Shown here one piece after another: positions 1-64,000 of a stretch of 64,000 bases of DNA. The stretch spans positions 370,510 to 434,509 of IMG/VR virus record IMGVR_UViG_3300032236_001850. One strand, given 5' to 3'. Made by a program: the position numbers and the translations under genes. Numbering within the stretch: the first letter of the stretch is position 1; the number at the start of each line of letters is the position of its first letter. Under the pieces are notes generated by a model. It worked only from the letters and a program-made list of their open reading frames with translations. It did not search any database and was not told the DNA's origin.

Positions 1-399
1 ATATGGAATCTTCTTAGAGAATTAAATGGCGATAGAGAGGTGTTTTATGTCGATGGCGACACGAGTGAGGCTTTGAGAGAGGAATATAAGAGAAGAATGT
101 CAATTGGCTCTAATAAGGTCTTAATTGCGACATACGGAACTTTCTCAACAGGTATATCCATAAATAACTTACATAATATATTTCTTGTTGAGTCCTATAA
201 AAGTGAAATTTTAATTAAACAAAGTTTAGGTAGGGGAATGCGTAAGATGGAGGGCAAGGAAAAAGTTAATGTTATAGATTTCGTTGATGATTTTAGCACA
301 AGAAAATATAAGAGCTATTTAGCTAAGCATAGTCTGGAAAGAATAGAAATCTACAAGAAGGAAGGTTTTGAATATAAGATTTACAATGTTAAACTTTAA
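1..399 (+). CDS. uvsW: UvsW-like SF2 DNA helicase, C-terminal part (5' partial)
   Basis: ATYGTFSTGISINNLHN, QSLGRGMR (motif VI) and DFVDD motifs; frame is open from base 1. Confidence 0.8.
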   Translation: MWNLLRELNGDREVFYVDGDTSEALREEYKRRMSIGSNKVLIATYGTFSTGISINNLHNIFLVESYKSEILIKQSLGRGMRKMEGKEKVNVIDFVDDFSTRKYKSYLAKHSLERIEIYKKEGFEYKIYNVKL

Positions 400-410
400 T
401 TTTTATTAGG

Positions 411-418
411 GATATATA
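411..418 (+). promoter_or_regulatory. GATATATA putative late promoter
   Basis: Recurrent intergenic octamer; 18 nt before ATG 437. Confidence 0.6.
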
Positions 419-436
419 GAAAAACATTTTTTAGCA

Positions 437-985
437 ATGATTATAAAATCTTTTTCTGAATTTAACGAATCCAATCTGGATGAATCATATTATGATCAAT
501 ATCACGAAACCCATGGTAAGACATCTTTTACCAGATGGCTTAGAAAAATAGGTGATAAAATAGGAATAGGAGATAGTGGATATACCAGTTACTATGCAGA
601 TTCTGATCCCAATTCTGACGCTATACTTAGTGGGAGAAGAGCTATTGCAGCTACTGTAAGTGGACTCGCAAAAGGTACCGCTTCATTTATAGATTTTTTA
701 TCTCCTGGTGAAGATATAAAATCCTGGAAAGATCTTGACAAGGAAGAAATAAAAAGAAGAAAAGAGGAGATTATTAGAAAATGGGAAGCTGAGCATATAG
801 AGAATAAACATGTTACTGACCACGATGCCGAGGAATTTTATAAATCTGGAGTTCTTAGAGGGAAAAAATATTTTGGTAACGATTTTAAGCCACAAGATCC
901 TAAAAGTAAGGATGAAGAGATATACAGAGATTATCTTAGAGATGTAATGAATACCTATTATAGAAAAACCAAAAAGAAAAAATAG
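437..985 (+). CDS. Hypothetical protein with capsid-targeting-like N-terminus
   Basis: Begins MIIKSFSEFNESNLDE. Confidence 0.6.
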   Translation: MIIKSFSEFNESNLDESYYDQYHETHGKTSFTRWLRKIGDKIGIGDSGYTSYYADSDPNSDAILSGRRAIAATVSGLAKGTASFIDFLSPGEDIKSWKDLDKEEIKRRKEEIIRKWEAEHIENKHVTDHDAEEFYKSGVLRGKKYFGNDFKPQDPKSKDEEIYRDYLRDVMNTYYRKTKKKK

Positions 986-996
986 GATGAGTAACG

Positions 997-1917
997 ATGA
1001 ATAGGATACTCAATTTTTCTGATTTTATTTTTGAAGGTGGTGCTGCTATAAAAACTTCCAGAAGAATAAGGGAGGATGAATTTCCAGAAACACTGAAGAG
1101 TATACAGGAAAATCTTTTTCCGCTTATTGGTATGGTTCCTAGCAGAATCAACGATCAATATGTTGTTATTGGTAGTATAGGTAAAAAACAAAATCCCGAG
1201 GATACATCTGGTGATTTAGATATTGGTTATGATGCAATATGGTATTCACAGGATAATGGCATAGAGAAAAAGGAATGTTCTAGTTTTATTTATGAGAAAA
1301 TAAAAAATGGGATTGGTGATGTGCTTGGATTTGTACCAGAGATTAATTATATGAGAGGACTTAATATAGTTAGTTTGGGATGGCCAATAAAGGGTGATGA
1401 AAATAACGGTTTGGTTCAGCTTGACCTTATTCCTTTATCTGATATGGCATGGGCTGATTTCATATATTATTCACCAAACTACAAAGTTGGTGAGAGTAAA
1501 TATAAATCCGCTCATAGAAACTGGCTTTTAGCTGCTATATTATCAGCTAGGAAGGAGATTAGAGAAAGAGATCAATTTGGTGAAATATTGGATTATGATA
1601 CGCCTGTTCTTATTTTAAGTGATGGTCTATATTGGCACACTAAATCATATAGAGGTAAGATAAAAGACAGATTAAAGAATCCTAAAAAAATAGAGGGAAG
1701 CGAGAGATTTATCACTAATGATCCTCAGGAATTTATAGATTTTGCTTTAGGTAAAGGTTATACGGAAGATGACGTTAAAACTTTTGAGAAGTTATTTAAT
1801 ATAGTAATTTCACCTGATTTTGAATTAAAAGATAAATTACCAGAAATAAAGGAAAGATTTTTGGAATTTTTACAAAGAGTTGGACTAGAAATACCTACAG
1901 AGGTTAACGAAATATAA
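997..1917 (+). CDS. Pol-beta-superfamily nucleotidyltransferase with CTS-like N-terminus
   Basis: hGS...SGDLD motif, third Asp in VQLDL; N-terminus MNRILNFSDFIFE. Confidence 0.65.
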   Translation: MNRILNFSDFIFEGGAAIKTSRRIREDEFPETLKSIQENLFPLIGMVPSRINDQYVVIGSIGKKQNPEDTSGDLDIGYDAIWYSQDNGIEKKECSSFIYEKIKNGIGDVLGFVPEINYMRGLNIVSLGWPIKGDENNGLVQLDLIPLSDMAWADFIYYSPNYKVGESKYKSAHRNWLLAAILSARKEIRERDQFGEILDYDTPVLILSDGLYWHTKSYRGKIKDRLKNPKKIEGSERFITNDPQEFIDFALGKGYTEDDVKTFEKLFNIVISPDFELKDKLPEIKERFLEFLQRVGLEIPTEVNEI

Positions 1918-1937
1918 TAAACATTAAAAAGCTAATT

Positions 1938-3971
1938 ATGGCAGGCATCAGTCATTTATATGATATTTATAACAAAAAGGGTAAAGATTTTATTGATAAT
2001 CTCTTTAACTCCTATGTGACAATTAATGAAAAAATGGATGGTTCTGCTTTTGTCTTTGAGAGAGATCCAGAAACGGGCAGATTCAATTTTTACAAGAGGG
2101 ATCAAAGATATCCTATAACTTTAGTTGATCGTACTTTGATGAAATACTACGAGAAGCCCATAAATTATATAGAATCTTTACCTCCACACATTCTTAAGGA
2201 AATTCCTAGAGGATGGAGATTTGGACTTGAATATTTTTCAAACAACCAACCTGTTGAAATTGCTTATGATAGATTACCTAAGAATAATCTGATACTCTCG
2301 TACATCCACACCAAAAACGATAATGGTAAACCTGCATCCACAATACAGGATCAGGAACAACTCGATAATTGGGCAGATTTACTTGGTGTTGAAAGACCAC
2401 CGATCATATTCCAGGGTATGTTAACTGATGATCAGAAAAATCAGATACTTGATTTTTTAAGAACACCCTTTGATCAATTAGTTTCTGAATTCAAGACTAA
2501 AAGCTTTGTTAGGTACATAATTGGGGTTCTTAATCCCGAAGCTAAAACAAGCGCACTTAATAACGATCTTGATAAACCGATAGAAGGAATAGTCTTTAGA
2601 TTTGGTGAGGATGATAATGGTAAAGAACCTATTTTATCCAAAATGGTAGATCCGGTTTTCACCGAGATGGCCAAAGAAAAATATAATAAAAGATCGACTG
2701 AAAGACCTAGCGATTTTCTGGGTCTAACAATAATGGATATAATGAACTTCATTTTAGAGGAGGGAGTTGAATCTTTCAATGTTGCCGGCGATACTGATGA
2801 TGAGAGATACATTTCTTTCATATCTGACGTTTTTGTTAAGTTTCTTTCGGAGTATGCCTATAAATACAGAGGAGCAGATTTTCAGGAACCTGAATATTTA
2901 AAGAAGGATGAATTCAGACTTAATCACGATATGATAAAGGATAAAAGAGTTCTTAAATATCTTGATACTGATGATTCTTACGAATCTCTATTCAAGCTTA
3001 TGCTTAATTCTTTTAGAAAAATAAGAAAAAGAGCAAGCGGAATAATAACTCCCGGTATAATAGATCAATTTAATATAGTTGTTAGTGACATAGAAAGAGT
3101 TGTTTCTAAAGAACCTAAACCTGCTATACAAGAGTCCGAAGCTATACCATCATTCATGGATTTCAAGAAAAATAATCTGTCATCTAAGAGAATAGATTAT
3201 GTAACTAGCGAATCTGACAATTCTGAGGAAGCTGATACTGATGATCCATTTTATTCATATAACGAGTTCATATCGGCTCTAGAAACAATAGACACCACCA
3301 AGAAAGATAAATCAAAAGAAATCAACGAGGACACTGAGGAGGATAAAAAGAAACTTCAACCTGTTAATCTATTAGTTGGCAGATTTCAACCATTCCATAA
3401 TGGACATTTAAAAATGGTGGATCAGTTATACAAGGAAAATGATCTTCCTAGCATAATTGCAGTTGTGCATCCTGGTCATAATAAATCCGGTAAATCCCCA
3501 TATGATGAAAAATTAATTTCTCGATATATGGAGGGAATAGTTAGAGACAATCCCGGAAAAATAGCTGGCTACTTTGTGGTAAATAGAGGTCTTCTAGGAC
3601 CAATATACGGTAAGGCAAAGGAGCATGGATTTATTCCTAAAGTTATAGGTGCTGGTGATGATAGAATAGAAGATTATAATAAACAAGCAGATTATCTTAA
3701 AAAAGCTGGAGGTGATTTTCCGGAGGATATAAAAATAGTGCAAACGAAGAGATCTTCCAGTGGAACCGATGTTAGAAAAAAGATAGAAGCTGAAGATTAT
3801 GTTGGTTTCAAGAAACTTGTTCCTCAAGCTGTAGCTAATGTTTATAACTCATTAATAGATGCCCAAAAAGGTAAAGGTATTAAGGAGGATGAAGAAAAAG
3901 AGTTTGATGAGTCGGAACTTATATCAGAATCCATAATCGCTGAAGAGATAGAAAAAAATAACCAAGAATAA
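1938..3971 (+). CDS. Fusion of an ATP-dependent RNA-ligase-like domain and a HIGH (cytidylyl/NMN adenylyl-transferase-like) domain
   Basis: NEKMDGS (I), GLEYF (III), EGIVF (IV), SKMV (V); C-terminal GRFQPFHNGH and SSGTDVR. Confidence 0.7.
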   Translation: MAGISHLYDIYNKKGKDFIDNLFNSYVTINEKMDGSAFVFERDPETGRFNFYKRDQRYPITLVDRTLMKYYEKPINYIESLPPHILKEIPRGWRFGLEYFSNNQPVEIAYDRLPKNNLILSYIHTKNDNGKPASTIQDQEQLDNWADLLGVERPPIIFQGMLTDDQKNQILDFLRTPFDQLVSEFKTKSFVRYIIGVLNPEAKTSALNNDLDKPIEGIVFRFGEDDNGKEPILSKMVDPVFTEMAKEKYNKRSTERPSDFLGLTIMDIMNFILEEGVESFNVAGDTDDERYISFISDVFVKFLSEYAYKYRGADFQEPEYLKKDEFRLNHDMIKDKRVLKYLDTDDSYESLFKLMLNSFRKIRKRASGIITPGIIDQFNIVVSDIERVVSKEPKPAIQESEAIPSFMDFKKNNLSSKRIDYVTSESDNSEEADTDDPFYSYNEFISALETIDTTKKDKSKEINEDTEEDKKKLQPVNLLVGRFQPFHNGHLKMVDQLYKENDLPSIIAVVHPGHNKSGKSPYDEKLISRYMEGIVRDNPGKIAGYFVVNRGLLGPIYGKAKEHGFIPKVIGAGDDRIEDYNKQADYLKKAGGDFPEDIKIVQTKRSSSGTDVRKKIEAEDYVGFKKLVPQAVANVYNSLIDAQKGKGIKEDEEKEFDESELISESIIAEEIEKNNQE

Positions 3972-3974
3972 AAA

Positions 3975-4520
3975 ATGAAAAAATTTATTGCATCGTTTGA
4001 TCAATTTACAAATCCAATTAATGAAAATGATGGATTTGGTACATCACCATTCCTTATGAAAAAAGTAGGTGATGTTTATCATTATTTTTTCAGTCTTGAT
4101 AGTGAGGACGAAGAACATGAGATGGGATATCATTTAATTATAGGTAAATATTCTGAGAATGAACCTATAGAAGGTGCTAAAAATTCATATTGTGTACTCA
4201 ATATAAATCAGATAGGTCATGAGCTTATTGAAGATATAGCAGTAGATAAGGAGGATATACCTACTCCTGATACAACTGAATTTTTAGTTGATGGAAATGA
4301 GCTTTCAAGATTGGTGGAACAGATCTTTAAATGTGTTCTTGATTATCTTTCGTTGAATCCAAAGGTTGTTAGAATATATGACAATTTGCAAGACAATCTG
4401 GAGTATAAAGGTAAAGGAGAATATATAGAATATATGAAGTCAATATGTGTGTCCAAACTTGGTAAAAATTGGTCCGTTCAAAATGGATCAACACAAAAAT
4501 CATTAATTTTAAGCAGATAA
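3975..4520 (+). CDS. Hypothetical protein with CTS-like N-terminus
   Basis: MKKFIASFDQFTNPINE. Confidence 0.6.
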   Translation: MKKFIASFDQFTNPINENDGFGTSPFLMKKVGDVYHYFFSLDSEDEEHEMGYHLIIGKYSENEPIEGAKNSYCVLNINQIGHELIEDIAVDKEDIPTPDTTEFLVDGNELSRLVEQIFKCVLDYLSLNPKVVRIYDNLQDNLEYKGKGEYIEYMKSICVSKLGKNWSVQNGSTQKSLILSR

Positions 4521-4521
4521 G

Positions 4522-4550
4522 GGAACTTTTTGTAAAATCTTTGATATAAT
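4522..4550 (+). promoter_or_regulatory. GGAAC-N18-TATAAT putative middle promoter
   Basis: Member of a recurrent G(A/G)AA(C/T)-N17/18-TAnAAT-like class. Confidence 0.5.
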
Positions 4551-4573
4551 AATAAATTAAAATTAAATTTAAA

Positions 4574-4753
4574 ATGGAAAAATTCGAACAAATTAAGGCT
4601 CTATTAGAGCAAACACAAGGTGATGCTGAGAAATTTTTTAGCAAAGGAAACAGCGCAGCTGGAACTAGAGTTAGAAAAGCTATGCAAGAATTAAAAGCTC
4701 TTGCTCAGGAAGTAAGAACTGAAGTACAAGATGCTAAAAACAAAGCAGCTTAA
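4574..4753 (+). CDS. Histone H1-like Hc1-family small protein (59 aa, not in ORF track)
   Basis: MEKFEQIKALLEQTQGDAEKFFSKGNSAAGTRVRKAMQELKALAQEVR; KGNxAAGTRxRK is the Hc1 signature. Confidence 0.8.
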   Translation: MEKFEQIKALLEQTQGDAEKFFSKGNSAAGTRVRKAMQELKALAQEVRTEVQDAKNKAA

Positions 4754-4778
4754 TTATTAACCTTTAAAAAAGCATAAC

Positions 4779-5012
4779 ATGAGCTATTACTTAGCAAAAG
4801 TAAGATTCGAATCAGGAGAAGTTAAAAAGAATGGGGATCCAGTTTATACAATATCTCAATTTCTAGTTTCAGCAGAATCTGTATTAGACGTGGAAACGAA
4901 AGTTGCGTCATATATGGAAGGCACACTAGGAGACTTTGAAACCATCCAGGTTACAAAAACAAAAATAGAAACAGTCATTTATGACAAAGAAAGATACGAA
5001 GACTCAATCTAA
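4779..5012 (+). CDS. DUF4494-like protein (Bacteroidota family)
   Basis: YxxKVRF...NG...FLVxAES pattern. Confidence 0.55.
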   Translation: MSYYLAKVRFESGEVKKNGDPVYTISQFLVSAESVLDVETKVASYMEGTLGDFETIQVTKTKIETVIYDKERYEDSI

Positions 5013-5241
5013 ATCGGCCGATACTAATTCCTATGTTCCGCCGCAATCACCAATAGCAATACAACCAGGAGATACCGGGTTTGCTACAGTAGGTAAGGCA
5101 TATAATAGATTTATATGGACATTCGGAGATTGGTATAAAAAGAAGAAGAAGATAATCAATCCGGATACAAATTGGGATCTTAATAAGAAACCAATGTCAG
5201 ACTCAGACTGGGAAAAGAAAAAAAAGGACTTATACTTATAA
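4981..5241 (+). CDS. Hypothetical protein
   Basis: ORF in operon, followed by terminator. Confidence 0.5.
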   Translation: MTKKDTKTQSKSADTNSYVPPQSPIAIQPGDTGFATVGKAYNRFIWTFGDWYKKKKKIINPDTNWDLNKKPMSDSDWEKKKKDLYL

Positions 5242-5253
5242 GTCCTTTTTTTT
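5221..5253 (+). terminator. Rho-independent terminator
   Basis: AAAAAGGACTTATA-CT-TATAAGTCCTTTTT plus T tract. Confidence 0.8.
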
Positions 5254-5257
5254 GTTG

Positions 5258-5265
5258 GATATATA
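5258..5265 (+). promoter_or_regulatory. GATATATA putative late promoter
   Basis: Directly after terminator, before ATG 5284. Confidence 0.6.
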
Positions 5266-5283
5266 CATAAAATAAATCAAGAT

Positions 5284-5664
5284 ATGCCCTCAGTTAGTAT
5301 AGCCCAACAAAGATTAATGGCCCAAGCCTATGCAGTTAAAATAGGAGAATTATCACCATCTAAACTCAATCCTAAATACAGAGATGAGATAGTTAAATTG
5401 TCTAAGAATATGACTGAAAAAGAGCTGAAAGCTTTTGCTTCTACAAAATATAAGAATACTAAGAAGAAGCTTCCAGATCATGTTAACGAAGAGGATATGC
5501 CAATTAGCCTTGAACCAGTTAGCTCCGCAGGAATACCTAAATTTCAACCTAAGGGACCTGGTAAGATAGTTCCGTATTTGGACACAGATTCCAAACAAAC
5601 TAAAAAAGGTAAAAAAAATCTAGCTAATCTTAAGGATTATAGAGACTGGCTTTCAGGTAAGTAA
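5284..5664 (+). CDS. DUF3008-like protein
   Basis: MPSVSIAQQRLM...MTEKELKAFAST; C-terminal LKDYRDW motif. Confidence 0.5.
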   Translation: MPSVSIAQQRLMAQAYAVKIGELSPSKLNPKYRDEIVKLSKNMTEKELKAFASTKYKNTKKKLPDHVNEEDMPISLEPVSSAGIPKFQPKGPGKIVPYLDTDSKQTKKGKKNLANLKDYRDWLSGK

Positions 5665-5665
5665 G

Positions 5666-6091
5666 ATGAAAAAGCAGATGAAAAATCTTCTGAATTTTAA
5701 ATCATATTCACCCGAATATGAATATAAAACCGAGTACAGAAGAGAAATTGAATTGGATCGTGTAAGAAAATCTAGAGAATATAGAAGACTATTGGCTCTT
5801 GGATTCGATGAGGACACTTCACATCAGCAGGAAATAAACAACACTATGAAGTTTGTCAGAAGTGTTAAGAAACAAAAAGAGATTGGGCATGGTGACGTCT
5901 TTTATACCATACATCCATCAGGTACGGTTAGAAGATATAATCCAATAAAATCAAAGGAAGTAAAAGAAGGAAACGGTAACGATATAAAAAAATTCTCAGC
6001 ACCTTTTAAATCTGCTAAGGATTATGCTAAAGGATTAAATTTTCTTTGGCAGTATCTAAAAAGAAAAGAGGCTAGAGGAGATTACAGATAA
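5666..6091 (+). CDS. Hypothetical protein with CTS-like N-terminus
   Basis: MKNLLNFKSY. Confidence 0.55.
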   Translation: MKKQMKNLLNFKSYSPEYEYKTEYRREIELDRVRKSREYRRLLALGFDEDTSHQQEINNTMKFVRSVKKQKEIGHGDVFYTIHPSGTVRRYNPIKSKEVKEGNGNDIKKFSAPFKSAKDYAKGLNFLWQYLKRKEARGDYR

Positions 6092-6093
6092 TT

Positions 6094-6321
6094 ATGTGCG
6101 GATGCGGATCACCAAATGCTGTAGAGATCAGAAACATGACTCCCAGCAAAGAAGTCAGTAAGATTTTAAATTCATGGATTATTGATAATATGGGTAGGAA
6201 ATTACTCATAGATAGTCCGATATACGATAGCTATAATGATATAATAGGCTACGTAACAAAAAATGAGTCTGGTAATATAGTTAGAATATTTGCCAAGAAT
6301 ATAAAAGAAATATTAGAATAA
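6094..6321 (+). CDS. Hypothetical protein
   Basis: Tightly packed ORF in operon. Confidence 0.5.
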   Translation: MCGCGSPNAVEIRNMTPSKEVSKILNSWIIDNMGRKLLIDSPIYDSYNDIIGYVTKNESGNIVRIFAKNIKEILE

Positions 6322-6322
6322 T

Positions 6323-6823
6323 ATGTTTTACCCAACAGGAAATAGTACAAATGGAAGAAAATTAGTTTGTATCGATGACGAAAGAAAAAATTTAGATGAA
6401 TGTCTAGATGAATGCAACTGTAACGAGTCTTGTGATTGTGACGATTGCAACTGTAACGAATCTTGCAATTGTGTCGAGAATTGGCTTGGTGAGAATAATT
6501 ACTGTGTTGAAAAATGGCAACTAAAAAAGTATCTTAATGATAGAGGACTAAAAATGCAAAAACTCGATGAGGACATGGACGGAGGAGCAGCTCCAGCAGC
6601 TGGACTTGCAACACTGGGTAATGTGGGCGGAATGGGAAATCCAGCACCCCCTACTAATGGTGGTACAAACGCAGGTTTCTATGACGGTTCAAAAAATGGA
6701 AGCGGAGATAGGTTTGGCACGTTAACTGTTGGTACAGGCGCAGCTAATAAGAAAGGTAAAAGAAAAAAGAAAATGATTTCCTACAAAGAATTTGTTGATA
6801 AAAATAGAAAGAAAAAGAAATAA
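6323..6823 (+). CDS. Cys-rich/Gly-rich protein with C-terminal CTS-like motif
   Basis: CNCNESCxC duplicated; ends KKMISYKEFVDKNRKKKK. Confidence 0.55.
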   Translation: MFYPTGNSTNGRKLVCIDDERKNLDECLDECNCNESCDCDDCNCNESCNCVENWLGENNYCVEKWQLKKYLNDRGLKMQKLDEDMDGGAAPAAGLATLGNVGGMGNPAPPTNGGTNAGFYDGSKNGSGDRFGTLTVGTGAANKKGKRKKKMISYKEFVDKNRKKKK

Positions 6824-6824
6824 T

Positions 6825-6852
6825 AAAATCTCCCAATTGGGAGATTTTTTTT
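6825..6852 (+). terminator. Rho-independent terminator
   Basis: AAAATCTCCC-AATT-GGGAGATTTT plus Ts. Confidence 0.8.
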
Positions 6853-6876
6853 ATCCGCAAATATTTTTTACATTGC
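6845..6876 (+). promoter_or_regulatory. Host-type early promoter variant (T-tract..CG-N11-TACATTGC)
   Basis: Same architecture as six other sites; -7 element degenerate. Confidence 0.45.
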
Positions 6877-6892
6877 GTGAAAATTAAAAGAT

Positions 6893-7282
6893 ATGTCCAG
6901 AGAGATACTGATACAAGAAAATTATCCTAATGAACCTTGGAAAATGCTCGTTTGTTGTATATTATTAAACCAATCCCATAATAGATCTGTACGACCGATT
7001 TTAGACGCCGTATTTGAATTTATTCCTGATCCTGATTCTGCAATCAAGTGTGATGTTGAAAGTCTAGCAGCGATCATAAAACCAACCGGTTTGTACAACG
7101 TAAAGGCTAGAAGAATAAAATGGATGAGTGTGGGATACAAAAAAGGCTTTAAAAGAGTTACCGATCTACCAGGAATAGGTTTATATGGTAATGAATCCTG
7201 GGAGATATTTGTTAATGGTAATCTCGACATAAAGCCAACGGATAAAAAGCTTAGAGCTTATTTGGATGCCGTTTTATTTTGA
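6893..7282 (+). CDS. HhH-GPD DNA glycosylase, MBD4-like
   Basis: PWKMLVCCILLNQ, LPGIGLYG HhH motif, DKKL ending; no Fe-S cluster. Confidence 0.75.
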   Translation: MSREILIQENYPNEPWKMLVCCILLNQSHNRSVRPILDAVFEFIPDPDSAIKCDVESLAAIIKPTGLYNVKARRIKWMSVGYKKGFKRVTDLPGIGLYGNESWEIFVNGNLDIKPTDKKLRAYLDAVLF

Positions 7283-8245
7283 TATTTTTACTCTTAGATT
7301 TATTGGTTCTTTAAGTACTGGATTTGAAACATAGAAAGGTTTTGCAACTTCACATTTCACAAACTTTTTATTTTCACCTAATGGTAGATATATTACATCA
7401 CCAGGTTTAAACATCTTGTGAATTTTTAATTTTTTACCATCTCTTTCGAATTCAAGATCCATTTCTATATGATCGTCAAATATTGCCCAATTATCTGTTC
7501 TACCAAATTTTTTGAATTTCTTATTAATGATTCTGAAAACCTTACCTGTAACAAATCCATCTTCCCCTAATTTGGATGCAAATTTTATAGGTTTACCTTT
7601 CTTAAGATTATAAGTTTTTATTTTTGAATTATCAAGACCAAAGCTTTCTTTTGGTACTTTCTTTGATTCTTCTTCTGTGAGAACTGTACCATCACTTGAT
7701 ATAAACAATTTAAAATCGTAGTTTTCCTTAGGTTTGGTAACAATATATTTGAGTTTTTCCTCATCGTATTTCACCTTACTTAATCCTGCATGAAATTCTA
7801 TTGACTTGTTTATTTCTTCGTGTGACTCGTCATCTTTAAAAATTCTTATAGTTCTTGCTATATTTTCAATAATTGGGATGTAAATCTGATTTCCCTCTTT
7901 TGCTGATTGCTCGGCTTTTAGATTAGCTGGAACATAAACATTTAGTGGATAAAATTTACCCATAAATTTAAAATGTGTTTCCATCATGGGATAACCGGTT
8001 GCTGTTTTGTCTGGGAATTTTAACCATTTAAGAACCTCATTCAGTCTATGGTCATATTCCTTTGCAAGTAAATCAGCGCAAGATTTTTTAATTTCCTCTA
8101 TTTTTCCGTTATCGAAATAATTAGACAACATGGTGGGAAAATCTATATTTTCTGGTTTGTAAAATCTTTCAATCTCCTCAACATCAACCTTTATGGTTAA
8201 TCTTGCTTCATTTATCCAACCCTGAAATTTTTTTAAATTGTTCAT
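7274..8245 (-). CDS. Hypothetical protein with CTS-like N-terminus
   Basis: MNNLKKFQGWINEA. Confidence 0.6.
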   Translation of the reverse strand: MNNLKKFQGWINEARLTIKVDVEEIERFYKPENIDFPTMLSNYFDNGKIEEIKKSCADLLAKEYDHRLNEVLKWLKFPDKTATGYPMMETHFKFMGKFYPLNVYVPANLKAEQSAKEGNQIYIPIIENIARTIRIFKDDESHEEINKSIEFHAGLSKVKYDEEKLKYIVTKPKENYDFKLFISSDGTVLTEEESKKVPKESFGLDNSKIKTYNLKKGKPIKFASKLGEDGFVTGKVFRIINKKFKKFGRTDNWAIFDDHIEMDLEFERDGKKLKIHKMFKPGDVIYLPLGENKKFVKCEVAKPFYVSNPVLKEPINLRVKISK

Positions 8246-8550
8246 TATTCTTTTTTCTTTGAATTTTTTGCTTGAAATGTTGTTTTTAGATATTCTGTTA
8301 TATCTGATCCTGATTTCTTATCTTCATTCAGAAACTTATTAAATTCCTCGGATTTGCCACATTCATCTAAGAAATCATGAAAGTAGGCTTCTTCGTACAT
8401 GGCATCTATAGTTTCTGGCATTGTTGGATCTGCGCTCTGGTAGTTTCTGCTATTTACTTTGGTCTGATAAGAATCACCTGGAACATCAATACTTCCTGGA
8501 GAATCAATCCATTCATTAACAAAACCTTTAAATTTTTGTAAATTTTTCAT
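8245..8550 (-). CDS. Hypothetical protein with CTS-like N-terminus
   Basis: MKNLQKFKGFVNEW; GATATATA at 8557-8564 on minus strand. Confidence 0.6.
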   Translation of the reverse strand: MKNLQKFKGFVNEWIDSPGSIDVPGDSYQTKVNSRNYQSADPTMPETIDAMYEEAYFHDFLDECGKSEEFNKFLNEDKKSGSDITEYLKTTFQAKNSKKKE

Positions 8551-8619
8551 ATTATTTATATATCTGCCCGGAACATAAGTTTATTATGATGTAAAACATA
8601 TACATTAAAATATTTCTGA

Positions 8620-10026
8620 ATGATTATTGATATAGAGAATAAGGGAAGCTACTTAAATGTATCGCACTTCGGCCCTGAAGGAGAACTTGCATTCCTACAC
8701 GTCCCAATACCTGAGGAGGAAAGATTTAATTGGGAAAAATGCAATCCTGGAGATCCTAAGAGGGATAAGGAATGGACAAACTGGAAGGGAGAACCAGTAA
8801 AGAAGGTAAAGACCGAAAGATATGACAAATATCGTATGGCTCAAATCCTAATGGAAGCTCCGGATGAATTAACAAAGCCCTTATGGGAATATCAGGAACC
8901 TAAGAAATACTTCGTCGATATAGAGGTTGAGATAACCGAAGATAAAGCTGCATCACTGGATACTGAGAATGCTAGAAATAGGGTTCTTTCAATAGGTATT
9001 GGAACCGATAAAAGAAAAATATTAATTCTTGGACTCGACCCATTAACACCGGAACAGCAGGGAAGTATTTTTAATAAACTAAACTCATATTTCGAAAAAA
9101 CCGGAGACGAGTGGAGTTTCAAATATAAACAATTTGAAACCGAGTATGATATGATGTACACCTTTTTCCGTGAGCTTGGTCCTAAAATGTCAACCATTAC
9201 TGGATGGAACTGGCTTGGGTATGACTGGCCATATTTGGTTAATAGAGCTAAAAGACTTGGAATAGATCCAAAAATAATATCTCCTGGAAAAACCCTTATT
9301 GGCAAGGGACAATTACCACAGCACCTATTGATGTTTGACTACTTGGAGATTTATAAAAAATGGGACAGAGTTATTAAAATCAAGGAAAGTAATAGACTTG
9401 ATTATGTTGCAGAAAAAGCTGTTGGTTTCAAGAAGATAACTTATGATGGAACACTGAGAGATTTATACCAATCAAATTTTGAAGATTTTATCTACTATAA
9501 TGCTGTCGATTGTGCTCTAGTTCACTATATAGATCAGAAGCTTAAAACCATGCAAACTTTCTTTAAGATTGCGATGATATCTGGTGTTGAAATAAATAGA
9601 TGTCTTTCTCCTGTTTGGTCCACTGAGGTTCTTATGATGAAGAAATTTCTGGAAAGAAAACAGGTTCTTACCGCTGAGAAAAAAGAGGAGGTTCATGTTA
9701 AATTTGCTGGTGGATACGTTAAAGATCCTATAAAGGGATTGCATGGTTGGGTAGCATGTTACGATTTTGCTTCGCTATATCCTAATACAATGGTACAGTG
9801 GGGAATTTCACCTGAATCTTATAAAGGAAAAAATCTATTGAATCCTAAGGAAGCTTGGATAAAATGTGCTTCCGGTGCATACTTTGGAAATGATGACGAT
9901 AACCCAATATTAAAAATAATAATCAAGGATTTATATTCCAGAAGAAGAAAAACTAAGGATAAAATGCTTGAATTAGAGCTAGAAATTGATGCTTTGAAAA
10001 AAGAATTGGCCAAGGCGAAAAATTAA
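8620..10026 (+). CDS. Family-B DNA polymerase, N-terminal half (3'-5' exonuclease plus motif A)
   Basis: ExoI DIEV, ExoII GWNWLGYD, ExoIII YNAVD, motif A YDFASLYP; stops in the fingers helix. Confidence 0.9.
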   Translation: MIIDIENKGSYLNVSHFGPEGELAFLHVPIPEEERFNWEKCNPGDPKRDKEWTNWKGEPVKKVKTERYDKYRMAQILMEAPDELTKPLWEYQEPKKYFVDIEVEITEDKAASLDTENARNRVLSIGIGTDKRKILILGLDPLTPEQQGSIFNKLNSYFEKTGDEWSFKYKQFETEYDMMYTFFRELGPKMSTITGWNWLGYDWPYLVNRAKRLGIDPKIISPGKTLIGKGQLPQHLLMFDYLEIYKKWDRVIKIKESNRLDYVAEKAVGFKKITYDGTLRDLYQSNFEDFIYYNAVDCALVHYIDQKLKTMQTFFKIAMISGVEINRCLSPVWSTEVLMMKKFLERKQVLTAEKKEEVHVKFAGGYVKDPIKGLHGWVACYDFASLYPNTMVQWGISPESYKGKNLLNPKEAWIKCASGAYFGNDDDNPILKIIIKDLYSRRRKTKDKMLELELEIDALKKELAKAKN

Positions 10027-10028
10027 CG

Positions 10029-10094
10029 TATTAGTCTCGGTAGATCTGAATCTGGGTTGATATATAAAATCCAAGAGCGATCTAGAGTCTAGTA
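10029..10094 (+). other. Long imperfect hairpin with GATATATAA in the loop
   Basis: TATTAG/CTAGTA, CTC/GAG, TAGATC/GATCTA, TCT/AGA, GGGTT/AATCC arms. Confidence 0.6.
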
Positions 10095-10127
10095 ATAAGA
10101 TTATGAAATTAACAAAAATTAAATAAA

Positions 10128-10595
10128 ATGGCTAACATTGACAACAGTTGCTCAGAGTTAAATATCGAGGATCTTTATTCAAAAAGTAGTGACACTCTTG
10201 GGGACATACTGAATTTACAAGCAGACACGCAAAGGAATGTTTATAATTATAACTTCGATGAAATGAATCTTCGAGAAGTTATGGAATTTTGGCATATGAA
10301 CACTCATGCAATGATAGATGAGATTCATGAAGCAACAGATGCTCTTGGCGGAATTAAGGATGGCAACGGTAATGCGATTTGGAAAAAATGGAAACAAGCT
10401 TATGATACCTACGGGTCTAAAAAATTCTCAGACCTATCACCAAGCGATCAACTTGAATGTAAATTCGAGGTTATAGATATGCTTCATTTTTTCATGAATT
10501 ATGCAATATCTATAGGTATGACACCATCTGAAATGTACAATATGTACATGAGTAAAAACCTGGAAAACAGGAGAAGACAACAAAATAATTATTAA
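10128..10595 (+). CDS. Dimeric all-alpha dUTPase/dCTPase (T4 gp56/MazG-like)
   Basis: [27 protein letters not shown]. Confidence 0.85.
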
Positions 10596-10609
10596 AAAAA
10601 ATTAAAAAA

Positions 10610-11593
10610 ATGGAAGGAAGATACTCTTTACCAGAACCCATTCTGACTAATAACCCAGGCAGGTTCGTTATTTTTCCTATTGAGCACCATGATATATGGA
10701 AGCGATATAAGGAACAAGAAGCATGTATATGGACGGCGGAAGAAATAGATCTTTCTGCTGATCTTAACGATTGGAGAAATAAACTAAATGACGATGAGAG
10801 ATATTTCATCAAAAACGTCTTAGCTTTTTTTGCTGCATCGGATGGAATAGTTAATGAAAATTTAGCTGAGAATTTTGTGGCTGAAGTTCAATATGCAGAA
10901 GCAAAGTTTTTCTATGGCTTCCAAATCATGATGGAGAATATACACTCTGAAACATATTCATTGCTTATAGACACCTACATACAAGATCCAGCGGAAAAGG
11001 ATAGACTTTTTAATGCTATAGAAACAATACCAGCTGTTAAGAAAAAAGCTGAGTGGGCATTAAATTGGATATCAAATGCTAGCTTCCAAGAGAGACTTAT
11101 TGCTTTTGCTGCTGTGGAAGGTATATTTTTTAGTGGATCCTTTTGTTCCATTTTCTGGATGAAAAAAAGAGGTCTTTTACCTGGTTTATGTTTCTCTAAT
11201 GAGATGATTTCTAGAGATGAAGGTATGCACTGTGATTTTGCGGTACTGTTACACAACGAACATTTAGCTAACAAAGTTTCTGAAGAAAGAATAAAGGAAA
11301 TAATCACAAGCGCATTAGATATAGAAAAAGAATTTATAACTGAATCTTTACCTGTTAGATTGATTGGTATGAATCAGGATCTTATGAAACAATATCTTGA
11401 ATTTGTTGCTGATAGATTACTTGTTGATCTTGGTTGTTCAAAAGTTTATAATTCGACATGTCCATTCGATTTCATGGAGAATATAGCTTTACAAGGTAAA
11501 ACTAATTTCTTTGAAAAAAGAACTGGTGATTACCAAAAATCTGGAATAATGAATAAGAATTCAGATACGTTCGAGATGAATGATGACTTTTAA
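10610..11593 (+). CDS. nrdB: Ribonucleotide reductase class Ia beta subunit
   Basis: [35 protein letters not shown]. Confidence 0.95.
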
Positions 11594-11615
11594 AAATAAA
11601 AAATTAACTTAAAAT

Positions 11616-14108
11616 ATGTTTGTAACCAAAAGAGATGGCTCGAGAGAAGCTGTTAGATTTGAAAAAATATCGAATAGAATAAGAAAAATGACGTATGGTT
11701 TAAATACTGATTACGTCGATGCAATGGAAGTGGCTCAGAAGGTTATTGCTGGAATTTACGATGGTATATCAACACAGGAGCTTGATAACCTTACAGCAGA
11801 AACTGCAGCTTCCCTTATTCCTAGACATCCTGACTATTCCATATTGGCTTCCAGAATAGCGGTATCGAGACTACATAAAACAACTAAGAAAAAATTCTCA
11901 GAAACAATACAGGATCTTTATGATTACATAGATCCAGAAACAAATCAACCTGCTGGTTTGATCAACGATCTTACTTATGAGGTTGTGATGAAAAATAAAC
12001 AGAAACTTGACGGAGCAATTATACATGAAAGGGATTTCGATTTTGAATATTTTGGCTTTAGAACACTTGAGAAAAGTTATCTGTTAAAAACCAATGGACA
12101 AGTTTGCGAATCACCGCAGCACATGTACATGCGTGTAGCCGCGGGAATATGGGGTGATGATATAAAGAGTGTTATTAAAACTTACGAGCTTTTATCAACA
12201 CATATGATGACTCATGCTACTCCTACGTTATTTAATGCAGGTACCAAGAAACCTCAGTTATCGTCATGTTTCTTATTAATGATGTCAGATGATTCTATTC
12301 CTGGTATTTATAAAACCCTTTCTGACGTTGCAATCATATCACAAAATGCTGGTGGTATCGGTCTTGCTATACATAACGTGAGAGGAACTGGTTCCTATAT
12401 TAGAGGAACTAACGGTACTTCCAATGGAATAGTTCCAATGCTTAAGGTGTTTAATGAAACTGCTAGATATGTTGATCAGGGCGGAGGTAAAAGAAAGGGA
12501 TCTTTTGCCATCTATGTTGAGCCTTGGCATTCAGATATTGAAGATTTTATAGAGCTTAGAAAAAATCACGGTAAGGAAGAATTCAGAGCTAGAGATCTTT
12601 TCTTAGCTTTATGGACACCTGATTTATTCATGAAAAGAGTTGAGGAGGATAAAGATTGGAGCTTATTTTCTCCTTCTGAAGTTCCTGGTCTTTGGGAGTT
12701 ATATGGCGATGAATTTGAAGCTGCCTATGAGGCTGCAGAAGCTGCAGGTAAAGCTAAAAAAGTAATTAAGGCTAGAGAGCTTTGGTCTAGAATATTGGAT
12801 GCACAAATTGAAAATGGAACACCTTATATGCTTTATAAGGATGCTGCAAATAAAAAATCAAATCAAAAGAATCTTGGTACAATAAAGAGTTCAAATTTAT
12901 GTACCGAGATTATGGAATATACTGATAAGGATGAACAAGCAGTTTGTAATCTTGCTTCTATACCAGTTAATAAATTTCTTAAATCCACTGACAATAGAAC
13001 AGCAAAAATAACCAGAGGAAGATGTGAAGTTGACCATCAAGCTCTTTATGATGTTTCATATCAAACAACTCTAAATCTTAATAAGGTAATAGATGTTAAT
13101 TATTATCCCACAGCAGAAACTAAAAAATCAAATTTAAGACACAGACCTATAGGTATAGGTATTCAAGGACTTGCTGATTTATTTGCAATTATAGGTATTC
13201 CTTTCGCTTCTCCTGAAGCTAAAAGAATAAACGAAGAAGTATTTGAAACCATATATTTTGCTGCAATGAGTGCTTCTGTTGCACTTGCTAAGAAGGATGG
13301 AGCTTATGAAACTTTCCAAGGTTCACCTCTATCTAATGGTGAATTTCAATTTAATTTATGGGGATTCAATGACGAACAGTTGTCGGGAAGATGGGATTGG
13401 TCTAAACTTAGAAAGGATGTAATGAAAAATGGAGCTAGAAATTCATTATTACTAGCACCTATGCCAACAGCTTCAACAGCTCAGATTATGGGTAACAATG
13501 AAGCTTTCGAACCATTCACCTCGAATATATACACTAGAAGAACTCTAAGTGGTGAATTTATAGTCATAAACAAACACCTTGTGAAGGATCTTATTTCTCT
13601 AGGTTTATGGAGTGAAGATATGAAAAATCTTATAGTTCTAAATAAAGGATCTGTTCAGAATATAGAACAAATTCCTGAAAGTTTGCGTGAGGTTTATAGA
13701 ACAGTTTGGGAAATAAAGCAGAAAGATCTTATAGATATGTCAGCAGGAAGAGGTAAATTTATATGTCAATCACAGTCTCTCAATTTATTTATAGAAAATG
13801 TGAATTCAGCTAAATTGACTTCTGCGCATTTTTATTCATGGAAAGCAGGACTTAAAACAGGAATGTACTATCTAAGAACTAAAGCAGCAGTTGATGCTCA
13901 AGCAGGTCTTGGTATAGATATGGAGAAGGCTAAGAAAGCTATGAAGGAATCAAAAGAAATTAAGATAACTCCAGAACCAGTAAACACACCAAATGTTTTG
14001 GTTAACGGTATGACTAGCGAAGAACTTAGTAAAGCTGCTGAAGATGTACTTTCCGGTGTTGCTTGCAGTCTTGACGATCCGGAAGGATGCGAAATGTGCG
14101 GCTCCTAA
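11616..14108 (+). CDS. nrdA: Ribonucleotide reductase class Ia alpha subunit with ATP cone
   Basis: VTKRDG ATP cone, SSCF, SNLCTE, C-terminal CEMCGS. Confidence 0.95.
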   Translation: MFVTKRDGSREAVRFEKISNRIRKMTYGLNTDYVDAMEVAQKVIAGIYDGISTQELDNLTAETAASLIPRHPDYSILASRIAVSRLHKTTKKKFSETIQDLYDYIDPETNQPAGLINDLTYEVVMKNKQKLDGAIIHERDFDFEYFGFRTLEKSYLLKTNGQVCESPQHMYMRVAAGIWGDDIKSVIKTYELLSTHMMTHATPTLFNAGTKKPQLSSCFLLMMSDDSIPGIYKTLSDVAIISQNAGGIGLAIHNVRGTGSYIRGTNGTSNGIVPMLKVFNETARYVDQGGGKRKGSFAIYVEPWHSDIEDFIELRKNHGKEEFRARDLFLALWTPDLFMKRVEEDKDWSLFSPSEVPGLWELYGDEFEAAYEAAEAAGKAKKVIKARELWSRILDAQIENGTPYMLYKDAANKKSNQKNLGTIKSSNLCTEIMEYTDKDEQAVCNLASIPVNKFLKSTDNRTAKITRGRCEVDHQALYDVSYQTTLNLNKVIDVNYYPTAETKKSNLRHRPIGIGIQGLADLFAIIGIPFASPEAKRINEEVFETIYFAAMSASVALAKKDGAYETFQGSPLSNGEFQFNLWGFNDEQLSGRWDWSKLRKDVMKNGARNSLLLAPMPTASTAQIMGNNEAFEPFTSNIYTRRTLSGEFIVINKHLVKDLISLGLWSEDMKNLIVLNKGSVQNIEQIPESLREVYRTVWEIKQKDLIDMSAGRGKFICQSQSLNLFIENVNSAKLTSAHFYSWKAGLKTGMYYLRTKAAVDAQAGLGIDMEKAKKAMKESKEIKITPEPVNTPNVLVNGMTSEELSKAAEDVLSGVACSLDDPEGCEMCGS

Positions 14109-14122
14109 AAAAATAAATTGTA

Positions 14123-14791
14123 ATGGAAAACAACAAATGGTTTAATGACGATGTCATAAAAAAATTCGATGAATTTTTAAACGAGAGAGAATTACCAGAT
14201 TCTCAGGGGGATGTACTAGTTATGCTAGGAGCTCCTGGCTCCGGTAAAGGAACACTTTCAAAACAGCTGAATGAAAAATTTGGGATAAATCATATATCAA
14301 CTGGTGATCTAATAAGAAAATCCGATGATCCTGAATTGAAGAAAATAGTTGAGTCAGGAAAGTTCATATCCGATGAAATGATGCTTAAAATGCTAAGAAA
14401 AGAGCTAAAAAAGCTTGATCTTAATAAAGGTATAATTTTTGATGGATATCCAAGAACAATAAAACAAGCGAGAAAGCTTGATTCGTTATTGGGTAAATTG
14501 GGTCTTGGTTTAAATCATGCTATATTTATGGATCTTCCGGAGGATAAGGCTAAGGAGAGAATAAGAAATAGAGCTAAGAAGGAGGGAAGAAAGGATGATG
14601 CAAGTGATGAGGTTATAGATAAAAGATTTGCCGAATATCACGAGAAAACTTTTCCTCTTGTTGATTTTTACAAGAAAAGCAGAAAATTAATAAAAATTGA
14701 TGCTGATCTTGGTATGGAAGGAGTTCTTAAATCCATAGTTAAAAAGTTGGGTCTTAAAAAACCTAAAAAGAATAGAGATGAAAAAATCTAG
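14123..14791 (+). CDS. adk: Adenylate kinase with CTS-like N-terminal extension
   Basis: GAPGSGKGT, HISTGDLIR, DGYPRT, RKDD; leader IKKFDEFLNE. Confidence 0.9.
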   Translation: MENNKWFNDDVIKKFDEFLNERELPDSQGDVLVMLGAPGSGKGTLSKQLNEKFGINHISTGDLIRKSDDPELKKIVESGKFISDEMMLKMLRKELKKLDLNKGIIFDGYPRTIKQARKLDSLLGKLGLGLNHAIFMDLPEDKAKERIRNRAKKEGRKDDASDEVIDKRFAEYHEKTFPLVDFYKKSRKLIKIDADLGMEGVLKSIVKKLGLKKPKKNRDEKI

Positions 14792-15431
14792 TGAAGATTT
14801 TGTAAAATCGATAAAGGAAAAAGTAAATCAACAAAAGAATATAGAAATAATCCAGAGAAATCTACTACATGATTCTCTGGATTATTTTTCTTCTGTGATT
14901 CTACAGGATGGTGAAATAGAGATAAGAAGTTGCAAGAAATTTGATTCTGGTGAAATGAATTGTTTTCTTAATCTCTACAGCGAACATGATTCTATACCAG
15001 ATCAGATAGATTCAATATTACATAAAAACAATCTTGAATTCAAAAATTTAAGACTGGATGAAAGAAAATTGATATATTGTGTTAATTTTGGAAATAATAT
15101 ATTGTCCTCAGCACATAACGACAACTGGATATTTTTAGAATTTTATTTAAAAGGTAAACATATATTCGAATGTAAAATTTCCTCTAAATTGGGATCGATT
15201 GATTATTCTCTATATGATAGTAAATATTTTAATATAAAATTCTGGGTGTTTGACGGTGAATCATTTAATAAATATGAAATTCCTCTAATAAATATAAACA
15301 GAAATAAAAGAGGAATAACAAGATCACTCGATGAAAAGTATTCTGCTTCTATAAAATTTGATCAAATAGGTGAGGTTGAATCCATAAAAGTTACTAAAAA
15401 AAGGGAGCAAAACCAAACAACTAAGCTATAA
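14778..15431 (+). CDS. Hypothetical protein
   Basis: 217-aa ORF in operon. Confidence 0.5.
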   Translation: MKKSSEDFVKSIKEKVNQQKNIEIIQRNLLHDSLDYFSSVILQDGEIEIRSCKKFDSGEMNCFLNLYSEHDSIPDQIDSILHKNNLEFKNLRLDERKLIYCVNFGNNILSSAHNDNWIFLEFYLKGKHIFECKISSKLGSIDYSLYDSKYFNIKFWVFDGESFNKYEIPLININRNKRGITRSLDEKYSASIKFDQIGEVESIKVTKKREQNQTTKL

Positions 15432-15447
15432 TATTAAAAAGCTTTAA

Positions 15448-16716
15448 ATGAGTACTAAAAATAAAAAGAAACAGAAAAAAGTAGCATCACCTATTAGTAT
15501 CCCTAGGCCAATCCCCAATAACGTTCAAGTTATAGATCTTTGTTTGGTTATGATTGTTAAAGACGAGGAAGACACCATGGAAAGATGTCTTAGAGCAGTT
15601 GCTCCTTATATTAAATATTGGGTGATTGTTGATACAGGTTCCAAAGATAAAACCATAGAGGTAATAAATAAAACGATGGAATCTTTGGGTATTCCTGGAG
15701 AACTTCACGAAAGACCTTGGGTAAACTTTGAAGTTAATAGAACGGAAAGTTTAAATCTAGCTAAAGGAAAATGTGATTATAGATGGATAATAGATGCGGA
15801 TGATACATTCATACCTGAAAATCCAAACATTAATCCATTTGCTGGTCTTGATAAAGGCCCTGATTGTTACCAGGTATTATATAAATTGAATAATCTTCAA
15901 TACCACAGAGCCCAAATAGTTAAATCTGACCAAAATTGGGTTTATAAAGGTGTACTGCACGAGTATCTTCATTTGGAAGATAATAGAGGTGAAATATTTC
16001 AGGGACAGATACCAAATGCTTTTGTTATAGCTGATATCTCGCCTCTTAAAAGAGCTGCTTCACTTGAGGAAAAATATGCAAATGATGCAAAAATACTTGA
16101 AAAAGCACTTATTGATGAGCCTAATAATGAGAGATATATGTTTTATCTAGCTCAGAGTTATAGAGATTCTGATCAGCTTGAAAAATCTATAGAGGCATAC
16201 GGCAAAAGAATTGATATGGGTGGATGGGAAGAGGAGGTTTATTATTCCATGTATATGATTGCTAAAATGAGAGAAAAGATGGGTGCGCCGATAGAGGAAG
16301 TTGCTAATCTTTATTCCAGAGCATGGGAATATAGACCTTCTAGATTAGAAGCAGTTTTCCACACTATGAGAAAATATCGGGAACAGAAAAGATTTCTGAT
16401 TGCATTTGCATATGGTGATGTCGCTATAAAAACAAGAGGAACCCAGGATATACTTTTTATCGAGGCTGAGATATGGCAATGGAGATTGCTCGATGAATAC
16501 TCTTTAGCTGCACATTATATCGGAAATCCAGAAATAGCATTGGAAAAAACAAATGCCATTATAACTGCTCCGTTTTTCAAAACCCTTCCTATGGATGAGC
16601 AAAATAGATTAAATAAAAACATGGATTTTTATAGAAAAGCTGCACAGGAAAAAGCTAAACAGGTACAACTTGCAAACATGAATGCTAAACCACAACCTAA
16701 GAATAGAAAAAAGTAA
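15448..16716 (+). CDS. GT2 glycosyltransferase with TPR repeats
   Basis: MIVKDE, VDTGS, DADD, GVLHE; TPR FYLAQSY. Confidence 0.85.
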   Translation: MSTKNKKKQKKVASPISIPRPIPNNVQVIDLCLVMIVKDEEDTMERCLRAVAPYIKYWVIVDTGSKDKTIEVINKTMESLGIPGELHERPWVNFEVNRTESLNLAKGKCDYRWIIDADDTFIPENPNINPFAGLDKGPDCYQVLYKLNNLQYHRAQIVKSDQNWVYKGVLHEYLHLEDNRGEIFQGQIPNAFVIADISPLKRAASLEEKYANDAKILEKALIDEPNNERYMFYLAQSYRDSDQLEKSIEAYGKRIDMGGWEEEVYYSMYMIAKMREKMGAPIEEVANLYSRAWEYRPSRLEAVFHTMRKYREQKRFLIAFAYGDVAIKTRGTQDILFIEAEIWQWRLLDEYSLAAHYIGNPEIALEKTNAIITAPFFKTLPMDEQNRLNKNMDFYRKAAQEKAKQVQLANMNAKPQPKNRKK

Positions 16717-16756
16717 TCTAATTACTGGATATATACTATAAAAATTAGGAAGTAAA

Positions 16757-17290
16757 ATGAGACACCTTTTGGAATTTGAATCTTATGAAGGCTTAGATGA
16801 AGCTGGAATACCAATATATAATGCTGATGACTTTAGAAGGAGTCCTTCCAGTGAACCTGAGGATGAGGTATCAACCACTAAAATCTTCTCCTATATAAAG
16901 GATCTATTGGAACAACAAAAAGCTGGACAGATAGAAGAAATCAGTATGACTGTGGATTTACCATTACAAGGTAAAAAAGCTCCACAACACGTTCTTGATA
17001 CTCTTGACGCTGAAAGAAAAAGAATAGAGAAAGAACAGTATGCTATTAGAGGTAGCAGAACAGAAGCAGCTGATGTTGCTCCTGGTGATAATATCTACGG
17101 TGGTGAAGGTAGAAATCTTTTTGTTGATAGTGAGTATATAGTTACAGGAATCACCAATTTGGATGGAACAGATTACATTATAGGATTACCGGTTTCTAAG
17201 AAAAAAGAAGCTTTTAGTTCCCCTGAATCTATAGCTTATTATTCAACTTTTATAGAACCTAAACAAATAGAAGAAGTTTTTTATTCATAG
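16757..17290 (+). CDS. Hypothetical protein with CTS-like N-terminus
   Basis: MRHLLEFESYEGLDEA; GATATATA at 16728-16735. Confidence 0.6.
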   Translation: MRHLLEFESYEGLDEAGIPIYNADDFRRSPSSEPEDEVSTTKIFSYIKDLLEQQKAGQIEEISMTVDLPLQGKKAPQHVLDTLDAERKRIEKEQYAIRGSRTEAADVAPGDNIYGGEGRNLFVDSEYIVTGITNLDGTDYIIGLPVSKKKEAFSSPESIAYYSTFIEPKQIEEVFYS

Positions 17291-17307
17291 ATAGAAAAAT
17301 ATAAATT

Positions 17308-17338
17308 AAAACCCTCAATTAAACATTGAGGGTTTTTT
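17308..17338 (+). terminator. Rho-independent terminator
   Basis: AAAACCCTCAAT..ATTGAGGGTTTTTT. Confidence 0.8.
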
Positions 17339-17387
17339 ATTGAAATTAATTTTCGAAAAAGCATATAATATTAAACATAAAATTAAA

Positions 17388-19172
17388 ATGGATAACAAAA
17401 AGGTCAATAAAACTATAGAGGTACTTACTGATTTTGAGCATATCATTAAAAGACCAACGATGTATGTTGGATCTGTTAAGAAGAGTGAGGAAACATTACC
17501 CATAATAGGCGACGGCTTCATTAAGGCTGTAAATAAGGAACATTCCATCGGGATGTATAAATTGTTTGATGAAGTGTTTGCAAATTCAGTAGACGAAGCG
17601 AAAAGGATGTCTACGTCAATGAAGACGATCATCGTTGAAGTCGATAGCAAGGAAAATCTTGTTTCCATAACTGACACCGGTGATGGGTTCACTAACGGAT
17701 CAACAATAAACAAAAAGAGTAAGTTAACTAATATAGAGACGGCTGTTTCGATGCTTAGAGCAGGTTCTAATTTTGATAATGACGATATAGCGGAATCTAT
17801 AGTTGGTACAAATGGTATGGGTGTATCTCTAGTTAATGCTTTATCGAATATGTTTGAGATAGAAACAACAAATGCTAATGAAACGTATTTGCAAACCTGG
17901 ACATCTTTTAAATCCAATAAAGCAACAATAACACCGAAGAAGAAGGGCACAAAAACAGGAACGAGAGTTTCTTTTATACCGAATTCATCAGTCTTTGACA
18001 ATTCAAAGTGGGACTATTCAACCATAATATCGTATCTTTGTTTGAAAAAGAGAGTTCTAGAAACTGAGGAAAAAACTGCATCTCTGAAGATCGAGTTTAT
18101 CTGGAATGGTAAGAGTGAAATTATAGAATCTGGACTTAAGCCAGATTGGTCTGCAAAAGCAAATATTGGTGAAATTCTAATCTGGGAAAAAAGACCAGAA
18201 TCCGGAACCTTTTCTTTTGTTAATAGTGCACTTTGTACCGGGATACACCAAAAGATAATACAAGATAAAATAAACATAGAACTGGATGACACACTAGGTC
18301 ATCATTTTTATGATACACTAATTATCCTAAATATGTCACCAAGTATAGTTAGATTTGGTGATCAGAATAAAACTAAATTTGTTTCTAAGAGGGAGGAAGT
18401 TGAACCGACCATAATGAGACACTTCGATTCTGTTCTGAATAAATTCTTTAAAAGTGACGTTTACAAGAAAATTAAAAAATCCGTTGACGATAGGAGAAAG
18501 GAATCTGAATTAAAGAAAATTAGGAAAGAAAAGAAAGGTATTAGAATCAAGAATTCGAATAAGTACTTTCCACCAACAGCAATGAGAGCTGAAAATCTTT
18601 TTATAGTTGAAGGTTTAAGTGCAATGGGATCAATATTACAAAAAAGAGATCCTAAAAAGGATGGTGTTTATGCACTTAAGGGTAAGATAAAAAATGCTAG
18701 AAGTCTTTCAGATTTATCTGACAATAGAGAAATTCTCGAGCTCATGCAGATATTGAATTTAGATCCTGAAGGTCAGAATTTAACCTGCCCATTTGAAAAA
18801 GTTGTTATAGCTACAGACCAGGATCCGGATGGTGCACATATTACTTCACTTCTGATAAATCTTTTCTATACTTGGTTTCCGTGGATGATCAAACAAAACC
18901 GAATACATTTTCTTGATACCCCGTTAGTAACGGTGGGTGATCGTGTTAAAAAATATTATTATTCTCTTGATGAATTTAAAAAGGCAAAAGGAGACAAAAA
19001 TAATGTTAGGTACCTTAAGGGACTTGGTTCACTATCCTTGGAGGATTGGGATCATGTTATGAGTAATAGAAGAGTTACTGTACTTAGAGAAGATCCAGCC
19101 ACCAAAAAACATTTAGAGATGGCATTCGGAAAGTTATCAAGTGAAAGAAAAAAATGGCTAAGCTCCATGTAA
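17388..19172 (+). CDS. Type II topoisomerase ATPase/TOPRIM subunit (T4 gp39+60-like)
   Basis: RPTMYVGS, EVFANSVDE, GTNGMG, EGLSA, DQDPDG, YLKGLGS; start moved to ATG 17388, downstream of the promoter at 17342-17369. Confidence 0.9.
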   Translation: MDNKKVNKTIEVLTDFEHIIKRPTMYVGSVKKSEETLPIIGDGFIKAVNKEHSIGMYKLFDEVFANSVDEAKRMSTSMKTIIVEVDSKENLVSITDTGDGFTNGSTINKKSKLTNIETAVSMLRAGSNFDNDDIAESIVGTNGMGVSLVNALSNMFEIETTNANETYLQTWTSFKSNKATITPKKKGTKTGTRVSFIPNSSVFDNSKWDYSTIISYLCLKKRVLETEEKTASLKIEFIWNGKSEIIESGLKPDWSAKANIGEILIWEKRPESGTFSFVNSALCTGIHQKIIQDKINIELDDTLGHHFYDTLIILNMSPSIVRFGDQNKTKFVSKREEVEPTIMRHFDSVLNKFFKSDVYKKIKKSVDDRRKESELKKIRKEKKGIRIKNSNKYFPPTAMRAENLFIVEGLSAMGSILQKRDPKKDGVYALKGKIKNARSLSDLSDNREILELMQILNLDPEGQNLTCPFEKVVIATDQDPDGAHITSLLINLFYTWFPWMIKQNRIHFLDTPLVTVGDRVKKYYYSLDEFKKAKGDKNNVRYLKGLGSLSLEDWDHVMSNRRVTVLREDPATKKHLEMAFGKLSSERKKWLSSM

Positions 19173-19175
19173 ATA

Positions 19176-19208
19176 TTTTTTTATATCGAATAAATAATTT
19201 ATATTTGC
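19176..19208 (+). promoter_or_regulatory. Bacteroidota-type promoter (T-tract..CG-N11-TATATTTGC)
   Basis: TAnnTTTG -7 consensus 12 nt before ATG. Confidence 0.7.
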
Positions 19209-19220
19209 ATAAAAAATAAC

Positions 19221-20174
19221 ATGGATAGAAAATTAGGTTACTGCTGCATCAACATGACTCTTTCTGAGAGCAAAGAAAAGATCACTACAAACAGAGGAAT
19301 GGTTAAGAAAACATTCACCGAAAAGGGATTGGACTATGTTTCTGATCTTGCTTTGCAAAACGTTAAGGATCTTAGAAAAATACTAGAGTGGAATCATGCT
19401 AATGGTATAGGAATGTATAGAATGTCGAGTGATATGTTCCCATGGTGTTCTGAGTATGAAATATCTGATCTTAAGGACTATTCCGAGATATGCGGAATAC
19501 TTAAAGGCTGCGGAGATTTTGTTAAATCCGTTGAACAGAGAATAACCTTCCATCCCTCACCTTATGGGGTTCTTGCTTCTGAAAGACCCGATGTTGTAGT
19601 GAAAGCAATAAAGGAATTATCACAGCATGGTGAGATAATGGATATGATGGGATTGGATAGATCTGTTTATTACCCGATCAATATTCATGTTAATACAACA
19701 AAGCCAGATAAAGAAACAGCAGCAAACAGATTTTGTGAGAATTTTGAATTGTTACCAGATTCTGTTAAGACAAGGTTGGTTGTAGAGGTAGATGACAAGA
19801 AATCACAATATACCTCTCTTGATTTGCATAGAATGATTTATTCTAAAATTGGAATACCAGTTACTTTCGACTATTTGCATAACGAATGCAATCCACCAGA
19901 GAATATTTGCGAAGAGGCATCGCTTAGAGTTTGTTTATCCACGTGGCCAGAGAACATACCAGCAATTACCCATTACTCGGATTCTAAGAGAATGTTTGAG
20001 GATTCGACAGCTAAAGAGGTTGCTCATTCTGATTGGGTTTGGAGAGGACCCGAAACTTATGACCTTTTATTCGATATAGAATTCGAAATAAAAATGAAAG
20101 AGAAAGCTCTATTGAAATATATGGAGGAAAAAAATAATAAATTATATGAGCGAGAATGTAATACAGGAATTTGA
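19221..20174 (+). CDS. uvsE: UV damage endonuclease
   Basis: LGYCCIN, YRMSSDMFP, FHP, NIH, FDYLH, HYS, AHSD. Confidence 0.9.
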   Translation: MDRKLGYCCINMTLSESKEKITTNRGMVKKTFTEKGLDYVSDLALQNVKDLRKILEWNHANGIGMYRMSSDMFPWCSEYEISDLKDYSEICGILKGCGDFVKSVEQRITFHPSPYGVLASERPDVVVKAIKELSQHGEIMDMMGLDRSVYYPINIHVNTTKPDKETAANRFCENFELLPDSVKTRLVVEVDDKKSQYTSLDLHRMIYSKIGIPVTFDYLHNECNPPENICEEASLRVCLSTWPENIPAITHYSDSKRMFEDSTAKEVAHSDWVWRGPETYDLLFDIEFEIKMKEKALLKYMEEKNNKLYERECNTGI

Positions 20175-20379
20175 GGATTCGTTATCCAATAATATCCAGA
20201 ATCCCGACATAAAATATAGTTTGGATAGAGTTATAGAGGGAGAAGTTAAGTATGGATATTTAACTGAGAAATTCGGAAAGGAAAGGGTTGATGCTCTTGT
20301 TTCCGATTTTCTATTTTTATCTGATTTTGACTTTTTCCTTAAAATAAAAGAAAAATTAGAAAATAATGGGAATGATTAG
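20146..20379 (+). CDS. Hypothetical protein
   Basis: Overlapping ORF in operon. Confidence 0.5.
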   Translation: MSENVIQEFEDSLSNNIQNPDIKYSLDRVIEGEVKYGYLTEKFGKERVDALVSDFLFLSDFDFFLKIKEKLENNGND

Positions 20380-20722
20380 CTTTAATGGTGGATTTGGTGG
20401 ATTTCCAACTCATCCCCAATATGGTATATTAAAAAAACATATTGAAAGATCCATCCAGGATATATTTTTAAACTCATTAAGAGATCGTATGGATGATCTC
20501 GTTTATGTTTTCGATAACACTGAACAGATAGATTCCTTTATAGGAAGGATGCTTAAATATTGGGAGGGAACAGAAAATTATGAAACGTGCATGGAAATAA
20601 AAAATCTTTCCGAACCACTTAAAACTAAATGGAAGGGTAAGGGAGTTCTTGAACCTGGAGAAGCCTCCATAAAAATAAAGGATATTTTTAAATCCACACA
20701 GAATAATGAAGGACCACTATAA
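20366..20722 (+). CDS. Small protein with UVR-like ExxExYExC motif
   Basis: [14 protein letters not shown]. Confidence 0.5.
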
Positions 20723-21749
20723 AACATTAGGATTATCTAAAAATGCAACGGCTGACGAAATAAAGAAAGCTTACAGAAAATTAGCAGTTAAATACCATCC
20801 TGATAAAACTGGTAATGATCCTGTTTTGGAGGGTAAATTCAAGGAGATTAACGAAGCATATGAAATTCTATCTGACCCCAAGAAAAGAGAAAATTACGAT
20901 ACTCCAAATTCTTTCGGAGGAAGTTTTAACTGGGGTGGTAGCAATCAGGGTAATCCTTTCCAGAATGCGGATTTTGGAAATTTCTGGGGTGCTGGTAGAG
21001 GTTCTGCAAATCCATTCGGTAATCAAAGGATTAGAAAGGGAAACAATATAAACGTATATGTCACTGTTTCGTTGGAAGAGATGATGTCTGGAACTAACAA
21101 AAAAGTTAGAGTGAATCGTGCGACACAATGTTTGGATTGTAGTGGTACTGGTGCAGAATTTGGACACACTAATGATTGTGACGAATGTCATGGTTCTGGT
21201 AAGAAGACGAGAACAGTAAATCATGCTTTTGGTGTGATGGAGTCCGTTGAGGATTGTAGAAAATGTACAGGAAGCGGAAAGGTATCTGAGCATAAATGTT
21301 CCTTTTGTAGCGGGAGTGGTACAATAAGAAAAGACGAGGAGATGGAAATAAATATACCTAAGGGATCCATATCTGGGGTTTCATATATGGTTATGAGTAA
21401 GGGTGATTGGTTAAAATCCCCATGTAATCCCGGAGATCTTATAGTTAATATTAATGAATTTTTACATCCAGTTTATACGAGGGATGGAAATAATCTTATC
21501 CATGATGCACAGATCTCTTTCAAGGACGCCTGTCTTGGTACCGAGATAGAAATTAGCAATTTAAAGGGCTCAGCATATAGAATCAAAATACCCGCGGGTA
21601 CTTCGTCCGGCAAAATCTTCAGATTACCAGGAAAGGGTATACCTGAATTTAATGGTTTTGGTAGTGGTGATATACTAGTTAAAGCACATATAAAAATACC
21701 TACCGATTTAAACGAAGAGCAAATAAATGCTCTTGAATACTTTTCATAA
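20706..21749 (+). CDS. dnaJ: DnaJ chaperone
   Basis: J domain with HPD, G/F region, four CxxCxGxG repeats. Confidence 0.95.
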
Positions 21750-22090
21750 TGAATATACTTTTTATACTTTTCGTTGGTTGGTGTATAACATCAACCACAG
21801 TGAATGCTGATGTATTAGATCCAATAAGAAATTATCTATTAGTTAAATCACCAAAATTATCTAAGCTTATGACATGCGTTAGATGTCTTGGTTTTTGGGT
21901 TGGTGCTCTTCTTTTTGGTGTTATAAATTATCTTGGTAATCTTGATTCTTTTTTTGGCTTACCCATTTATTTTAATTATTTCATTTTTCCTTTTGTTCAA
22001 AGTTCAAGCGGAGTTATTATGGAATCTGTCCTTGTATTTTTACATAGCAGAAACACTGTTGTTATTAATAACAATGACAATCCCAAATAA
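21749..22090 (+). CDS. DUF1360-like membrane protein
   Basis: LMTCVRCLGFWVG, hydrophobic segments. Confidence 0.55.
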   Translation: MNILFILFVGWCITSTTVNADVLDPIRNYLLVKSPKLSKLMTCVRCLGFWVGALLFGVINYLGNLDSFFGLPIYFNYFIFPFVQSSSGVIMESVLVFLHSRNTVVINNNDNPK

Positions 22091-22146
22091 TTTCAAAAAG
22101 TTAAGAAACAATATCAAAAATGAACATAAAATAATAAAATCTTTAT

Positions 22147-23550
22147 ATGAACAATCATTTAAACATCACGGATCAAATAAACACTCAGTATAGATCCTAT
22201 GCTCTTTATGTTTTGCAAAGTAGAGGTATACCAAATTTTTATGATTCATTAACCCCAGTTCAGAGATTAATACTTGAGAATTCACCAAGCAGATTTAGTA
22301 AAACTGTTGGTCTTGTTGGTGAAGTAATTAAAACCGGATTATATCATCATGGTGATTCATCCCTGGCCGGAGCTATTTCTAAATTGGCTAGACCTTTTGG
22401 TTGTTCCTATGGAATATTGGAGGGTGATGGTTTTTTCGGTTCACCTGTAAATCCAAGTCCGTCCGCACCGAGATATACTGCTGTTAAGATAAATCAAAAA
22501 ATCAGAGATATTATAACCAAGAATTCTGATCTAAACGAAAAGAATGAGGAAGGTGGACATGATTGGGTGCACGTTGAGGTTCCTATCGGTTTATTAACAC
22601 ATATTGTTGGTATAGCAGTTGGATATAGAAGTAATATACTTCCTAGAAAATTCGAGGACATAGTTGAATACCTACAAGGCTCTACAAAGCTTTTAAAGCC
22701 CCATTTTAAGGACTTTAGCGGAAAGATAAGCAAATATATGAATGAGGAGAATTCGTGGCTGCTAGAGAGCGGTTTTGAGGTTGATTCACATAGAAAGATA
22801 ATAAGAATATTTGATCTTCCGCCAGTTATGAGATATGACAGTTTCATTAACAAACTGGAATTAAAATTGGAGAAATCTGGATATGATTACAGAATAGAAA
22901 ATAAGTCTCAAAGTAAGTGTGAATTGGCAGTCCAAATAAAGGGTAACGTTACATCGGAAACATTCACAGCTATAGCTGATCATATTTCCAAGCTTACTAA
23001 AATTATAGTTAAGGAGGATGTTATATTTGTTAGGGATGGTAATGTAATGGAATTTGGTTCGGTTAAGGAGTATCTAGATCACTTTAAACAACATCTGGAG
23101 TTAGTTAAGCTTAAAAGGATAATTAGAGATAATGAGGATAATATTAGAGAACTTAAATTTCTAGAAGCTAAGCTTCTTTTTCTTAATTTTATGATTGAAA
23201 AGAAAAGAAAAAATGATGAGATAATTAAATTTCTATCAGATTTTGAATCTTGGATATCCTCTAGACTACAAAGAATAGAAATAGTAAAGTTATCTCCTGA
23301 ATACATTAAGGAAACTAAAGAAGCTATAGACTCTATAAAAAAGGAGATTGAAAAAATTAAAAAATCAATATCAGCACAAGAAAAGATCTATAAGAAGGTA
23401 TCTGCCGATGTGGAAAAACTAGGTAACGGAGCTTCTAAAAAAATACAAAATAGTTTATTTGAAACATATCATGATGATGGAATAGAGGTATTCCAAGTTA
23501 ATGAGGAGGAATTTGAAGAAACAACAGAGGAAGAAAACGAAGAATTTTAA
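22147..23550 (+). CDS. Type II topoisomerase breakage-reunion subunit (T4 gp52-like)
   Basis: RGIPNFYDSLTPVQR, YHHGDSS, SAPRY (catalytic Tyr). Confidence 0.9.
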   Translation: MNNHLNITDQINTQYRSYALYVLQSRGIPNFYDSLTPVQRLILENSPSRFSKTVGLVGEVIKTGLYHHGDSSLAGAISKLARPFGCSYGILEGDGFFGSPVNPSPSAPRYTAVKINQKIRDIITKNSDLNEKNEEGGHDWVHVEVPIGLLTHIVGIAVGYRSNILPRKFEDIVEYLQGSTKLLKPHFKDFSGKISKYMNEENSWLLESGFEVDSHRKIIRIFDLPPVMRYDSFINKLELKLEKSGYDYRIENKSQSKCELAVQIKGNVTSETFTAIADHISKLTKIIVKEDVIFVRDGNVMEFGSVKEYLDHFKQHLELVKLKRIIRDNEDNIRELKFLEAKLLFLNFMIEKKRKNDEIIKFLSDFESWISSRLQRIEIVKLSPEYIKETKEAIDSIKKEIEKIKKSISAQEKIYKKVSADVEKLGNGASKKIQNSLFETYHDDGIEVFQVNEEEFEETTEEENEEF

Positions 23551-23571
23551 TAATTAAATATTTTAATAAAA

Positions 23572-24339
23572 ATGAGGTTAAGAATAACAAGTATACCTAA
23601 TTTGATTGTCTTTTTGAAAAGACTAAAAGCAGTAGAAAAAAGTGTTATATTGGAAATAAACAAAGATAATATTTTCAGTAAAGTTCACACACCAGATAAG
23701 GCAACAATGAAATATTCGAGTCTTGATATGGACAAAGTTTTTGAAACAAATTTCGATTGGACTTCAATTAAGCATGATCGTGTTAAAATTGGACTTAATG
23801 ATGTTACCAGATTAATGGAAGCATTTAAACACTTCAGACCTGAAGAGGAAGTTAATTTGGAACTCGACATTGCAACAGTTGACGATTCTAGTGTTTCCAC
23901 TGAATTAAGACTTGTTTCTCCATCGTTGACTATTAGATTAAGATGTTCTGATCTTACTATGCTTTCCTATGTTGAGGATAAGATATTATCAATGGTTCAT
24001 TCTAAGGATGATTGTCTTGTTAATTTCAAAATGTATCAATCAGATTTCACGACAATCAGTTCACTTTGTGGAATGGACAGCGATAGCCAGGAGATACTTT
24101 GTTTTGAAATTGATGATAAAACGGTTCATGCAATAGGTAACTCGTTCAATTATAAATTGAATATAGGCTCTAGTGAAATTATATTAGATGATAGCGACAA
24201 AGAAACTGCTAACATTTACAAAAGTCAGCTTGGGTATATGGAATCTGAATTTTGTGATGTTTTTGTGCATGATAATAGATTAGTTTTATTTTCGGAACAA
24301 TCTGCAACTTCCATAGCAATAGGTTTAGTTGAGAAATAA
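23572..24339 (+). CDS. Probable sliding clamp (gp45/PCNA-like)
   Basis: 255 aa alpha/beta pattern, next to polymerase; position-based inference. Confidence 0.5.
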   Translation: MRLRITSIPNLIVFLKRLKAVEKSVILEINKDNIFSKVHTPDKATMKYSSLDMDKVFETNFDWTSIKHDRVKIGLNDVTRLMEAFKHFRPEEEVNLELDIATVDDSSVSTELRLVSPSLTIRLRCSDLTMLSYVEDKILSMVHSKDDCLVNFKMYQSDFTTISSLCGMDSDSQEILCFEIDDKTVHAIGNSFNYKLNIGSSEIILDDSDKETANIYKSQLGYMESEFCDVFVHDNRLVLFSEQSATSIAIGLVEK

Positions 24340-24352
24340 TAATTGATAGAAA

Positions 24353-25498
24353 ATGACTCCAGAAGAAATTAAAGAGATTGAAGAAAAAATAGAGAGGCTC
24401 ACCGCTCTTAAAAATGAGTATAAGAACGAGGAGCAAGCAGTAAAGTTAACAATGAACTCCATCTATGGAGCGATTGGTAACAACTATTTCGTTTGCTTCA
24501 ATCCTGATGTTGCCGAGGCGGTAACCCTCCAGGGTCAGGATCTTATCAAATACTCTGAAAAAATATTACATAAGTATTTCCATGAACATTGGCATCTTGA
24601 CACGGAGCTGCACGAAAAACTTGGATTGACTCAGGTTAAAAGAGTTACAAATCCATTAGTCGTTTATGGAGATACTGATTCTAATTATGTTACATTTCAG
24701 GAGGTGGTGGATTCCTGTGATTATCAGGGGGATGCTAAGGATCTAATTATTAAGATAAATCAATATAGACTTAATGATTATCTTAAAAAATGTTTTGATA
24801 TCTACTCCAAAAAATGGAACACCGAGAACTATCAGGATTTTGAGCTTGAAACACTTGCTATAAATGCTATATTTCTCGGTAAGAAAAAATATGTTGCAAA
24901 TCTTGTTTATGATTCGGGATTGCACATGGAACCTCTTTCAACATTAAAAACCACTGGTGTTGAGATGATTAAGGGAGGTACACCGCCTTTCGTTAGAGAG
25001 AAACTTATCTACTTAACCAAATTGATCTTTAGTAAAGGTAGATCTTTCGATATACGTGAGTTTGTGAAGGAACTTAAATCAATTAAGAAGGAGTTCAAGT
25101 TACAGGAACCTCAGAATATATCGGCTTCCATAAATGTGAATAGCTATGATAAGATACTGAACGATACAACAGGATTTGAAGTTGCTAAGGCTTGTCCTAT
25201 ACATGTTAGAGCATCAGGTTATCACAACTATCTTTTGAACAATTCACCATACAAGACCAAGTACTCGCTCATCCGTGCGGGAGATAAAGTTAATTTATAT
25301 TTTGTAAAAACTAAAAATATAAATGATAGTAACATATTTGCATATCCACAGGGAACATTTCCGTACGAATTTGCTCCGCCTTTGGATTACGATGAACAAT
25401 TCACAAAAACCATTCTTGATCCCATAAACAGATTCATCGAGGTGATGGGATACAACCAAATAAGTCCCAATCTATTTATGGTTAACGCTCTTTTTTAA
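24353..25498 (+). CDS. Family-B DNA polymerase, C-terminal half (motifs B, C, thumb)
   Basis: KLTMNSIYG, YGDTDS, KKKY, CPIHVR. Confidence 0.9.
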   Translation: MTPEEIKEIEEKIERLTALKNEYKNEEQAVKLTMNSIYGAIGNNYFVCFNPDVAEAVTLQGQDLIKYSEKILHKYFHEHWHLDTELHEKLGLTQVKRVTNPLVVYGDTDSNYVTFQEVVDSCDYQGDAKDLIIKINQYRLNDYLKKCFDIYSKKWNTENYQDFELETLAINAIFLGKKKYVANLVYDSGLHMEPLSTLKTTGVEMIKGGTPPFVREKLIYLTKLIFSKGRSFDIREFVKELKSIKKEFKLQEPQNISASINVNSYDKILNDTTGFEVAKACPIHVRASGYHNYLLNNSPYKTKYSLIRAGDKVNLYFVKTKNINDSNIFAYPQGTFPYEFAPPLDYDEQFTKTILDPINRFIEVMGYNQISPNLFMVNALF

Positions 25499-25499
25499 T

Positions 25500-25769
25500 A
25501 TGGATAATTTTTTTGAAAATCTGGATAAAGATGATTTTGGAGATTATGTTGTTTTGCTTATAGAAGAAGCAAACTATATAATACACAATAGAGTTGAATA
25601 TCTTAAGGATAAGAGAATGTCAGAGGATGAAAAAATCGATAGGCTTAAGGAGCTTATGGATTTTTTCATTCTTGAGGATCATATGATAATTTATGATGAT
25701 CTTTGGTCCATCATGAATATGATACTTCTCAAAAAATATATCCAGTGTAGCGCATCTGATCTTATATAA
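25500..25769 (+). CDS. Hypothetical protein
   Basis: ORF in operon. Confidence 0.5.
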   Translation: MDNFFENLDKDDFGDYVVLLIEEANYIIHNRVEYLKDKRMSEDEKIDRLKELMDFFILEDHMIIYDDLWSIMNMILLKKYIQCSASDLI

Positions 25770-25811
25770 TTGTATTGTCTTTAGGATATATACATGATAA
25801 AATAATCAAGG

Positions 25812-27287
25812 ATGATGATATCAAAAAATGTACTGGACTTTTCCTCTTTTCTAAACGAAGCAAAATCCAATGCTGTTCAGGTAATTATGCTAATAGGAGG
25901 TGGAACCAATGAGTTCTCAAGATCCTTTGAAGCAGAGTGTAAGAAGAAAAAAATAAAGGTAACTGTATTTGACGTTGATCTTGCCGAAGTTACCAGAAAT
26001 AAAACCGGTGGTGGACACACAGTAACGGAAGGCAAAAAAATTGCTTCCATAGATCCATCAAATACTGTTGTTATTGCTAGATCTGGGTGTCTTAAGAGCA
26101 CACATAATAAGGAGCTTCTTATGGAGCTTGAAAATTCTAAATATTATGTTGTGAATAGATTAAGACCGATGGAAATATGTGAAAATAAATACATCACATC
26201 AGAGTTTCTTGAAAATTTAGATTTACCCGTTCCTAGATATTCTCTTATAGCATCTGAAGATCATATAGATGCAGCAGTTAAAAAAATCGGTGGTAAATTT
26301 CCAGTTGTTATGAAACTTCTTACTGGATCTCAAGGTATTGGTGTTTCCATTATTGATTCTCCAAATTCACTTAAATCTGTTTATCAAACAATTAAAAAAC
26401 TTGACGAGAAGAGTGAGGTATTAATACAGGAAAAAATAGAATCCAAATACGATCTAAGGATACATGTTATTATTAGAGACACAAGTATTAAAAATATAAA
26501 TAACACTGATAACTTCAAGGTTATTGGTGCTATGAGAAGAAATGCAGTTGGTAAGGATTTCAGAACAAATTATTCCCTTGGTGGAACGGTATCTAATGTT
26601 AAACTTAGTAAGGAAGTAATTGAAACAGCAATTAAAGCTGCTAGTGCAGTTGGATGTAATTGGTGTGGTGTTGATATAATGATCGACGAGAAAACTAAAA
26701 AACCTTACATATTGGAAGTTAATTCATCTCCTGGTACTGAGGGCATATCTAAAGCATTAGGTAAACCTATTGTGGATGATGTTATAAAATTTGTAATGAA
26801 CAGAGAAAATTGGGTTATACCTTCATCAGAAGTTGGTTACTTAGAGGTTATGGAAATAGAGGGTCTAGGTAAGGTGATAGCTAAATTTGATACTGGTAAT
26901 GGTACTCTTTGTTGTTGTTTACATGGTGATAAATTGGAGGTTAAAGGTAAAACCTTACATTTCCAAATAGGTCATAAAAAATTCACAAAAAAAATAACTG
27001 GATATACTGATGTTTCTGGTGGTATGCACACTAAAGGAACAAAGAAAATGCCAACGGTTAAGATGGATTTAAAATTTGATGGTGCATGGACAAAAGATGT
27101 TGATGTTGCAATAGTAGATAGAACAGATAAGAGCACACCATTTTTAGTTAATAGAAAAACTATGAGACAAATGAATGTTATAGTAAATCCAAACACAAAA
27201 TTCATAGTTACTGAAAATTTTGACGATAGATATAGTCAATATACATCAAAAGGAAAACCTCATGCAGGTATTGAATTTGAAAAATAA
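25812..27287 (+). CDS. rimK: RimK-family ATP-grasp ligase fused to a retropepsin-like (RimB / 'ATP-dependent Zn protease') domain
   Basis: GSQGIGV, DFRTNYSLGG, GVD, EVNSSPG; AKFDTG..LVNR protease motif; leader VLDFSSFLNEA; GATATATA at 25785. Confidence 0.8.
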   Translation: MMISKNVLDFSSFLNEAKSNAVQVIMLIGGGTNEFSRSFEAECKKKKIKVTVFDVDLAEVTRNKTGGGHTVTEGKKIASIDPSNTVVIARSGCLKSTHNKELLMELENSKYYVVNRLRPMEICENKYITSEFLENLDLPVPRYSLIASEDHIDAAVKKIGGKFPVVMKLLTGSQGIGVSIIDSPNSLKSVYQTIKKLDEKSEVLIQEKIESKYDLRIHVIIRDTSIKNINNTDNFKVIGAMRRNAVGKDFRTNYSLGGTVSNVKLSKEVIETAIKAASAVGCNWCGVDIMIDEKTKKPYILEVNSSPGTEGISKALGKPIVDDVIKFVMNRENWVIPSSEVGYLEVMEIEGLGKVIAKFDTGNGTLCCCLHGDKLEVKGKTLHFQIGHKKFTKKITGYTDVSGGMHTKGTKKMPTVKMDLKFDGAWTKDVDVAIVDRTDKSTPFLVNRKTMRQMNVIVNPNTKFIVTENFDDRYSQYTSKGKPHAGIEFEK

Positions 27288-27302
27288 AAATAAATAAATA
27301 GA

Positions 27303-27530
27303 ATGGAAAACTTAAGAGAATTCGGAAAAATTAACTCTAGATTAAGCGAGTCCGAAGAAAAAGCAGAAAAAGACGAAAAGATCCAAGTTTTGCTTTCTGG
27401 TGAAGATTTAAGTGATCTAACAAGAAAGATAGCGAAAAAAGCTTTATCTAAAGGTGAAGCTCCTGTATCTGTATCTCACTATGTTAGATCACTAATTAGA
27501 AGAGATCTTGGTAAAACTACTAAAGACTAA
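27303..27530 (+). CDS. Ribbon-helix-helix-like DNA-binding protein
   Basis: IQVLLS..DL..SVSHYVRSLIRRDL. Confidence 0.5.
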   Translation: MENLREFGKINSRLSESEEKAEKDEKIQVLLSGEDLSDLTRKIAKKALSKGEAPVSVSHYVRSLIRRDLGKTTKD

Positions 27531-28006
27531 TTCTTACCGAAAAAATCAGTGTATGATAAAACCCTACGGTCATTAGATTGTGGGGTTTCTTCTTGATTAC
27601 CAGTTTCCATCTCTGCATCATCAGGTTCAGATAAATCATCTTCATCCTCCTCGTCGTAATCTGCATCGTCGTCATCCTCATACTCCTCATCTGGATTTTC
27701 TACCTCCTCGTCATCCTCGTACTCTTCGTCTGGATTTTCTACCTCTTCATCATCATCGTAGTCTGAGTTGTCTTCATCTTCCTCATACTCTGAGTCGTCA
27801 TAGTCCTCATCCTCCTCGTCGTATTCATCATCATAATCCTCATCTTCTGATTCGTCGTCATATGTTTCATAATCATCGTTACCGTAGTCTGAGTCATCGG
27901 TATCATAAGTTTCATACTCCTCTCCATATTCACCTGATTGTGAATCGTCACCAGATAGATATGAATCGTCATTAATAAACTCGTCTTCTTCTTTTAAATG
28001 TTTCAT
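27527..28006 (-). CDS. Extremely acidic (Asp/Glu/Tyr) protein
   Basis: D/E-dominated; EEVENPDEEYEDD twice; ends VLSYTDFF. Confidence 0.7.
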   Translation of the reverse strand: MKHLKEEDEFINDDSYLSGDDSQSGEYGEEYETYDTDDSDYGNDDYETYDDESEDEDYDDEYDEEDEDYDDSEYEEDEDNSDYDDDEEVENPDEEYEDDEEVENPDEEYEDDDDADYDEEDEDDLSEPDDAEMETGNQEETPQSNDRRVLSYTDFFGKN

Positions 28007-28028
28007 AGTTTTAATATTTATAAATTAG

Positions 28029-28040
28029 AATATATATATC
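28029..28040. promoter_or_regulatory. Possibly bidirectional (TA)n late promoter
   Basis: GATATATA on minus strand (28033-28040) between two divergent CTS-motif genes. Confidence 0.5.
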
Positions 28041-28064
28041 TACTTTAAATTAAACTGTGTTATT

Positions 28065-28376
28065 ATGTCCGCTATACTGGAATTTTCCGAATTTAATGAT
28101 TCTAATCTAACAGATTCTGAAATGAGAACGATTAAGGAATGGGTTAAGAAATATGAAAAATATTTTAATTTTCACGATGGTGAAAATTTTGATTCCTCTA
28201 TAGATCAGTTAGCATCAGATGTTATGTCACAGACTGGCATAGATCAATCAAAAACTAATGATGTTGTTTCTTATCTTGAGGAGCTATATTCACTGTCGGA
28301 CGGATTATCTGTTGTTATGGCACCGGATAGACAATTTCAAGATACCGATATAGACCAATTAACAAGATTTTGGTAA
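28065..28376 (+). CDS. Hypothetical protein with CTS-like N-terminus
   Basis: MSAILEFSEFND. Confidence 0.6.
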   Translation: MSAILEFSEFNDSNLTDSEMRTIKEWVKKYEKYFNFHDGENFDSSIDQLASDVMSQTGIDQSKTNDVVSYLEELYSLSDGLSVVMAPDRQFQDTDIDQLTRFW

Positions 28377-28393
28377 AAATATCAGGTAAATAA

Positions 28394-28426
28394 TTTTTTT
28401 AATTCGTGATCTTTCCATATATTTGC
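28394..28426 (+). promoter_or_regulatory. Bacteroidota-type promoter
   Basis: TTTTTTTAATTCG-N11-TATATTTGC. Confidence 0.7.
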
Positions 28427-28443
28427 GTCATAATTAAAGAAGA

Positions 28444-29361
28444 ATGAAACCAGTTAAAGCAATATATGTGGATTGGCATATGCCAAAAAAGGATGCTGGG
28501 AAGAATATACCAGAAAAAAGACCATGGGAGATTGCCATGATTATAAGATCCGTTTATTTTGCTAAAAAATATAATGATCTTTCACCGGTTCTTTATTGTG
28601 ATCCTGATACATATTCATATTATGACGAGATTGGATTACTTAAACATTTCGACGAGGTTAAACCCATATTACCAACAAATCTTAATTTTGATGCCTCTGT
28701 ATTCTGGGCTGCTGGAAAATTTTATGCAATTCTTGATTGTAATGAGCCCTTTATATTAATAGATCTTGATGCTGAGGTTAGATTCAAAATAGATTTTGGT
28801 GATTGTGATATTTACTGTACACATCTGGAAAAAGTAATTAAGGATGATTTAAAATTCTATCCTGATGCTGAATATCTGGATCGGGATAACTATATAGCAA
28901 ATAAATTTGGTATAACCTGGAGCAATCATGCTTGTAACACATGTTTACTTGCTTTTAACGATCTTGATTTTGCCAAGGAGTATGCAACTATGGCTTTGGA
29001 TTTTATCGATCATATTTATGAACTTAATCCAGCATTTAGCAATGTTTCGTACATTGTTTTAATAGAGCAAAGATTCCTTTATGATTTGGCAATGAGTAGA
29101 GGAAAAAAGATAAATTGTCTCATTAGTGGAAACTATTTACCAACGAATCATACCGTTGGACTTCCTTCCTTTGAAGATTCAGATGTTGATGAAATTGCGG
29201 ATAAGGGATTTTTCCATGTTTGGGGTTTTAAAAACGACATAAAAAGAAGTAAGGATGTCGAGGATTCCTTTCTTGGTGATCTTGTAACTGGTGTTGATGA
29301 CATACATAATGATCTTATTTACTCAATTTCCATGAACCATAAATTATATATAGATAAATAA
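28444..29361 (+). CDS. GT-A-fold protein (DUF6734-like)
   Basis: FWAAGK, IDLD (DxD), EQRFL, HVWG. Confidence 0.6.
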   Translation: MKPVKAIYVDWHMPKKDAGKNIPEKRPWEIAMIIRSVYFAKKYNDLSPVLYCDPDTYSYYDEIGLLKHFDEVKPILPTNLNFDASVFWAAGKFYAILDCNEPFILIDLDAEVRFKIDFGDCDIYCTHLEKVIKDDLKFYPDAEYLDRDNYIANKFGITWSNHACNTCLLAFNDLDFAKEYATMALDFIDHIYELNPAFSNVSYIVLIEQRFLYDLAMSRGKKINCLISGNYLPTNHTVGLPSFEDSDVDEIADKGFFHVWGFKNDIKRSKDVEDSFLGDLVTGVDDIHNDLIYSISMNHKLYIDK

Positions 29362-29539
29362 TGAATTGGTTTTGGAAGATCAAGATAACGATTTGATGAA
29401 CGAAGCTAAGAAATTGGCTGATGAACTCGGTATTACACTAACAGAGGTAATGTTAACACCAAGATTATTAAATCTTATAAGTAAAATCATTCAGGAAAAA
29501 CGAAACAAATCATAGGATTGTTTCTTTAATATATTAAAC

Positions 29540-30001
29540 GGGCCAACACGGTATTGATTGGCAGAGTTCGTTCTTTGAGATGCAGGCAGAGTTAGTATTG
29601 GAAACTCTTAAATAACCTATACAACGCTTTAAACGGCAAAAACAACGTTTGGGAAACTATCAACGCGTTTGGTACTCCCGTAGCTAAGACTGAGCTTGCG
29701 ATAGCGGCATAGTCGACCTGGTCTCACTTACCAAGGAAAGTAAAGGTGAAAATCCCGGGTGGCTCCCTCAAGACTTCGGTCGTCGTCAAGGCGTACCTTG
29801 AGCATCCAGATCCTAGAGATCTATACAGGGGGTGAAAGAAAACCGTTTTAGAAACATGTACGTAACATGTTGTTCCGACGTATGATACCTTTAGTCGTAA
29901 AAGAAGGGAATTATTTGGTAGCATTAGAAAAAGTTACTAAGCCTGTGAATGAGTCCTTTGGCTATCTGAACAAGACGAGGGTTCGAATCCCTCTTGGTCC
30001 A
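29540..30001 (+). ncRNA. ssrA: tmRNA (about 462 nt)
   Basis: Acceptor GGGCCAA/TTGGTCC-A with G3:U wobble; T-arm GAGGG-TTCGAAT-CCCTC; GCAGGC/GCCTGT helix; PK1 AGAGTT/AACTCT; tag ORF ends in AA-stop. Confidence 0.93.
29635..29712 (+). other. tmRNA tag reading frame GKNNVWETINAFGTPVAKTELAIAA*
   Basis: Resume codon GGC after TTAAAC, downstream of PK1. Confidence 0.8.
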
Positions 30002-30010
30002 CACGGAATT

Positions 30011-30040
30011 TCGAGGATCTTAATCGATCCTCGATTTTTT
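30011..30040 (+). terminator. Terminator after tmRNA
   Basis: TCGAGGATC-N6-GATCCTCGA-TTTTTT. Confidence 0.8.
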
Positions 30041-30067
30041 ATTAAATTAACTAAATCAAATCAAAAA

Positions 30068-30448
30068 ATGGAAGCTGTAATTATTTTATTAGTGTGTATC
30101 GTATTACCTGTTGTTATAATGGTAATAGGTATTAAGAAATCGAAAAAAGAAAGAATCGAGGAAAGAGACGAAATGTTTTATGAAGGTGACGTAAAGTTTG
30201 GAGAAAATGCTGACGGTACACCAATAGAAATCAATGACACTCCTGCTCCTATAGATGCTGTTGAAGAGGTTACTAAAATATTAACTGATGAGGTTGAAAA
30301 GATAACAAAGCCTAAAAAGAAAAAACCAGGTAGAAAGAAAAAATCTGAATTTCCTATAGAACCAGTAGCACCTAAACCAAAATCAAAAAGAGGTAGAAAA
30401 CCAAAGAATAAAGATAAGAAAGGTGGAGATCAGATGTTATTAAGCTAA
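30068..30448 (+). CDS. Membrane-anchored protein with Lys-rich tail
   Basis: True start is ATG 30068 (MEAVIILLV...); the track's extension overlaps the tmRNA. Confidence 0.65.
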   Translation: MEAVIILLVCIVLPVVIMVIGIKKSKKERIEERDEMFYEGDVKFGENADGTPIEINDTPAPIDAVEEVTKILTDEVEKITKPKKKKPGRKKKSEFPIEPVAPKPKSKRGRKPKNKDKKGGDQMLLS

Positions 30449-30487
30449 TACTATAAACTTAATAATTCACTATTGATTTACATCATA

Positions 30488-30519
30488 AGGCTCTATAATA
30501 TTTTAATAGAGCCTTTTTT
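30488..30519 (+). terminator. Rho-independent terminator
   Basis: AAGGCTCTAT..ATAGAGCCTTTTTT. Confidence 0.75.
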
Positions 30520-30539
30520 ATTATATCTAAATTATACCT

Positions 30540-30980
30540 ATGAAATTTTTAATCGCATTATTATTTTTTATATCCTTTGGATATTCACAAAAGTCTGGTA
30601 TTTGTGGTGCATCCTTTTCATATTCTAAGAAAAGTAACAGTATCCTACTAAATACCCCTATTTCATTATTTCAAACCGAGGATGCAGATTACCACGTTAG
30701 AGTTAGGCTGAGAAGAGAAGTTCCGATTGGTGCGATTAATGGTGTTGAATATGGAAACATGATAGAACAACCATTTTTTGAATATGATGGTTATAAAACA
30801 TCCATGTTTTGGGCATTTAGCACATTAACATCAGTAAAACATAAAGTAAAAAAGAAAGGCACAATAGACACTAATTTTGAACTATTTTACACCAAAAAAG
30901 GTGAGTATTTTATGACAATAGATAAAATGTGCTATGATAATGTAATAGAATCAAATGAGGTTTCAATAACAATAAAATAA
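30540..30980 (+). CDS. Secreted hypothetical protein
   Basis: Signal peptide ending GYS|Q. Confidence 0.55.
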   Translation: MKFLIALLFFISFGYSQKSGICGASFSYSKKSNSILLNTPISLFQTEDADYHVRVRLRREVPIGAINGVEYGNMIEQPFFEYDGYKTSMFWAFSTLTSVKHKVKKKGTIDTNFELFYTKKGEYFMTIDKMCYDNVIESNEVSITIK

Positions 30981-31717
30981 TGGAAGCATTTTTAGAAAAG
31001 ATAAATGGCGAGTGGTTGGATGATTTTGTTTATATAGCAAAACAACCATTAATAGATATGGGATATAAAATAGTCCCGTATGATGGTGATGATTTGGAAC
31101 ACACGCTAGTGATGAGAAATCCAGATCCCAACACTGATATTTGTATAGGATCTGTGCAGGGAACTGAAAGATTTTTTCAAGCCTGTGGAGTTGAGATCCC
31201 TAAATATTTGGGTTATCCTGAGCAGCTTAGAAAGTATCTTGGTAGAAAAATAGAAACAACAACCTTTGGGGAACTTGGTACAGATTTTCCATATTTTGTG
31301 AAGCCTGCTGAATCTATTAAAATGTTTACCGGTGATGTTGTGGATAATTCTAAACATCTTGAATACCTGGTTGCTTTTGATAAATGCCTTCCAGATACAC
31401 CCGTTATAAAATCAGAGGTCATGGAATTTCTCTCAGAATATAGAGTTTTTGTTAGTCATGGTAAAATCTATGACGTTAAACACTACAAAGGAACATGGAA
31501 GGAACATATTAGCTCTAATATCATTGAGTTAATGGTTAAGGATTACACAGACTGTCCTTCTGCATACACATTGGATGTGGGTCTGAATTCAAAAGGTCTA
31601 ACAAAGTTAGTTGAGGTGAATGATATGTGGGCTATAGGATCTTATGGTATGGATGGAAGGGACTATGCATTATTGTGTGCCAGAAGAATGAAAGAAATAT
31701 TAAAAAATTATAAATAA
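30980..31717 (+). CDS. ATP-grasp protein (DUF4343/R2K-like)
   Basis: FVKP, SEYRVFV, YTLDVG, LVEVND. Confidence 0.75.
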   Translation: MEAFLEKINGEWLDDFVYIAKQPLIDMGYKIVPYDGDDLEHTLVMRNPDPNTDICIGSVQGTERFFQACGVEIPKYLGYPEQLRKYLGRKIETTTFGELGTDFPYFVKPAESIKMFTGDVVDNSKHLEYLVAFDKCLPDTPVIKSEVMEFLSEYRVFVSHGKIYDVKHYKGTWKEHISSNIIELMVKDYTDCPSAYTLDVGLNSKGLTKLVEVNDMWAIGSYGMDGRDYALLCARRMKEILKNYK

Positions 31718-31750
31718 TTTTTTTATTCCGAATTTTTAATCTATATTTGC
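31718..31750 (+). promoter_or_regulatory. Bacteroidota-type promoter
   Basis: TTTTTTTATTCCG-N11-TATATTTGC. Confidence 0.7.
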
Positions 31751-31768
31751 ATCACTAAATTTAAAATT

Positions 31769-32275
31769 ATGAGCTTGAGACATCTAAAAAAAAGAATTAG
31801 TTTGGCCATGCCTAAACTTAAAAGAACAGTTAAAAGAGATATTTTTCAAATGTGTCCTAAGATGACAAGGGAGGAGAGGGCAATATCTGCAATGATACGA
31901 AATCTTTTGAGCAATCAGGAGAATAGAATAATTTACTCCATAAGAAGTAAATCTATAAGAATCCAAACCAAGGATAAAAAATATGTTGTTTCACTCACAA
32001 GCAGCTACATCAGGATAAATTTTGTTTTAATCTCGCTCAATGAAAGAATCGGTAACGTTCTTGTTGACCGAGTTATTGATAGAATGGAATCGGATATAGC
32101 AAATATGGATAATGATGTTATGTCAGATCAGAAAGAGTTTCTATCCGGGATGAATGATGTTTTTGTGAAAGCAAATGTCGAATCTGCTAAAAGATCACAG
32201 CTGATTAAAAATGCCTCATCCAGAAATATCGAAAGCACACTTTCTAGAATAATGAAAGAACCAATAAATGCCTAA
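31769..32275 (+). CDS. Hypothetical protein
   Basis: First gene after promoter. Confidence 0.5.
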   Translation: MSLRHLKKRISLAMPKLKRTVKRDIFQMCPKMTREERAISAMIRNLLSNQENRIIYSIRSKSIRIQTKDKKYVVSLTSSYIRINFVLISLNERIGNVLVDRVIDRMESDIANMDNDVMSDQKEFLSGMNDVFVKANVESAKRSQLIKNASSRNIESTLSRIMKEPINA

Positions 32276-32542
32276 AAACGAAAGTTACGGAACTCATGAG
32301 GAATTGAAGGATGTAGCTGTAATTATGAGAAAAGCAATGTTTGATTTTATAATGGGTAAAATAACAAAGTATGCTTTTCTCCAGATATATTATGGGTATG
32401 AGTGCTTCCTACTTGAACATGGCTATGTCGAGACTGAAGATCCTTATTTTGAGATGGATCTCCCTGATGGTGAAAGATTCGTTCATGATGCATTATACAA
32501 CCATAATGTTGTTTGGAAAGAAATTAAAAAATAAATTATAAT

Positions 32543-33250
32543 ATGTTGAAGATAACACTAATTAGTGATACACACAATAAACATCGTCAGTTAACGGAAG
32601 ATCTTCCTGGTGGAGATCTTCTTCTTTTTGCTGGTGACATAATGGGTACAGGGTACAAAAAGGAGGAACTTCGGGATTTCTGTGAATGGTTTAATTCACT
32701 GGATCAATATGAAACTAAAATATTCATAGCTGGAAATCACGATCGCATATTCGAAAATTTTCCTGTTGAAGCTAATATGATAGTTAATGAATATCCAAAT
32801 ATTACCTATCTACAGGATGATTGCGATTCCCATTTTATAAATGGTAGTCAAGATAATTTTGTTAGTATCTATGGATCACCTTGGCAACCATGGTTTTATA
32901 ACTGGGCTTTCAATTTACCAAGAAGAGGTCCTGGGCTTATGTCTAAATGGGAAGCTATACCGGAGCTAACAGATATTCTAATAACTCATGGTCCAGCTTT
33001 CGGATATTTAGATACTGTTGAAGGTAGAAGAAATGAGAATCTTGGGTGTGAATTATTAACCGAGAGAATAAAGGAGATAAAACCAAAAATCCACCTTTGT
33101 GGCCACATCCATACGGGTTATGGTTATGTTTTCGATGGGGATACACACTTCTTTAATGCGTCGGTTCTTAATGAGGATTATAACTATGCTCATAAACCAT
33201 TTGTCTTCGAATGGGATCCTGTTACTAATGAGATAATTTTTCCGGAATAA
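32543..33250 (+). CDS. Calcineurin-like metallophosphoesterase
   Basis: SDTH, AGD, AGNHD, THGP, GHIH. Confidence 0.9.
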   Translation: MLKITLISDTHNKHRQLTEDLPGGDLLLFAGDIMGTGYKKEELRDFCEWFNSLDQYETKIFIAGNHDRIFENFPVEANMIVNEYPNITYLQDDCDSHFINGSQDNFVSIYGSPWQPWFYNWAFNLPRRGPGLMSKWEAIPELTDILITHGPAFGYLDTVEGRRNENLGCELLTERIKEIKPKIHLCGHIHTGYGYVFDGDTHFFNASVLNEDYNYAHKPFVFEWDPVTNEIIFPE

Positions 33251-33309
33251 ATTCATATACTGTTGAAATTTATCCAGATTTTTGTCATATAAAAAGACAA
33301 ACATCATAA

Positions 33310-34089
33310 ATGAAAACCTTCTCTAAACCTTCTGAAGCAATAAAATGGACAAAGGAAAGACTATCCAATTATGGATATGTTGTTAAAACCGAAAGATGGC
33401 AAGGCATCGAATCACCCGACGACATGTGGGAAACTATGAATCATTCTTTTCAGTTTTTTATACCTGATACACTAGAGGAACTTAAAGAGGAGGTTAGACC
33501 AAACCTTCCCTGGGCTGATGATCATTTCGGTGAAAGAATTAGTGGAAGTCCACTTAATCCGCCGCCTTCTCATAATTGGTGGCCATTTGCCCAAAAGAAT
33601 AACGAACAGTTTGGTGGTAACGAAAAATTCTCTCATACATATCCAGAGAGAATATGGCCAAAGAATGCTGGTGAAAATGGAGATGATGCTATACTTTCTG
33701 GTATTAGATTTGCTTATGGTGATTTTGGAGATGTTATAGATTTAATGTATAGAGAACCTTTCACTAGACAAGCATTTTTACCCATATGGTTTCCCGAAGA
33801 TACTGGTACAGTTCATGGAGAAAGGGTTCCATGCACAATAGGTTATCACTTTATGAGAAGAGGTGAAAATCTTCATATTGTTTATTATATCAGATCCTGC
33901 GATTACATAAGACACTTCAGGGACGATGTTTATATGGCCTGTAGAAAGCTGATGTATATCCTGGATATGTTGAAGCTAAGAGATTGGGAAAGATGGAAAG
34001 ATGTTAAACCTGGATATTTTGCAATGCACATAACTTCGTTACATTGTTTCAATAGTGAGAAAGGAATATTAAAACAATCAAAATTATAA
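33310..34089 (+). CDS. Thymidylate-synthase-family enzyme, probably dCMP-modifying
   Basis: TRQA, PC (catalytic Cys), RSCD..D with Asp at the TS Asn position, SLH. Confidence 0.7.
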   Translation: MKTFSKPSEAIKWTKERLSNYGYVVKTERWQGIESPDDMWETMNHSFQFFIPDTLEELKEEVRPNLPWADDHFGERISGSPLNPPPSHNWWPFAQKNNEQFGGNEKFSHTYPERIWPKNAGENGDDAILSGIRFAYGDFGDVIDLMYREPFTRQAFLPIWFPEDTGTVHGERVPCTIGYHFMRRGENLHIVYYIRSCDYIRHFRDDVYMACRKLMYILDMLKLRDWERWKDVKPGYFAMHITSLHCFNSEKGILKQSKL

Positions 34090-34677
34090 AGATGGAAAAA
34101 CCTGTAATATTAGGACCGGATTTCAAGGCCATAAACGAACCTTCGGAAAGCATAAAAAAGCACTATGCTAAACTTTATGAAAGAAATCAAAATAAATTCA
34201 TAAGAAGATCCAAACTTGAACAATCCCACTTGGGAAGTGAGTTTGAACACAATGGTAGAACCCTTAGACTTATAGGATCAGCTGATAGTGATAGAATGGT
34301 GGTTGTTGACGAATCAGATAACACTTACTATTTTATACATTCGGATATCCCAACCAATGCAATATTAAACAAAGAATAAGATTTTGTTAGAATATTATAT
34401 AAAAACTATAGACCCAAGATCACATATAGGCGTATGTGAAATTATCTCTTTAATGGGGATAGAAATACTTGAGGATGGATTTGGTGATTCTACTGATGAT
34501 TACTATGGTATTTTTAAAGTTTTCTCTGATACTGATGCTCTTGACGTTCTTTCCGACCTTCCGGATGTCCAAATAGATTTTCCTAGCGAAAGAGTAATTA
34601 GATAAAAATCCTGATAATACTTGGATATATAAGTCAAATAAACTTTAGGTGTATTGGGCGATAAACCAAAAGTAATT

Positions 34678-35061
34678 ATGGACGAAAAAGAAATAACTCA
34701 AGCTTTTCTGATGAAGGAGATATTAGGCGAGATCAAAGATCTCAAATCTAATATGCCTAATGGAGAAATAAAAATTCTTCAAACCAGCATGGATGATATA
34801 AAGAGGGAGCAAAAATCCATCAAAGATGACATGTCTGATATAAAGAAGAAATTATTAGATCCAGATGATGGTGTAATAGTAAAGGTTAACGAAAACACAA
34901 AGTTTAGGATCCAAGAACAGGATCGCTATGACGATTATATGCAATTCACTATCGATATTCAGGAGATGAAAACCTGGAAGAAGGGAGTTAATCAGGCATT
35001 GTGGATTCTTTTCGGTGCACTCATAGCAGTAGCTGCTAAAGTAATATTTGGCGTAGGGTAA
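34678..35061 (+). CDS. Coiled-coil protein with C-terminal TM helix (late promoter)
   Basis: Heptads plus ALWILFGALIAVAA; GATATATA at 34624; ATG 34678 preferred. Confidence 0.5.
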   Translation: MDEKEITQAFLMKEILGEIKDLKSNMPNGEIKILQTSMDDIKREQKSIKDDMSDIKKKLLDPDDGVIVKVNENTKFRIQEQDRYDDYMQFTIDIQEMKTWKKGVNQALWILFGALIAVAAKVIFGVG

Positions 35062-35065
35062 TATC

Positions 35066-35810
35066 ATGGATATAGATTCACACACATTTAGAGATTTTAT
35101 TTATATAAAAGATAAAAGTGGTGTGTATCTTGGTGATCTTTTTTACGAGAGAATTAAATTAGCTCTAGCAAAGAATAAAAAACTAGCTTCCCTTTTTACC
35201 TCGGTGGATAATGATCCAAACAACCCAGGCACCTCACAAATATTTATGTGCACTATAGAGAGTGAAAATTTTCCCACATTTCTTCGAGAATATTTAAGCT
35301 GGTGTGAATCCAAGGAGGATTACGAGAAATGTTCAGAAATAATGAGTTTAAATATTTTATGATTCATTATGAAAGATTCGGATATAAAAAAATATGACAT
35401 TTACTTAAAATTATATTCCGAAATAATGAGTAATGGGGGAAAAACCAAAACCATTTCGGAAATAAAAGAATGTCTGGAAACTTTTGAAGCTTTGGAAGAT
35501 TATGACAAATGTAAGGATCTTCTAAATATCATAAGAATGGAACGTAAGAATAAAGATGTTAATAAACAGTAGAGAGAATCAAAGATTTGTTTTTGAAAAC
35601 GCATACAATAGTATGCTTAAATACGGAAAGGAAAGCATGATGTCTCACAAAATATTATCAAGAAGAGACGAGATAGAATCCTCCATGATAAAATATTATG
35701 AATCAACGGAGGAATTTGAAAAGTGTAAATTCATATTGGATTTCTTTAAGGACTTGGAAGAAACACTACAAAAAGGACTGGAAACGGTTGATATAGAAGA
35801 CATTAAGTAA
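35066..35810 (+). CDS. Three tandem small genes (35066-35362, 35369-35572, 35556-35810), each with a UVR-like ExxE(D/E)(Y/F)(E/D)KC motif
   Basis: ESKEDYEKCSEI, EALEDYDKCKDL, ESTEEFEKCKFI. Confidence 0.6.
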
Positions 35811-35825
35811 ATATACCATAAAAAA

Positions 35826-35861
35826 ATAAAGGTTTCAGCAATATTACTGAAACCTTTATTT
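35826..35861 (+). terminator. Terminator hairpin overlapping a GAAAC-N18-TATAAA promoter
   Basis: AATAAAGGTTTCAG..CTGAAACCTTTATT. Confidence 0.65.
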
Positions 35862-35903
35862 TGTTGCTAGATATAAATATCATTAAACATTAAAAAACAA
35901 TTA

Positions 35904-37475
35904 ATGAAATTTTCAGATCTAACTACAGAACAGATTACAACAATTTCGGATGTTTATTGGGATAGAAATTTAGCTTGGGATGATAGAATGGCCAAACTTA
36001 AAAATTATCTAGGTAAATCTGAAAGAACTGTTCAATCCTGGGTTTCCAAATTGGGAATAACGGAGAAGGCTTTGCAAGAATCCCCGCAATTTATAAAAGC
36101 TAAAGAAAGAAAATTCAATAAGAAGAAGAAAAGATTCATTATCACATGGGCTCAGAACGATACGCCTGTACACGATACTTTCATCGAGAATATTGAAGCC
36201 TATGCTGATTTTATAAATGCAGATATTCATATAATAGCAGGAAGATATAAAAATCCAACATCAGTATTTAGTGATAGGAATTATGATACTTGGTCGGAAA
36301 GAATCGAACAGTATTTGGATGCTGGTAGACACGAGGTTCATAAGCACATGTGGATCATGTCCGATGTTAAGATTCAACCAACTGCGGTGGATCCAATGAC
36401 AGGATTACAAGGTATGAGTGGTATAAATTCATGCGTTTTTGGATCACCCAAGGTTCACATGGAAACAATTCCCGTATTGGAGGGAAATCTACCAAAGATG
36501 ATGATGACTACTGGAGCATGTACAGTTAATAATTATACAGATTCTAAAGCTGGTAAAAAAGGTGAATTTCACCACACTCTTGGTTTTGTTGTTATAGAAA
36601 TAAAGGACAAGGACACATTCTTTGCCAGACAAGTTACTGCAAATGATTATGGTGATTTCACGGATCTTTATTATAATGTTTCCTATGATGCAGGTGAGGA
36701 GAGAGGTTTGGTAAAAAGAATCGAAAAGGTTTCTGCTGCCATATTAGGAGACCTACACTATGGTCAACATGACGAGAGAGTGATAAGTAAGACTTTGGAT
36801 TTATTTTCTCTTATACATCCAGAAAACGTTGTTTTACACGATGTCTTTGATGGTCTTTCAATTAACCATCACGAATCGAAAGATCCGTTCATTCAATTCC
36901 AAAGGGAGATTGATGGAACTAACTCACTAAAGAAGGAAGTTGATGAAATGCTGGAAGGCTTAGAGGTATTTAAAGATTATAATACAATCATAGTTAGAAG
37001 TAACCACGATGACTTTTTGGACAGATGGTTAAAAGGCACAGACTGGAGAAAAGCTTCAACGTTAAAGAACTCAATAGAGTACATGGAATACAGTGCTTTG
37101 TTACTTAAAGGTAAAGCACCAAATGGTATAATCCCATATCTAATAAATGAAAAATTCCCAAATTATATAACTTTAGGTCGTAGCGATAGTTTTGTTATAA
37201 ATGGATGGGAACTTGGACAACATGGTGATATAGGTTCCAATGGAACTAGAGGATCATTACTTCAGTTTAGAAAATTAAACACAAAGATAGTTGTTGGCCA
37301 CTATCATTCACCAGGTAGAAAAGACGGAGCTTTAGCCGTTGGTACATCAACCAAATTAAGAGTTAATTACAACATAGGACCTAGTGGATGGCTTCAATCT
37401 CACGTCATTATACATGAGGATGGGAAAGCACAACATATAAACTTCATAAAAGGAGAATTTACAACTTTAAAATAA
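35904..37475 (+). CDS. Large metallophosphoesterase-fold nuclease (T5 A1-like) with N-terminal HTH
   Basis: GDLH, HDVFDG, SNHD, HGD, GHYHSP; AQNDT and GEFHH resemble A1-like proteins as I recall them. Confidence 0.55.
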   Translation: MKFSDLTTEQITTISDVYWDRNLAWDDRMAKLKNYLGKSERTVQSWVSKLGITEKALQESPQFIKAKERKFNKKKKRFIITWAQNDTPVHDTFIENIEAYADFINADIHIIAGRYKNPTSVFSDRNYDTWSERIEQYLDAGRHEVHKHMWIMSDVKIQPTAVDPMTGLQGMSGINSCVFGSPKVHMETIPVLEGNLPKMMMTTGACTVNNYTDSKAGKKGEFHHTLGFVVIEIKDKDTFFARQVTANDYGDFTDLYYNVSYDAGEERGLVKRIEKVSAAILGDLHYGQHDERVISKTLDLFSLIHPENVVLHDVFDGLSINHHESKDPFIQFQREIDGTNSLKKEVDEMLEGLEVFKDYNTIIVRSNHDDFLDRWLKGTDWRKASTLKNSIEYMEYSALLLKGKAPNGIIPYLINEKFPNYITLGRSDSFVINGWELGQHGDIGSNGTRGSLLQFRKLNTKIVVGHYHSPGRKDGALAVGTSTKLRVNYNIGPSGWLQSHVIIHEDGKAQHINFIKGEFTTLK

Positions 37476-37481
37476 AAATCA

Positions 37482-38069
37482 ATGTTCAATAATATAGACG
37501 TTTCTCAATTGAAACTAGTAGCCGGAGTGGATGAAGTTGGACGTGGATGCCTTTCAGGCGCGGTTGTAGCTGCAGCTGTTATATTGCCACCTGGATTTAA
37601 TGATCCTAGAATAAAAGATAGCAAAAAAATTAAAAGCCTTAAGAAAAGAGAGGAAGCAGAAAAAATCATAATGGATAATGCTATTTGTTGGGGTATAGGT
37701 GCAGCTTCACCGGAGGAAGTTGATAGGATAAATATACTACAAGCAACTTTTTTAGCAATGAAAAGAGCTCTAGATTGTTGTGGTAAGGTTCCTGAATTTT
37801 TGTACATTGATGGTGACAAATTTCCTGGATACAACGGAATACCATACGAATGTGTTATAAAAGGTGATTCCCTAATACCTTCAATTGCAGCAGCATCCAT
37901 ACTTGCTAAAGTTCACAGAGATAGGTTAATGAAATCTTTGGATAATGAATTTCCTAAATATGGCTGGATAACAAATGTTGGTTATGGAACAGCAGACCAC
38001 ATAAAGGCCATAAAGGAAATAGGTATAACAAAACATCACAGAAAAACTTTCTGTCAAAATTTTATTTAA
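37482..38069 (+). CDS. rnhB: Ribonuclease HII
   Basis: GVDEVGRG, DSKK, IDG, KGD, AASILAKV, GYGT. Confidence 0.95.
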   Translation: MFNNIDVSQLKLVAGVDEVGRGCLSGAVVAAAVILPPGFNDPRIKDSKKIKSLKKREEAEKIIMDNAICWGIGAASPEEVDRINILQATFLAMKRALDCCGKVPEFLYIDGDKFPGYNGIPYECVIKGDSLIPSIAAASILAKVHRDRLMKSLDNEFPKYGWITNVGYGTADHIKAIKEIGITKHHRKTFCQNFI

Positions 38070-38070
38070 T

Positions 38071-38903
38071 ATGGAAAACAACGAAGAAAAAGAATTTTTA
38101 GTGGCTGACGAGTTTAGCATCATGGATGAGGATCAAATCCAAAAAGTAATAGGAGTAGAAAATTATGACCAAGCTGAATGGTGCTTCCAGTTTGACGACG
38201 AGGACCCAATCGTTATTGCCTGGAGCAATGATCAGAACGAACCTGGAGAATTAACTTTCATGTTGAAAGCAAACAGTGAAAGTAGAATAGCTTTCCAATC
38301 TGAGGATGGTTCTAAAACTCTAAGAATATTTGCAAGATCCATGTCCGAAGAGAAAAGACAAGAATTAGGTAGAAGCAATAATTCTGAAAAATAATTACAA
38401 AGATCTATAAAAATTTATAATTTTTTGGTATATACAACTAAAAAAAGTTAATAATGAAAAGTAATTATTTTTTAACAGTTGACTTAACGTCAAATAAAAA
38501 ATTCCTCAAGGATCAAATAGAAGAAATAAAATCCAATTTAGAACTCAATGAGGATTTCCTAAAATTCTGTACTTTATTTAGCACAGCATTAGATGTGAAT
38601 TTTAACGGCTATGTTGAAATTTATATTGAAGACCAACCATTCGATAATGACATTTTAAGTGAAGTTGAGGATTTGGTTGAAAATCTAGATTCATTCATTC
38701 CAGGAGGTTGGGTTAGCGATTCTAAAATAGAATGGATAAGCGAAATTCCAGATCAAACATACGTTTGGTTTAAGGATGGAAGTGAATGGTCAAGCGTGGT
38801 TAGAGAACACGACAGAGGATTCATAGGAGAAGAGGAAGAATGGGACGATGATTCTACAGATTCTTACAGTTCTTATGATGATTATGATGAAGATTCCTGG
38901 TAA
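38071..38903 (+). CDS. Two acidic hypothetical proteins (38071-38394, 38454-38903)
   Basis: ORF track. Confidence 0.5.
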
Positions 38904-38915
38904 GGATATATAATA

Positions 38916-39000
38916 TCAATTGTATTGAAGGTGCCTTTAGTACTTGATGTCCCGGGTCTAACGACCCTCGAGATGTTTGAATGAGCATCAAAGGGATTTT
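38916..39000 (+). ncRNA. Structured 5' leader complementary to the 3' UTR of the same gene
   Basis: TTGATGT/GCATCAA stem, GGGTC-TAAC-GACCC hairpin; 38919-38943 pairs with 39894-39916. Confidence 0.6.
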
Positions 39001-39020
39001 AAAAAATAAATAAGGTAAAA

Positions 39021-39884
39021 ATGAAAAACAAAAAACCCGGTATACTTAGCGGAATGACCGTTAGTAAACCACAAGCATGGATCGCAGTATCCAACAATCG
39101 TCAAAGAATCTATGACGCAAACACAGAAAACGAAAAAGTTTATCTGGAAGACGGACAAGAGTTTCAAATCGAACTCTACAATCCCACTGAAATTTCTTAT
39201 GTAGCTAAGATCTACGTAAATGGTCAGCTTATTAGCTCCTCTGGTTTGGTTTTAAAACCAGGACAGAGATATTTCCTTGATCGATTCATAGATGAAAACA
39301 AAAAACTAGTTTTCTCCACTTATGATGTCGAAAACACAGCAGGGGCTAAGGCTGCAATTGCAAAAAATGGTGATCTGAGAGTTGATTTCCATGCGGAGTA
39401 TTTCCAAAACTTTGCTTGGACAGCGGGAACGGGTACGGTAACAACTTGGGGTCTTCCTCATACTCTTACAGTAAACACCCCACCATTCTTTAGAGATTAT
39501 GGTAATTATTCCACACCAGTCTCTACATTTACCACTGCAACAACAGGTAACATAACTTACACTAGCGGAACAACAAACACATACTTTTGTTCAAATAGTG
39601 GAACTTTATCAACCAATATTAATTCTAGTTCTACAAGATCTAAATCTTCAAAAAGTATAGAGACAGGAAGAATAGAAAAAGGTGGTAAATCAAATCAAAG
39701 TTTCGATAATGATAACGGAACCTATAATTCATATGCTTCCTGGAGTTCTGCTTATAAAATACTTCCAAGATCAGCTAAGCCTGTGGAGGTTTCCGAAATC
39801 AGATCATATTGTCCAGGATGTGGTACCAGAATGAAAAAACAAAACTGGAAATTTTGCCCTACATGTGGGGAGTCACTAGACTAA
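39021..39884 (+). CDS. Uncharacterised protein: beta-rich domain, Thr/Ser linker, C-terminal zinc ribbon
   Basis: VYLEDGQEFQIELYNP; CPGCG..FCPTCG. Confidence 0.7.
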   Translation: MKNKKPGILSGMTVSKPQAWIAVSNNRQRIYDANTENEKVYLEDGQEFQIELYNPTEISYVAKIYVNGQLISSSGLVLKPGQRYFLDRFIDENKKLVFSTYDVENTAGAKAAIAKNGDLRVDFHAEYFQNFAWTAGTGTVTTWGLPHTLTVNTPPFFRDYGNYSTPVSTFTTATTGNITYTSGTTNTYFCSNSGTLSTNINSSSTRSKSSKSIETGRIEKGGKSNQSFDNDNGTYNSYASWSSAYKILPRSAKPVEVSEIRSYCPGCGTRMKKQNWKFCPTCGESLD

Positions 39885-39958
39885 TCTAGTATCGTACAAA
39901 GGCACCACGATACAATAAAATTTAATCTAAGTGGATATATAATAATAAAATCTACAAA

Positions 39959-40351
39959 ATGGAAAGAATAAAAAGTTTTGATTTATTTGAGGATGAAAGT
40001 ATTGGTCCTCCTGAACAAAAAATATACAGTAAATATTACCAGGGACCTTCTGCCTGGCCTACAGTTGTTGATGCGTTAGCTATTATTAGTAAAAATCAAA
40101 ACGGAGATGGAGATGGAGATGGTTTAGTAAAGCCATCACAGGAGCTAGTTGATTTTATTAAAGACAACAGTTCGGAGGATGGATTAGATAGTTCAATAGC
40201 AGGATTTTTTACTGAAATATTGAAAGCAGTTAAAATTGCTAATAGTAGTTTATATACCAAACTGGGTGGAGAATCAATGATTAGAGCTATTGAGGGAATG
40301 CAGAACGATTACGTTGCTACCCACAACACAGATGGTACTAAAAAATTCTAA
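39959..40351 (+). CDS. Hypothetical protein with CTS-like N-terminus
   Basis: MERIKSFDLFEDES; GATATATA at 39934. Confidence 0.6.
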   Translation: MERIKSFDLFEDESIGPPEQKIYSKYYQGPSAWPTVVDALAIISKNQNGDGDGDGLVKPSQELVDFIKDNSSEDGLDSSIAGFFTEILKAVKIANSSLYTKLGGESMIRAIEGMQNDYVATHNTDGTKKF

Positions 40352-40395
40352 ATCATTAGAAAGCAGCAAAGATAAATTAAAAAAAATACACAAAA

Positions 40396-40830
40396 ATGGA
40401 AAGAATAGCTTCATTTGAACAATTCAAAAGAAATGGCGCATCAATGGATGAATATAATTCTGAGATAGAGGCAACAAACGAAAATAGTACGGATGACAAA
40501 AAACATTATATGTTTTTTAGAAATGTGCAATCAATCAAGCACTATATTGATGAGATCATGAAAATGGACAAAGATAAAATCGATGAACTTCTTGAGGATG
40601 GTCATGATTGGGCTGCTGATCACATATCAACCGCTAAAACAGACATTGAGGAAGTTGCTGAATGGTTAAGAGACGAATTTGAAGATGCAGAGGAATCTGA
40701 CGATGAGGAAGAAAATGAACCGGAGGAAGCAGAAGAAACTGAGGAGGAACCAGAAGGTGAGGAATCTGATGAAACAGGAGAAGAACCAGAAGGGGAGGAA
40801 GAGGAAAAAACAGGAAAGGAACCTCTATAA
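40396..40830 (+). CDS. Hypothetical protein with CTS-like N-terminus and Glu-rich tail
   Basis: MERIASFEQF; EEPEGEE repeats. Confidence 0.6.
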   Translation: MERIASFEQFKRNGASMDEYNSEIEATNENSTDDKKHYMFFRNVQSIKHYIDEIMKMDKDKIDELLEDGHDWAADHISTAKTDIEEVAEWLRDEFEDAEESDDEEENEPEEAEETEEEPEGEESDETGEEPEGEEEEKTGKEPL

Positions 40831-40848
40831 TTCCAAATAAATAAAAAC

Positions 40849-40874
40849 AAAACCAGCCAAAGGCTGGTTTTTTT
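40849..40874 (+). terminator. Rho-independent terminator
   Basis: AAAACCAGCC-AAA-GGCTGGTTTTTTT. Confidence 0.8.
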
Positions 40875-40913
40875 GTGAAACATAATTATTATTTAAAATA
40901 TGATATCTGATTA

Positions 40914-40946
40914 TTTTTTTAATCCGAATTTTTAAATTATATTTGC
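40914..40946 (+). promoter_or_regulatory. Bacteroidota-type promoter
   Basis: TTTTTTTAATCCG-N11-TATATTTGC. Confidence 0.7.
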
Positions 40947-43900
40947 ATTCTAAAAGATTGAATATGGAAACAACACACCTCGCATTGAACGTATTAGGCT
41001 GGATATTCTTGATTGGTTCATGGATAATTTATTTTTTTAATAAAAAGAAAGAAATGCGTCTTTTCAAAGTACAACTTGCAGTTAATGTATTAGCATTAAT
41101 TTGCTTTGCTGCTAATCTAATATTAAAATTTGTTTAATGACTGATTTAGCAGAGGATACTAGGGACTTTTTTGAGGATCTGAAAAACAGACCAAGACCAA
41201 ACTTCTTCAGAAGAGTGTGGCTTTGGTGGGATCATGATGGTAGATATGCGCATAAAACTTTTGCCAATGGTGTAAAGAATCTTTGGTATTGGTTTCCTGT
41301 AATATGGAAAGATAGAAACTGGGATAGTCATTATCTTTTTGAGATAATGAAGCATAAATTGGTTTCTCAGTCTAATTACATAGGCAGAAGAGATTTTCAT
41401 ACTAGAGCACAACAGGATGCTCGTAATATGAGAATCTGTGTTAAACTGATTCAAAACATACAGGATGACGTTTACACCCTGGAGTATATGGACTATGCTA
41501 AAGATAGACATTGGTTCGAACCTTGTAATGATGGCACAGGAAACTCAACCTGGGAATCCGAAAACATCTGGGAGAAGTATGATGATTACTTCAAAAAATA
41601 CCCACTTGTCTACAAAAGAGTAATGAACGGAGAAGGATTTACCTCCTTGGAAGGTAGAGAAGACGATAAGCACGTGATTGCTTTGAGTATGGCTCACTTA
41701 AATCACCAAAGAGCTAAGTCTCTATTGTTTAAAATAATGGACACCCAAATCGAGGGGTGGTGGGACTAGTATGGGATGGTTAATAATTTTAATAGTTGCT
41801 GCGGCAGTTATAGGATGCTGCGTTATGTGGGTTACCGGAATACATCACATGAATAAACATTTTCCAAATTATAAAGCTGAGGATTTTTTAAATGATAAAG
41901 AAGACGATGAATAGAAAACTTAATGATCACATAGGTGAAGTAATAGGCGATTCAAATGAACCTGAAAAATCACCCAGGGTCCACCACGAAAGTAGATTTT
42001 TTGGTGATATCTATTTTAAAAGAAAAAAATCCAAGATTGACAAAATCGTGGATGAGTGTAAAAAGGCCACACCTTACGAGATCTGGGAGGGAATAAGAGA
42101 TAATTTTGTTTTTGGATTTTTAGGTGCAATGCTTGTTGTTTTTATTGCTACTCGTACCGATGTTGCTGTCCTATTAGGTTATTTCCTTTATTATTCATTT
42201 ATGGGTAAGATTGTAAATAGGCCAAAATATGTTACAGATCTTGGAAAACTTATTGTCTTTCCAATTCCTTCCGCCCTCGGTGCATTTACAGGATATAAGG
42301 TGTCATACATTCTACTACATTTAATTTAAACTAACAATCTATGTCATACTCAAGATGGTCAAATAGTCGATGGTATACATTCTGGACTTCCTTTAGTGGT
42401 GACACTAAGGAATCTCAGGCTTTCGAGGTGATGATAGATTTTGCTAGAAGCAGAGTATTTACATACTCAGAGTTAACTAAAAATATAGACGGGTGTCTTA
42501 CTGAAATACAGAAACTGTGTGCAAATCCAATCGAATACAGTTCACCTCAAGAAATAATAACAGAGGAACCTAAAAAAGAACAAACCACCATATTTGATAG
42601 AATGATTTATGTAACTGAGATATCCGGACCAGATCCAGCAACGGATGAAGAACTGGCTGAGCTTAGGATTTACATGGAGAATTTTATTACTGACGTTGAT
42701 TGGGACTATTCAATACCAGGAAAACTTATTGATTTTCTAATATCAGAAACAAGACTCAGTAAATTTGGATGGTGGCTAAAGTTTAAACTTGAACCTAAAA
42801 GGAAAAAATATGCAGGAAGCAGTTATAGAGAAATGTGATGATTGTGATGCTCCCGCGGTGTGGTTTTACATGCCTGGAGACTATCAAAGATGTGATGAGC
42901 ATGTCCATAGGGGATGTAGCTGCAATCATAGATATGTTAGTCCCGATGCGTACCATCCACCACTGAAAGAAGCGGATCTTCCATATTCTGAAGGAGTTGA
43001 AAATGTTGATTGGAAATGGTTGGATGACGAAAAAACACATTGGTGTAGAATAGACAGTAAAGGTAGGGAATGGCCATGCTGCGAATGGGATTATGATGGT
43101 CCAGATATGGACTAAAATAAGCTCGTTTAAGGGACTTTATTTTTTTCGTGTATGTTTTTAATCTAAACCGTTTTTGATTTGGATGCGATAAAGTAAACGA
43201 CCAATTAAGTATTAATGAGAGTATATCTATAAAAATAAAATATATGAACAGTGAAATTATCAAGGAAAAATTAGGTGAGAAATCAATCTGGAACGATTCA
43301 GATTTCGCAGAAGCTTTCGATAAGTACAAAGATGAGCACACATCGGAAATTACTGAAACTAATAAACCTTGGAGGTATGATATAGACCCGGAAGATCTTG
43401 GGCTCGGAGAGCTGAAAGTGGAACCGGTTTTTATGTATAATGGGAATCCTCAAACATGTAGACTTACGAAGCTTCCGATATTTAGAAACACGGATCTTAA
43501 TAAGAACTTCTCACAAATAAAACCCAAGAAGCTTAGTAAAGAATTAGCTTCGTATGTAAAAGAAAACTACACCCACGTTAACAGTATAATTGAACATAGG
43601 CAATCAGCAATCGTTGCTGACAGAGTTATAGATATGGTTTATTATATGATCCACGGTGTTAAAATTGGATATTAATGGAAACAACTAAACCACTAAGACA
43701 AGTTGGTGATAAGGTCTTATTAGACGGATACACCTCAATGGCTCAGCAGAATGCTGAGATAGTAACAATCAAAAAAGTTGATTGGAGATTTGATGAAAAG
43801 ACTGGAGAGAAATTCCCAATCTATCATATCGGCGACGGTGAATGGTATGACGGCAGAGATGGCGGATGCTATAGTAAAAAACAATCAATGTATTATTTAG

Positions 43901-44568
43901 ATCTATGAAAATATCAAAACAAGACAAACTATTACCTCATTTAGGTTTATTAAACTTTGAGGGTGATGCTGTAAGAGCATACAAAAAACCAGACGGTGAT
44001 CGCTACATCATAGTGGACGAAAGACTTGAAATTATAGCAGAGTGGGATTCTCTTGAGATCTTTGAGTTTATAAGAGGTGATTTTGCAGTAACTACTAGTT
44101 ACGGTAAGGATTACAGATACACAGACTGGAACGACGATTGCAAGCCAAGGAAAGAAGTATTGGATCTTTTCATTGGTATAGTTGATTTACCTGAAGTGGT
44201 TAAGAGATTATCAGCCCTTGCTTCTGGTTTAAGCGAGGAAGATCTTGGTAGACATTCAATAGAAAGCATACAACTAATATCGGAAAAAACCATGCCACCC
44301 GTTCTTTGTGTTAAGTATAAGGACGAGGTAATTGAAAGTTTCAAGGATATTAGTGAGATGGTTAGATTCATGGAGGCTTTGAAAAATGGTTAATGAGAAT
44401 GTAAGAGTTGGATTTAGATCAGATGATCCCAACTTTGATTGGCAATCTGTTATCGGGAAACAACCCGGATATGAGTTTGTAAGATCAAGAACCATAGAAA
44501 ACAACGAGAATCCAAACTGGCCAAAATGGACAATTATTATTGATTATAAAAGAAATAAAATTAAATAA
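40943..44568 (+). CDS. Run of small hypothetical (probably early) genes, several membrane-associated
   Basis: Packed ORFs 40943, 41137, 41892, 42341, 42789, 43244, 43675, 43905, 44386; no recognised motifs. Confidence 0.5.
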
Positions 44569-44569
44569 A

Positions 44570-45001
44570 ATGAGTAAAGTAAAAATTTCAACAGACAAAG
44601 GTGATATGGTTGCAGAACTATATGACAACGAAACACCAATCACAGCAGGCAATTTTTTAAAATTAGCTAATGATGGATTCTATAACGGACTAAATTTCCA
44701 TAGAGTTATCCCTAATTTTGTTATCCAAGGTGGATGTCCAACAGGTACTGGTCAAGGTGGACCTGGTTATAATATCCCTTGTGAGGTAACTGCACCAAAT
44801 CAATTCCACGACAGAGGAGTTCTTTCTATGGCACATGCCGGAAGAAACACAGGAGGATCCCAGTTCTTTATTTGTCACAGCAGACAAAACACAGCTCACT
44901 TGGACGGTAACCACACATGCTTTGGTAAGGTAACTGAGGGTCTAGATGTTATCGACCAGATCCAGCAAGGTGACAAGATAATATCAATTTCTGAAATATA
45001 A
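44570..45001 (+). CDS. Cyclophilin-type peptidyl-prolyl isomerase
   Basis: [29 protein letters not shown]; start ATG 44570. Confidence 0.95.
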
Positions 45002-45767
45002 TCCAATATGAGTGGAGGTCACTGGGAATATTTGCAATATAGATTCACTGATGTTGCCGAAGATATAGAAAAGCTGGTTGTTAAAAACGGCCAGCCTAAA
45101 ACCGAGGAGGAAAAGAAATATGAGAATTGGCACGATTCCGAATGGTATGAGAAGTACCCGGAGGAGAATTTTCACCATAAATATTCCGATGAAGTTATAG
45201 AAGAGTTTAAAAAGGGAGCAGCGGCAATAAAACTAGCTCAGATCTATATGCAAAGATTGGATTGGCTGCTATCTGGTGACGATGGTGAAGAATCATTTAT
45301 AAGTAGATTGAGAGAGGATTTAAAAAAATTGGAAGATGAAAACATACGAGGATAAAATAAAAGAAACCATCGATTCCATCTGTGATGAACACAAATTGGC
45401 AAAGCCGATCACAGTTCCATCCGCAGGTAAACTTATCTATGAATATAGGGGAATTGATACCGCAATTGAATTGTTTGAAGGTGCTGCTAATGAAACTAAA
45501 TCTAATATATTTAGATCGTCAGCGTTTGAATCAACATTAGAATCTATATTAATGCCAATAAAAACAGGAATAAAATGGGAGCCGAATCACAAAAAATAGT
45601 TACTTGGAAATTGGATTATAATGACACTAATCCGGAAGCCCTTTCTGATTATCTTAAATTAGAATCTGAAAATGGATGGGGTGTTCATTTAATACAACCG
45701 ACACTTTTTGGTAATGATCCATACGGACCAAAGAAACTTCTTATGGCCGTAATAATATTTAGAAAAT

Positions 45768-46013
45768 ATGAATAATTCTGATAACAAAATACCAGAACTT
45801 AATCTAAAGATGGAAACTAGGACTATGGAAGCAAAGACTAGAGTACTACGTACTCCTTATGTTTTAGTAACAACTCCTTATATGATACTTTCTGATAAAG
45901 ATGGAACTAGAAGAGTGTGGACAAGAAACAAAAGAAGCATAATTCTGTATTATCTTTATAAAATAACAAGGATTGAATGGTTTATAAAAAAATATAATGA
46001 ACAGGCTAGATAA
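45768..46013 (+). CDS. Small protein carrying a gp23 major-capsid-like segment
   Basis: IPELNLKMETRTMEAKTRVLRTPY resembles the gp23 ExxFxIxKxxxEAKSRxLKAxY segment. Confidence 0.5.
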   Translation: MNNSDNKIPELNLKMETRTMEAKTRVLRTPYVLVTTPYMILSDKDGTRRVWTRNKRSIILYYLYKITRIEWFIKKYNEQAR

Positions 46014-47247
46014 ACAATACACAGATCTACTTGCAACCATATTGGAGCATGGGGTAGATAAAAAAGATAGAACAGGAACCGGCACAAGGTCAATATTTGG
46101 TTATACCATCCGACATAATATGAAAGATGGGTTTCCACTTCTTACAACCAAGAAAATGTCATTCAAAACAATCGTAACAGAACTTATCTGGTTCTTACGA
46201 GGTGATACAAACATTAAGTTTTTGGTTGATAATAATTGTCATATTTGGGATGGTGATGCTTATAAAGCGTTTGGAAAATGGAAACAAGAAACAGACGCTA
46301 AAATAAGAAAAGAAAACCCAACAATAGATTTTCAGCCTTTGGAATATGAATCACAAGAAGAATTTATCAACAAAATAAAAACAGATGATGAGTTTGCTAA
46401 GAAGTGGGGTGAGTTAGGTCCAATTTATGGAGCTCAATGGAGAAGTTGGGGAGAACATTTACCTCAGGATCCTCAATATAAATTAGCAGCTAGAACATAT
46501 ATCGATCAGATCCATAACTCTATAGATTTGCTTATAATTGACCCTGACTCAAGAAGAAACAGAGTTTCAGCATGGAATGTTGGTGAACTGAACATGATGG
46601 TTCTTCCGCCATGTCATACTGATTTTCAATTTTATTCCGTTGAGATGACAAACGAAGAAAGGTGTCAATATTTTGCAAGTAGTCTGAATAAGAATATTTC
46701 ATTTACAAAAAATCTTACCAATAAAAAACTTGATGAACTTGGTTGTCCCTCACGTAGATTGTCACTAATGTGGAATCAGCGTTCGGTAGATACTTTCTTG
46801 GGTTTACCCTTTAATATTGCTTCCTATGGATTATTATTAGAAATAATTGGGAGATGTGTTAATATGATTCCTGACCAGTTGATTGGTAATTTGGGTGATG
46901 TTCATTTGTATTCAAATCACATTCAGCAAGCTAAAGAACAGATTGGAAGAAAATATACACACGAGGAAAGAACCTCCATGTTGATCTCCGCTATGGGTGA
47001 AGAAAAATATAATAAAGCACTTGGTGAACTGATGCCATTTGGTGGAGGTATGAGTGAATATTATGACTCTTATAACATACCTCACAGAACTAGAGAACCC
47101 TTTGATTTACCTAAATTGATTCTAAATCCAATATTTTTAGCGGATCTGGAACATAAAGGATTTGATGCAGCTATAAATGGCGAGATTAATTTCAAAATTG
47201 AAAATTATCAAGCTCATCCACATATACCAGCACCTCTAAGCAACTAA
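45997..47247 (+). CDS. thyA: Thymidylate synthase with insertions
   Basis: DRTGTGT, LPPCH, QRSVD..GLPFN, DVHLYSNH. Confidence 0.95.
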   Translation: MNRLDKQYTDLLATILEHGVDKKDRTGTGTRSIFGYTIRHNMKDGFPLLTTKKMSFKTIVTELIWFLRGDTNIKFLVDNNCHIWDGDAYKAFGKWKQETDAKIRKENPTIDFQPLEYESQEEFINKIKTDDEFAKKWGELGPIYGAQWRSWGEHLPQDPQYKLAARTYIDQIHNSIDLLIIDPDSRRNRVSAWNVGELNMMVLPPCHTDFQFYSVEMTNEERCQYFASSLNKNISFTKNLTNKKLDELGCPSRRLSLMWNQRSVDTFLGLPFNIASYGLLLEIIGRCVNMIPDQLIGNLGDVHLYSNHIQQAKEQIGRKYTHEERTSMLISAMGEEKYNKALGELMPFGGGMSEYYDSYNIPHRTREPFDLPKLILNPIFLADLEHKGFDAAINGEINFKIENYQAHPHIPAPLSN

Positions 47248-47426
47248 AGATATGAGAAAATTTTTATTAATAACGGGTATCCTTTCCGTAGCTAGCTTTT
47301 ACATTTGCGGAGCATTTGCATTTGGCGATGCTTTAGCAAAAGAATCTGAATTAAGAGCACACAGAGAACATGTAAGATTCGAAAGAGACAGCTTACAATT
47401 AGAAATCTATAAAAAACAATTAAAGA

Positions 47427-47810
47427 ATGAAAGCAATAATAGCAGTAAATGAGCTAGGATACATAGGTCTAAATGATTCACTTCCTTGGAGATGCTCCGA
47501 GGATCTTAAGCACTTCAAGAAAATGACGGATGGTTGCACACTGTTGGTGGGTCATAACACCTCCCAGAAAATGCCACCACTTCCAGGTAGAACAGTAATT
47601 AACGACGAAAGAGGTGTTATCATATCTGAGGGTATAGATTGGTGCATAGGTGGTAAAAAGACCTATGAGAAATACTGTCATCTATTCACTGAGCTTCACA
47701 TCTCAAGAATAGAAAACAAATCTGAAGGTGATACAGTTTATCCGGATCTGTCCTCATTGAATCCAGAATGCCAAATTTTTGAATATAATTTCAAAGAAAA
47801 TCAGAAATAA
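47427..47810 (+). CDS. folA: Dihydrofolate reductase
   Basis: IG..LPW..EDLKHFK, LPGR, IGG, GDT. Confidence 0.9.
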   Translation: MKAIIAVNELGYIGLNDSLPWRCSEDLKHFKKMTDGCTLLVGHNTSQKMPPLPGRTVINDERGVIISEGIDWCIGGKKTYEKYCHLFTELHISRIENKSEGDTVYPDLSSLNPECQIFEYNFKENQK

Positions 47811-47843
47811 TTTTTTATTCTCGAGAGCCTGATCTATATTTGT
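47811..47843 (+). promoter_or_regulatory. Bacteroidota-type promoter
   Basis: TTTTTTATTCTCG-N11-TATATTTGT. Confidence 0.65.
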
Positions 47844-47872
47844 TGATATTTTTATATTAAAATCGTTAAAAT

Positions 47873-48382
47873 ATGAGAAATCTTTTATTGATGCTGATTC
47901 TTCTTATGACTTCGCTTGGAGTGTCACAGAACAAATGCACACTGGACGTCAAAAAATATGGACTGATTACTAAACCTGGATATCTAAAAACAGGAATACA
48001 TTTGAATCTCCCAGATAGCTATTACTTTTATCTCGTGGGCGAGAGAATAACACTTGGGATAGAAAGATTCGATAGCATAGCACAATTCAGAGGTGTTGAG
48101 GAAGATTTTACAAAAATGTACCAAGATAGACTCTGTGAATATATGAGTAAGAAACACGAGGACTGTGGGGACACTGAAATTGTATATGAAATACAGAATA
48201 GTCCAATGTTTGAATACTGTAACGTAACATATTACTACTATGATAGTTACATGTCTACTAATTACATATGTAACTCTTGGTCAGCAATTAGTGATGGCGA
48301 TTATGAAATAATTATCACTTCTGACGATAAGATATACTATACAAGAAAGATTAAAGTTAGAAAAGGTAATCTAGTAAAATAA
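47873..48382 (+). CDS. Secreted hypothetical protein
   Basis: Signal peptide ending GVS|Q. Confidence 0.55.
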   Translation: MRNLLLMLILLMTSLGVSQNKCTLDVKKYGLITKPGYLKTGIHLNLPDSYYFYLVGERITLGIERFDSIAQFRGVEEDFTKMYQDRLCEYMSKKHEDCGDTEIVYEIQNSPMFEYCNVTYYYYDSYMSTNYICNSWSAISDGDYEIIITSDDKIYYTRKIKVRKGNLVK

Positions 48383-48674
48383 TGGATAAAATAATATTGG
48401 CACATTATATCAATGTGGGAAACGTTAGTCCCTCCAAGGTAGCTGAGGTACTTTCAAGGATAAGCAAATCTCTAGTTGGTCAAGATGATGTTCTTCATTA
48501 CGTTTATCCAATAACACAGGGTGATACTAGGGTCGATTGCATCAATCCAAAATTAGTTACTGGAGATGAATACAAATATGCCAAAGAGGTTTTATCTTTC
48601 AACGAGAAACTAATAAAAACAGTAATTGACAAAAGCATGAACGATTTTAAATTCGATATGCAAAAAATAAAATA

Positions 48675-49088
48675 ATGGAACTAATATCATCACACCCAAT
48701 AAAGAAATCAGATTTAGGATTTCATGGTAATCTATTCGGAGGAAAATTAATGGCCTGGATGGATGCAGGAGCTGCTGTTTATGCAATGGAAGCTTGTGAT
48801 TCACCAAGAATGGTAACTATACTCATAGATAAATGTGTTTTCAAGAAACCTGCCAAGGAAGGACAGATCATTAAGATCTATGGTGAGGTACTAAGTATTG
48901 GTAACACATCAATCACTCTTTATATGGAAGCTAGATCGCATAATGTTTATTCAGGAACACAATCTGTGATTCTGTCAACAAATATGAAATTCGTACGAAT
49001 TGACGAGAATGGTGATCCTATTCCTATCTCCGATAAAGTGAAGGAGAAATACAAGGACAATGGGGAAAAGGAAAAAGAATCCAGATAG
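48675..49088 (+). CDS. Acyl-CoA thioesterase (hotdog fold, YciA-like)
   Basis: HGNLFGGKLMAWMD, FKKP, GNTSI, FVRID. Confidence 0.85.
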   Translation: MELISSHPIKKSDLGFHGNLFGGKLMAWMDAGAAVYAMEACDSPRMVTILIDKCVFKKPAKEGQIIKIYGEVLSIGNTSITLYMEARSHNVYSGTQSVILSTNMKFVRIDENGDPIPISDKVKEKYKDNGEKEKESR

Positions 49089-49404
49089 GGATCTGGATAG
49101 AAAAAAATGGGCTGATGATCTTATGGGTCGCTACGGTCAATTACAGGAAATAATGGACAATACACCAATTTCTGAAATTGAATGGAAACCTGATAATACT
49201 GACATTTTCCTACCAATACAAAGAGTTTTTGCAAAAACTGTTGGTCTAGATCTGGTCGAGGTTGCACCAATGTCTGCACCGACTGGGATGTTATTCTACA
49301 TGGATCCAGCTACAATTCTTACCGACGAGGAACAAATTGAGAGAGATGCAGCCAAATGGATGAGAGAAAATATTGAATGGGTAAAAATAAAATTAGATAA
49401 ATGA
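49060..49404 (+). CDS. Small protein carrying a gp23 Gol-region-like segment
   Basis: LPIQRVFAKTVGLDLVEVAPMSAPTGMLFYMD. Confidence 0.65.
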   Translation: MGKRKKNPDRDLDRKKWADDLMGRYGQLQEIMDNTPISEIEWKPDNTDIFLPIQRVFAKTVGLDLVEVAPMSAPTGMLFYMDPATILTDEEQIERDAAKWMRENIEWVKIKLDK

Positions 49405-49937
49405 AAAAAACACTAGTTATAAATTTCTACGGAGGACCTGGATCAGGTAAAAGCACAACTGCTGCTCGTATATTTTCAGAGCTTAAGGATAAAGGATATA
49501 ATGTCGAACTTGCTACCGAATATGCAAAGGATATGACCTGGCAAAAATCTTTTCATGTTCTTGGAAATCAGGTTTATATATTTGCTAAACAACAACATAG
49601 AATATGGAGACTTGATGGTATGGTTGATATGATAATAACTGATGCGCCTCTATTAAATAGTCTCGTATATGGTGACACTAGTGATACTTTCAAGTCTCTT
49701 GTTATTGAGGAATATTGGAAGAGACCAACTTTCGACGTTTATTTGAATAGGGTAAAGAAATACAATCCTGCAGGAAGATCCCAGCATCTTGAAGAGGCAA
49801 TAGAGATAGATAAAATAACAACCAGAAGAGTCGAGGAGGTTAAAGAGTTTGATCTTATAGTCGATGGTGAGAAGAATTCAACCGAAGAAATAGTAAACGG
49901 CATATTAGAAAAATATAAAGAATTACAAAAATACTAA
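49401..49937 (+). CDS. P-loop kinase (NadR/AAA_28-like)
   Basis: GGPGSGKST, EYAK, ITDAPL, GR. Confidence 0.75.
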   Translation: MKKTLVINFYGGPGSGKSTTAARIFSELKDKGYNVELATEYAKDMTWQKSFHVLGNQVYIFAKQQHRIWRLDGMVDMIITDAPLLNSLVYGDTSDTFKSLVIEEYWKRPTFDVYLNRVKKYNPAGRSQHLEEAIEIDKITTRRVEEVKEFDLIVDGEKNSTEEIVNGILEKYKELQKY

Positions 49938-50581
49938 TAATGATACATTTTTTAAGAAACCCTAAGGGTCAAACACTAATAGAATGCGAAGCAATGGAGG
50001 AAGATCTTAGTGCTTCAATGTATGTTTGGAACTACACAATGGAAGTTCTTTACAGAGCTAAACAATCAACAACTGAGGTTCTTGAATTTGCACGTACCAT
50101 GGACGACCTTGATGAGATAAGAGGCCTATGGTGGGAGAAAGCAAGAGACATGGAGGATTGGCAAAGCATAGATGATTTCGTTGCCCATCATTTCAAAGCT
50201 GCTGCTAAAAAATATGATCTGAATTACGTAACGGATTAAATATGAAAAAGAGATTTGAATGCCAAAGAAAAAATATGCGATGTCTAAATTGGACCGCTAT
50301 TATAACCTGGACTATTATATTTACTATAGCCTATAACCTATTCAAATGGTTATATGGTCTTGTATTTTAATTTCTATTAGGGAATAAAGGATCTGGTTGT
50401 ATATCTGGATCCTTCTTATTCTTTAAATATTCCATGGCGGACATACCGACCTGGTCTATAAAACTTGGCATCTTGAATGGCTCTCTACATTCACCACCAA
50501 CATTAACACTCCCCACCAGACCTGGATTCATAGCTTCCAGTCTTTTAGAGATCATGTCTAAATATTCTTGACTTGGTTTCA

Positions 50582-51553
50582 TTATTTTAGCTTACCTACT
50601 AATTTCTTTATCTTTTCTGGATCTTCCAATAGTCCTGGATTCTGTGCATCATAATCCATGAATTTCTTGCTTAATTTTGGATTTTCTAGAACCGCAGTTA
50701 TTAGATCCATAGCTTTATTGTCCGGTATATTTACTATGGCTTTAAAGAACGTCTTCATGTCAAGGTCATCAAAAAGGGAAACTATTCTTTTGCATGCTTC
50801 AATTGATAATTCATCATTAATAGATGTTCCATATGTTTTTACGAAAGTTGGGATGTTGACATTCCCTTCCAATATCGATTTTATAGCTGATGGTCCTAAA
50901 TTTATTGCCGATGCATATAAGATGTCCTCAATTATATTTATAACGTCCAATTTTTCTTCTCTTGTATAGAATGGATGATCCTTGGTTATAACGGTAGCAT
51001 GAAATCCTCCGTTATAATCATTAACTGTATCCACATTGGGGTTACCATATATCGTTACATAACCAGGTGCAGGAGCGCTCAATCTTATTGCCATATTATC
51101 AATTAGTTCCTTTGCTGAATCACGTCGAGATGAATATCCTCTGGTTCCTCTATAATGAGGCCATCCGCTAGAAGTGCTCTCAGCTGGTAAGCTTATATCT
51201 GCTTTTCTAAAAGTTCTTTTATTTATAAGATTGCTTATAATATTAACAGTTGATGTTCTTCTTTCTGGTCTTTGTGTAACAAGACCATTTTCATCGTCTC
51301 TATATAAATCAAAATCACTAAATGGAACTAGATCGAATTTCTTTTTTAGCTCAGCAAACTCTGGTATCTGAAGAAGCTCCTCAAACTTAGGAAGATATTT
51401 GGTGATTTCCTTTTTAGGTGGTTTCTTCATACCAGCAAATCCCGACTTCTTAAGAATGTTATTAACCTTCTGTAGCTTTTTAAAATTTTCTATATCTAGT
51501 GGCTTTTCTTCCTCGTTTTCGTTCATGAGGAATTCTTTGAATTTTTTAATCAC
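50582..51553 (-). CDS. Hypothetical protein with CTS-like N-terminus
   Basis: MIKKFKEFLMNE; GATATATA on minus strand at 51572-51579. Confidence 0.65.
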   Translation of the reverse strand: MIKKFKEFLMNENEEEKPLDIENFKKLQKVNNILKKSGFAGMKKPPKKEITKYLPKFEELLQIPEFAELKKKFDLVPFSDFDLYRDDENGLVTQRPERRTSTVNIISNLINKRTFRKADISLPAESTSSGWPHYRGTRGYSSRRDSAKELIDNMAIRLSAPAPGYVTIYGNPNVDTVNDYNGGFHATVITKDHPFYTREEKLDVINIIEDILYASAINLGPSAIKSILEGNVNIPTFVKTYGTSINDELSIEACKRIVSLFDDLDMKTFFKAIVNIPDNKAMDLITAVLENPKLSKKFMDYDAQNPGLLEDPEKIKKLVGKLK

Positions 51554-51596
51554 AGCAATTCTTATTTTATCTATATATCGAAAAAATTGAATATCA

Positions 51597-51629
51597 TTTT
51601 TTTATTTCGAATCTTTTTATTATATTTGC
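51597..51629 (+). promoter_or_regulatory. Bacteroidota-type promoter
   Basis: TTTTTTTATTTCG-N11-TATATTTGC. Confidence 0.7.
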
Positions 51630-52104
51630 ATAAAATAATAAATAATGGGAACATACACAGGAATTCATTTGGGTGTCTTCATAAAGGTGCCAATAAGGGA
51701 AATAGAAATCACAGAAACCAAATTTGTAGATCCCGAGACAGGTAAAACAAAGAAAACCAAATTCTGTCCGGATACTGGTAAAGAATTTAAAACAGAAACT
51801 TTTACTAGAAAAGAGAAAGATTACCCATCTGCTTATATAGAGAAGGAAGGTTATAGAGAGGATGAATTTTGGCAACCTGCATATCATGGAGGTGGAGAGG
51901 AGTTTCAGGTTTTTTTATTGAATTCCAAAAATCCTAAGTATGTTATAGATGCTGATGTTGATGATCTTGATTGTATAAACTTCATCGGTAGAAACAATAA
52001 CTATGAATCGATAGTTGAGGAATTCACTAAGGAATACGAAAAATATATTAACTATTATAAGGAGCAGTATGGAGAAATCCAAATCTGCTACGGTCTAACA
52101 ATTT

Positions 52105-52572
52105 ATGCACACTAAAATGAAAAAAATTAGAAATGCTGTTTTCGAAACTAACAGCTCAAGTTCACACAGTATCTCAGTTTCGGATGTAAATTCTGACGAA
52201 TTGATGGATAACGTCATGGTCATGGATGAAAATGATAATGTCGTAGTGGAACCCGGAGAATTTGGATGGGAGGAAGAAGTTTATAATGATTCTGTGACGA
52301 AGGCAAGTTATATGCTTACTTATATTAAGAATTACTGTGGTGACAGGGAATCAGAATTCGAGGAGATGCTTAAGGATGTAATCAAGGAGCAAACAGGATG
52401 CAACGATGTTATCTTTAATGAATCTGGTGACAAATACTATAATTATGGTTATATCGATCATCAGTCATCATCAAACGATCAGCTTCACTGGGTTTTTGAG
52501 AATAAAGAAACACTTAGACAGTTTATTTTCAACAGAGAATCAATACTAGAGACAGACAATGACAACCATTAA
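52105..52572 (+). CDS. FETNSSSxHS-motif protein
   Basis: IRNAVFETNSSSSHS at N-terminus, YIDHQS, ends DNDN. Confidence 0.65.
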   Translation: MHTKMKKIRNAVFETNSSSSHSISVSDVNSDELMDNVMVMDENDNVVVEPGEFGWEEEVYNDSVTKASYMLTYIKNYCGDRESEFEEMLKDVIKEQTGCNDVIFNESGDKYYNYGYIDHQSSSNDQLHWVFENKETLRQFIFNRESILETDNDNH

Positions 52573-53437
52573 TACATACCAAAATGGTAACACAACCGTT
52601 ACCCTAATGAGCGATGGTACAAAAATAAGGGAGTATGAAGGTACTCCCGTTGTTTATCATCCAGAAAGCATAGATGTGAAGATCACGGACTATTGTGACA
52701 TGGGATGTGCTTATTGTCACGAGAGCTCCACCAAAGCTGGGGTTCATGGTGATCTTGGCGTGCTTCTTGAAACCCTGAAGGATCTTCCTGCCGGTGTGGA
52801 GTTAGCTATAGGTGGGGGTAATCCTCTAGCTCATCCGGATCTTATCCCTTTCCTTCAAACCCTGAAGGCAAGAGGTATCGTTGCAAATCTAACCATAAAT
52901 CAAGGACATCTTAAAACATTCCAAGATCTTATTGTTTATTTAATCAAGGACAATCTAGTAAAGGGTGTTGGTATTTCTATAACCAGCAACAACTTCACTT
53001 ATGTTAAACCTCTATTGGAAATAAGTGATAATATAGTTTACCATATTATTGCTGGTGTAAACAAGGTGGACGACATGGAAAAACTAATCTCACTTGGGAA
53101 ATGTAAAGTGCTTGTACTTGGATATAAGCATTTTGGATTTGGCGTTAACTTCCATAGCGAAGCGGTGGAGAAAGAAATTAGAAGATGGTATATTCATTTA
53201 CCAAAATATCTTGGTAAGTGCGTGGTTTCTTTTGATAATCTAGCAATCGAACAACTTAATGTTAAGAGACTATTCACTAATCGAGGATGGGAGAAATTCT
53301 ACATGGGTGATGACTTCTGTTTCACTATGTATATTGACGCTGTTAAGCAAAATTATGCTCCGACCAGTAGAAGTAGTGACCGAAGATCTTTTGCTCAGTA
53401 TACGCTGCTAGAATACTTTAATACGGAAAGAAAATAG
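52559..53437 (+). CDS. Radical SAM protein
   Basis: CDMGCAYCHE (CxxxCxxC), GGGNP. Confidence 0.9.
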   Translation: MTTINTYQNGNTTVTLMSDGTKIREYEGTPVVYHPESIDVKITDYCDMGCAYCHESSTKAGVHGDLGVLLETLKDLPAGVELAIGGGNPLAHPDLIPFLQTLKARGIVANLTINQGHLKTFQDLIVYLIKDNLVKGVGISITSNNFTYVKPLLEISDNIVYHIIAGVNKVDDMEKLISLGKCKVLVLGYKHFGFGVNFHSEAVEKEIRRWYIHLPKYLGKCVVSFDNLAIEQLNVKRLFTNRGWEKFYMGDDFCFTMYIDAVKQNYAPTSRSSDRRSFAQYTLLEYFNTERK

Positions 53438-53439
53438 CT

Positions 53440-55272
53440 ATGGCAGTAATAGGAATACATTACGATGGCGGCAATTACTACGATGATGATGACCAATTAG
53501 TTGAATTTCCAATTGGGTATCAAAATGTTTATCTTCATACAGGCAAGGGTGAATTTATATTCGACTCTGGAGATTTTGTGAAGGATTGGTTTAACGCTAA
53601 GAAGAAATATGTTGAGGTTATGGACGAGGAACCATGGCTTTCTGGATCTTCAAGTTGCGATCATTTCATAACAGATGGAGCAAAATTCGACAGCGCGTAT
53701 TTACATACAGACGAGGAGGGAAATCCTGAACTTAGATACATTGATTATTCAGATGAAAACTATCTATATAATCAGAGAGATGTATACGAGAAGGGATGGG
53801 AGATGTTTGTGAATCCTGGAGAAACACCGACGTGGAAGGAATTAAGTGAATATTGTAAAAAAGAATAATATGAAATTACAAGATGTAATAAATGGACTTA
53901 ATGATGGATCGATAACAATAATGGGAACTCATTATACAAATCCACTTGTTGATAAATTGGAGTATGAGATTAATCATCTCCAGGATATGATTAAGGAGTA
54001 TACACAAAAAATAAAGGATAAAGAACCAGAAATTAGAGAGAATCAACATCAGGGAATGCTGGATTGGTACATCAGGGATCTTAATATGGATCTGGAATTT
54101 GGTGATGATCTAATGAGAGCCGAAAATTATTGTTTTGATTGTGACGAACATCTTCGTGTTGTTCTTATTGACGAGAAAACAATTGCATATTCAGATCAAC
54201 ATCATTTCTATTCAATAGTATCCGAAAAGAGAGGTGAGGGCAGGAAATTTTTGGTTTCTGACGTGAAGTCTTGTTCCTGTGGTGATCTTAGAGAAAAATC
54301 CAAAATGGTTTCCAGAATAGAGGTTCCAACCGGTGAATTAGTTTTTTCTAACTTCTTCAGAACCAAAGAATTATACTGTGATCCTGACAACGAATGGGGT
54401 AAACCTGGCATAAATTCTCTTTTGGGTAGAGATGCACTTATGCAGAATTTAGCAACCCGAAATGTTGGGTATGGTCAGATGGGAAATATGAGTGCTGGTA
54501 TTTGTAGTAATGGGAGGGATGAGATCTACGTTTGTGACACTTATCCAGTAGCTCTTGATAATGCTAGATACTATGAGGATCATCCAGAAAGGCTCGAGGA
54601 GATGTCGGAGAAGGAGAAAAGGATGCTTTATAAGGATGTTGAGGACTCTAAAAATCTGGAGAAAAAATTTGAAACCGAAGGATTTACAAATCATGGTAAT
54701 GTTTCAATGAGTGTTTGGAGATGGCAATGTGCGGATAAATCTGTACTTGATGCTCATGGAGAAGATCTGGAAGCACTCAAGAAGGATTATGTTGATGTTA
54801 TTACAGTGAAAGTTGAACCTGGAACTTGGGAAATAGAACACTACTACGACTTCCCTTGCAATGGTGATGTCATATATTCTAAATTAACAAAAGTAAAATA
54901 ATGGAATATTCTAAGTTTGAGGAGATAATCAAAAGAATGAAAAGCCACGGCGAAAGAAACAGCAAGGCTTATGAACTTAATATAGACCTTATTAATTTCT
55001 GTGACGATCTGGAAACCATAGTCAGCCTACTTATTCGCGAAGTCTATGGTGAAGAGGGTGCTGGTTGGTTTGATTGGTTCTGCTTTGATGCGGATTTCGG
55101 TGAGAAGGACTGGAGCAAATCTGCAACATACGAAAACGTTAATGGGATTATGAGAAAGATTAAGGAGGAGGGAGATCCAAAATGGGGAGCTAGCGACGAA
55201 AACGGCAATCCCATTTGTTACTCTGTTAGATCAACGTGGGAATATTTAGAAGCTAACTATAATAAGAAATAA
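53440..55272 (+). CDS. Three hypothetical proteins (53440, 53846, 54901)
   Basis: ORF track. Confidence 0.5.
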
Positions 55273-55273
55273 A

Positions 55274-56092
55274 ATGCCAGAATTACCAGAAGTAGCAAGA
55301 ACCGTACATTCTTTAAGTCAAATAATAAAAGGTGGTACTTTAGAGGAGGTCATTATCCATTCCGGCCGATATGCAAAGCACGGTGATCCTGCTGGATTGG
55401 AGAATTTTAGAAATGATCTCCCAGCAAAAATAGACGATATTAATTTCCAGGGCAAACTCATAATATTTGAATTTACTGGGAGTAGCGGAAAGAAGTGGTG
55501 GGCTTGGAACACATTAGGTATGTCCGGTGGCTGGAGAAATGATTGGTCTAAACATGGACATGTAGAATTTAGATGTAAGTTTCTATCTGTTTTCTTCACA
55601 GATATACGAAATTTTGGTACACTCAAATTTACTGATAGCCTGGATGAAACGAATAAAAAGAAAAGAACAATTGGACCGAATCATTTAAGTGACGAGATTT
55701 CTAATGAACTTTTTAAACAAAGGCTGATGAAATATCCAAATAAAACACTGCCAGAGGTTCTAATGAATCAGTCGCTGATAGGCGGAATCGGAAACTATAT
55801 AAAGGCTGAGGTTCTTTATAGAGCTGGTGTATCACCACATAGACTTGTTGGCTCTCTTAACGATGAGGAATTTTCAGCTCTGAATCGAGAAACAAGGGAC
55901 GTTGTCAGGAGTTCTTATGCCAGAAGAGGTGCAACAATTAGCACATATCGAGACATTGAAGGGAATGGTGGTGAGTTTGTTTTTTACTTCAAAGTTTATG
56001 GTAGACCGATATGTGAAAATGGATACCAAGTAGTTAGAGAAATAACTAAGGATAAAAGAATGACCCACTGGGTACCACAAATACAAAGATAA
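55274..56092 (+). CDS. mutM: Fpg/Nei DNA glycosylase with zinc-less finger
   Basis: MPELPEV, LGMSG, DIRNFG, GIGNYI; lacks the four Zn-finger Cys. Confidence 0.85.
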   Translation: MPELPEVARTVHSLSQIIKGGTLEEVIIHSGRYAKHGDPAGLENFRNDLPAKIDDINFQGKLIIFEFTGSSGKKWWAWNTLGMSGGWRNDWSKHGHVEFRCKFLSVFFTDIRNFGTLKFTDSLDETNKKKRTIGPNHLSDEISNELFKQRLMKYPNKTLPEVLMNQSLIGGIGNYIKAEVLYRAGVSPHRLVGSLNDEEFSALNRETRDVVRSSYARRGATISTYRDIEGNGGEFVFYFKVYGRPICENGYQVVREITKDKRMTHWVPQIQR

Positions 56093-56278
56093 TGCCATAC
56101 CCAAAGTACAAAAAAGGAGAGAAGGTAGAAATCATTGGTAACACCATTGGTTTTATAAAAGATGGAAAAATTGGACCTTTTTATGGAACAATTAGAGAAA
56201 TTGACGGTAAAGATATTTATATAAAACCTAGATATCAAAGATGGACAGGCCACTGGTATATGTGGGAGATTAAAAAGA

Positions 56279-57301
56279 TTGAAGATGTCAAAGCGAGCAA
56301 GATCTGAGGAAATAAGACAAACACTTAAGAAAATTAAAACCTATAGTATGAATGAGTATCACCCAAATCACCCGAGATCCATATCTGAATTATTGGAGGA
56401 GGAAGAAGAAACTAAAAGAAAAAATGATTTCACACAGTGGAACATAGTCGGAGATGGTAGTTATATAGCTGCACCTAAAACACAGAAGATTTTATTTCCA
56501 GGTCTTTATGAACCACACTATAACAATAGAGCTAGTGAATGGGGATTGATGAAACAGGATGTTAATACTGATGAGCTTTATGAGCTACCAACAAAGGAGA
56601 TTGAGGTTATCCTAACAGATCTTAAAAGCTTCTGGGATAAGAAGGATGAATATGCAAAGTATAAACTTATGCACAAAAGGGGTATACTTCTTTACGGAGA
56701 TCCCGGATGTGGTAAATCTGGTATACTTCAGCTTTGTATGAAACACATCATCAAGGATCTTGGTGGAATAGTGATTAATGTTAAAGATGAAGATACTGTT
56801 AGAGGTTACTTGGAAGTTATTGGTAAACTAAGACAAATCGAACCAGATAGACCAATCATAGTTATCATAGAGGATATTGACGGTATAGCAGCGGAAGGAA
56901 GCTATGTTACATCTCAACTTCTTAACATGTTGGATGGTATTAAGCAAATTGAGAATGTTGTTTATATAGCAACAACAAATTACCCTGAGAAGTTAGCGGA
57001 AAGGATCACAAACCGTCCGTCTCGCTTCGATAGAAGGTATTATATAGCTCCTCCGTCTCCAGAAGTAAGAATGTCTTATTTGAAAAATAAACTCGGTAGT
57101 GAAGCCGAAATCGACTTTAATATGTGGGTTAAAGATACTGAGGGCATGTCAATCTCTCACCTTAAGGAGCTATTCATATCTGTTTTCCTATTGGATAATA
57201 AATATGAGGAAGCTCTTAAGCATCTGAAGGAACTTAAGAAAACACCGAGAGGGAAGGGACAAAAAGGAGTTGGGTTCAGTACATCTAAAGACAACGATTA
57301 G
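56279..57301 (+). CDS. AAA+ ATPase
   Basis: GDPGCGKS, IEDID, LLNMLDG, TTN, RPSRFDR. Confidence 0.9.
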   Translation: MKMSKRARSEEIRQTLKKIKTYSMNEYHPNHPRSISELLEEEEETKRKNDFTQWNIVGDGSYIAAPKTQKILFPGLYEPHYNNRASEWGLMKQDVNTDELYELPTKEIEVILTDLKSFWDKKDEYAKYKLMHKRGILLYGDPGCGKSGILQLCMKHIIKDLGGIVINVKDEDTVRGYLEVIGKLRQIEPDRPIIVIIEDIDGIAAEGSYVTSQLLNMLDGIKQIENVVYIATTNYPEKLAERITNRPSRFDRRYYIAPPSPEVRMSYLKNKLGSEAEIDFNMWVKDTEGMSISHLKELFISVFLLDNKYEEALKHLKELKKTPRGKGQKGVGFSTSKDND

Positions 57302-57644
57302 TCATGAAAAAATACGATAACTCAGTTCTTATTAAATTAAGAAGAACTTACTCTGAAAACGAAGCAGTTATGTGGGCTTTGAATAAGCTTAAAGAGATGT
57401 ATGTTGAGAGAGGGCAGAATAATGCTTATATCCATGAGCTTGAAGACAAAGTTAGAAAATTAGAAAAAGAACTTCTCAAAAGAGAAAAGCAAGTTCCATT
57501 AACAGATGAGCAAAGAAGCGAATATGATCAATATATGAGCATGAAATCAGAGATGGAAAGCAAAACTCAGATGAAGAAAGAAATAGAAAGATTAACAAAG
57601 GACAACAAGGATCTTGTTGGACGTATAGCTAGAATGCAGCAATA

Positions 57645-58211
57645 ATGAAGGTGGTATTTTTGGACAACGATGGCGTGATTTGTCTTTCCAATAATTGGGG
57701 AGGTAGAACAAGAAAATATGAGGAGTATAGAAAATTGCATCCTGATGCAGTATCATACAAAGAGGTTGACGTTTTTCATAGATTTGATAATTTCGACAGA
57801 AAGGCTATTAGAGTTCTTAATTCCATCTTGGAAGAAACCGGTGCCGAAATAGTTGTAAGTTCAGATTGGAAGAAGCATGCAACATTGGAGGAGCTTGGTG
57901 ATTATTACGAATCTCAGGGAATCATTAAAAGACCTATAGCTGTTACTAGAAGTTTCATTGGATGTGATAGACCTGCGGATTTCAATTGGAACAGATCTCT
58001 TCATTATGAACAGGAAAGATCTTTCGAGATTAATCAGTACGTAAAGGATAATCCACAGATAACCCACTGGGTAGCGGTGGATGATCTCGATATGTCAATG
58101 CGAAAGGACTGGGGAGTTGAAAATTTTGTCCTCACCCCTAAGATGAGCGAGGGTATAAAACAATCAGGTATAAAAGAAAAAATTATGACTTTTTTGTCCG
58201 ATAATATATAG
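57645..58211 (+). CDS. HAD-family phosphatase (Swiss-Army-knife RNA-repair type)
   Basis: FLDNDGV, VSSDW, AVDD. Confidence 0.8.
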   Translation: MKVVFLDNDGVICLSNNWGGRTRKYEEYRKLHPDAVSYKEVDVFHRFDNFDRKAIRVLNSILEETGAEIVVSSDWKKHATLEELGDYYESQGIIKRPIAVTRSFIGCDRPADFNWNRSLHYEQERSFEINQYVKDNPQITHWVAVDDLDMSMRKDWGVENFVLTPKMSEGIKQSGIKEKIMTFLSDNI

Positions 58212-58214
58212 AGG

Positions 58215-58727
58215 ATGGAAAAATGTATATTCTTTTTGCTTTTACCAATATTGATATTTAGCCAGGATTGTAATCCTGCAAAAAGGAACGTGATAATTGG
58301 AGATTCTTGCACCCCTCTAATTGCTAAGCACACAGAAAATGCTAAGCTTTCAATCTGGAAATCTGGTATTGGAGTTAATTGGTTGATTCATTCACTTGAT
58401 GTTAGAAAGGCTGATGAGAAGGTTTCTAATGTAATAATAAATATTGGAACTAACGATGCTTTCAATCCACTTGCTAATATACGCAGACTTTTCTATAGTC
58501 TAAGAAGGGCTTATCCGTGTGCCAATTTTATTGCAGTCCAAGGATCTTGGGGATGGGGTAACAATAGAAGAATAAAGGAAAGCAAGGTTAAAGCTTTTTA
58601 TGAAATCTTCAAATCGTATGGTGCTTATATTATAGATCCACCGATTGGATTTGTTAGAAATCCACATTTGGATTTATCAGTCTATACTCTAATCGGAAAA
58701 GAGATAGATAAAAAATTAAAAAATTAA
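58215..58727 (+). CDS. Secreted SGNH/GDSL-like hydrolase
   Basis: IGDS, G, IGTND, NPH; signal peptide IFS|Q. Confidence 0.65.
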   Translation: MEKCIFFLLLPILIFSQDCNPAKRNVIIGDSCTPLIAKHTENAKLSIWKSGIGVNWLIHSLDVRKADEKVSNVIINIGTNDAFNPLANIRRLFYSLRRAYPCANFIAVQGSWGWGNNRRIKESKVKAFYEIFKSYGAYIIDPPIGFVRNPHLDLSVYTLIGKEIDKKLKN

Positions 58728-58732
58728 AAATT

Positions 58733-59017
58733 ATGTCGCAATTGAAAGTGATGGACTTCTATGCAGAATGGTGTGGTCCATGTAAAACATTAGCTCCGAT
58801 CATCAAAGATCTTATGGATGAATACGGGGATGGAGAAAAATCGGGTGTACTCGTTGAAAAAATAAACGTCGATGACCATAGAGAATTGGCTGATAAATAT
58901 TCAATTAGAAGCATACCTACGATTGTCTTCGAGAAAGATGGTGAGGTACTCGAGAGAGTTACTGGATTACAATCAAAGGCCGTTTTAGTAGCCAAGATTG
59001 ATAGTTACACCAATTAA
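58733..59017 (+). CDS. trxA: Thioredoxin
   Basis: WCGPC, SIPT. Confidence 0.95.
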   Translation: MSQLKVMDFYAEWCGPCKTLAPIIKDLMDEYGDGEKSGVLVEKINVDDHRELADKYSIRSIPTIVFEKDGEVLERVTGLQSKAVLVAKIDSYTN

Positions 59018-59031
59018 ACATAACAAAAAAG

Positions 59032-59057
59032 AAAGCCGAGCATCGCTCGGCTTTTTT
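59032..59057. terminator. Bidirectional terminator between convergent operons
   Basis: AAAGCCGAGC-ATC-GCTCGGCTTT flanked by A and T tracts. Confidence 0.85.
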
Positions 59058-59196
59058 ATCTTCCCTGACCTCTATAAGCTTTCTTATAATTCTTAGAATT
59101 CTTATTTTTTGATTCGTTACTCTTAGCGTGACGATCACAAGATTTTCTTGCTTTAGCTACGAATTTGTTTTCTGATGAGGTTTTTGCTTTTGCCAT
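59056..59196 (-). CDS. Small basic protein (46 aa, not in track)
   Basis: MAKAKTSSENKFVAKARKSCDRHAKSNESKNKNSKNYKKAYRGQGR. Confidence 0.65.
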   Translation of the reverse strand: MAKAKTSSENKFVAKARKSCDRHAKSNESKNKNSKNYKKAYRGQGR

Positions 59197-59221
59197 GTTT
59201 TTTATTTTTTTCCTTATATAT

Positions 59222-59674
59222 TTATTTTTTGCTGTAAAAAATGATCATATCTATGACATTTTTAAATAACCATCCCTCAACTTTGGGTAATTTGCAAAGA
59301 AAATCATATTCGTACTTATAGCAAATTAATTCCTCCTCGCTTTCTTTTAGTTTTTCAACTTTTGAATAAAGATAGAGATGATATGATTCATGTACTAAAA
59401 CTGATGCTACATCGTTTACCGAACCTAGGTACATATCTCTAGTGTTAATCACAATTGTCTTAGGTGGTTTAGTTGTTGAAAAATCACCAATCATAAATTC
59501 TATGTTATTGCAATTTTCCATCAGAAGATCGTATTTTGGTCTATCTGTATTTTTTATAAGCTCTATTGCTTCCTCTATTATTGGCTTCCAATTGGAGATG
59601 TCAGATATTTTTATCTGAGAAAAAGAAAAAATTGGAAATAGTAACAAAAAAATTATTGAAGTCCAGATACGCAT
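59222..59674 (-). CDS. Secreted HExxH metallopeptidase-like protein
   Basis: Signal peptide SFS|Q; VLVHESYH..EE. Confidence 0.6.
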   Translation of the reverse strand: MRIWTSIIFLLLFPIFSFSQIKISDISNWKPIIEEAIELIKNTDRPKYDLLMENCNNIEFMIGDFSTTKPPKTIVINTRDMYLGSVNDVASVLVHESYHLYLYSKVEKLKESEEELICYKYEYDFLCKLPKVEGWLFKNVIDMIIFYSKK

Positions 59675-60099
59675 TCCTCTATAGCTTTTTTTATAGCAGT
59701 TGACACGGTCATTTTAGAAAATGGCACTTTACCATCAACCAATTCTATAAATGCTGCTCTGACCTCCGTATCGGATTCACCTATTCCCTCGTAGGTTTTA
59801 CCCTTATAATATAATTTTATACCAACCTGTGTTACCTGGTTTGTTCTTTCTATTCCAACAACTCTTAGGGATTTTTTAGGAACTCCGAAGTAATAAATTT
59901 CCACAGAAATCTTTTCTCCGCTGTCAGATAAGCAAAATTTATTCGAAAGTTGTTCTTCCAATATTTGTTTCACGCCAAATCTTATATCCCTATTGCCAAG
60001 TTCTCTAACCTTAGCTGTGGAATAGATAGTGTCAACTTTAACACAATTCTGTGCTATTCCTAAAAGTGGAAATAGCATAATAAATAATAGTTTTTTCAT
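59653..60099 (-). CDS. Secreted protein, possibly CsgG/TolB-N-like
   Basis: Signal peptide GIA|Q; beta-alpha-beta pattern ending STAIKKA. Confidence 0.4.
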   Translation of the reverse strand: MKKLLFIMLFPLLGIAQNCVKVDTIYSTAKVRELGNRDIRFGVKQILEEQLSNKFCLSDSGEKISVEIYYFGVPKKSLRVVGIERTNQVTQVGIKLYYKGKTYEGIGESDTEVRAAFIELVDGKVPFSKMTVSTAIKKAIEECVSGLQ

Positions 60100-60107
60100 G
60101 TTTGTTT

Positions 60108-62870
60108 TTATTTTAAATATCCAGTTCTTATTAGATAAAAGTTTGTGCTACCCCCGGTTAATATGCCATCTATGTTCATTACTTGTAAGCCTGGATATGT
60201 AGATTTTAGATTGGCAGTTCCCGAATTTATTTGTGACCATTCAACTGGTGTGAATATTCTATATGTTGGTGTTGAATTTGTCCATCCCGTAGATCCTCCG
60301 CTCTTAAAGTAAATTAAGAATATATCTGTTACTGATAAATTGTTATCGTTATTAACATCCATTCTGTAGAAATCCTTAGAATTGAATATTCTATTTAGAA
60401 CTTTTGTATTGAAGCTATATGCATCATTTATGGTTGGTGCAGAGATCGGAATGTTTTCTAATGCAATTCTGAAATCATTCGAAACTGATGACAATGTGGT
60501 TGTTATAAGATACTTCCCCGTTGAATCTGTCGGATATATTCCGTATAAGGTGTAAATTATCTGGCTTTTTACTCTGTAATATAATTTAACTGGAATTGCA
60601 TTTATGCCAGTATTTTCTGAATCGTAAACGTATCCATTATATGTGAATGGTGTGCTTACTAGGCCAGATTGGGAATAAGTGGTACATGAACCATTTGTTA
60701 CAACAGCTCTAAATAAAACACCATCTGTCTGATTAGTAAAAGTATATGAAGTTGTTGTGTTTGAAATATCCGTCCAGGTTACACCACTATCAGTGGATCT
60801 TTGCCATTTGGATACTGTTCCCGTATTTCCACTTAGATTTATAGTTCCTGATGTACCTGCATAAGAAGAAACAGAGCCTCCCGTTGGTGGTGCAAGTACA
60901 GAAACACTTACAACATTTGGATAAGTTACTACAGTACAACCTGTTGCTTGTATTTCAACTCTATAGTAATAAGTACCTGGTGCTGTAATTACTCCATTAG
61001 TCCAGTTTGATGTTGTTCCAGTAAGTGCAAAGTTATATAAAGTACCTGTGTTATTATTACCGCTTGTATCAGTTAAAGAAGTAATAGTATTTGTGCCGTT
61101 TGGATTTCCTTGATTAAATCTATAATATTCTACAAGTGAACTTGATGTACCTATCTCGGAATTCATATTTGATTGAATATCAGATTGTGAACGTACAACA
61201 TTCCAAATTCTTAACTCGTCTATTGTTCCATTAAAATATTGAATACCTGTTTGTATTGATCCTATACGTATTGAGGGTGGTGCACTTCTAAGACCTGTGG
61301 CACCGGTTGTACTGGCTTCTAATACACCATTAATATAAAGTTTCATGGCACCAGTTGAACCATCCCAAGTAGCCGCAACGTGTACCCAATTTCCAGTATT
61401 AATACTTGTAGTTGATTGAATGGTAACATCAGGAAGTCCAACACCAAATGCTAACTTACTATTAAGTAATGATGTACCAAAATCTGTTGTAGCACCACCA
61501 ACTTCAGCATCAACTATACCATTACCCTGATACCATTGTGATCCTGAAGGTGATGCTTGTGTTGTTTTAACCCAATACTCTATTGTAAAGGCATTAAGAC
61601 TAGGTTTAGGTATATTTACATAATCATTAGAACCATCTGTATTTAAAGCACCGCCATAAATAGTTTCACTTAAACTTGTGGTTGTATTTGCTATATCAGT
61701 CCAATTTACATTATCAGTTGATCTTTGCCATTTATTTATATTTCCGCTTTGTCCTGAAAGTGTTAATTGTACATTACCACCCGTACAAATTGTTCCTGTA
61801 GTTGTTGCCAGGGTTCCACCAATTGGAACTGTTCCTGTTTTTGTAACGACGACAGTACCATAAGCACCAACATTAGGTTCTTCTGCTCTAATAGTATTTG
61901 AAGCTAATGTTCCTGCGTTAGATGTGAAAACAACAGTTCCTATACCCGAAGCATTTGTTGTTAAGGTATAAGCTGATAAAGTTCCACCACCAACATCAGA
62001 AGACATAACTAAGTTAGTAGGCATTCCAACACCATTAACATCTTTTGTTGTAACGGTTATAGTTGATGTTAGAGCAGTACAAGAAATTGAATTAGATGAT
62101 GTTAAAACAATAGAAGCTACACCTTGTGAATAACTTCCGGTACTTGATAAAGGTGTTGAATTAGGTGCCACTAAAGCACTATAAACATCATGTTCTTCTG
62201 TTGCACCACCTGTTGCGGCAGTATATCCAAAATAGAAATCAGAAATTCCTACAAAATTTGTAGCTAGGTTAATTGAAACGGATAACGTAGCTGCAGTAGG
62301 ACGAGTAGTTGTATTTGATATACGTACTTCCAATATGTGAGTTACTCCGTTATACTCTATCCAATTATATTTCATTGCACCATCTGCTAAGTTAACTGGA
62401 GAAGCAACCACGTTTGTACTACCGGAGTGTAATACCCCATTTATGTCGAGTGCTATATGATTATTACCACCAACTTCACCATTGTCATAAGTATCATACT
62501 CAACTGCAATAGACTTTCCCGGCATTCCTTGATACCCTAGACCACCACCAGAACTACCTGCATTATTACTAGCTTGTTGAATACAGAATGTCATACCATC
62601 CGCTCTTGAACCAGGTATCATTTTTGATGTGAAATATGTGGAGAATGACATATCATCAGGAAGAGAAATTTTCTGTTTCCAGAAAGCTGATCCTGCTTGA
62701 TTACCAGCATTAGGGGTTAATCTTAAATATGAACTACTAATAATGGAAGCATTACCGTTAATTTGCCATCCACCAGCCGAACTAAAGTTTGGTGAATAGA
62801 TAGGAAGTGGAGTTTGTGCATTAATTAGTGTGCTTGTTATTATGCACAGGAATAATAATATTTTTCTCAT
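60108..62870 (-). CDS. Secreted multidomain adhesin: L-type lectin, LamG/ConA, Ig-like repeats, dockerin-like EF hand
   Basis: ADGMTF/AVEYDT lectin motifs; WVHVAAT, GTIDELRIWN; KWQRSTD repeat twice; DVNNDNNLSVTD. Confidence 0.75.
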   Translation of the reverse strand: MRKILLFLCIITSTLINAQTPLPIYSPNFSSAGGWQINGNASIISSSYLRLTPNAGNQAGSAFWKQKISLPDDMSFSTYFTSKMIPGSRADGMTFCIQQASNNAGSSGGGLGYQGMPGKSIAVEYDTYDNGEVGGNNHIALDINGVLHSGSTNVVASPVNLADGAMKYNWIEYNGVTHILEVRISNTTTRPTAATLSVSINLATNFVGISDFYFGYTAATGGATEEHDVYSALVAPNSTPLSSTGSYSQGVASIVLTSSNSISCTALTSTITVTTKDVNGVGMPTNLVMSSDVGGGTLSAYTLTTNASGIGTVVFTSNAGTLASNTIRAEEPNVGAYGTVVVTKTGTVPIGGTLATTTGTICTGGNVQLTLSGQSGNINKWQRSTDNVNWTDIANTTTSLSETIYGGALNTDGSNDYVNIPKPSLNAFTIEYWVKTTQASPSGSQWYQGNGIVDAEVGGATTDFGTSLLNSKLAFGVGLPDVTIQSTTSINTGNWVHVAATWDGSTGAMKLYINGVLEASTTGATGLRSAPPSIRIGSIQTGIQYFNGTIDELRIWNVVRSQSDIQSNMNSEIGTSSSLVEYYRFNQGNPNGTNTITSLTDTSGNNNTGTLYNFALTGTTSNWTNGVITAPGTYYYRVEIQATGCTVVTYPNVVSVSVLAPPTGGSVSSYAGTSGTINLSGNTGTVSKWQRSTDSGVTWTDISNTTTSYTFTNQTDGVLFRAVVTNGSCTTYSQSGLVSTPFTYNGYVYDSENTGINAIPVKLYYRVKSQIIYTLYGIYPTDSTGKYLITTTLSSVSNDFRIALENIPISAPTINDAYSFNTKVLNRIFNSKDFYRMDVNNDNNLSVTDIFLIYFKSGGSTGWTNSTPTYRIFTPVEWSQINSGTANLKSTYPGLQVMNIDGILTGGSTNFYLIRTGYLK

Positions 62871-64000
62871 AATAATAATCTTGTGCCCATCATCACTGTG
62901 TAATTCATGGCGCTATTTTTTAGATCGAATGCACCCCCAACATTTACGTTTATTTTAAATCTCTTGGTTAATCCTATATTTGTACCAACTATTGGTAAAA
63001 CAACTTGCGGGGATTTCAATAATATGTCATTATAATAACTAACATATGGACAATAGACATACAGAAGTAGCATTTTCATTTGGTATCTTTTTGACACCTT
63101 AAGATCATACATACCACCTGCTATTGCAGCTGTTCCTATAAATGGTTCTCCGTATACTTTTCCGAATGAGCCACTAATCATATAAACAACCTTAAAATTT
63201 TTAATCTTCTTGAATGATCTCATTTCTCCAAGTGCTATTGTTCCATAATATGACGTTTTAGTGTCAAAACCAAAAGTCAATGTTGTAGATATTAGATCAA
63301 TTTTTTTATCGCCTATAAAGGCATAAAATCCAGTTAAATTAGGTCCTTTTAATGCTGTTGTATAATCAGCCATCAATCCTGATGACCTTAATCCATCCCA
63401 TCTTGTTGATGTGAAACCACCTGTAAATTTACCTCCGTATGATGTTTCACTTTTCTTAAAATTAAATCCAACAAAATCACTACTCGCAAGAACTGTAGGT
63501 CTATTACCATTTTTACTTGCAGCAGATGATGCTGATTTTCCACCAGGTGTACTATTACCTATTGAATTTACTGAACTACCAACAAGATTTGTGGCTGGTT
63601 TATCTTCTTGTATGCTAGATGTTCCATTATTCTGTGTATTTGTATTACTATTTGCTTGTCCATTACCACTTGTTCCACTTGATGCTGATTGACCATTATA
63701 GTTTATTGATCCATTAGAACCTGAGGAACCATTAGAAGATACTGAACCATTAGAACCTGAGGAACCATTAGAACCATTAGAAGATACTGAACCATTAGAA
63801 CCTGATGAACCATTAGAAGATACTGATCCATTAGAACCTGAGGAACCATTAGAACCTGAGGAACCATTAGAAGATACTGAACCATTAGAACCTGAGGAAC
63901 CATTAGAAGATACTGAACCATTAGAACCTGATGAACCATTAGAACCTGAGGAACCATTAGAAGATACTGAACCATTGGAGCCATTAGAACCATTAGTACC
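62867..64000 (-). CDS. Ser/Gly/Asn-repeat protein with probable C-terminal outer-membrane beta-barrel (5' partial)
   Basis: Frame stays open from 64000 to the stop at 62867 (translated by hand); alternating beta-strand pattern at the C-terminus. Confidence 0.65.
   Translation of the reverse strand, partial: GTNGSNGSNGSVSSNGSSGSNGSSGSNGSVSSNGSSGSNGSVSSNGSSGSNGSSGSNGSVSSNGSSGSNGSVSSNGSNGSSGSNGSVSSNGSSGSNGSINYNGQSASSGTSGNGQANSNTNTQNNGTSSIQEDKPATNLVGSSVNSIGNSTPGGKSASSAASKNGNRPTVLASSDFVGFNFKKSETSYGGKFTGGFTSTRWDGLRSSGLMADYTTALKGPNLTGFYAFIGDKKIDLISTTLTFGFDTKTSYYGTIALGEMRSFKKIKNFKVVYMISGSFGKVYGEPFIGTAAIAGGMYDLKVSKRYQMKMLLLYVYCPYVSYYNDILLKSPQVVLPIVGTNIGLTKRFKINVNVGGAFDLKNSAMNYTVMMGTRLLL
63710..63996 (-). 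repeat. Coding tandem repeat of 18-nt units (SNGSSG / SNGSVS)
   Basis: GAACCATTAGAACCTGAG and GAACCATTAGAAGATACT interleaved. Confidence 0.9.

What the first reader, a model, noticed from the sequence alone, without database searches (positions are those of the whole stretch)
29540..30001. Phage tmRNA with an unusually long 25-residue tag and enlarged body
Seen: a complete tRNA-like domain with G3:U, about 462 nt, tag GKNNVWETINAFGTPVAKTELAIAA, and no encoded CCA. Known: Bacteroidota tags are about 9-10 aa (GENNYALAA type). Both ends match the host pattern but about 15 residues are inserted. Inference: the extra segment may recruit a phage adaptor or redirect tagged proteins, and the RNA may replace host tmRNA cut by defences.
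Basis: partly seen in the sequence, partly recalled or inferred. Interest (0 to 1): 0.65.

Follow-up and report, generated by a model that had tools for sequence, protein, structure and literature searches.

The report
Huge-phage tmRNA with long tag
A 434-kb bacteriophage carries its own ribosome-rescue RNA (tmRNA) and its partner protein SmpB, and the RNA encodes a 25-residue tag, almost three times as long as the 9-residue tag of the likely Bacteroidota hosts; related giant phages share this trait, and standard annotation tools miss the gene.

Summary
Window 29540-30001 (+) is a complete one-piece tmRNA gene of 462 nt. It has an acceptor stem with G3:U, a T-arm, pseudoknot PK1, a 12-nt spacer and a GGC resume codon at nt 96. 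The frame reads GKNNVWETINAFGTPVAKTELAIAA and ends at TAG. No CCA is encoded. ARAGORN at default settings and Rfam at its gathering score both miss the gene (RF00023 41.4 bits against a cut-off of 47, E 6e-15).

The long tag is real and is not a miscalled resume codon. The GGC lies at the same offset as in 27 Bacteroidota tmRNAs, whose tags are all 7-10 aa. All 15 distinct huge-phage tmRNAs and about 30 distinct metagenomic tag frames found through PK1 give tags of 20-26 aa. The distance from GGC to the stop is always a multiple of three, and the C-terminal Ala codons drift synonymously.

The genome is a virus record with terminal repeats. It also encodes SmpB, a CCA-adding enzyme, a cellular-type ClpP and a ClpC/ClpA-like ATPase. 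The viral SmpBs form one group apart from bacterial ones.

It is best read as a phage-owned trans-translation module with a lineage-specific degron. Delivery of tagged proteins to the phage Clp machine is inferred and not shown. tmRNA and SmpB in huge phages are already published, so this is a new variant of a known kind.

The parts
29540..30001 (+). tmRNA (ssrA) gene, mature form without CCA, 462 nt
   Evidence: RF00023 full-length match at 41.4 bits, E 6e-15. Homologues 85-93% identical lie in three IMG/VR contigs. RNAalifold finds the acceptor stem, helix H2 and the T-arm, with compensatory changes.
29540..29546 (+). 5' strand of the acceptor stem (GGGCCAA), with G3 of the G3:U pair
   Evidence: Read directly from the sequence. 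G3:U is invariant in 7 of 7 clade relatives, and position 4 changes C:G to U:A in G001.
29588..29622 (+). Pseudoknot PK1: stem AGAGTT 29588-29593 with AACTCT 29603-29608, and stem GTATTGG 29595-29601 with CCTATAC 29616-29622
   Evidence: Read directly from the sequence. The second stem is the one aligned by RF00023 and the first is found by RNAalifold. The segment is nearly invariant in relatives, and it served as an anchor independent of the tag for 51 metagenome loci.
29623..29634 (+). 12-nt single-stranded spacer ending in UUUAAAC, the context upstream of the resume codon (U at -5, A at -4)
   Evidence: every distinct phage tmRNA has U[AU][AG]A[CU] directly before GGN. ARAGORN at -ps60 labels tttaaacGGCaaaaacaa as the resume consensus.
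29635..29712 (+). Tag reading frame: resume codon GGC, 25 codons (GKNNVWETINAFGTPVAKTELAIAA), stop TAG
   Evidence: The frame is kept in all relatives, the stop changes between TAG and TAA at the same position, amino-acid replacements are conservative, and the Ala codons 22, 24 and 25 drift synonymously.
29647..29684 (+). Predicted interrupted hairpin inside the tag frame (tag nt 13-50, codons 5-17)
   Evidence: RNAalifold. Stem positions vary at 8 of 28 sites, unpaired positions at 6 of 10, and the rest of the frame at 26 of 37. Pair 24:40 covaries (TA 5, CG 6, TG 6, GT 1). The folding energy is not unusual (z = -0.14). This part is tentative.
29717..29736 (+). Hairpin just after the stop codon (CCTGGT / ACCA-A-GG), in the position of helix 5
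   Evidence: Read directly from the sequence. In G005 the closing T:A pair is replaced by C:G (alignment).
29977..29993 (+). T-arm: stem GAGGG/CCCTC and loop TTCGAAT
   Evidence: Three stem pairs change on both sides in G002 or G005.
29994..30001 (+). 3' strand of the acceptor stem (TTGGTCC) and discriminator A; no CCA follows (CAC)
   Evidence: Read directly from the sequence. Most Bacteroidota tmRNAs fetched here also lack an encoded CCA, and the phage encodes the head domain of a CCA-adding enzyme.
30011..30040 (+). Intrinsic-terminator-like hairpin (9 pairs) followed by a T run, 10 nt after the mature 3' end

Best explanation
This is a functional, phage-encoded one-piece tmRNA. Together with the phage's own SmpB (outside the window, at genome position 51.4 kb) it forms a phage-owned trans-translation module. 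The proposed mechanism is inferred from what is established for tmRNA. The RNA is transcribed up to the terminator at 30011-30040. Its ends are trimmed, and CCA is added by the host enzyme or by the phage-encoded one. Host AlaRS charges it with alanine through the G3:U pair. SmpB and EF-Tu deliver it to ribosomes stalled on broken mRNA. Translation resumes at GGC (29635) and adds A-GKNNVWETINAFGTPVAKTELAIAA before stopping at TAG. The tag is a lineage-specific long degron. Its non-polar ...A[IV]AA end resembles ClpX/ClpA-type ssrA degrons. The conserved middle part (VW-x-x-IN-x-FG-x-P) probably adds a second recognition site, most likely for the phage's own ClpC/ClpA-like ATPase working with the phage ClpP, or it reflects a conserved RNA hairpin in the coding region. 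Shown here: the gene anatomy, the position of the resume codon, conservation of the frame, the SmpB partner, co-occurrence with Clp genes, and the split between phage and bacterial SmpBs. Inferred: expression, charging, tagging and which protease reads the tag.
For: Anatomy:
- Acceptor stem with G3:U, T-arm, H2, PK1, a 12-nt spacer, the frame, and a hairpin after the stop.
- Compensatory changes occur in the acceptor stem, the T-arm and a 3' hairpin among 7 relatives; 22 predicted pairs have changes on both sides.

Resume codon:
- GGC is at nt 96. The resume codon lies at nt 94-101 in 27 of 27 Bacteroidota tmRNAs and at nt 94-98 in 15 of 15 distinct phage tmRNAs, each after a U-A-rich motif.

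Coding constraint:
- The frame from GGC reaches a hydrophobic end (...AA...VA or ...LV) in every relative. Its lengths are 63, 66, 69, 72, 78 and 81 nt, all multiples of three.
- Second codon positions vary least (8, 4, 9 variable sites at positions 1, 2, 3). Replacements are conservative. Ala codons 22, 24 and 25 use 3, 3 and 3 different synonymous codons.
- A sub-family keeps V, N, I and P through synonymous codon changes.

Partner and pathway genes:
- SmpB scores 158.6 bits with an intact basic C-terminal tail.
- Also present: a CCA-adding enzyme head domain, a cellular-type ClpP (247 bits to NF011091, against 66 bits to the head-maturation model) and a 708-aa double-AAA+ Clp ATPase with a G-F loop (SGF here, VGF in clade B).

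Lineage pattern:
- 9 of 9 huge-phage records that encode SmpB and are at least 90% complete carry a tmRNA. 9 of 9 carry ClpP and 7 of 9 carry the Clp ATPase.
- In clade B the ATPase, the tmRNA and SmpB lie within about 6 kb.
- All 51 distinct viral SmpBs fall on one side of a supported branch (95) from 80 Bacteroidota SmpBs.

Genetic code:
- The standard code applies and TAG is used as a stop. No suppressor tRNA is among the 31 tRNAs.

Precedents:
- Huge phages with tmRNA and SmpB (PMC7162821).
- The 25-aa tag of Mycobacteriophage Bxz1 against the host's 12 aa.
- The 27-aa Mycoplasma tag read by Lon (PMC8403727).
Against:
- RF00023 scores below its gathering cut-off, and ARAGORN fails at default settings.
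- The tRNA-like domain departs from the Bacteroidota consensus (for example AAGAC instead of UGGAC before the T-arm), so charging and SmpB binding are assumed.
- The central tag codons (GTT TGG ... ATC AAC ... TTT GGT) are invariant at the nucleotide level in the main family. Selection on RNA and selection on the peptide therefore cannot be fully separated there.
- The link to the phage Clp machine rests only on co-occurrence and loose clustering. In this genome the four genes are dispersed (28, 51, 235 and 400 kb), and two complete relatives lack the ATPase.
- The host is unknown.
Confidence: 0.82

Rival explanations
1. The true resume codon lies downstream, for example GCU at 29683, giving AKTELAIAA (9 aa). 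The segment 29635-29682 would then be untranslated structured RNA, a hairpin inserted between PK1 and the real frame.
For: ARAGORN calls an internal resume codon for the relative G005 (EVEYAVAA). A hairpin is predicted at 29647-29684 with one covarying pair and low variability in its stems. A 9-aa tag starting with Ala would look canonical.
Against: GGC is 12 nt after PK1 and at the same offset (nt 96) as in all 27 Bacteroidota tmRNAs, with U at -5 and A at -4. The downstream candidate would lie 60 nt from PK1, behind CCGUA. Codon 17 is not conserved (Ala, Ser, Asn or Thr), whereas GGC is invariant. Indels upstream of codon 17 are all multiples of three, and the frame from GGC always ends in the hydrophobic tail. 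Synonymous changes occur at codons 4, 5, 7, 9, 10 and 15.
Confidence: 0.05
2. The RNA is not used for tagging. It acts as a decoy or inhibitor that titrates host SmpB, EF-Tu or AlaRS, or it is a decaying passenger gene or a remnant of an integration site.
For: It departs from the family consensus (41 bits, against 102-170 bits for bacterial tmRNAs). A molecule consisting only of the tRNA-like domain, in mycobacteriophage DS6A, has been discussed as a possible inhibitor (PMC4131195). tmRNA genes are common phage integration sites (general knowledge).
Against: The gene is full length with both ends, not a 3' fragment. The frame is under peptide-type constraint across dozens of variants. The phage keeps an intact SmpB of its own, and 9 of 9 complete relatives keep both genes. 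Compensatory changes maintain the helices. The record has terminal repeats and no sign of a bacterial flank.
Confidence: 0.06
3. The RNA does tag proteins, but the long tag is not a degradation signal. It could mark, stabilise, localise or report stalled products, for instance as a sensor of the host's translational state.
For: The middle motif is conserved beyond what a C-terminal degron needs. Sister clades end in ...VNVA...VVVA or ...LELV rather than ...LAA. Al-Shayeb et al. mention sensing of stalled ribosomes by phages through tmRNA.
Against: In clade A the C-terminal A-x-AA is invariant while its codons drift, as expected for a degron read at the C-terminus. The phage carries ClpP and an unfoldase. 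All long tags studied so far (Mycoplasma) are degrons.
Confidence: 0.07

Closest known systems
Bacteroidota tmRNA (RF00023; tags of the GENNYALAA type)
   Same: One-piece architecture. The resume codon encodes Gly (GGN) at nt ~96 after a U-A-rich spacer. G3:U is present, CCA is usually not encoded, and the tag ends in non-polar ...A-x-AA. SmpB is of the Bacteroidota type (45-58% identity).
   Different: The tag is 25 aa, against 7-10 aa in 27 of 27 genomes. The Rfam score is 41 bits, against 102-170 bits. The tRNA-like domain and H2 sequences have diverged. The gene is encoded by a virus together with its own SmpB.
tmRNA and SmpB of huge phages (Al-Shayeb et al. 2020, PMC7162821)
   Same: Same kind of element in the same kind of genome. 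A relative, ALT_PHAGE_35_11, with a near-identical SmpB N-terminus and Bacteroidetes as its best-hit phylum, is in that paper's supplement.
   Different: That paper reports presence only, using ARAGORN. ARAGORN detects 2 of the 21 tmRNAs collected here and calls a short tag for one of those two. Tag length, its conservation and the co-occurrence with Clp genes are not described there. No tmRNA feature occurs in the supplement files held as text, though some of those files are cut.
Mycobacteriophage Bxz1-group tmRNA
   Same: A phage-borne tmRNA whose tag (ATDTDATVTDAEIEAFFAEEAAALV, 25 aa) is about twice as long as the host's (ADSHQRDYALAA, 12 aa), according to ARAGORN's built-in table. It is listed among phages with ssrA in PMC4131195.
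   Different: The host phylum, tag sequence and phage lineage are unrelated. I did not check whether SmpB or Clp genes accompany the Bxz1 tmRNA.
Mycoplasma/Mesoplasma long ssrA tag read by Lon
   Same: An extended tag (about 27 aa) whose extra residues changed which protease recognises it (PMC8403727). This is the best-studied case of what a long tag can do.
   Different: No Lon gene is present in this phage. The candidate reader here is a ClpC/ClpA-like ATPase with ClpP. The tag sequences are unrelated.
E. coli / Caulobacter ssrA tag with its SspB adaptor and ClpXP (general knowledge)
   Same: A two-part logic: a C-terminal ...LAA or ...VAA motif read by the unfoldase, and an upstream segment read by a second factor. 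The clade A endings E[FY]AVAA resemble the Caulobacter ending ...EEFAVAA.
   Different: No SspB homologue is present in the phage. The upstream segment is much longer and unrelated in sequence.

Membership tests
tmRNA (ssrA, RF00023) | tRNA-like domain: 7-bp acceptor stem closing the 5' and 3' ends, with the G3:U alanine identity pair, discriminator A and a T-arm with a TTCGA-type loop | tested here: met
   G3:U is invariant and there are compensatory changes in the acceptor stem and the T-stem among 7 relatives.
tmRNA (ssrA, RF00023) | Score at or above the Rfam gathering threshold for the covariance model | tested here: inconclusive
   The window copy scores 41.4 bits against a cut-off of 47, E 6e-15, over the full model. 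Close homologues of the same clade pass the cut-off (G010 51.6, G024 48.3, G002 64.3, G005 59.3 bits).
tmRNA (ssrA, RF00023) | Pseudoknot PK1, then a short single-stranded spacer, then a resume codon with no start codon or Shine-Dalgarno sequence | tested here: met
   PK1 stems at 29588-29622, a 12-nt spacer, and GGC at nt 96, as in 27 Bacteroidota tmRNAs.
tmRNA (ssrA, RF00023) | Short internal frame ending in a non-polar C-terminus and a stop codon, conserved as a peptide | tested here: met
   The tag ends ...ELAIAA followed by TAG. The frame and its end are kept in all relatives, with synonymous drift. Its length (25 aa) lies in the upper ~5% of tags in ARAGORN's table.
tmRNA (ssrA, RF00023) | A cognate SmpB in the same genome | tested here: met
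   PF01668 158.6 bits and NF003843 162.6 bits (cut-off 130), at genome position 51392-51805.
tmRNA (ssrA, RF00023) | Alanylation, entry into stalled ribosomes and tagging of nascent chains | not testable with these tools
   This needs biochemistry or in vivo reporters. The expression check was not possible.
ClpP-dependent Hsp100 unfoldase (ClpA/ClpC type), as candidate reader of the tag | Two AAA+ modules and a ClpP-docking [LIV]-G-[FL] loop in D2 | tested here: inconclusive
   Both AAA+ modules, a UVR-type middle motif and ClpB_D2-small are present, and no Clp_N domain hit was found. The loop reads S-G-F in this phage and V-G-F in clade B. Scores are below the equivalog cut-offs for ClpA, ClpB and ClpC. 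Binding to ClpP or to the tag was not tested.
SspB-type ssrA adaptor | An SspB domain protein encoded by the phage | tested here: not met
   PF04386 gives no match at E <= 1 in the 434-kb genome.

The most novel reading that the evidence does not exclude
A lineage of 270-434-kb phages of Bacteroidota runs a private tagging and degradation circuit. A co-diverged SmpB-tmRNA pair appends a phage-specific 20-26-residue degron. The conserved middle motif of that degron (VW-x-x-IN-x-FG-x-P in this clade) is read by the phage's own ClpC-like ATPase, which lacks an N-domain, working with the phage ClpP. Rescue of ribosomes and disposal of truncated proteins during infection would then no longer depend on the host ClpXP/SspB system. 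The same codons also fold into a conserved hairpin within the reading frame, which may time or regulate tag translation.
Probability: 0.25. Interest if true: 0.7.

Novelty: new variant of a known kind. Interest (0 to 1): 0.55.

Why it matters
Trans-translation is usually treated as a host housekeeping system that phages merely depend on. Here a whole lineage of giant phages keeps its own SmpB-tmRNA pair. Its tag is two to three times the host length and conserved as a peptide, and it sits alongside a phage ClpP and unfoldase. Three consequences follow.

1. The question of what ribosome rescue and tag-directed proteolysis contribute to infection by large phages becomes testable.
2. A natural tag and protease pair that may be orthogonal to the host's becomes available, of the kind that made the Mesoplasma Lon/ssrA pair useful in synthetic biology.
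3. ARAGORN at default settings found only 2 of 21 such genes, and Rfam at its gathering score missed the window copy. Published counts of phage tmRNAs are therefore likely to be underestimates.

Tried and rejected
- **ARAGORN at default and relaxed settings** on the window, the region and the whole genome found no correct tmRNA call. It was used only for its resume-consensus and tag read-out.
- **Rfam at the gathering score** gave no match. A search at the E-value threshold was needed.
- **BLAST of the tmRNA against 50,697 GenBank phage records** gave no match.
I did not try to get round this.
- **Not found in the phage genome:** Lon (PF05362), AlaRS (PF01411) and SspB (PF04386). A Lon-directed tag, phage-encoded charging and an SspB-type adaptor are therefore not supported.
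- **An alternative genetic code reading through TAG** was rejected. All three stop codons are used, ORFs of at least 150 aa cover 71% of the genome under code 11, relatives have TAA at the same position, and there is no suppressor tRNA.
- **Folding energy of the tag frame** is not lower than that of shuffled sequences (z = -0.14 for the window). The hairpin inside the frame rests only on the pattern of variable sites and on one covarying pair.
- **A formal count of structure pairs with a hand-written pseudoknot string** was left out, to avoid sending a long typed string. The per-pair counts come and from my script.
- **Host identification below phylum level** was not achieved. The bacterial SmpBs nearest to the phage's are only 45-58% identical and are spread over Cytophagales, Bacteroidales and Flavobacteriales.

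Full report
**1. What is at the coordinates**

The window is the last 64 kb of a 434,509-bp IMG/VR virus record with direct terminal repeats, rated 100% complete. Its G+C content is 35%. ORFs of at least 150 aa cover 71% of the genome under the standard bacterial code, and all three stop codons are in use (TAA 236, TAG 51, TGA 25).

- GGGCCAA pairs with TTGGTCC and includes G3:U.
- The discriminator is A and is followed by CAC, so no CCA is encoded.
- The T-arm is GAGGG-TTCGAAT-CCCTC.
- The internal frame GGC...GCA TAG reads GKNNVWETINAFGTPVAKTELAIAA.

A terminator-like hairpin with a T run follows at 30011-30040.

Standard detectors miss the gene. ARAGORN finds no tmRNA in the window, the region or the genome. 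Rfam at its gathering score finds nothing. At an E-value threshold, RF00023 matches end to end (model 1-374) at 41.4 bits, E 6e-15, just under the cut-off of 47. With its thresholds lowered to 60%, ARAGORN picks out 'tttaaacGGCaaaaacaa' as the resume consensus and reports this same 25-residue tag.

**2. It is a real, conserved RNA**

An exact-pattern scan with the 3' end found three IMG/VR contigs whose tmRNA is 85-93% identical over its full length.

I then used the phage's SmpB to reach other viral records and searched 25 of them with RF00023.
- 20 of the 25 have a tmRNA.
- All 9 records that are at least 90% complete (270-430 kb) have one.
- 16 of the 25 score above the Rfam cut-off.

In an alignment of the seven distinct clade members, RNAalifold recovers the acceptor stem (G3:U in 7 of 7), the long helix H2, the T-arm and a 3' hairpin. 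Twenty-two pairs change on both sides while staying paired.

PK1 can be read directly from the sequence: AGAGTT/AACTCT (29588-29593 with 29603-29608) and GTATTGG/CCTATAC (29595-29601 with 29616-29622).

**3. The resume codon, and therefore the tag length**

This is the point on which the finding stands or falls, and four lines of evidence agree.

(a) Position. GGC lies 12 nt after PK1 at nt 96 of the RNA. I fetched tmRNAs from 27 Bacteroidota genomes (RF00023 102-170 bits, 365-404 nt). In them the resume codon, also Gly, lies at nt 94-101 after a similar U-A-rich spacer, and the tags are 7-10 aa in 27 of 27. ARAGORN's built-in table agrees: every Bacteroidota entry is 8-9 aa, apart from one stray Porphyromonas entry.

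(b) Context. All 15 distinct phage tmRNAs have U[AU][AG]A[CU] directly before GGN at nt 94-98.

(c) Phase. From that codon the frame reaches a hydrophobic C-terminus and a stop in every phage sequence. The frame lengths are 63, 66, 69, 72, 78 and 81 nt, so every length difference is a multiple of three.

(d) Substitution pattern.
- In clade A the variable sites fall 8, 4 and 9 at codon positions 1, 2 and 3.
- Replacements are conservative (A/S/T, D/E, I/V, F/L/Y, K/Q/E), and the stop alternates between TAG and TAA.
- A metagenome scan anchored on PK1, and so independent of the tag, gave 51 loci and about 30 distinct frames, all of 22, 23 or 25 codons.
- The Ala codons 22, 24 and 25 drift among GCA, GCG, GCT and GCC while the residue stays the same.
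- A sub-family (GKKANVWEAINNFGAPVTAKQAIAA) keeps V, I, N and P through synonymous codon changes and carries compensating in-frame indels.

The alternative is a resume codon at GCU 29683, giving AKTELAIAA. ARAGORN makes an analogous call for relative G005 (EVEYAVAA). That site would lie 60 nt from PK1 behind CCGUA, and the codon is not conserved (Ala, Ser, Asn or Thr). I give this reading about 5%.

**4. Long tags are a lineage trait**

| Group | Tag | Length |
|---|---|---|
| Clade A (this phage, G001, G010, G023, G024, the 373-kb G002-4, the 270-kb G005) | GK[NT]NVW[ED]xIN[AS]FGxPxxxxE[LFY]A[IV]AA | 25 aa |
| Clade B (nine records of 105-322 kb) | GN[IV]L[ND]KM...VNVA | 21-22 aa |
| G013 | GNVYNNMEVAGLLATSKVAA | 20 aa |
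| G022 | GESYIDADGNITFNGQSVEFADLELV | 26 aa |
| Metagenomic family sharing the clade A PK1 | GEKSTFTFEDAMSLVGxEYAxAA | 23 aa |

'Host-like ends with 15 residues inserted' therefore describes clade A only loosely. This is a diverged family of long tags.

In ARAGORN's table of about 1,285 known tags, the mode is 9-12 aa, about 5% are 20 aa or longer, and the maximum is 31. Mycobacteriophage Bxz1 has a 25-aa tag against its host's 12 aa. A phage tag much longer than the host's is therefore not without precedent.

**5. Genomic partners**

The phage encodes the following, all outside the window:
- SmpB at genome position 51392-51805 (158.6 bits, above NCBIfam's equivalog cut-off, with its basic C-terminal tail intact).
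- The head domain of a CCA-adding enzyme 3 kb upstream of SmpB.
- 31 tRNAs, none a suppressor.
- A ClpP of cellular type (247 bits to ClpP model NF011091, against 66 bits to the ClpP-related head-maturation model).
- A 708-aa double-AAA+ Hsp100 ATPase without a Clp_N domain. It has a UVR-type middle motif and a G-F loop in D2, where ClpA and ClpC dock onto ClpP. The loop reads SGF here and VGF in clade B. The role of this loop is from general knowledge of the family.

No Lon, AlaRS or SspB was found.

Among the nine complete relatives, ClpP is present in 9 and the ATPase in 7. In clade B the ATPase, the tmRNA and SmpB lie within about 6 kb of each other. In this phage the genes are dispersed.

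**6. Origin**

The nearest named relatives of the phage SmpB are Bacteroidota, at 45-58% identity. In a tree of 131 SmpBs, all 51 distinct viral sequences fall on one side of a supported branch (SH-aLRT 95) from 80 Bacteroidota sequences. This fits one old acquisition followed by descent within phages better than repeated recent capture. The tree is unrooted, built with the quick method on 145 columns, and samples only Bacteroidota on the bacterial side.

The phage tmRNAs also score far lower against RF00023 than the bacterial ones, and their tRNA-like domains differ from the bacterial consensus. This is consistent with co-divergence of the RNA and its SmpB.

A relative, ALT_PHAGE_35_11 (238 kb, mine tailings impoundment, Manitoba), was published by Al-Shayeb et al. 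2020. Its SmpB is annotated there, and Bacteroidetes is its best-hit phylum. That paper states that huge phages carry tmRNAs and SmpB, which it identified with ARAGORN. On my set ARAGORN detects 2 of 21.

**7. Mechanism**

The most likely reading is ordinary trans-translation carried out by a phage-owned SmpB-tmRNA pair. Host AlaRS would charge the RNA through G3:U. The host or phage CCA-adding enzyme would complete the 3' end. The 25-residue tag would act as a degron.

In clade A the invariant A-x-AA end with drifting codons points to a C-terminal recognition signal. The conserved middle motif needs a second explanation, and I see two candidates.
- It is a binding site for a second factor. 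The phage's own ClpC/ClpA-like ATPase with ClpP is the obvious candidate, by analogy with the Mycoplasma tag, whose extension switched recognition to Lon (PMC8403727).
- It reflects an RNA-level constraint. The codons GTT TGG GA / ATC AA / TTT GGT / CCC form the stems of a predicted hairpin at 29647-29684. Stem positions vary at 8 of 28 sites, against 6 of 10 unpaired positions and 26 of 37 in the rest of the frame. One pair covaries (TA, CG, TG, GT). However, the folding energy is not unusual.

The two constraints may act together.

**8. Verdict**

The kind of element, tmRNA with SmpB in huge phages, is already known. What is new is the conserved long-tag family, the co-occurring phage Clp machinery, and the failure of standard detectors. 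I rate it a new variant of a known kind, of moderate interest.

Noticed in passing
window 25812-27287 (+), 27527-28006 (-), 30980-31717 (+): The tmRNA gene is flanked by two ATP-grasp peptide-ligase-type genes: a RimK-like one (PF08443, 113 bits) and an R2K-clade one (PF18299, 139 bits). Next to the RimK-like gene is a 159-aa ORF made almost entirely of Asp, Glu and Tyr. RimK adds glutamates to the C-terminus of ribosomal protein S6 (general knowledge), so this may be another module acting on protein C-termini or on translation.
   Followed up: partly
window 29647-29684: A predicted hairpin lies inside the tag reading frame. Its stems coincide with the residues invariant at the nucleotide level (V5 W6, I9 N10, F12 G13, P15), and one pair covaries. 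Comparable central hairpins are predicted in the 23-aa tag family and other tag families.
   Followed up: partly
L009 (genome 49892-53305): 1232-1483 and 1913-2983: Directly upstream of SmpB, and overlapping its start, is an 83-aa ORF whose first ~27 residues match peptidyl-tRNA hydrolase Pth2 (weak, 25-27 bits). Directly downstream is a 356-aa ORF with HTH domains and a faint LAGLIDADG hit, possibly a homing endonuclease.
   Followed up: partly
genome 210278-228985 (outside the window): An array of 31 tRNA genes covers most amino acids. There are three tRNA-Met and no suppressor tRNA.
   Followed up: no
L235 (G007 55000-66000) 7080-7460 (-): In the clade B phage G007, a SET-domain protein (PF00856, 49.5 bits) lies between the tmRNA and SmpB.
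   Followed up: no
L257, L258, L262 (metagenome loci): Three metagenomic relatives have GAC (Asp) instead of GGC at the resume position (DEKSTFTFEDAM...). This shows that the first tag residue can change within the family.
   Followed up: no
window 29671-29685 (tag residues AFGTP): The 21-aa tag of Caldilinea aerophila (Chloroflexota) in ARAGORN's table, AKNTGKAFAFGTPATSVALAA, shares the pentapeptide AFGTP with this tag. This may be chance or convergence.
   Followed up: no
window 29867-30448 (+): The mechanical ORF list shows a 193-aa frame overlapping the 3' third of the tmRNA. The real gene most likely starts at the ATG at 30068 and encodes a small protein with an N-terminal membrane helix and a Lys/Pro-rich tail. 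It has no Pfam match.
   Followed up: partly

What the first reader, a model, noticed from the sequence alone, without database searches (positions are those of the whole stretch)
33310..34089. Second TS-family enzyme with Asp at the specificity position: candidate cytosine-modification pathway
Seen: RSCDYIRHFRDD aligns with RSVDTFLGLPFN of the canonical ThyA at 45997, placing Asp where TS has Asn. Known: this Asn/Asp switch separates dUMP from dCMP enzymes (T4 gp42). The His at the conserved Gly position is atypical. The window also has a gp56-like dUTPase/dCTPase, two GT-A proteins (15448, 28444), a P-loop kinase and an MBD4-like glycosylase suited to deaminated modified C. Inference: the genome may carry methyl-, hydroxymethyl- or hydroxy-cytosine, possibly glycosylated.
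Basis: partly seen in the sequence, partly recalled or inferred. Interest (0 to 1): 0.7.

Follow-up and report, generated by a model that had tools for sequence, protein, structure and literature searches.

The report
Divergent phage cytosine-type thymidylate-synthase homolog
A 434-kb freshwater jumbo phage encodes, besides an ordinary thymidylate synthase, a very diverged relative whose active site looks built for deoxycytidylate, so the phage may build a modified cytosine into its DNA, though no member of this large enzyme group has yet been tested.

Summary
ORF 33310-34089 (+, 259 aa) folds as a thymidylate synthase (TS; pLDDT 94.5) and carries Asp206 where TS has Asn177. The motif HFRDD matches T4 gp42's GFRND in register.

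It belongs to a large, uncharacterised, mostly phage clade: more than 4,200 proteins, scoring below Pfam's TS threshold. The clade keeps the Cys nucleophile, the Arg/Ser phosphate clamp, the Ser+Arg pair that marks 2'-deoxy substrates, and Asp169 and Trp80. It also has its own invariant residues: Arg at the Leu143 position and His at Gly173.

The genome also encodes a full-length T4 gp56-like dCTPase/dUTPase, an adenylate-kinase-family NMP kinase, a dCMP deaminase, and a canonical ThyA plus DHFR. That is the T4 set of pre-replicative enzymes. No DNA methyltransferase was found.

The most likely role is C5 one-carbon modification of dCMP, to hydroxymethyl or methyl. The product, and whether the DNA is modified at all, remain untested. 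5-Hydroxycytosine is disfavoured because Asp169 is kept. Glycosylation has no support: there are no T4-type glucosyltransferases, and glycosyltransferases are not linked to the clade. An Xp12-like route (methyl-dCMP deaminated to dTMP) is a serious rival, because a dCMP deaminase sits directly downstream of the gene in most other lineages.

The parts
33310..34089 (+). Diverged TS-superfamily enzyme of 259 aa; the candidate dCMP C5-modifying enzyme. Key residues: Cys175 (nucleophile), Thr176, Arg172 (Leu143 position), Arg195-Ser196-Cys197-Asp198 (RSxD), His202 (Gly173 position), Asp206 (Asn177 position), Arg153 (Arg126' position), Tyr111, Trp91, His245/Phe247.
   Evidence: ORF. PHROG 160 at 7e-25. 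Pfam TS 17.9 bits, below the 24.3 cut-off. Fold. Conservation. Register against T4 gp42. Homodimer model.
10128..10595 (+). T4 gp56-like all-alpha NTP pyrophosphatase; candidate dCTPase/dUTPase. It is the only dUTPase-type gene found in the genome.
   Evidence: 32% identity to T4 gp56 over the full length, E 5e-26. PHROG 173 at 6.7e-17. Homologous to the MazG/dUTPase_2 genes next to the TS-like gene in phages Zuko and Emalyn. No trimeric dUTPase in the genome.
14123..14791 (+). Adenylate-kinase-family P-loop NMP kinase; candidate kinase for the (modified) dCMP. This role is inferred.
   Evidence: Pfam ADK at 3.9e-39. Weak PHROG hits to thymidylate and guanylate kinases.
45997..47247 (+). Canonical thymidylate synthase ThyA of 416 aa, with insertions. 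It has Leu at position 143, His at 147 and Asn at 177 (LPPCH ... RSVDTFLGLPFN).
   Evidence: Pfam TS at 2.1e-83. Motifs.
47427..47810 (+). Dihydrofolate reductase.
   Evidence: PF00186 match at G000 417936-418265, which is window 47427-47756; 70.8 bits summed.
15448..16716 (+). GT2-family glycosyltransferase. Not shown to act on DNA or to be linked to the TS-like clade.
   Evidence: Pfam GT2 at 1.4e-7. PHROG 13126 'beta-1,4-glycosyltransferase' at 1.6e-28.
28444..29361 (+). It is syntenic only in close relatives.
   Evidence: Pfam DUF6734 at 5.4e-12. Atlas returns DUF6734 clusters only. Neighbour cluster present in only 2 of 18 TS-like groups.
6893..7282 (+). A link to modified cytosine is speculative.
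   Evidence: PF00730 at 4.5e-8, at G000 377459-377638, which is window 6950-7129.

Best explanation
ORF 33310-34089 most likely encodes a homodimeric enzyme of the thymidylate-synthase superfamily that acts on 2'-deoxycytidylate rather than dUMP.

Proposed mechanism. Cys175 adds to C6 of the pyrimidine. Asp206 reads the cytosine N3/N4 face. Arg195, Ser196 and Arg153' from the partner subunit hold the 5'-phosphate. A one-carbon unit from methylene-tetrahydrofolate is then placed on C5. Asp198 and Trp91, the folate-contacting residues, are kept.

The product is most likely 5-hydroxymethyl-dCMP, less likely 5-methyl-dCMP.

Proposed pathway. The enzyme would work with the gp56-like dCTPase/dUTPase (10128), an NMP kinase (14123), a dCMP deaminase elsewhere in the genome, and the separate canonical ThyA/DHFR pair that makes dTMP. 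Together these form a T4-style pre-replicative pathway that puts a C5-modified cytosine into phage DNA.

What is shown: the fold, the residue identities and their conservation, the gene set, and a dimer model.
What is inferred: the substrate, the cofactor, the product and the consequence for DNA.
For: Fold and core residues.
- TS fold at high confidence.
- Cys175, Arg195, Arg172, Asp206 and His245 are invariant, and Ser196, Asp198, Tyr111 and Trp91 are at least 90% conserved, across 90 diverse members.

Cytosine specificity.
- Asp206 aligns with T4 gp42 Asp179 and E. coli Asn177 in an ungapped register shared with the Xp12 dCMP methylase: RSxD-x7-D.
- The Asn/Asp switch sets uracil against cytosine specificity in E. 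coli TS, L. casei TS, T4 CH and MilA (PMC5175136, PMC8670742, PMC13326640).
- Position 147 is Thr/Ser, as in gp42, not His. It is the second residue associated with modified-cytosine contigs (PMC8670742).
- The best sequence-profile matches in the PDB are cytosine enzymes: MilA at 9e-10. Against Xp12 the profile comparison gives 8.8e-12.

Sugar specificity. Ser196 plus Arg153 is the pair that marks deoxy substrates, against Ala+Lys in the CMP enzyme MilA (PMC5175136).

Dimer. The homodimer model scores ipSAE 0.85, against a best control of 0.00. The runs agree in at least 96% of contacts and pLDDT is at least 85. In calibration the mark was reached by 21 of 30 solved homodimers and 0 of 23 monomers. 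Arg153' and Gln154' touch Ser196 of the partner.

Gene set.
- A canonical Asn177 ThyA and a DHFR are in the same genome, so dTMP synthesis is already covered. Relatives G001 and G004 also carry both genes.
- A full-length gp56 homolog is present, along with an NMP kinase and a dCMP deaminase.
- In other lineages the clade sits next to gp56-like/dUTPase_2 genes, P-loop kinases and dCMP deaminase.

Other.
- A family member has an intein inserted exactly at the catalytic Cys, which is typical of functionally important sites.
- The 434-kb genome has no DNA methyltransferase and no marked palindrome avoidance. This is weak evidence.
Against: - No member of the clade has been assayed. No paper was found on any phage that carries it.
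- The protein scores below Pfam's TS threshold.
- The catalytic Glu58/Glu60, described as 'extremely conserved' in TS, CH, dUH and MilA (PMC5175136), appears as Asn65 (Asn/Asp/Gln in the clade) in the E-x-x-W register.
- The Leu143 position is an invariant Arg, not the Asp/Glu of known hydroxymethylases. His202 and Arg201 line the site, and Tyr209 is Phe. A different co-substrate or chemistry is therefore possible.
- The chain ends 14 residues after His245, so the TS C-terminal lid is missing.
- No glycosyltransferase or other tailoring enzyme is linked to the clade.
- Well-studied carriers, such as mycobacteriophage Muddy and many Gordonia phages, have not, to my knowledge, been reported to have modified DNA.
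- The gp56 homolog may simply be the phage's dUTPase.
- DNA modification could not be examined, because the runs are held as contigs only.
Confidence: 0.5

Rival explanations
1. Xp12-like dCMP methylase. The enzyme makes 5-methyl-dCMP, which either replaces dC in the DNA or is deaminated by the phage dCMP deaminase to dTMP. This alternative thymidylate route has been described for phage Xp12. In that case the DNA may carry 5mC, or no modification at all.
For: - In Xp12 the Asp177 TS homolog is followed directly by dCMP deaminase and DHFR.
- In 12 of 18 sequence groups of this clade, a dCMP deaminase lies immediately downstream of the TS-like gene.
- The siphophages that carry it have no other annotated TS.
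- No tailoring enzymes are linked to the clade.
- The family profile aligns better to the Xp12 enzyme (8.8e-12) than to gp42 (1.3e-7).
- The titles of Kuo 1982 and Wang & Ehrlich 1982, cited in PMC11946847, document this route.
Against: - In this genome the deaminase is about 130 kb away, and a canonical ThyA and DHFR already supply dTMP. A second thymidylate route would therefore be redundant.
- The Xp12 enzyme is a near-canonical TS (138 bits to Pfam) with a 63-residue C-terminal segment after the conserved His. This clade has 14 residues there and lacks the Glu58 equivalent.
Confidence: 0.2
2. It acts on dUMP, either as a diverged true thymidylate synthase or as a dUMP hydroxymethylase, as the database annotations ('thymidylate synthase') imply.
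For: - It is annotated as TS in 100 or more phage records.
- The adjacent dCMP deaminase would supply dUMP.
- It is the only TS-like gene in the small siphophages.
Against: - Asp206 is present in 87 of 89 members and Thr/Ser is at position 147. All characterised uracil enzymes have Asn at 177 (PMC5175136).
- The window genome has a canonical ThyA and DHFR. That makes a second TS redundant and sits poorly with replacing T by hmU.
Confidence: 0.1
3. A new chemistry within the TS fold. The enzyme still works on a cytosine nucleotide, but with a different co-substrate or product, in the way the flavin-dependent 5hodCMP synthases departed from folate. In siphophages it may work as a heterodimer with the diverged TS-fold paralog encoded upstream.
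For: - The clade has invariant residues of its own near C5 and the cofactor site: Arg172, Arg201, His202, and the motif H72-F-x-E75-R76...N83-P84.
- The Glu58 register is not acidic.
- The C-terminus is truncated.
- There is precedent for cofactor switching in this superfamily (PMC13326640).
- A TS-fold paralog lies upstream in 9 or more groups.
Against: - Asp198 (the Asp169 position) and Trp91 (the Trp80 position), both folate contacts, are conserved.
- The D169N signature of the flavin enzymes is absent (PMC13326640).
- There is no positive evidence for any alternative cofactor.
Confidence: 0.15
4. A catalytically dead TS-like protein with a regulatory or structural role.
For: It is extremely diverged from TS. 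It scores below the Pfam cut-off and there is no Glu at the Glu58 register.
Against: - The Cys nucleophile and the phosphate- and base-binding residues are invariant across more than 4,000 proteins.
- An intein targets the catalytic Cys.
- A TS-type shared-site dimer is predicted.
Confidence: 0.03

Closest known systems
T4 gp42, deoxycytidylate 5-hydroxymethyltransferase (PDB 1B5E/1B49)
   Same: - TS fold and similar size (246 against 259 aa).
- Cys nucleophile followed by Thr.
- RSxD...FR[N/D]D motif with Asp at the specificity position.
- Ser/Arg pair for deoxyribose.
- The genome also has a gp56 homolog, a dCMP deaminase, and a canonical TS plus DHFR.
   Different: - About 16% identity. The profile E-value is only 1e-7 to 2e-5.
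- Arg instead of Asp at the Leu143 position.
- His instead of Gly at the Gly173 position.
- Asn/Asp/Gln instead of Glu60.
- Phe instead of Tyr218.
- A shorter C-terminus.
- No linked glucosyltransferase.
Xanthomonas phage Xp12 dCMP methyltransferase (QNN97214)
   Same: - Asp at position 177.
- Non-hydrophobic residue at position 143: Asn in Xp12, Arg here.
- The gene order TS homolog then dCMP deaminase is shared with most lineages of the clade.
   Different: - The Xp12 enzyme is a near-canonical TS (138 bits to Pfam) that keeps the Glu58 equivalent, Gly173 and a long C-terminal segment.
- In the window genome the deaminase is not adjacent to the TS-like gene.
MilA, CMP 5-hydroxymethylase (PDB 5B6D/5JNH)
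   Same: It is the best structural and profile match in the PDB: Foldseek 8e-14 with TM 0.71, and hmmsearch 9e-10. It also has Asp at the specificity position.
   Different: MilA has Ala176/Lys133, which favour ribose. This clade has Ser196/Arg153, the deoxy pair. MilA belongs to antibiotic biosynthesis, not to phage replication.
5hodCMP synthases (RB69 gp48, DLP3 gp80, HY126 AfhB; PDB 9IQU/9IQC)
   Same: Short phage TS-fold enzymes acting on dCMP, with Asp at position 177. Structural match at E 1.5e-12.
   Different: Their diagnostic D169N change is absent here: Asp198 is conserved. They have Glu at position 143 and use a flavin (PMC13326640).
Canonical thymidylate synthase ThyA (the window's own gene at 45997)
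   Same: Same fold and the same covalent-catalysis residues: Cys, Arg166, Ser167, Asp169, Tyr94, Trp80, His207.
   Different: ThyA has Asn177, His147, Leu143, Gly173, Glu58, Tyr209 and the C-terminal lid. All of these differ or are missing in the TS-like protein.

Membership tests
Thymidylate synthase superfamily (fold level) | TS alpha/beta fold | tested here: met
   AlphaFold pLDDT 94.5. Foldseek E 1e-11 to 1e-14 and TM 0.6-0.71 to MilA, T4 CH and TS structures.
Thymidylate synthase superfamily (fold level) | Catalytic Cys (E. coli C146), with Arg166/Ser167 and Arg126' from the partner subunit binding the phosphate | tested here: met
   Counts out of 89: Cys175 87, Arg195 88, Ser196 84, Arg153 88. 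In alignment A1, Cys175 and Arg195 are invariant. Arg127 is Gln154.
Thymidylate synthase superfamily (fold level) | Obligate homodimer with shared active sites | tested here: met
   Model only. ipSAE 0.85 against a best control of 0.00; at least 96% contact agreement between runs; pLDDT at least 85. In calibration the mark was reached by 21 of 30 solved homodimers and 0 of 23 monomers. Residues 153/154 of one copy touch 196 of the other. Resemblance to solved TS dimers may contribute to the score.
Thymidylate synthase superfamily (fold level) | Score above the Pfam PF00303 gathering threshold | tested here: not met
   17.9 bits against a 24.3 cut-off. Most homologs carry no precomputed Pfam domain.
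Thymidylate synthase superfamily (fold level) | Catalytic Glu (E. coli E58 / T4 E60 / MilA E68) | tested here: inconclusive
   In the E-x-x-W register the clade has N65-L-P-W68, with Asn in 52, Asp in 23 and Gln in 5 of 89. Another conserved Glu (E41, E75 or E113) might substitute in three dimensions. The model coordinates could not be inspected.
T4 gp42-type dCMP hydroxymethylase | Asp at the Asn177 position (gp42 Asp179), which selects cytosine | tested here: met
   Asp206 is present in 87 of 89 members, in an ungapped register RSxD-x7-D.
T4 gp42-type dCMP hydroxymethylase | Acidic residue at the Leu143 position (admits water, giving a hydroxymethyl product) | tested here: not met
   Arg172 is invariant. 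The rule comes from PMC13326640. It is not absolute, since the Xp12 methylase has Asn at this position.
T4 gp42-type dCMP hydroxymethylase | Ser169/Arg123' pair, giving preference for 2'-deoxyribose | tested here: met
   Ser196 and Arg153. The rule comes from PMC5175136.
T4 gp42-type dCMP hydroxymethylase | Methylene-THF-dependent formation of 5hm-dCMP | not testable with these tools
   Needs an enzyme assay.
5hodCMP synthase (RB69 gp48 / AfhB) | Asn at the Asp169 position (D169N) | tested here: not met
   Asp198 is present in 85 of 89 members. The rule comes from PMC13326640.
Xp12-type dCMP methyltransferase | Asp177 in an otherwise canonical TS core, with the C-terminal segment and a Glu58 equivalent | tested here: not met
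   The Asp is present, but the core is diverged: 14 residues after the conserved His against 63 in Xp12, and no Glu in the E-x-x-W register.
dUMP enzymes (ThyA, SPO1-type dUMP hydroxymethylase) | Asn at position 177 | tested here: not met
   Asp206.
MilA/BcmA CMP hydroxymethylases | Ala at Ser167 and Lys at Arg126', giving preference for ribose | tested here: not met
   Ser196 and Arg153. The rule comes from PMC5175136.
T4-style cytosine-replacement pathway (system level) | dCTPase (gp56), dNMP kinase, dCMP deaminase, and a separate TS plus DHFR | tested here: met
   gp56 homolog at E 5e-26. ADK-family kinase. dCMP deaminase at G000 273645. ThyA. DHFR. The substrate specificities of these enzymes were not tested.
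T4-style cytosine-replacement pathway (system level) | DNA glucosyltransferase acting on 5hmC | tested here: not met
   No PF09198 or PF11440 match in the genome. The GT2 and DUF6734 genes are present but not linked to the clade.
T4-style cytosine-replacement pathway (system level) | Modified cytosine in virion DNA | not testable with these tools
   The runs holding this DNA are kept as contigs only. There are no raw reads or signal data.

The most novel reading that the evidence does not exclude
The clade is a new catalytic class of the TS superfamily. It would make a C5-modified deoxycytidylate by a mechanism that differs from both gp42 and the flavin hydroxylases: an Arg/His-lined site, no Glu58 and no C-terminal lid. 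Thousands of uncultivated freshwater jumbo phages, and many cultured siphophages (relatives of mycobacteriophage Muddy, Gordonia, Serratia and Clostridium phages), would then carry an unrecognised non-canonical cytosine. In the siphophages the enzyme may work as a heterodimer with a second, degenerate TS-fold subunit.
Probability: 0.2. Interest if true: 0.8.

Novelty: new variant of a known kind. Interest (0 to 1): 0.55.

Why it matters
If the clade modifies dCMP, three things follow.
1. A very large and currently mis-annotated group of 'thymidylate synthases' would mark phages with non-canonical cytosine. The group has more than 4,200 clusters at 90% identity and 629 at 50%. Carriers include abundant freshwater jumbo phages and relatives of phages used in therapy.
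2. The catalytic range of the TS fold would widen again, shortly after the discovery of the flavin-dependent 5hodCMP synthases.
3. The residue rules used to predict products would be tested. Here Asp177 holds, while the Leu143 and Asp169 rules give no clear call.

It would also bear on restriction evasion, on sequencing and cloning bias, and on annotation practice. If instead the enzyme feeds an Xp12-like methyl-dCMP to dTMP route, a 1982 biochemical curiosity would turn out to be a widespread phage strategy.

Tried and rejected
- **Sequencing runs.** I searched public runs for raw reads or nanopore data that could reveal modification. All 14 holders are pond or freshwater DNA runs kept as contigs, with no RNA holders.
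- **Palindrome and restriction-site avoidance in the 434-kb genome.** All 4-mer palindromes have observed/expected 0.77-1.0, with no difference between GC-containing and AT-only palindromes. This is compatible with protected DNA but uninformative.
- **DNA methyltransferases.** None found for C5, N4/N6 or Dam types. This is suggestive at best.
- **T4 alpha- and beta-glucosyltransferases.** None found.
- **Literature on carriers** (Serbin, Emalyn, Zuko, Muddy, GTE2, PMBT14). Only genome announcements, with no DNA-modification data. A search for earlier computational surveys found nothing relevant.
- **hhalign of the family profile against the window's own ThyA.** Not significant, probably because of ThyA's large insertions. 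The register was therefore taken from T4 gp42 and Xp12 instead.
- **Fusion partners of longer family members.** These turned out to be inteins and LAGLIDADG insertions, not functional fusions.
- **The siphophage upstream partner 'X'.** An HMM search of the window genome found no copy.
- **5-Hydroxycytosine synthase reading.** Rejected on the Asp169 criterion.
- **CMP (ribo) substrate.** Rejected on the Ser/Arg criterion.
- **The C-terminal-lid argument for hydroxymethyl over methyl.** I considered it but give it little weight, because short archaeal TS-like proteins are among the best structural matches.
Full report
**1. The observation**

It contains RSCDYIRHFRDD at residues 195-206. The canonical ThyA at 45997-47247 contains RSVDTFLGLPFN at residues 262-273. 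With no gap, Asp206 falls on the Asn177 position (E. coli numbering).

The similarity is homology, not chance:
- PHROG 160 'thymidylate synthase' matches at 7e-25.
- A 90-sequence alignment gave an AlphaFold model with mean pLDDT 94.5.
- Foldseek finds MilA (8e-14, TM 0.71), phage HY126 dCMP hydroxylase AfhB, T4 dCMP hydroxymethylase and many TS structures, all at 13-16% identity.
- Archaeal short 'putative TS' proteins lead the Swiss-Prot models.

The protein is nevertheless far from canonical TS. Pfam PF00303 scores 17.9 bits against a cut-off of 24.3. By comparison, T4 gp42 scores 59.6 and the Xp12 dCMP methylase 138.

**2. What it belongs to**

The window is the last 64 kb of a complete 434,509-bp virus genome with direct terminal repeats, from IMG/VR. 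It is found in pond and freshwater metagenomes. GC content is 33-35%.

The window is a replication and nucleotide-metabolism region. It holds a split B-family polymerase, both RNR subunits, both topoisomerase II subunits, a clamp, UvdE, RNase HII, Fpg, ThyA and DHFR.

The TS-like protein has more than 4,200 homologs at 90% clustering, mostly about 258 aa, on contigs up to 373 kb. An exhaustive search of 50% representatives gave 629 clusters at E<=1e-3 and 144 at E<=1e-30. This is a compact clade, well separated from ordinary TS.

Among cultured phages it occurs at about 28-46% identity in 116 records:
- 68 Gordonia phages
- mycobacteriophages of the Muddy/FF47 type
- Serratia Serbin-like phages
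- Streptomyces Zuko
- Brevundimonas, Pseudomonas and Clostridium perfringens phages

Nearly all are annotated 'thymidylate synthase'. I found no paper that tests any of them.

**3. Active-site anatomy**

Conservation was measured across 89-90 diverse members. The register comes from hhalign against T4 gp42 (probability 94%) and Xp12 (97.5%), checked by motif search.

| Residue here | Equivalent (E. coli unless stated) | Note |
|---|---|---|
| Cys175 | Cys146 | nucleophile; invariant in A1 |
| Thr176 (Thr/Ser) | His147 | Thr in gp42 |
| Arg172 | Leu143 | invariant; Asp in gp42, Asn in Xp12 |
| Arg195-Ser196-x-Asp198 | Arg166-Ser167-x-Asp169 | phosphate clamp and folate contact |
| Arg201, His202 | Leu172, Gly173 | clade-specific |
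| Asp206 | Asn177 (gp42 Asp179) | 87 of 89 members |
| Arg153, Gln154 | Arg126', Arg127' | from the partner subunit |
| Tyr111 | Tyr94 | conserved |
| Trp91 | Trp80 | folate contact |
| His245, Phe247 | His207, Tyr209 | Tyr replaced by Phe |

Published, experimentally grounded rules can be read off these positions:
- Asp against Asn at position 177 selects cytosine against uracil (PMC5175136, PMC8670742, PMC13326640).
- Position 147 is the second residue associated with modified-cytosine contigs (PMC8670742).
- Ser167 plus Arg126' mark deoxy substrates, against Ala+Lys in the CMP enzyme MilA (PMC5175136).
- D169N marks the flavin-dependent 5hodCMP synthases (PMC13326640).

Applied here, the rules give a cytosine base, a deoxyribose sugar, and not a 5-hydroxylase. 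The Leu143 rule (hydrophobic gives methyl, acidic gives hydroxymethyl) gives no call, because the residue is Arg. The rule is also not absolute, since the Xp12 methylase has Asn at that position.

There are deviations. The 'extremely conserved' catalytic Glu58/60/68 appears as Asn65 (Asn/Asp/Gln) in the E-x-x-W register. The clade has its own invariant motif H72-F-x-E75-R76...N83-P84. The chain ends 14 residues after His245, against 30 in gp42, 63 in Xp12 and 113 in the window's ThyA.

A homodimer model passes the tool's test: ipSAE 0.85, best control 0.00, at least 96% contact agreement, pLDDT at least 85. In calibration the mark was reached by 21 of 30 solved homodimers and 0 of 23 monomers. 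The model places Arg153' and Gln154' against Ser196 of the partner, as in TS. Likeness to solved TS dimers may inflate this score.

**4. Genomic company**

*In this genome.*
- A full-length homolog of T4 gp56 dCTPase/dUTPase lies at 10128-10595: 32% identity, E 5e-26. It is the only dUTPase-type gene found.
- An adenylate-kinase-family NMP kinase lies at 14123.
- A dCMP deaminase lies at genome position 273,645.
- A canonical ThyA with Asn177 and a DHFR are present.
- Relatives G001 (373 kb, complete) and G004 also carry both ThyA and the TS-like gene.

This is the T4 enzyme set. The presence of a normal dTMP pathway argues against the TS-like enzyme being the phage's thymidylate synthase or a T-replacing dUMP hydroxymethylase.

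*Across the clade.* I fetched 80 IMG/VR loci and added four phage records and the window. I then clustered all neighbours within 10 kb and counted them over 18 sequence groups of the TS-like protein. The neighbours shared by the most groups were:
- dCMP deaminase, immediately downstream (12 groups)
- DNA polymerase I (12 groups)
- an unannotated protein of about 300 aa, immediately upstream (9 groups)
- a dUTPase_2/gp56-like pyrophosphatase (7 groups)
- DnaB, RecA, gp32 and FEN

P-loop kinases are adjacent in the four phage records examined. No glycosyltransferase, carbamoyltransferase or other tailoring enzyme recurs. The genome has no T4-type glucosyltransferase. The GT2 gene at 15448 and the DUF6734 gene at 28444 are not linked to the clade.

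**5. Interpretation**

The best-supported reading is a dCMP-specific C5 one-carbon transferase working in a T4-like pre-replicative pathway. The product cannot be called from sequence. I lean to hydroxymethyl, because residue 143 is polar and there is no C-terminal lid. Both arguments are weak, since Xp12 has Asn at 143 and short archaeal TS-like proteins exist.

The main rival is an Xp12-like methylase. In Xp12 the Asp177 homolog is followed by dCMP deaminase and DHFR, and old biochemistry describes dTMP made by deaminating 5-methyl-dC nucleotides (titles cited in PMC11946847). The tight TS-like then deaminase arrangement in most lineages, and the lack of any other TS in the siphophages, fit that route. 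In the jumbo phage the deaminase is distant and ThyA is present, so DNA modification is the more economical role here.

A third possibility is a departure in chemistry, suggested by the Arg172/Arg201/His202 lining and the missing Glu. Retention of Asp169 and Trp80 argues that folate is still used.

Supporting but weak: no DNA methyltransferase of any class in 434 kb, and no marked palindrome avoidance.

Not testable here: whether the DNA is modified, because only contigs of the source runs are held.

**6. Verdict**

- A cytosine-directed TS homolog in a T4-like enzyme set: yes.
- A gp42 orthologue: no.
- Hydroxy-cytosine: disfavoured.
- Glycosylation: unsupported.
- Actual DNA modification: unknown.

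The enzyme is a member of a large, untested clade that differs from every characterised TS-family enzyme at several catalytic positions. I therefore rate it a new variant of a known kind, of moderate-to-good interest. A cheap decisive experiment exists: heterologous expression followed by nucleoside LC-MS.

Noticed in passing
Protein P0121 (homolog); equivalent to window residue Cys175 (window about 33832): A family member of 636 aa carries an intein inserted exactly before the catalytic Cys (..GGRVP | CFTAGT...SVHN | CTIGYHF..). The enzyme's nucleophile therefore doubles as the intein's +1 residue. Other members (P0129, P0137, P0217, P0241, P0259) carry an in-frame LAGLIDADG insertion near query residue 100.
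   Followed up: partly
L001:5192-6001, L003:3877-4938, L004:4038-4877, L005:3994-4911, L087:1041-1940 and others: In siphophages, the gene just upstream of the TS-like gene is an unannotated protein of 270-350 aa. It is itself a very diverged TS-fold protein (Atlas structure TM 0.65). hhalign aligns one of its Cys residues with Cys175, RAsE with RSCD, and an Asp with Asp206, at probability 50%. This suggests tandem TS-fold paralogs and possibly a heterodimer. The window's genome has no copy.
   Followed up: partly
window 8620-10026 and 24353-25498: The B-family DNA polymerase is encoded in two separate ORFs about 14 kb apart: an exonuclease plus N-terminal polymerase part, and a C-terminal polymerase part. 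The RNR, kinase, GT2, topoisomerase II, UvdE, DnaJ and clamp genes lie between them.
   Followed up: no
whole genome G000 (434,509 bp): No C5, N4/N6 or Dam-type DNA methyltransferase and no trimeric dUTPase were detected in a complete 434-kb phage genome. 4- and 6-mer palindromes are barely avoided (observed/expected at least 0.67). CpG observed/expected is 0.64.
   Followed up: partly
window 45997-47247: The canonical ThyA is 416 aa, with large insertions relative to the 266-position Pfam model, and extra C-terminal sequence. A 259-nt stretch of it is 82% identical to the ThyA of Flavobacterium phage vB_FspM_immuto. That is the only nucleotide-level link of window region 30000-50000 to any phage record.
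   Followed up: no
window 34092-34379: A 95-aa ORF starts 2 nt after the TS-like stop codon. It is conserved in the same position in 40 related loci (3 TS-like sequence groups). It has no Pfam or PHROG match.
   Followed up: no
window 25812-27287, 30980-31717, 32543-33250: Two ATP-grasp enzymes (one RimK-like, one R2K clade family 2) and a calcineurin-like metallophosphoesterase lie just upstream of the TS-like gene. The R2K enzyme and the phosphoesterase flank it closely. For the phosphoesterase the synteny is limited to close relatives. A role in base tailoring is conceivable but has no support.
   Followed up: no
window 1938-3971, 52559-53437, 57645-58211: Three further genes: an RNA-ligase-like domain fused to a cytidylyltransferase-like domain (677 aa), a radical SAM protein, and a HAD domain of the 'Swiss Army Knife' RNA-repair type. 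Together these hint at an RNA-repair module.
   Followed up: no
window 33251-33309: The leader of the TS-like gene is AT-rich and has no Shine-Dalgarno motif. Together with the Flavobacterium-phage similarity of ThyA, this would fit a Bacteroidota host.
   Followed up: no

Follow-up and report, generated by a model that had tools for sequence, protein, structure and literature searches.

Complementary transcript ends and a covarying leader RNA suggest a closed-loop mRNA in a phage-restricted gene family

Introduction

Why should a phage gene be enclosed by two non-coding segments complementary to each other, and do these segments act in RNA or in DNA? The question is raised by a gene encoding a 287-aa protein in the window, as the whole 64,000-nt stretch of DNA analysed is called here; all coordinates are window positions. 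Long-distance interactions (LDIs) between the 5' and the 3' region of one mRNA are known in the hok and aapA toxin mRNAs (PMC6733600), in icaR (PMC3868564) and in hbs (PMC5737220), and given these cases the statement of the initial annotation that the arrangement had never been described is too strong. Neither the leader nor the LDI dealt with here was found described in the literature, a collection of some 10,000 candidate structured RNAs from viruses (PMC10690425) not having been compared motif by motif.

Results

Organization of the locus

The elements recognized at the locus, all on the plus strand, are the following.

38904..38915, +, promoter-like box GGATATATAATA, with the -10 TATAAT at 38909-38914
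38919..38943, +, 5' arm of the putative LDI; the core, GTGCCTTT, shows complementarity to the ribosome-binding site (RBS) as well
38922-38930 / 38935-38943, +, hairpin of the 5' arm, -7.9 kcal/mol, z -4.1, missed in the initial annotation
38944..39005, +, conserved leader RNA, a three-way junction supported by covariation, made of P1ext, P1, P2 and P3
38944-38947 / 38999-39002, +, leader helix P1ext
38949-38953 / 38993-38997, +, leader helix P1, family consensus GTCCC with GGGAT
38954-38958 / 38963-38967, +, leader helix P2, GGGTC-TAAC-GACCC, with covariation
38972-38977 / 38984-38989, +, leader helix P3, family consensus GATGTT with AGCATC
39006..39020, +, A-rich linker and RBS, AAGGT at 39012-39016, invariant in close relatives
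39021..39884, +, coding sequence, 287 aa, TAA stop (ORF translation, domain and structure comparison)
39889-39895 / 39907-39913, +, 3' hairpin GTATCGT/ACGATAC, -6.8 kcal/mol, z -3.7
39894..39916, +, 3' arm of the putative LDI, with an RBS-like AAAGG inside; it begins 10 nt past the stop codon

The protein begins with an Ig-like beta-sandwich, followed by a disordered linker rich in S, T and N and, at the C-terminus, by a zinc ribbon. Beyond the zinc ribbon and a generic beta-sandwich of Ig-like or MSP-like type, nothing came out of Pfam, PHROGs, the AlphaFold model (pLDDT 52.5), Foldseek against PDB or the ESM Atlas. The family is restricted to phages, numbers more than 1000 clusters at 50% identity and takes in Lak and other huge phages; matches in cellular genomes are limited to two MAG fragments, and a nucleotide search against GenBank phages gave no match for the locus.

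Transcription is predicted to start at about 38920-38922, just 3' of the TATAAT box, and the 3' end of the transcript, like the pairing of the arms, is likewise predicted. The box GGATATATAATA is unchanged in the alignment of close relatives (L009-L013), a second copy lies at 39933-39944 ahead of the next gene of the window, and a TATA-rich -10-like box is found at the same place in relatives; the promoter of locus L057, TTGACA-17-TATATT, matches the consensus at 11 of 12 positions. The order promoter, leader, gene, terminator is constant in all loci. A canonical intrinsic terminator is located 3' of the 3' arm, not overlapping it, in 23 of 44 protein clusters; the terminator scan called no recognizable one 3' of the 3' arm in the window. 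The upstream neighbours, genes for RNase HII and for proteins of 107 and 149 aa, keep both synteny and strand in 29 loci.

Complementary arms in the window

The 5' arm reads ATTGTATTG-AA-GGTGCCTTT-A-GTAC and the 3' arm GTAC-AAAGGCACC-A-CGATACAAT. Aligned, they form the 22-bp complementarity between 38919-38943 and 39894-39916 noticed in the initial annotation, made of 21 Watson-Crick pairs and one U-G pair and interrupted by two bulges, owing to which the arms differ in length (25 and 23 nt). The RNAduplex energy of the two flanks is -29.3 kcal/mol, a value equalled in 12 of 2000 shuffles. As a test within the window this energy is non-discriminating, because loose long duplexes put the gene only 7th among 99; it was replaced by local-alignment scores, and then by comparative tests. 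With a local-alignment score of 28 the flanks rank second among the 99 genes of the window (mean 16.1, sd 3.2), and the same score is found, at equal spacing, at three other places. From the window alone the complementarity is thus borderline and still compatible with chance; the homologous loci decide, and they uphold it.

Covariation of the arms in homologous loci

The comparative set comprises 111 unique loci in 44 protein clusters. Percentile thresholds drawn from non-cognate pairs are too strict, because related clusters have arms in common, and shuffled 3' flanks were used in their place. By this measure the flanks are complementary in 37 of the 44 clusters (p<0.05), 27 of which are at the floor of the test. 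The paired segments keep their place: the 5' one adjoins the predicted transcription start and ends at -3 to +4 nt relative to where the leader begins; the 3' one starts 1-15 nt past the stop codon, never beyond 15 nt. Cognate pairs of 5' and 3' arms have a mean duplex energy of -23.0 kcal/mol, against -11.6 for non-cognate pairs, and none of 20000 permutations was as low.

Arm sequences are wholly different between lineages, as in the pairs GGTGCCTTT/AAAGGCACC, ACGTTAACTC/GAGTTAACGT, GACCTTGTGGTT/AACCACAAGGTC, GAAATCTTATGAT/ATCATAAGATTTC and GGAACCTCAC/GTGAGGTTCC. In a group of loci sharing the core GTTAAC, single arm columns swap A:T for G:C, C:G for T:A and G:C for A:T. A pairwise mapping of columns counted 1313 cases of change on both sides with preservation of the pair, where slid controls gave about 720; noisy from arm indels, this count gives weak support to covariation. 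The helix ranges from 12 to more than 30 bp across the family, with 20-33 pairs in the group of the window and 12-15 bp in the GTTAAC group, unless stacked on P1. Palindromic hexamers, GTTAAC and GGYRCC for example, are frequent as arm cores. Identity within the five closest relatives is 100% in the 5' arm, 94.5% in promoter plus leader and 69-85% in the coding sequence, and the non-coding flank is, on this comparison, under selection. Complementarity of the arms, its conserved position and its covariation are thus established at the level of sequence.

The 3' arm is missing, with leader and gene present, in 7 of the 44 clusters and in Lak phages, so that the LDI is dispensable in some lineages; those without the arm are Lak phages, L092, L027/L029, L063, L067 and L070. 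In such loci the 5' end may be sequestered locally, in L092 through an extended P1 and in L027 through a 5' hairpin. The initial annotation had staked its reading on flank complementarity in homologues: most of them have it, a minority of lineages lack the 3' arm, and the proposed closed-loop mRNA switch by means of complementary 5' and 3' UTRs is favoured by the conserved position and the covariation found in the 37 clusters.

The arms do not by themselves prove that the interaction occurs in RNA rather than in DNA, because the helix is almost purely Watson-Crick and the strands do not differ. Duplex energies of plus and minus strand compare as 24 against 20 clusters (p=0.11), and G-U and A-C oppositions number 29 and 25, respectively, in the extended arm alignments.

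A structured leader associated with the gene family

The segment between the 5' arm and the RBS is covarying, rich in G-U pairs and folded on the plus strand only, with energies of -29.8 kcal/mol (z -4.15) on this strand and -17.2 (z -1.5) on the other. In alignment A5, 93.9% of the positions to be paired are paired, compensatory changes are found in 16 of 20 pairs, and none of 500 shuffles reaches the observed values. The covariance model R1 scores 67.4 bits at 38944-39005, the sole real copy in the window; in 159 of 166 loci it has a single match, placed upstream of the gene, and it is found only before genes of the 287-aa family. Rfam 15 has no match to the leader at gathering score in the window, and no relevant one at E<=1 in 11 loci. 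On covariation and on its association with one gene family, the segment is a structured 5' UTR that may be classed as a cis-regulatory leader. That it is bound by the zinc-ribbon protein encoded by the gene itself, as once suggested, is only a guess; circularization or processing of the RNA, likewise put forward initially, would be further possibilities.

Of the leader folds initially drawn, GGGTC-TAAC-GACCC corresponds to helix P2 and covaries. The stem TTGATGT/GCATCAA gives way to the family consensus, which pairs GATGTT with AGCATC (P3) and GTCCC with GGGAT (P1). The AAAGG at 38990, initially noted as competing, is not conserved, relatives having GATGGG there; the cognate-specific competitor is the RBS itself, AAGGT at 39012-39016.

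Alternative partners of the arms

The 5' arm is complementary also to its own RBS, so that the 3' arm mimics the RBS. Mean energies of the 5' arm with the RBS are -6.55 kcal/mol for cognate and -4.63 for non-cognate combinations (0 of 20000 permutations), and the signal is confined to the RBS segment, four control segments having no such cognate-specific complementarity. The pairing is short, 5-8 bp and -4 to -9 kcal/mol.

Computed for the full-length mRNA of the window, the MFE structure includes the LDI, with pair probabilities of 0.97-1.0 in the arm core. Positions 39005-39013 and the start codon are unpaired, and only 39014-39016 are weakly paired with 39035-39037. Pairing of the 5' arm with the RBS is absent from the MFE folds of truncated window transcripts, in which the 5' arm takes its own hairpin. 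Pairing with the 3' arm is by far the most stable of the three options of the 5' arm.

The 3' arm has a local alternative as well. The hairpin at 39889-39913 overlaps it and is mutually exclusive with the LDI. As noticed initially, this hairpin exists, and it is compensated in near relatives (G:C to A:T in L010, L012 and L013, C:G to T:A in L097); it is found in 4 of 44 clusters only, and is not a feature of the family. The stem ACTAGA/TCTAGT (39875-39880 / 39885-39890), said to hold the stop codon in its loop, is similarly present in the window, but is kept only in L011 (TTAGA/TCTAA) and lost in L009, L010, L012 and L013.

Discussion

A model of the interaction

The reading that we consider probable, with some reserve, is an RNA-level LDI within a single mRNA, which closes the transcript and in which the 3' arm frees the RBS of the full-length form. 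Transcription would begin just 3' of the TATAAT box, and the first 20-25 nt of the mRNA would be the 5' arm. This would pair with the 3' arm, which begins a few nt after the stop codon, in a helix abutting P1 of the leader and probably stacked on it, so that start and stop codons would come to lie near one junction and the mRNA's 5' end would be buried in the helix. The 5' arm would thus have three possible partners: its own hairpin, the RBS (5-8 bp) and the 3' arm (12-30 bp). As long as the 3' arm is absent, as in nascent or 3'-degraded transcripts, the 5' arm would fold locally or mask the RBS; once present, the 3' arm would capture the 5' arm, leaving the RBS open and the 5' end protected. 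The full-length mRNA would in this way be both licensed for translation and stabilized. The leader structure, the cognate-specific complementarity of 5' arm and RBS and the thermodynamic preference for the LDI are features of the sequences and of their computed folds; the direction of the switch and its effects on translation and stability are what we infer from them. The licensing step may be weak or only kinetic, since the 5' arm of truncated transcripts prefers its own hairpin and the pairing with the RBS is short. It also counts against the LDI model that a ribosome at the stop codon would need to unwind the first part of the 3' arm.

A wider formulation may be given, which we regard as tentative and rather doubtful as a whole. 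In an mRNA functionally closed as a loop, an anti-RBS at the extreme 5' end would be neutralized by a mimic of the RBS situated directly past the stop codon, and translation would in this way be restricted to complete, 3'-intact transcripts; the helix would probably be stacked on a new three-way-junction leader binding a protein or a ligand; and the design would be conserved by covariation over more than 1000 clusters, giant phages included.

Other explanations

The LDI might serve solely to protect or process the mRNA, by hiding the 5' end from 5'-end-dependent RNases and tying decay to the integrity of the 3' end, as in hbs, or by forming a stalk for RNase III, as in rRNA and icaR; translation would not be gated, and the complementarity to the RBS would be a side effect. 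The arm begins at about +1 of the predicted transcript, lineages devoid of the 3' arm still hide their 5' end locally, the 20-30 bp helices in the group of the window are long enough for RNase III, and the folds of truncated transcripts leave the RBS unmasked. This leaves unexplained, however, why the 5' arm is complementary to the RBS in a cognate-specific way not seen in the control segments; moreover, helices of just 12-15 bp in the GTTAAC group are short for RNase III, and protection does not require that the 3' arm be constantly within 15 nt of the stop codon. Protection or processing alone is on balance an unlikely account, albeit one to be reckoned with.

The 3' arm could alternatively belong to a terminator. 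If a free 5' arm captured it, termination would be prevented and read-through into downstream genes allowed, the expression of which would be coupled to the state of leader or RBS. In L014, L017, L018, L022 and others the 3' arm is in fact enclosed by an AT-rich stem (AATTTCG..CGAAATT) followed by TTTTAT, and in the window the hairpin that excludes the LDI overlaps the arm. Antitermination is nonetheless quite improbable: the canonical terminator found in 23 clusters is a separate element beyond the 3' arm, the T tract behind the window hairpin is poor and no terminator was called, and the next gene has a promoter box of its own.

The initial annotation had also considered that the arms might delimit, as inverted ends, a cassette that is mobile or invertible. 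Such a repeat acting in DNA, be it a pair of operators for the zinc-ribbon product, sites for an invertase or cassette ends, would fit the nearly perfect Watson-Crick pairing devoid of strand bias and the frequency of palindromic hexamers as arm cores, and ends co-evolving with their cognate protein could likewise seem to covary. Nevertheless, the position of the gene and the orientation of its upstream neighbours are kept in the 29 syntenic loci, no inverted copy was found among the 111 unique loci, and Pfam and PHROGs scans detected no recombinase or transposase domain, either encoded or adjacent. The repeat encloses neither the promoter nor the terminator, the latter lying farther on. Bulges make the internal spacing of the arms unequal, arms of anything between 12 and more than 30 bp occur, and a DNA repeat gives no reason why the 5' arm should abut an RNA helix or be complementary to the RBS. 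We consider a DNA-level role very unlikely, and abandon the cassette in particular. A fortuitous match in an AT-rich genome, to which the second rank of the gene and the similar scores elsewhere in the window might have pointed, is refuted by the comparative data: complementarity returns at the same position, in sequences that differ, in 37 of 44 clusters, and none of 20000 permutations attains the observed value.

Relation to known systems

The model of an LDI that closes the mRNA finds its nearest parallels in hok and aapA. There too the two ends of a single mRNA pair and so close it, the pairing being kept by covariation, the 5' region has alternative and successive partners (metastable hairpins), and accessibility of the RBS depends on the presence of a 3' element. 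The closed full-length toxin mRNA is, however, translationally inert and is activated by 3' trimming (PMC6733600; Gultyaev et al. 1997 cited there). The phage 3' arm binds an anti-RBS instead, and the closed form is predicted to be open to translation, the RBS not being sequestered in the full-length MFE. The products also differ, type I toxins being small (under about 60 aa) and hydrophobic, and the phage ORF encoding 287 aa arranged as beta-sandwich, linker and zinc ribbon. No antisense RNA is evident at the phage locus from a generic promoter scan, in which the opposite strand within the coding sequence has only weak (9/12) consensus matches, no more than in shuffled controls. The phage mRNA has, in addition, a separate conserved three-way-junction leader, and is encoded by a lytic-type phage genome.

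In icaR of Staphylococcus aureus the duplex is, as it may be here, a potential substrate of RNase III (PMC3868564). In icaR the SD is paired with an anti-SD (UCCCCUG) located in the 3' UTR, whereas the phage 3' arm is SD-like (AAAGG) and would pair with the extreme 5' end; icaR is, moreover, a single gene, and the phage case a covarying family that numbers more than 1000 clusters. The leader/3' UTR helix of hbs in Bacillus subtilis resembles in size and placement the helices, of 12-15 bp, in the GTTAAC group (PMC5737220); it lies upstream of a terminator, and the phage 3' arm is similarly set between stop codon and terminator in 23 of 44 clusters. No anti-RBS logic has been described for hbs, whose leader structure is unlike the phage one.

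Translation of the maturation gene of MS2 depends on folding state and kinetics. In its leader a sequence near the 5' end reportedly pairs with the SD across a cloverleaf-like structure, in the work of Groeneveld et al. 1995, which PMC6733600 cites. MS2 differs in that it has an RNA genome, the block is not released by a 3' partner, and both sequences and fold are unrelated.

Significance

Pairing of bacterial 5' and 3' UTRs has so far concerned a handful of single genes and small toxin mRNAs. The phage loci apply the same principle to a protein-coding mRNA of 0.9-1 kb, with unusually deep phylogenetic support from dozens of independent arm sequences. Judged from these comparisons, the conserved pairing and the folded leader look like a built-in switch for translation or stability of the mRNA, and the new leader and the design with three partners predict a regulatory sign opposite to that of hok and aapA. 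If the wider, more doubtful formulation is true, stop and start codons would be brought together, possibly for re-initiation by ribosomes or for feedback from terminating ones. As the arms are short and compensatory mutants obvious, the locus may serve as a testable model for closed-loop mRNAs that couple translation to integrity or completion of the transcript. The protein itself, abundant, uncharacterized and evidently tightly controlled in Lak and related huge phages, is worthy of study.

Complementary arms in the window

The initial annotation had noted that the gene for a 287-aa zinc-ribbon protein is enclosed by two complementary arms, and this complementarity is borne out. The elements read from the window are:

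38919-38943, 5' arm, near the predicted transcription start, ATTGTATTG-AA-GGTGCCTTT-A-GTAC
38944-39005, leader
39021-39884, ORF between the arms, 287 aa, TAA stop
39894-39916, 3' arm, GTAC-AAAGGCACC-A-CGATACAAT

The arms align through 22 pairs (21 Watson-Crick and one U-G), with two bulges. Flanks folding as well as the real ones were obtained in 12 of 2000 shuffles. For flank complementarity the gene ranks second among the 99 genes of the window (score 28; mean 16.1, sd 3.2), and the same score is attained at three other window sites with the same spacing. The window match on its own is suggestive, short of decisive; decisive evidence has to come from relatives, a comparison already suggested in the initial annotation.

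Protein family and gene neighbourhood

More than 1000 matches to the protein were found in a database clustered at 90%, and a profile search of 50% representatives identified 1060 clusters at E<=1e-30. Nearly all members are viral; only two MAG fragments were found among 185,579 cellular genomes. The window itself belongs to a 434-kb viral contig, and relatives come from Lak megaphages of Prevotella as well as from 'huge phage' assemblies (LR756500-LR756508, 460-735 kb). The conserved N-terminal domain of the proteins spans about 125 aa and is modelled as an Ig-like beta-sandwich; it is followed by a variable, disordered S/T/N-rich linker and a conserved C-terminal segment ending with a CxxC...CxxC zinc ribbon. 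Stop-codon recoding is known for Lak phages. The Lak homologues L090 (Lak-A1, 401-1204) and L091 (Lak-B4, 401-1318) have one or two in-frame TAG codons ahead of the first TAA, consistent with such recoding.

Upstream, the region 35904-38069 encodes a T5 A1-like 'DNA transfer protein' containing a metallophosphoesterase-like region (phrog_1745, E 8.5e-147), and then RNase HII (Pfam, E 1e-35). Distant relatives retain the synteny of the zinc-ribbon gene with the RNase HII gene and the two small ORFs that come after it. Downstream, a 130-aa ORF (39959-40351) is preceded by a GGATATATAATA promoter box of its own (39933-39944). This ORF is absent in the five closest relatives, in which the 144-aa gene (window 40396-40830) directly follows the zinc-ribbon gene; the segment 39933-40351 has the appearance of a single gene inserted recently, together with a duplicate of the promoter. 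On the + strand, the box GGATATATAAT occurs in two exact copies and three with one mismatch (16727, 31061, 34623, 38904, 39933), and both exact copies directly precede genes; its count in the window is no higher than expected by chance (6 found, 5.0 expected).

Conservation of the pairing

Leader, ORF and flanks were located in 148 homologous loci, 111 of them unique, and the best duplex was computed for two segments, the last 51 nt up to the leader start and the first 45 nt past the stop codon. In most loci the outcome was a compact helix of 12-33 pairs, formed by arms unrelated in sequence from lineage to lineage.

Core sequences of the arms (5' arm/3' arm)
Window: GGTGCCTTT/AAAGGCACC
Other lineages: ACGTTAACTC/GAGTTAACGT, GCGTTAACT/AGTTAACGC, TGTGTTAAC/GTTAACACA
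Further lineages: GACCTTGTGGTT/AACCACAAGGTC, GGAACCTCAC/GTGAGGTTCC, GAAATCTTATGAT/ATCATAAGATTTC, CCTTTTCCCGTT/AACGGGAAAAGG

Taking one representative per protein cluster (80% identity, 44 clusters), the mean duplex energy was -23.0 kcal/mol for cognate and -11.6 for non-cognate arms, and none of 20000 permutations was as low as the cognate value. Most homologous loci retain the flank complementarity, which is significant against shuffled 3' flanks in 37/44 clusters (p<0.05; 27 at the test floor). Among relatives with a GTTAAC arm core, single columns switch A:T/G:C, C:G/T:A/A:T and G:C/A:T. Comparative analysis demonstrates in this way both the existence of the pairing and selection on it.

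The geometry of the arms is fixed across loci. The 5' arm ends -3 to +4 nt from the first leader helix, the 3' arm starts 1-15 nt past the stop codon, and a canonical intrinsic terminator lies directly 3' of it in 23 of the 44 clusters. At locus L057 the start predicted from a TTGACA-17-TATATT promoter (11/12 matches) coincides with the arm's first base. Arm centres are frequently palindromic or nearly so (GTTAAC, GGTACC, GGTGCC; e.g. L057, L143, window 38930-38935), so that each arm can self-fold or pair with another copy of the same arm. The gene is kept without a 3' arm in L027/L029, L063, L067, L070, L092, L093 and the Lak phages. All of these except the Lak phages match R1, the covariance model of the leader, and in some of the lineages the 5' end is held locally, by a hairpin or by an extension of P1.

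The leader RNA

The five closest relatives have proteins that are 78-89% identical; their promoter and leader region is 94.5% identical, the 5' arm 100% and the CDS 69-85%. RNAalifold on distant relatives revealed a third helix closing two hairpins. The structure that we specified (P1ext, P1, P2 and P3) is 93.9% paired in a trimmed alignment of 20 sequences, with compensatory changes in 16/20 pairs; none of 500 shuffles attained any observed measure, and slid controls collapse. Several G-U pairs are conserved, and folding is biased to the + strand (-29.8 kcal/mol, z -4.15, vs -17.2, z -1.5, on the - strand). The leader is therefore an RNA structure on the sense strand. R1 finds one real match within the 64-kb window and matches 81/86 and 78/80 loci, once per locus, always directly 5' of the homologous gene. 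No Rfam 15 family matched in the window, and none of relevance matched at E<=1 in 11 loci. In the Lak loci L090 and L091 a three-way-junction-like leader is kept, as judged by eye, and R1 gave no match at E<0.1.

Complementarity of the 5' arm to the RBS

Through its core, the 5' arm has a second complement in its own locus: the ATG start codon together with the 19 nt preceding it. The motifs change together (GCCTTT-AAAGGT, GTTAACT-AGTTAAT, CCTCGTG-AACGAGA, ATCTTATG-AATAAGAA, CCTC-GAGG, TTTCCTT-AAGGAAA). Mean energy with the ribosome-binding site (RBS) is -6.55 kcal/mol for cognate and -4.63 for non-cognate pairs, with 0/20000 permutations as low; the preference is absent in four control segments (codons 2-8, internal CDS, CDS end, leader interior). 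This specificity identifies the 5' arm as a predicted anti-RBS and the 3' arm as a predicted RBS mimic. Codons 2-8 of the own gene are less complementary to the 5' arm than non-cognate ones (19918/20000 permutations lower, 37 cluster representatives), possibly because pairing with the initiation region is avoided.

When 38919-39925 was folded as one RNA, the full-length MFE comprised the consensus leader and the long helix in its entirety, with pair probabilities of 0.97-1.0 in the core; the SD and start codon region stayed essentially open. In transcripts ending before the 3' arm, the 5' arm forms its own 9-bp hairpin (-7.9 kcal/mol) and is not folded onto the RBS, so any masking of the RBS would be weaker or only kinetic. 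The local hairpin earlier proposed for the 3' arm can form (-6.8 kcal/mol), with compensatory support confined to the window's subclade.

Proposed mechanism and alternative explanations

The evidence best supports an mRNA whose 5' and 3' arms close it through a long-distance interaction (LDI), and this interaction probably stacks on the new three-way-junction leader. As to the direction in which the switch works and what follows from it, we infer that the anti-RBS 5' arm would be captured by the 3' arm. In complete, 3'-intact transcripts the 5' end would then be buried and the RBS open; incomplete or 3'-degraded ones would have neither property.

The pairing might instead serve protection or processing only, or antitermination. 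The latter is suggested by a terminator-like hairpin that encloses the 3' arm in some relatives. In L014, L017, L018, L019 and L022 the 3' arm occupies the large loop closed by an AT-rich stem (AATTTCG..CGAAATT) with TTTTAT behind it, in the 3' UTR about 1-55 nt after the stop. This hairpin and the long-range helix would exclude each other, a hint that termination may be controlled in these loci.

DNA-level sites could also explain the repeat. The long helix is nearly all Watson-Crick and no strand bias was detected in its energy (+ strand better in 24 clusters, - strand in 20, p=0.11), so the arms alone cannot separate RNA from DNA. Other observations favour RNA: both arms sit between promoter and terminator, a sense-strand RNA helix adjoins the 5' arm within a few nt, and the complementarity of the 5' arm to the RBS makes sense only in RNA. 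Moreover, the arms differ by bulges and range from 12 to >30 bp, unlike protein-binding sites. RNA is also favoured by the neighbourhood: the upstream RNase HII, 107-aa and 149-aa genes keep their synteny and orientation in up to 29 loci, the cassette is inverted in no locus, and Pfam and PHROGs scans revealed no recombinase. The interpretation given in the initial annotation is thus partly supported, in its closed-loop mRNA switch but not in its mobile or invertible cassette.

Relation to known systems

In the hok and aapA type I toxin mRNAs the two ends close the mRNA, the 5' end has alternative partners and access to the RBS is controlled (PMC6733600); pairing between 3' and 5' UTRs is known for icaR (PMC3868564) and hbs (PMC5737220). 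The principle of mRNA end-closure is hence already known. What sets the phage case apart is the predicted sign, which is opposite, since the 3' element would bind the anti-RBS instead of the RBS itself; the gene, whose product is a 287-aa protein and not a small toxin; the associated, previously uncatalogued leader RNA; and a much deeper covariation.
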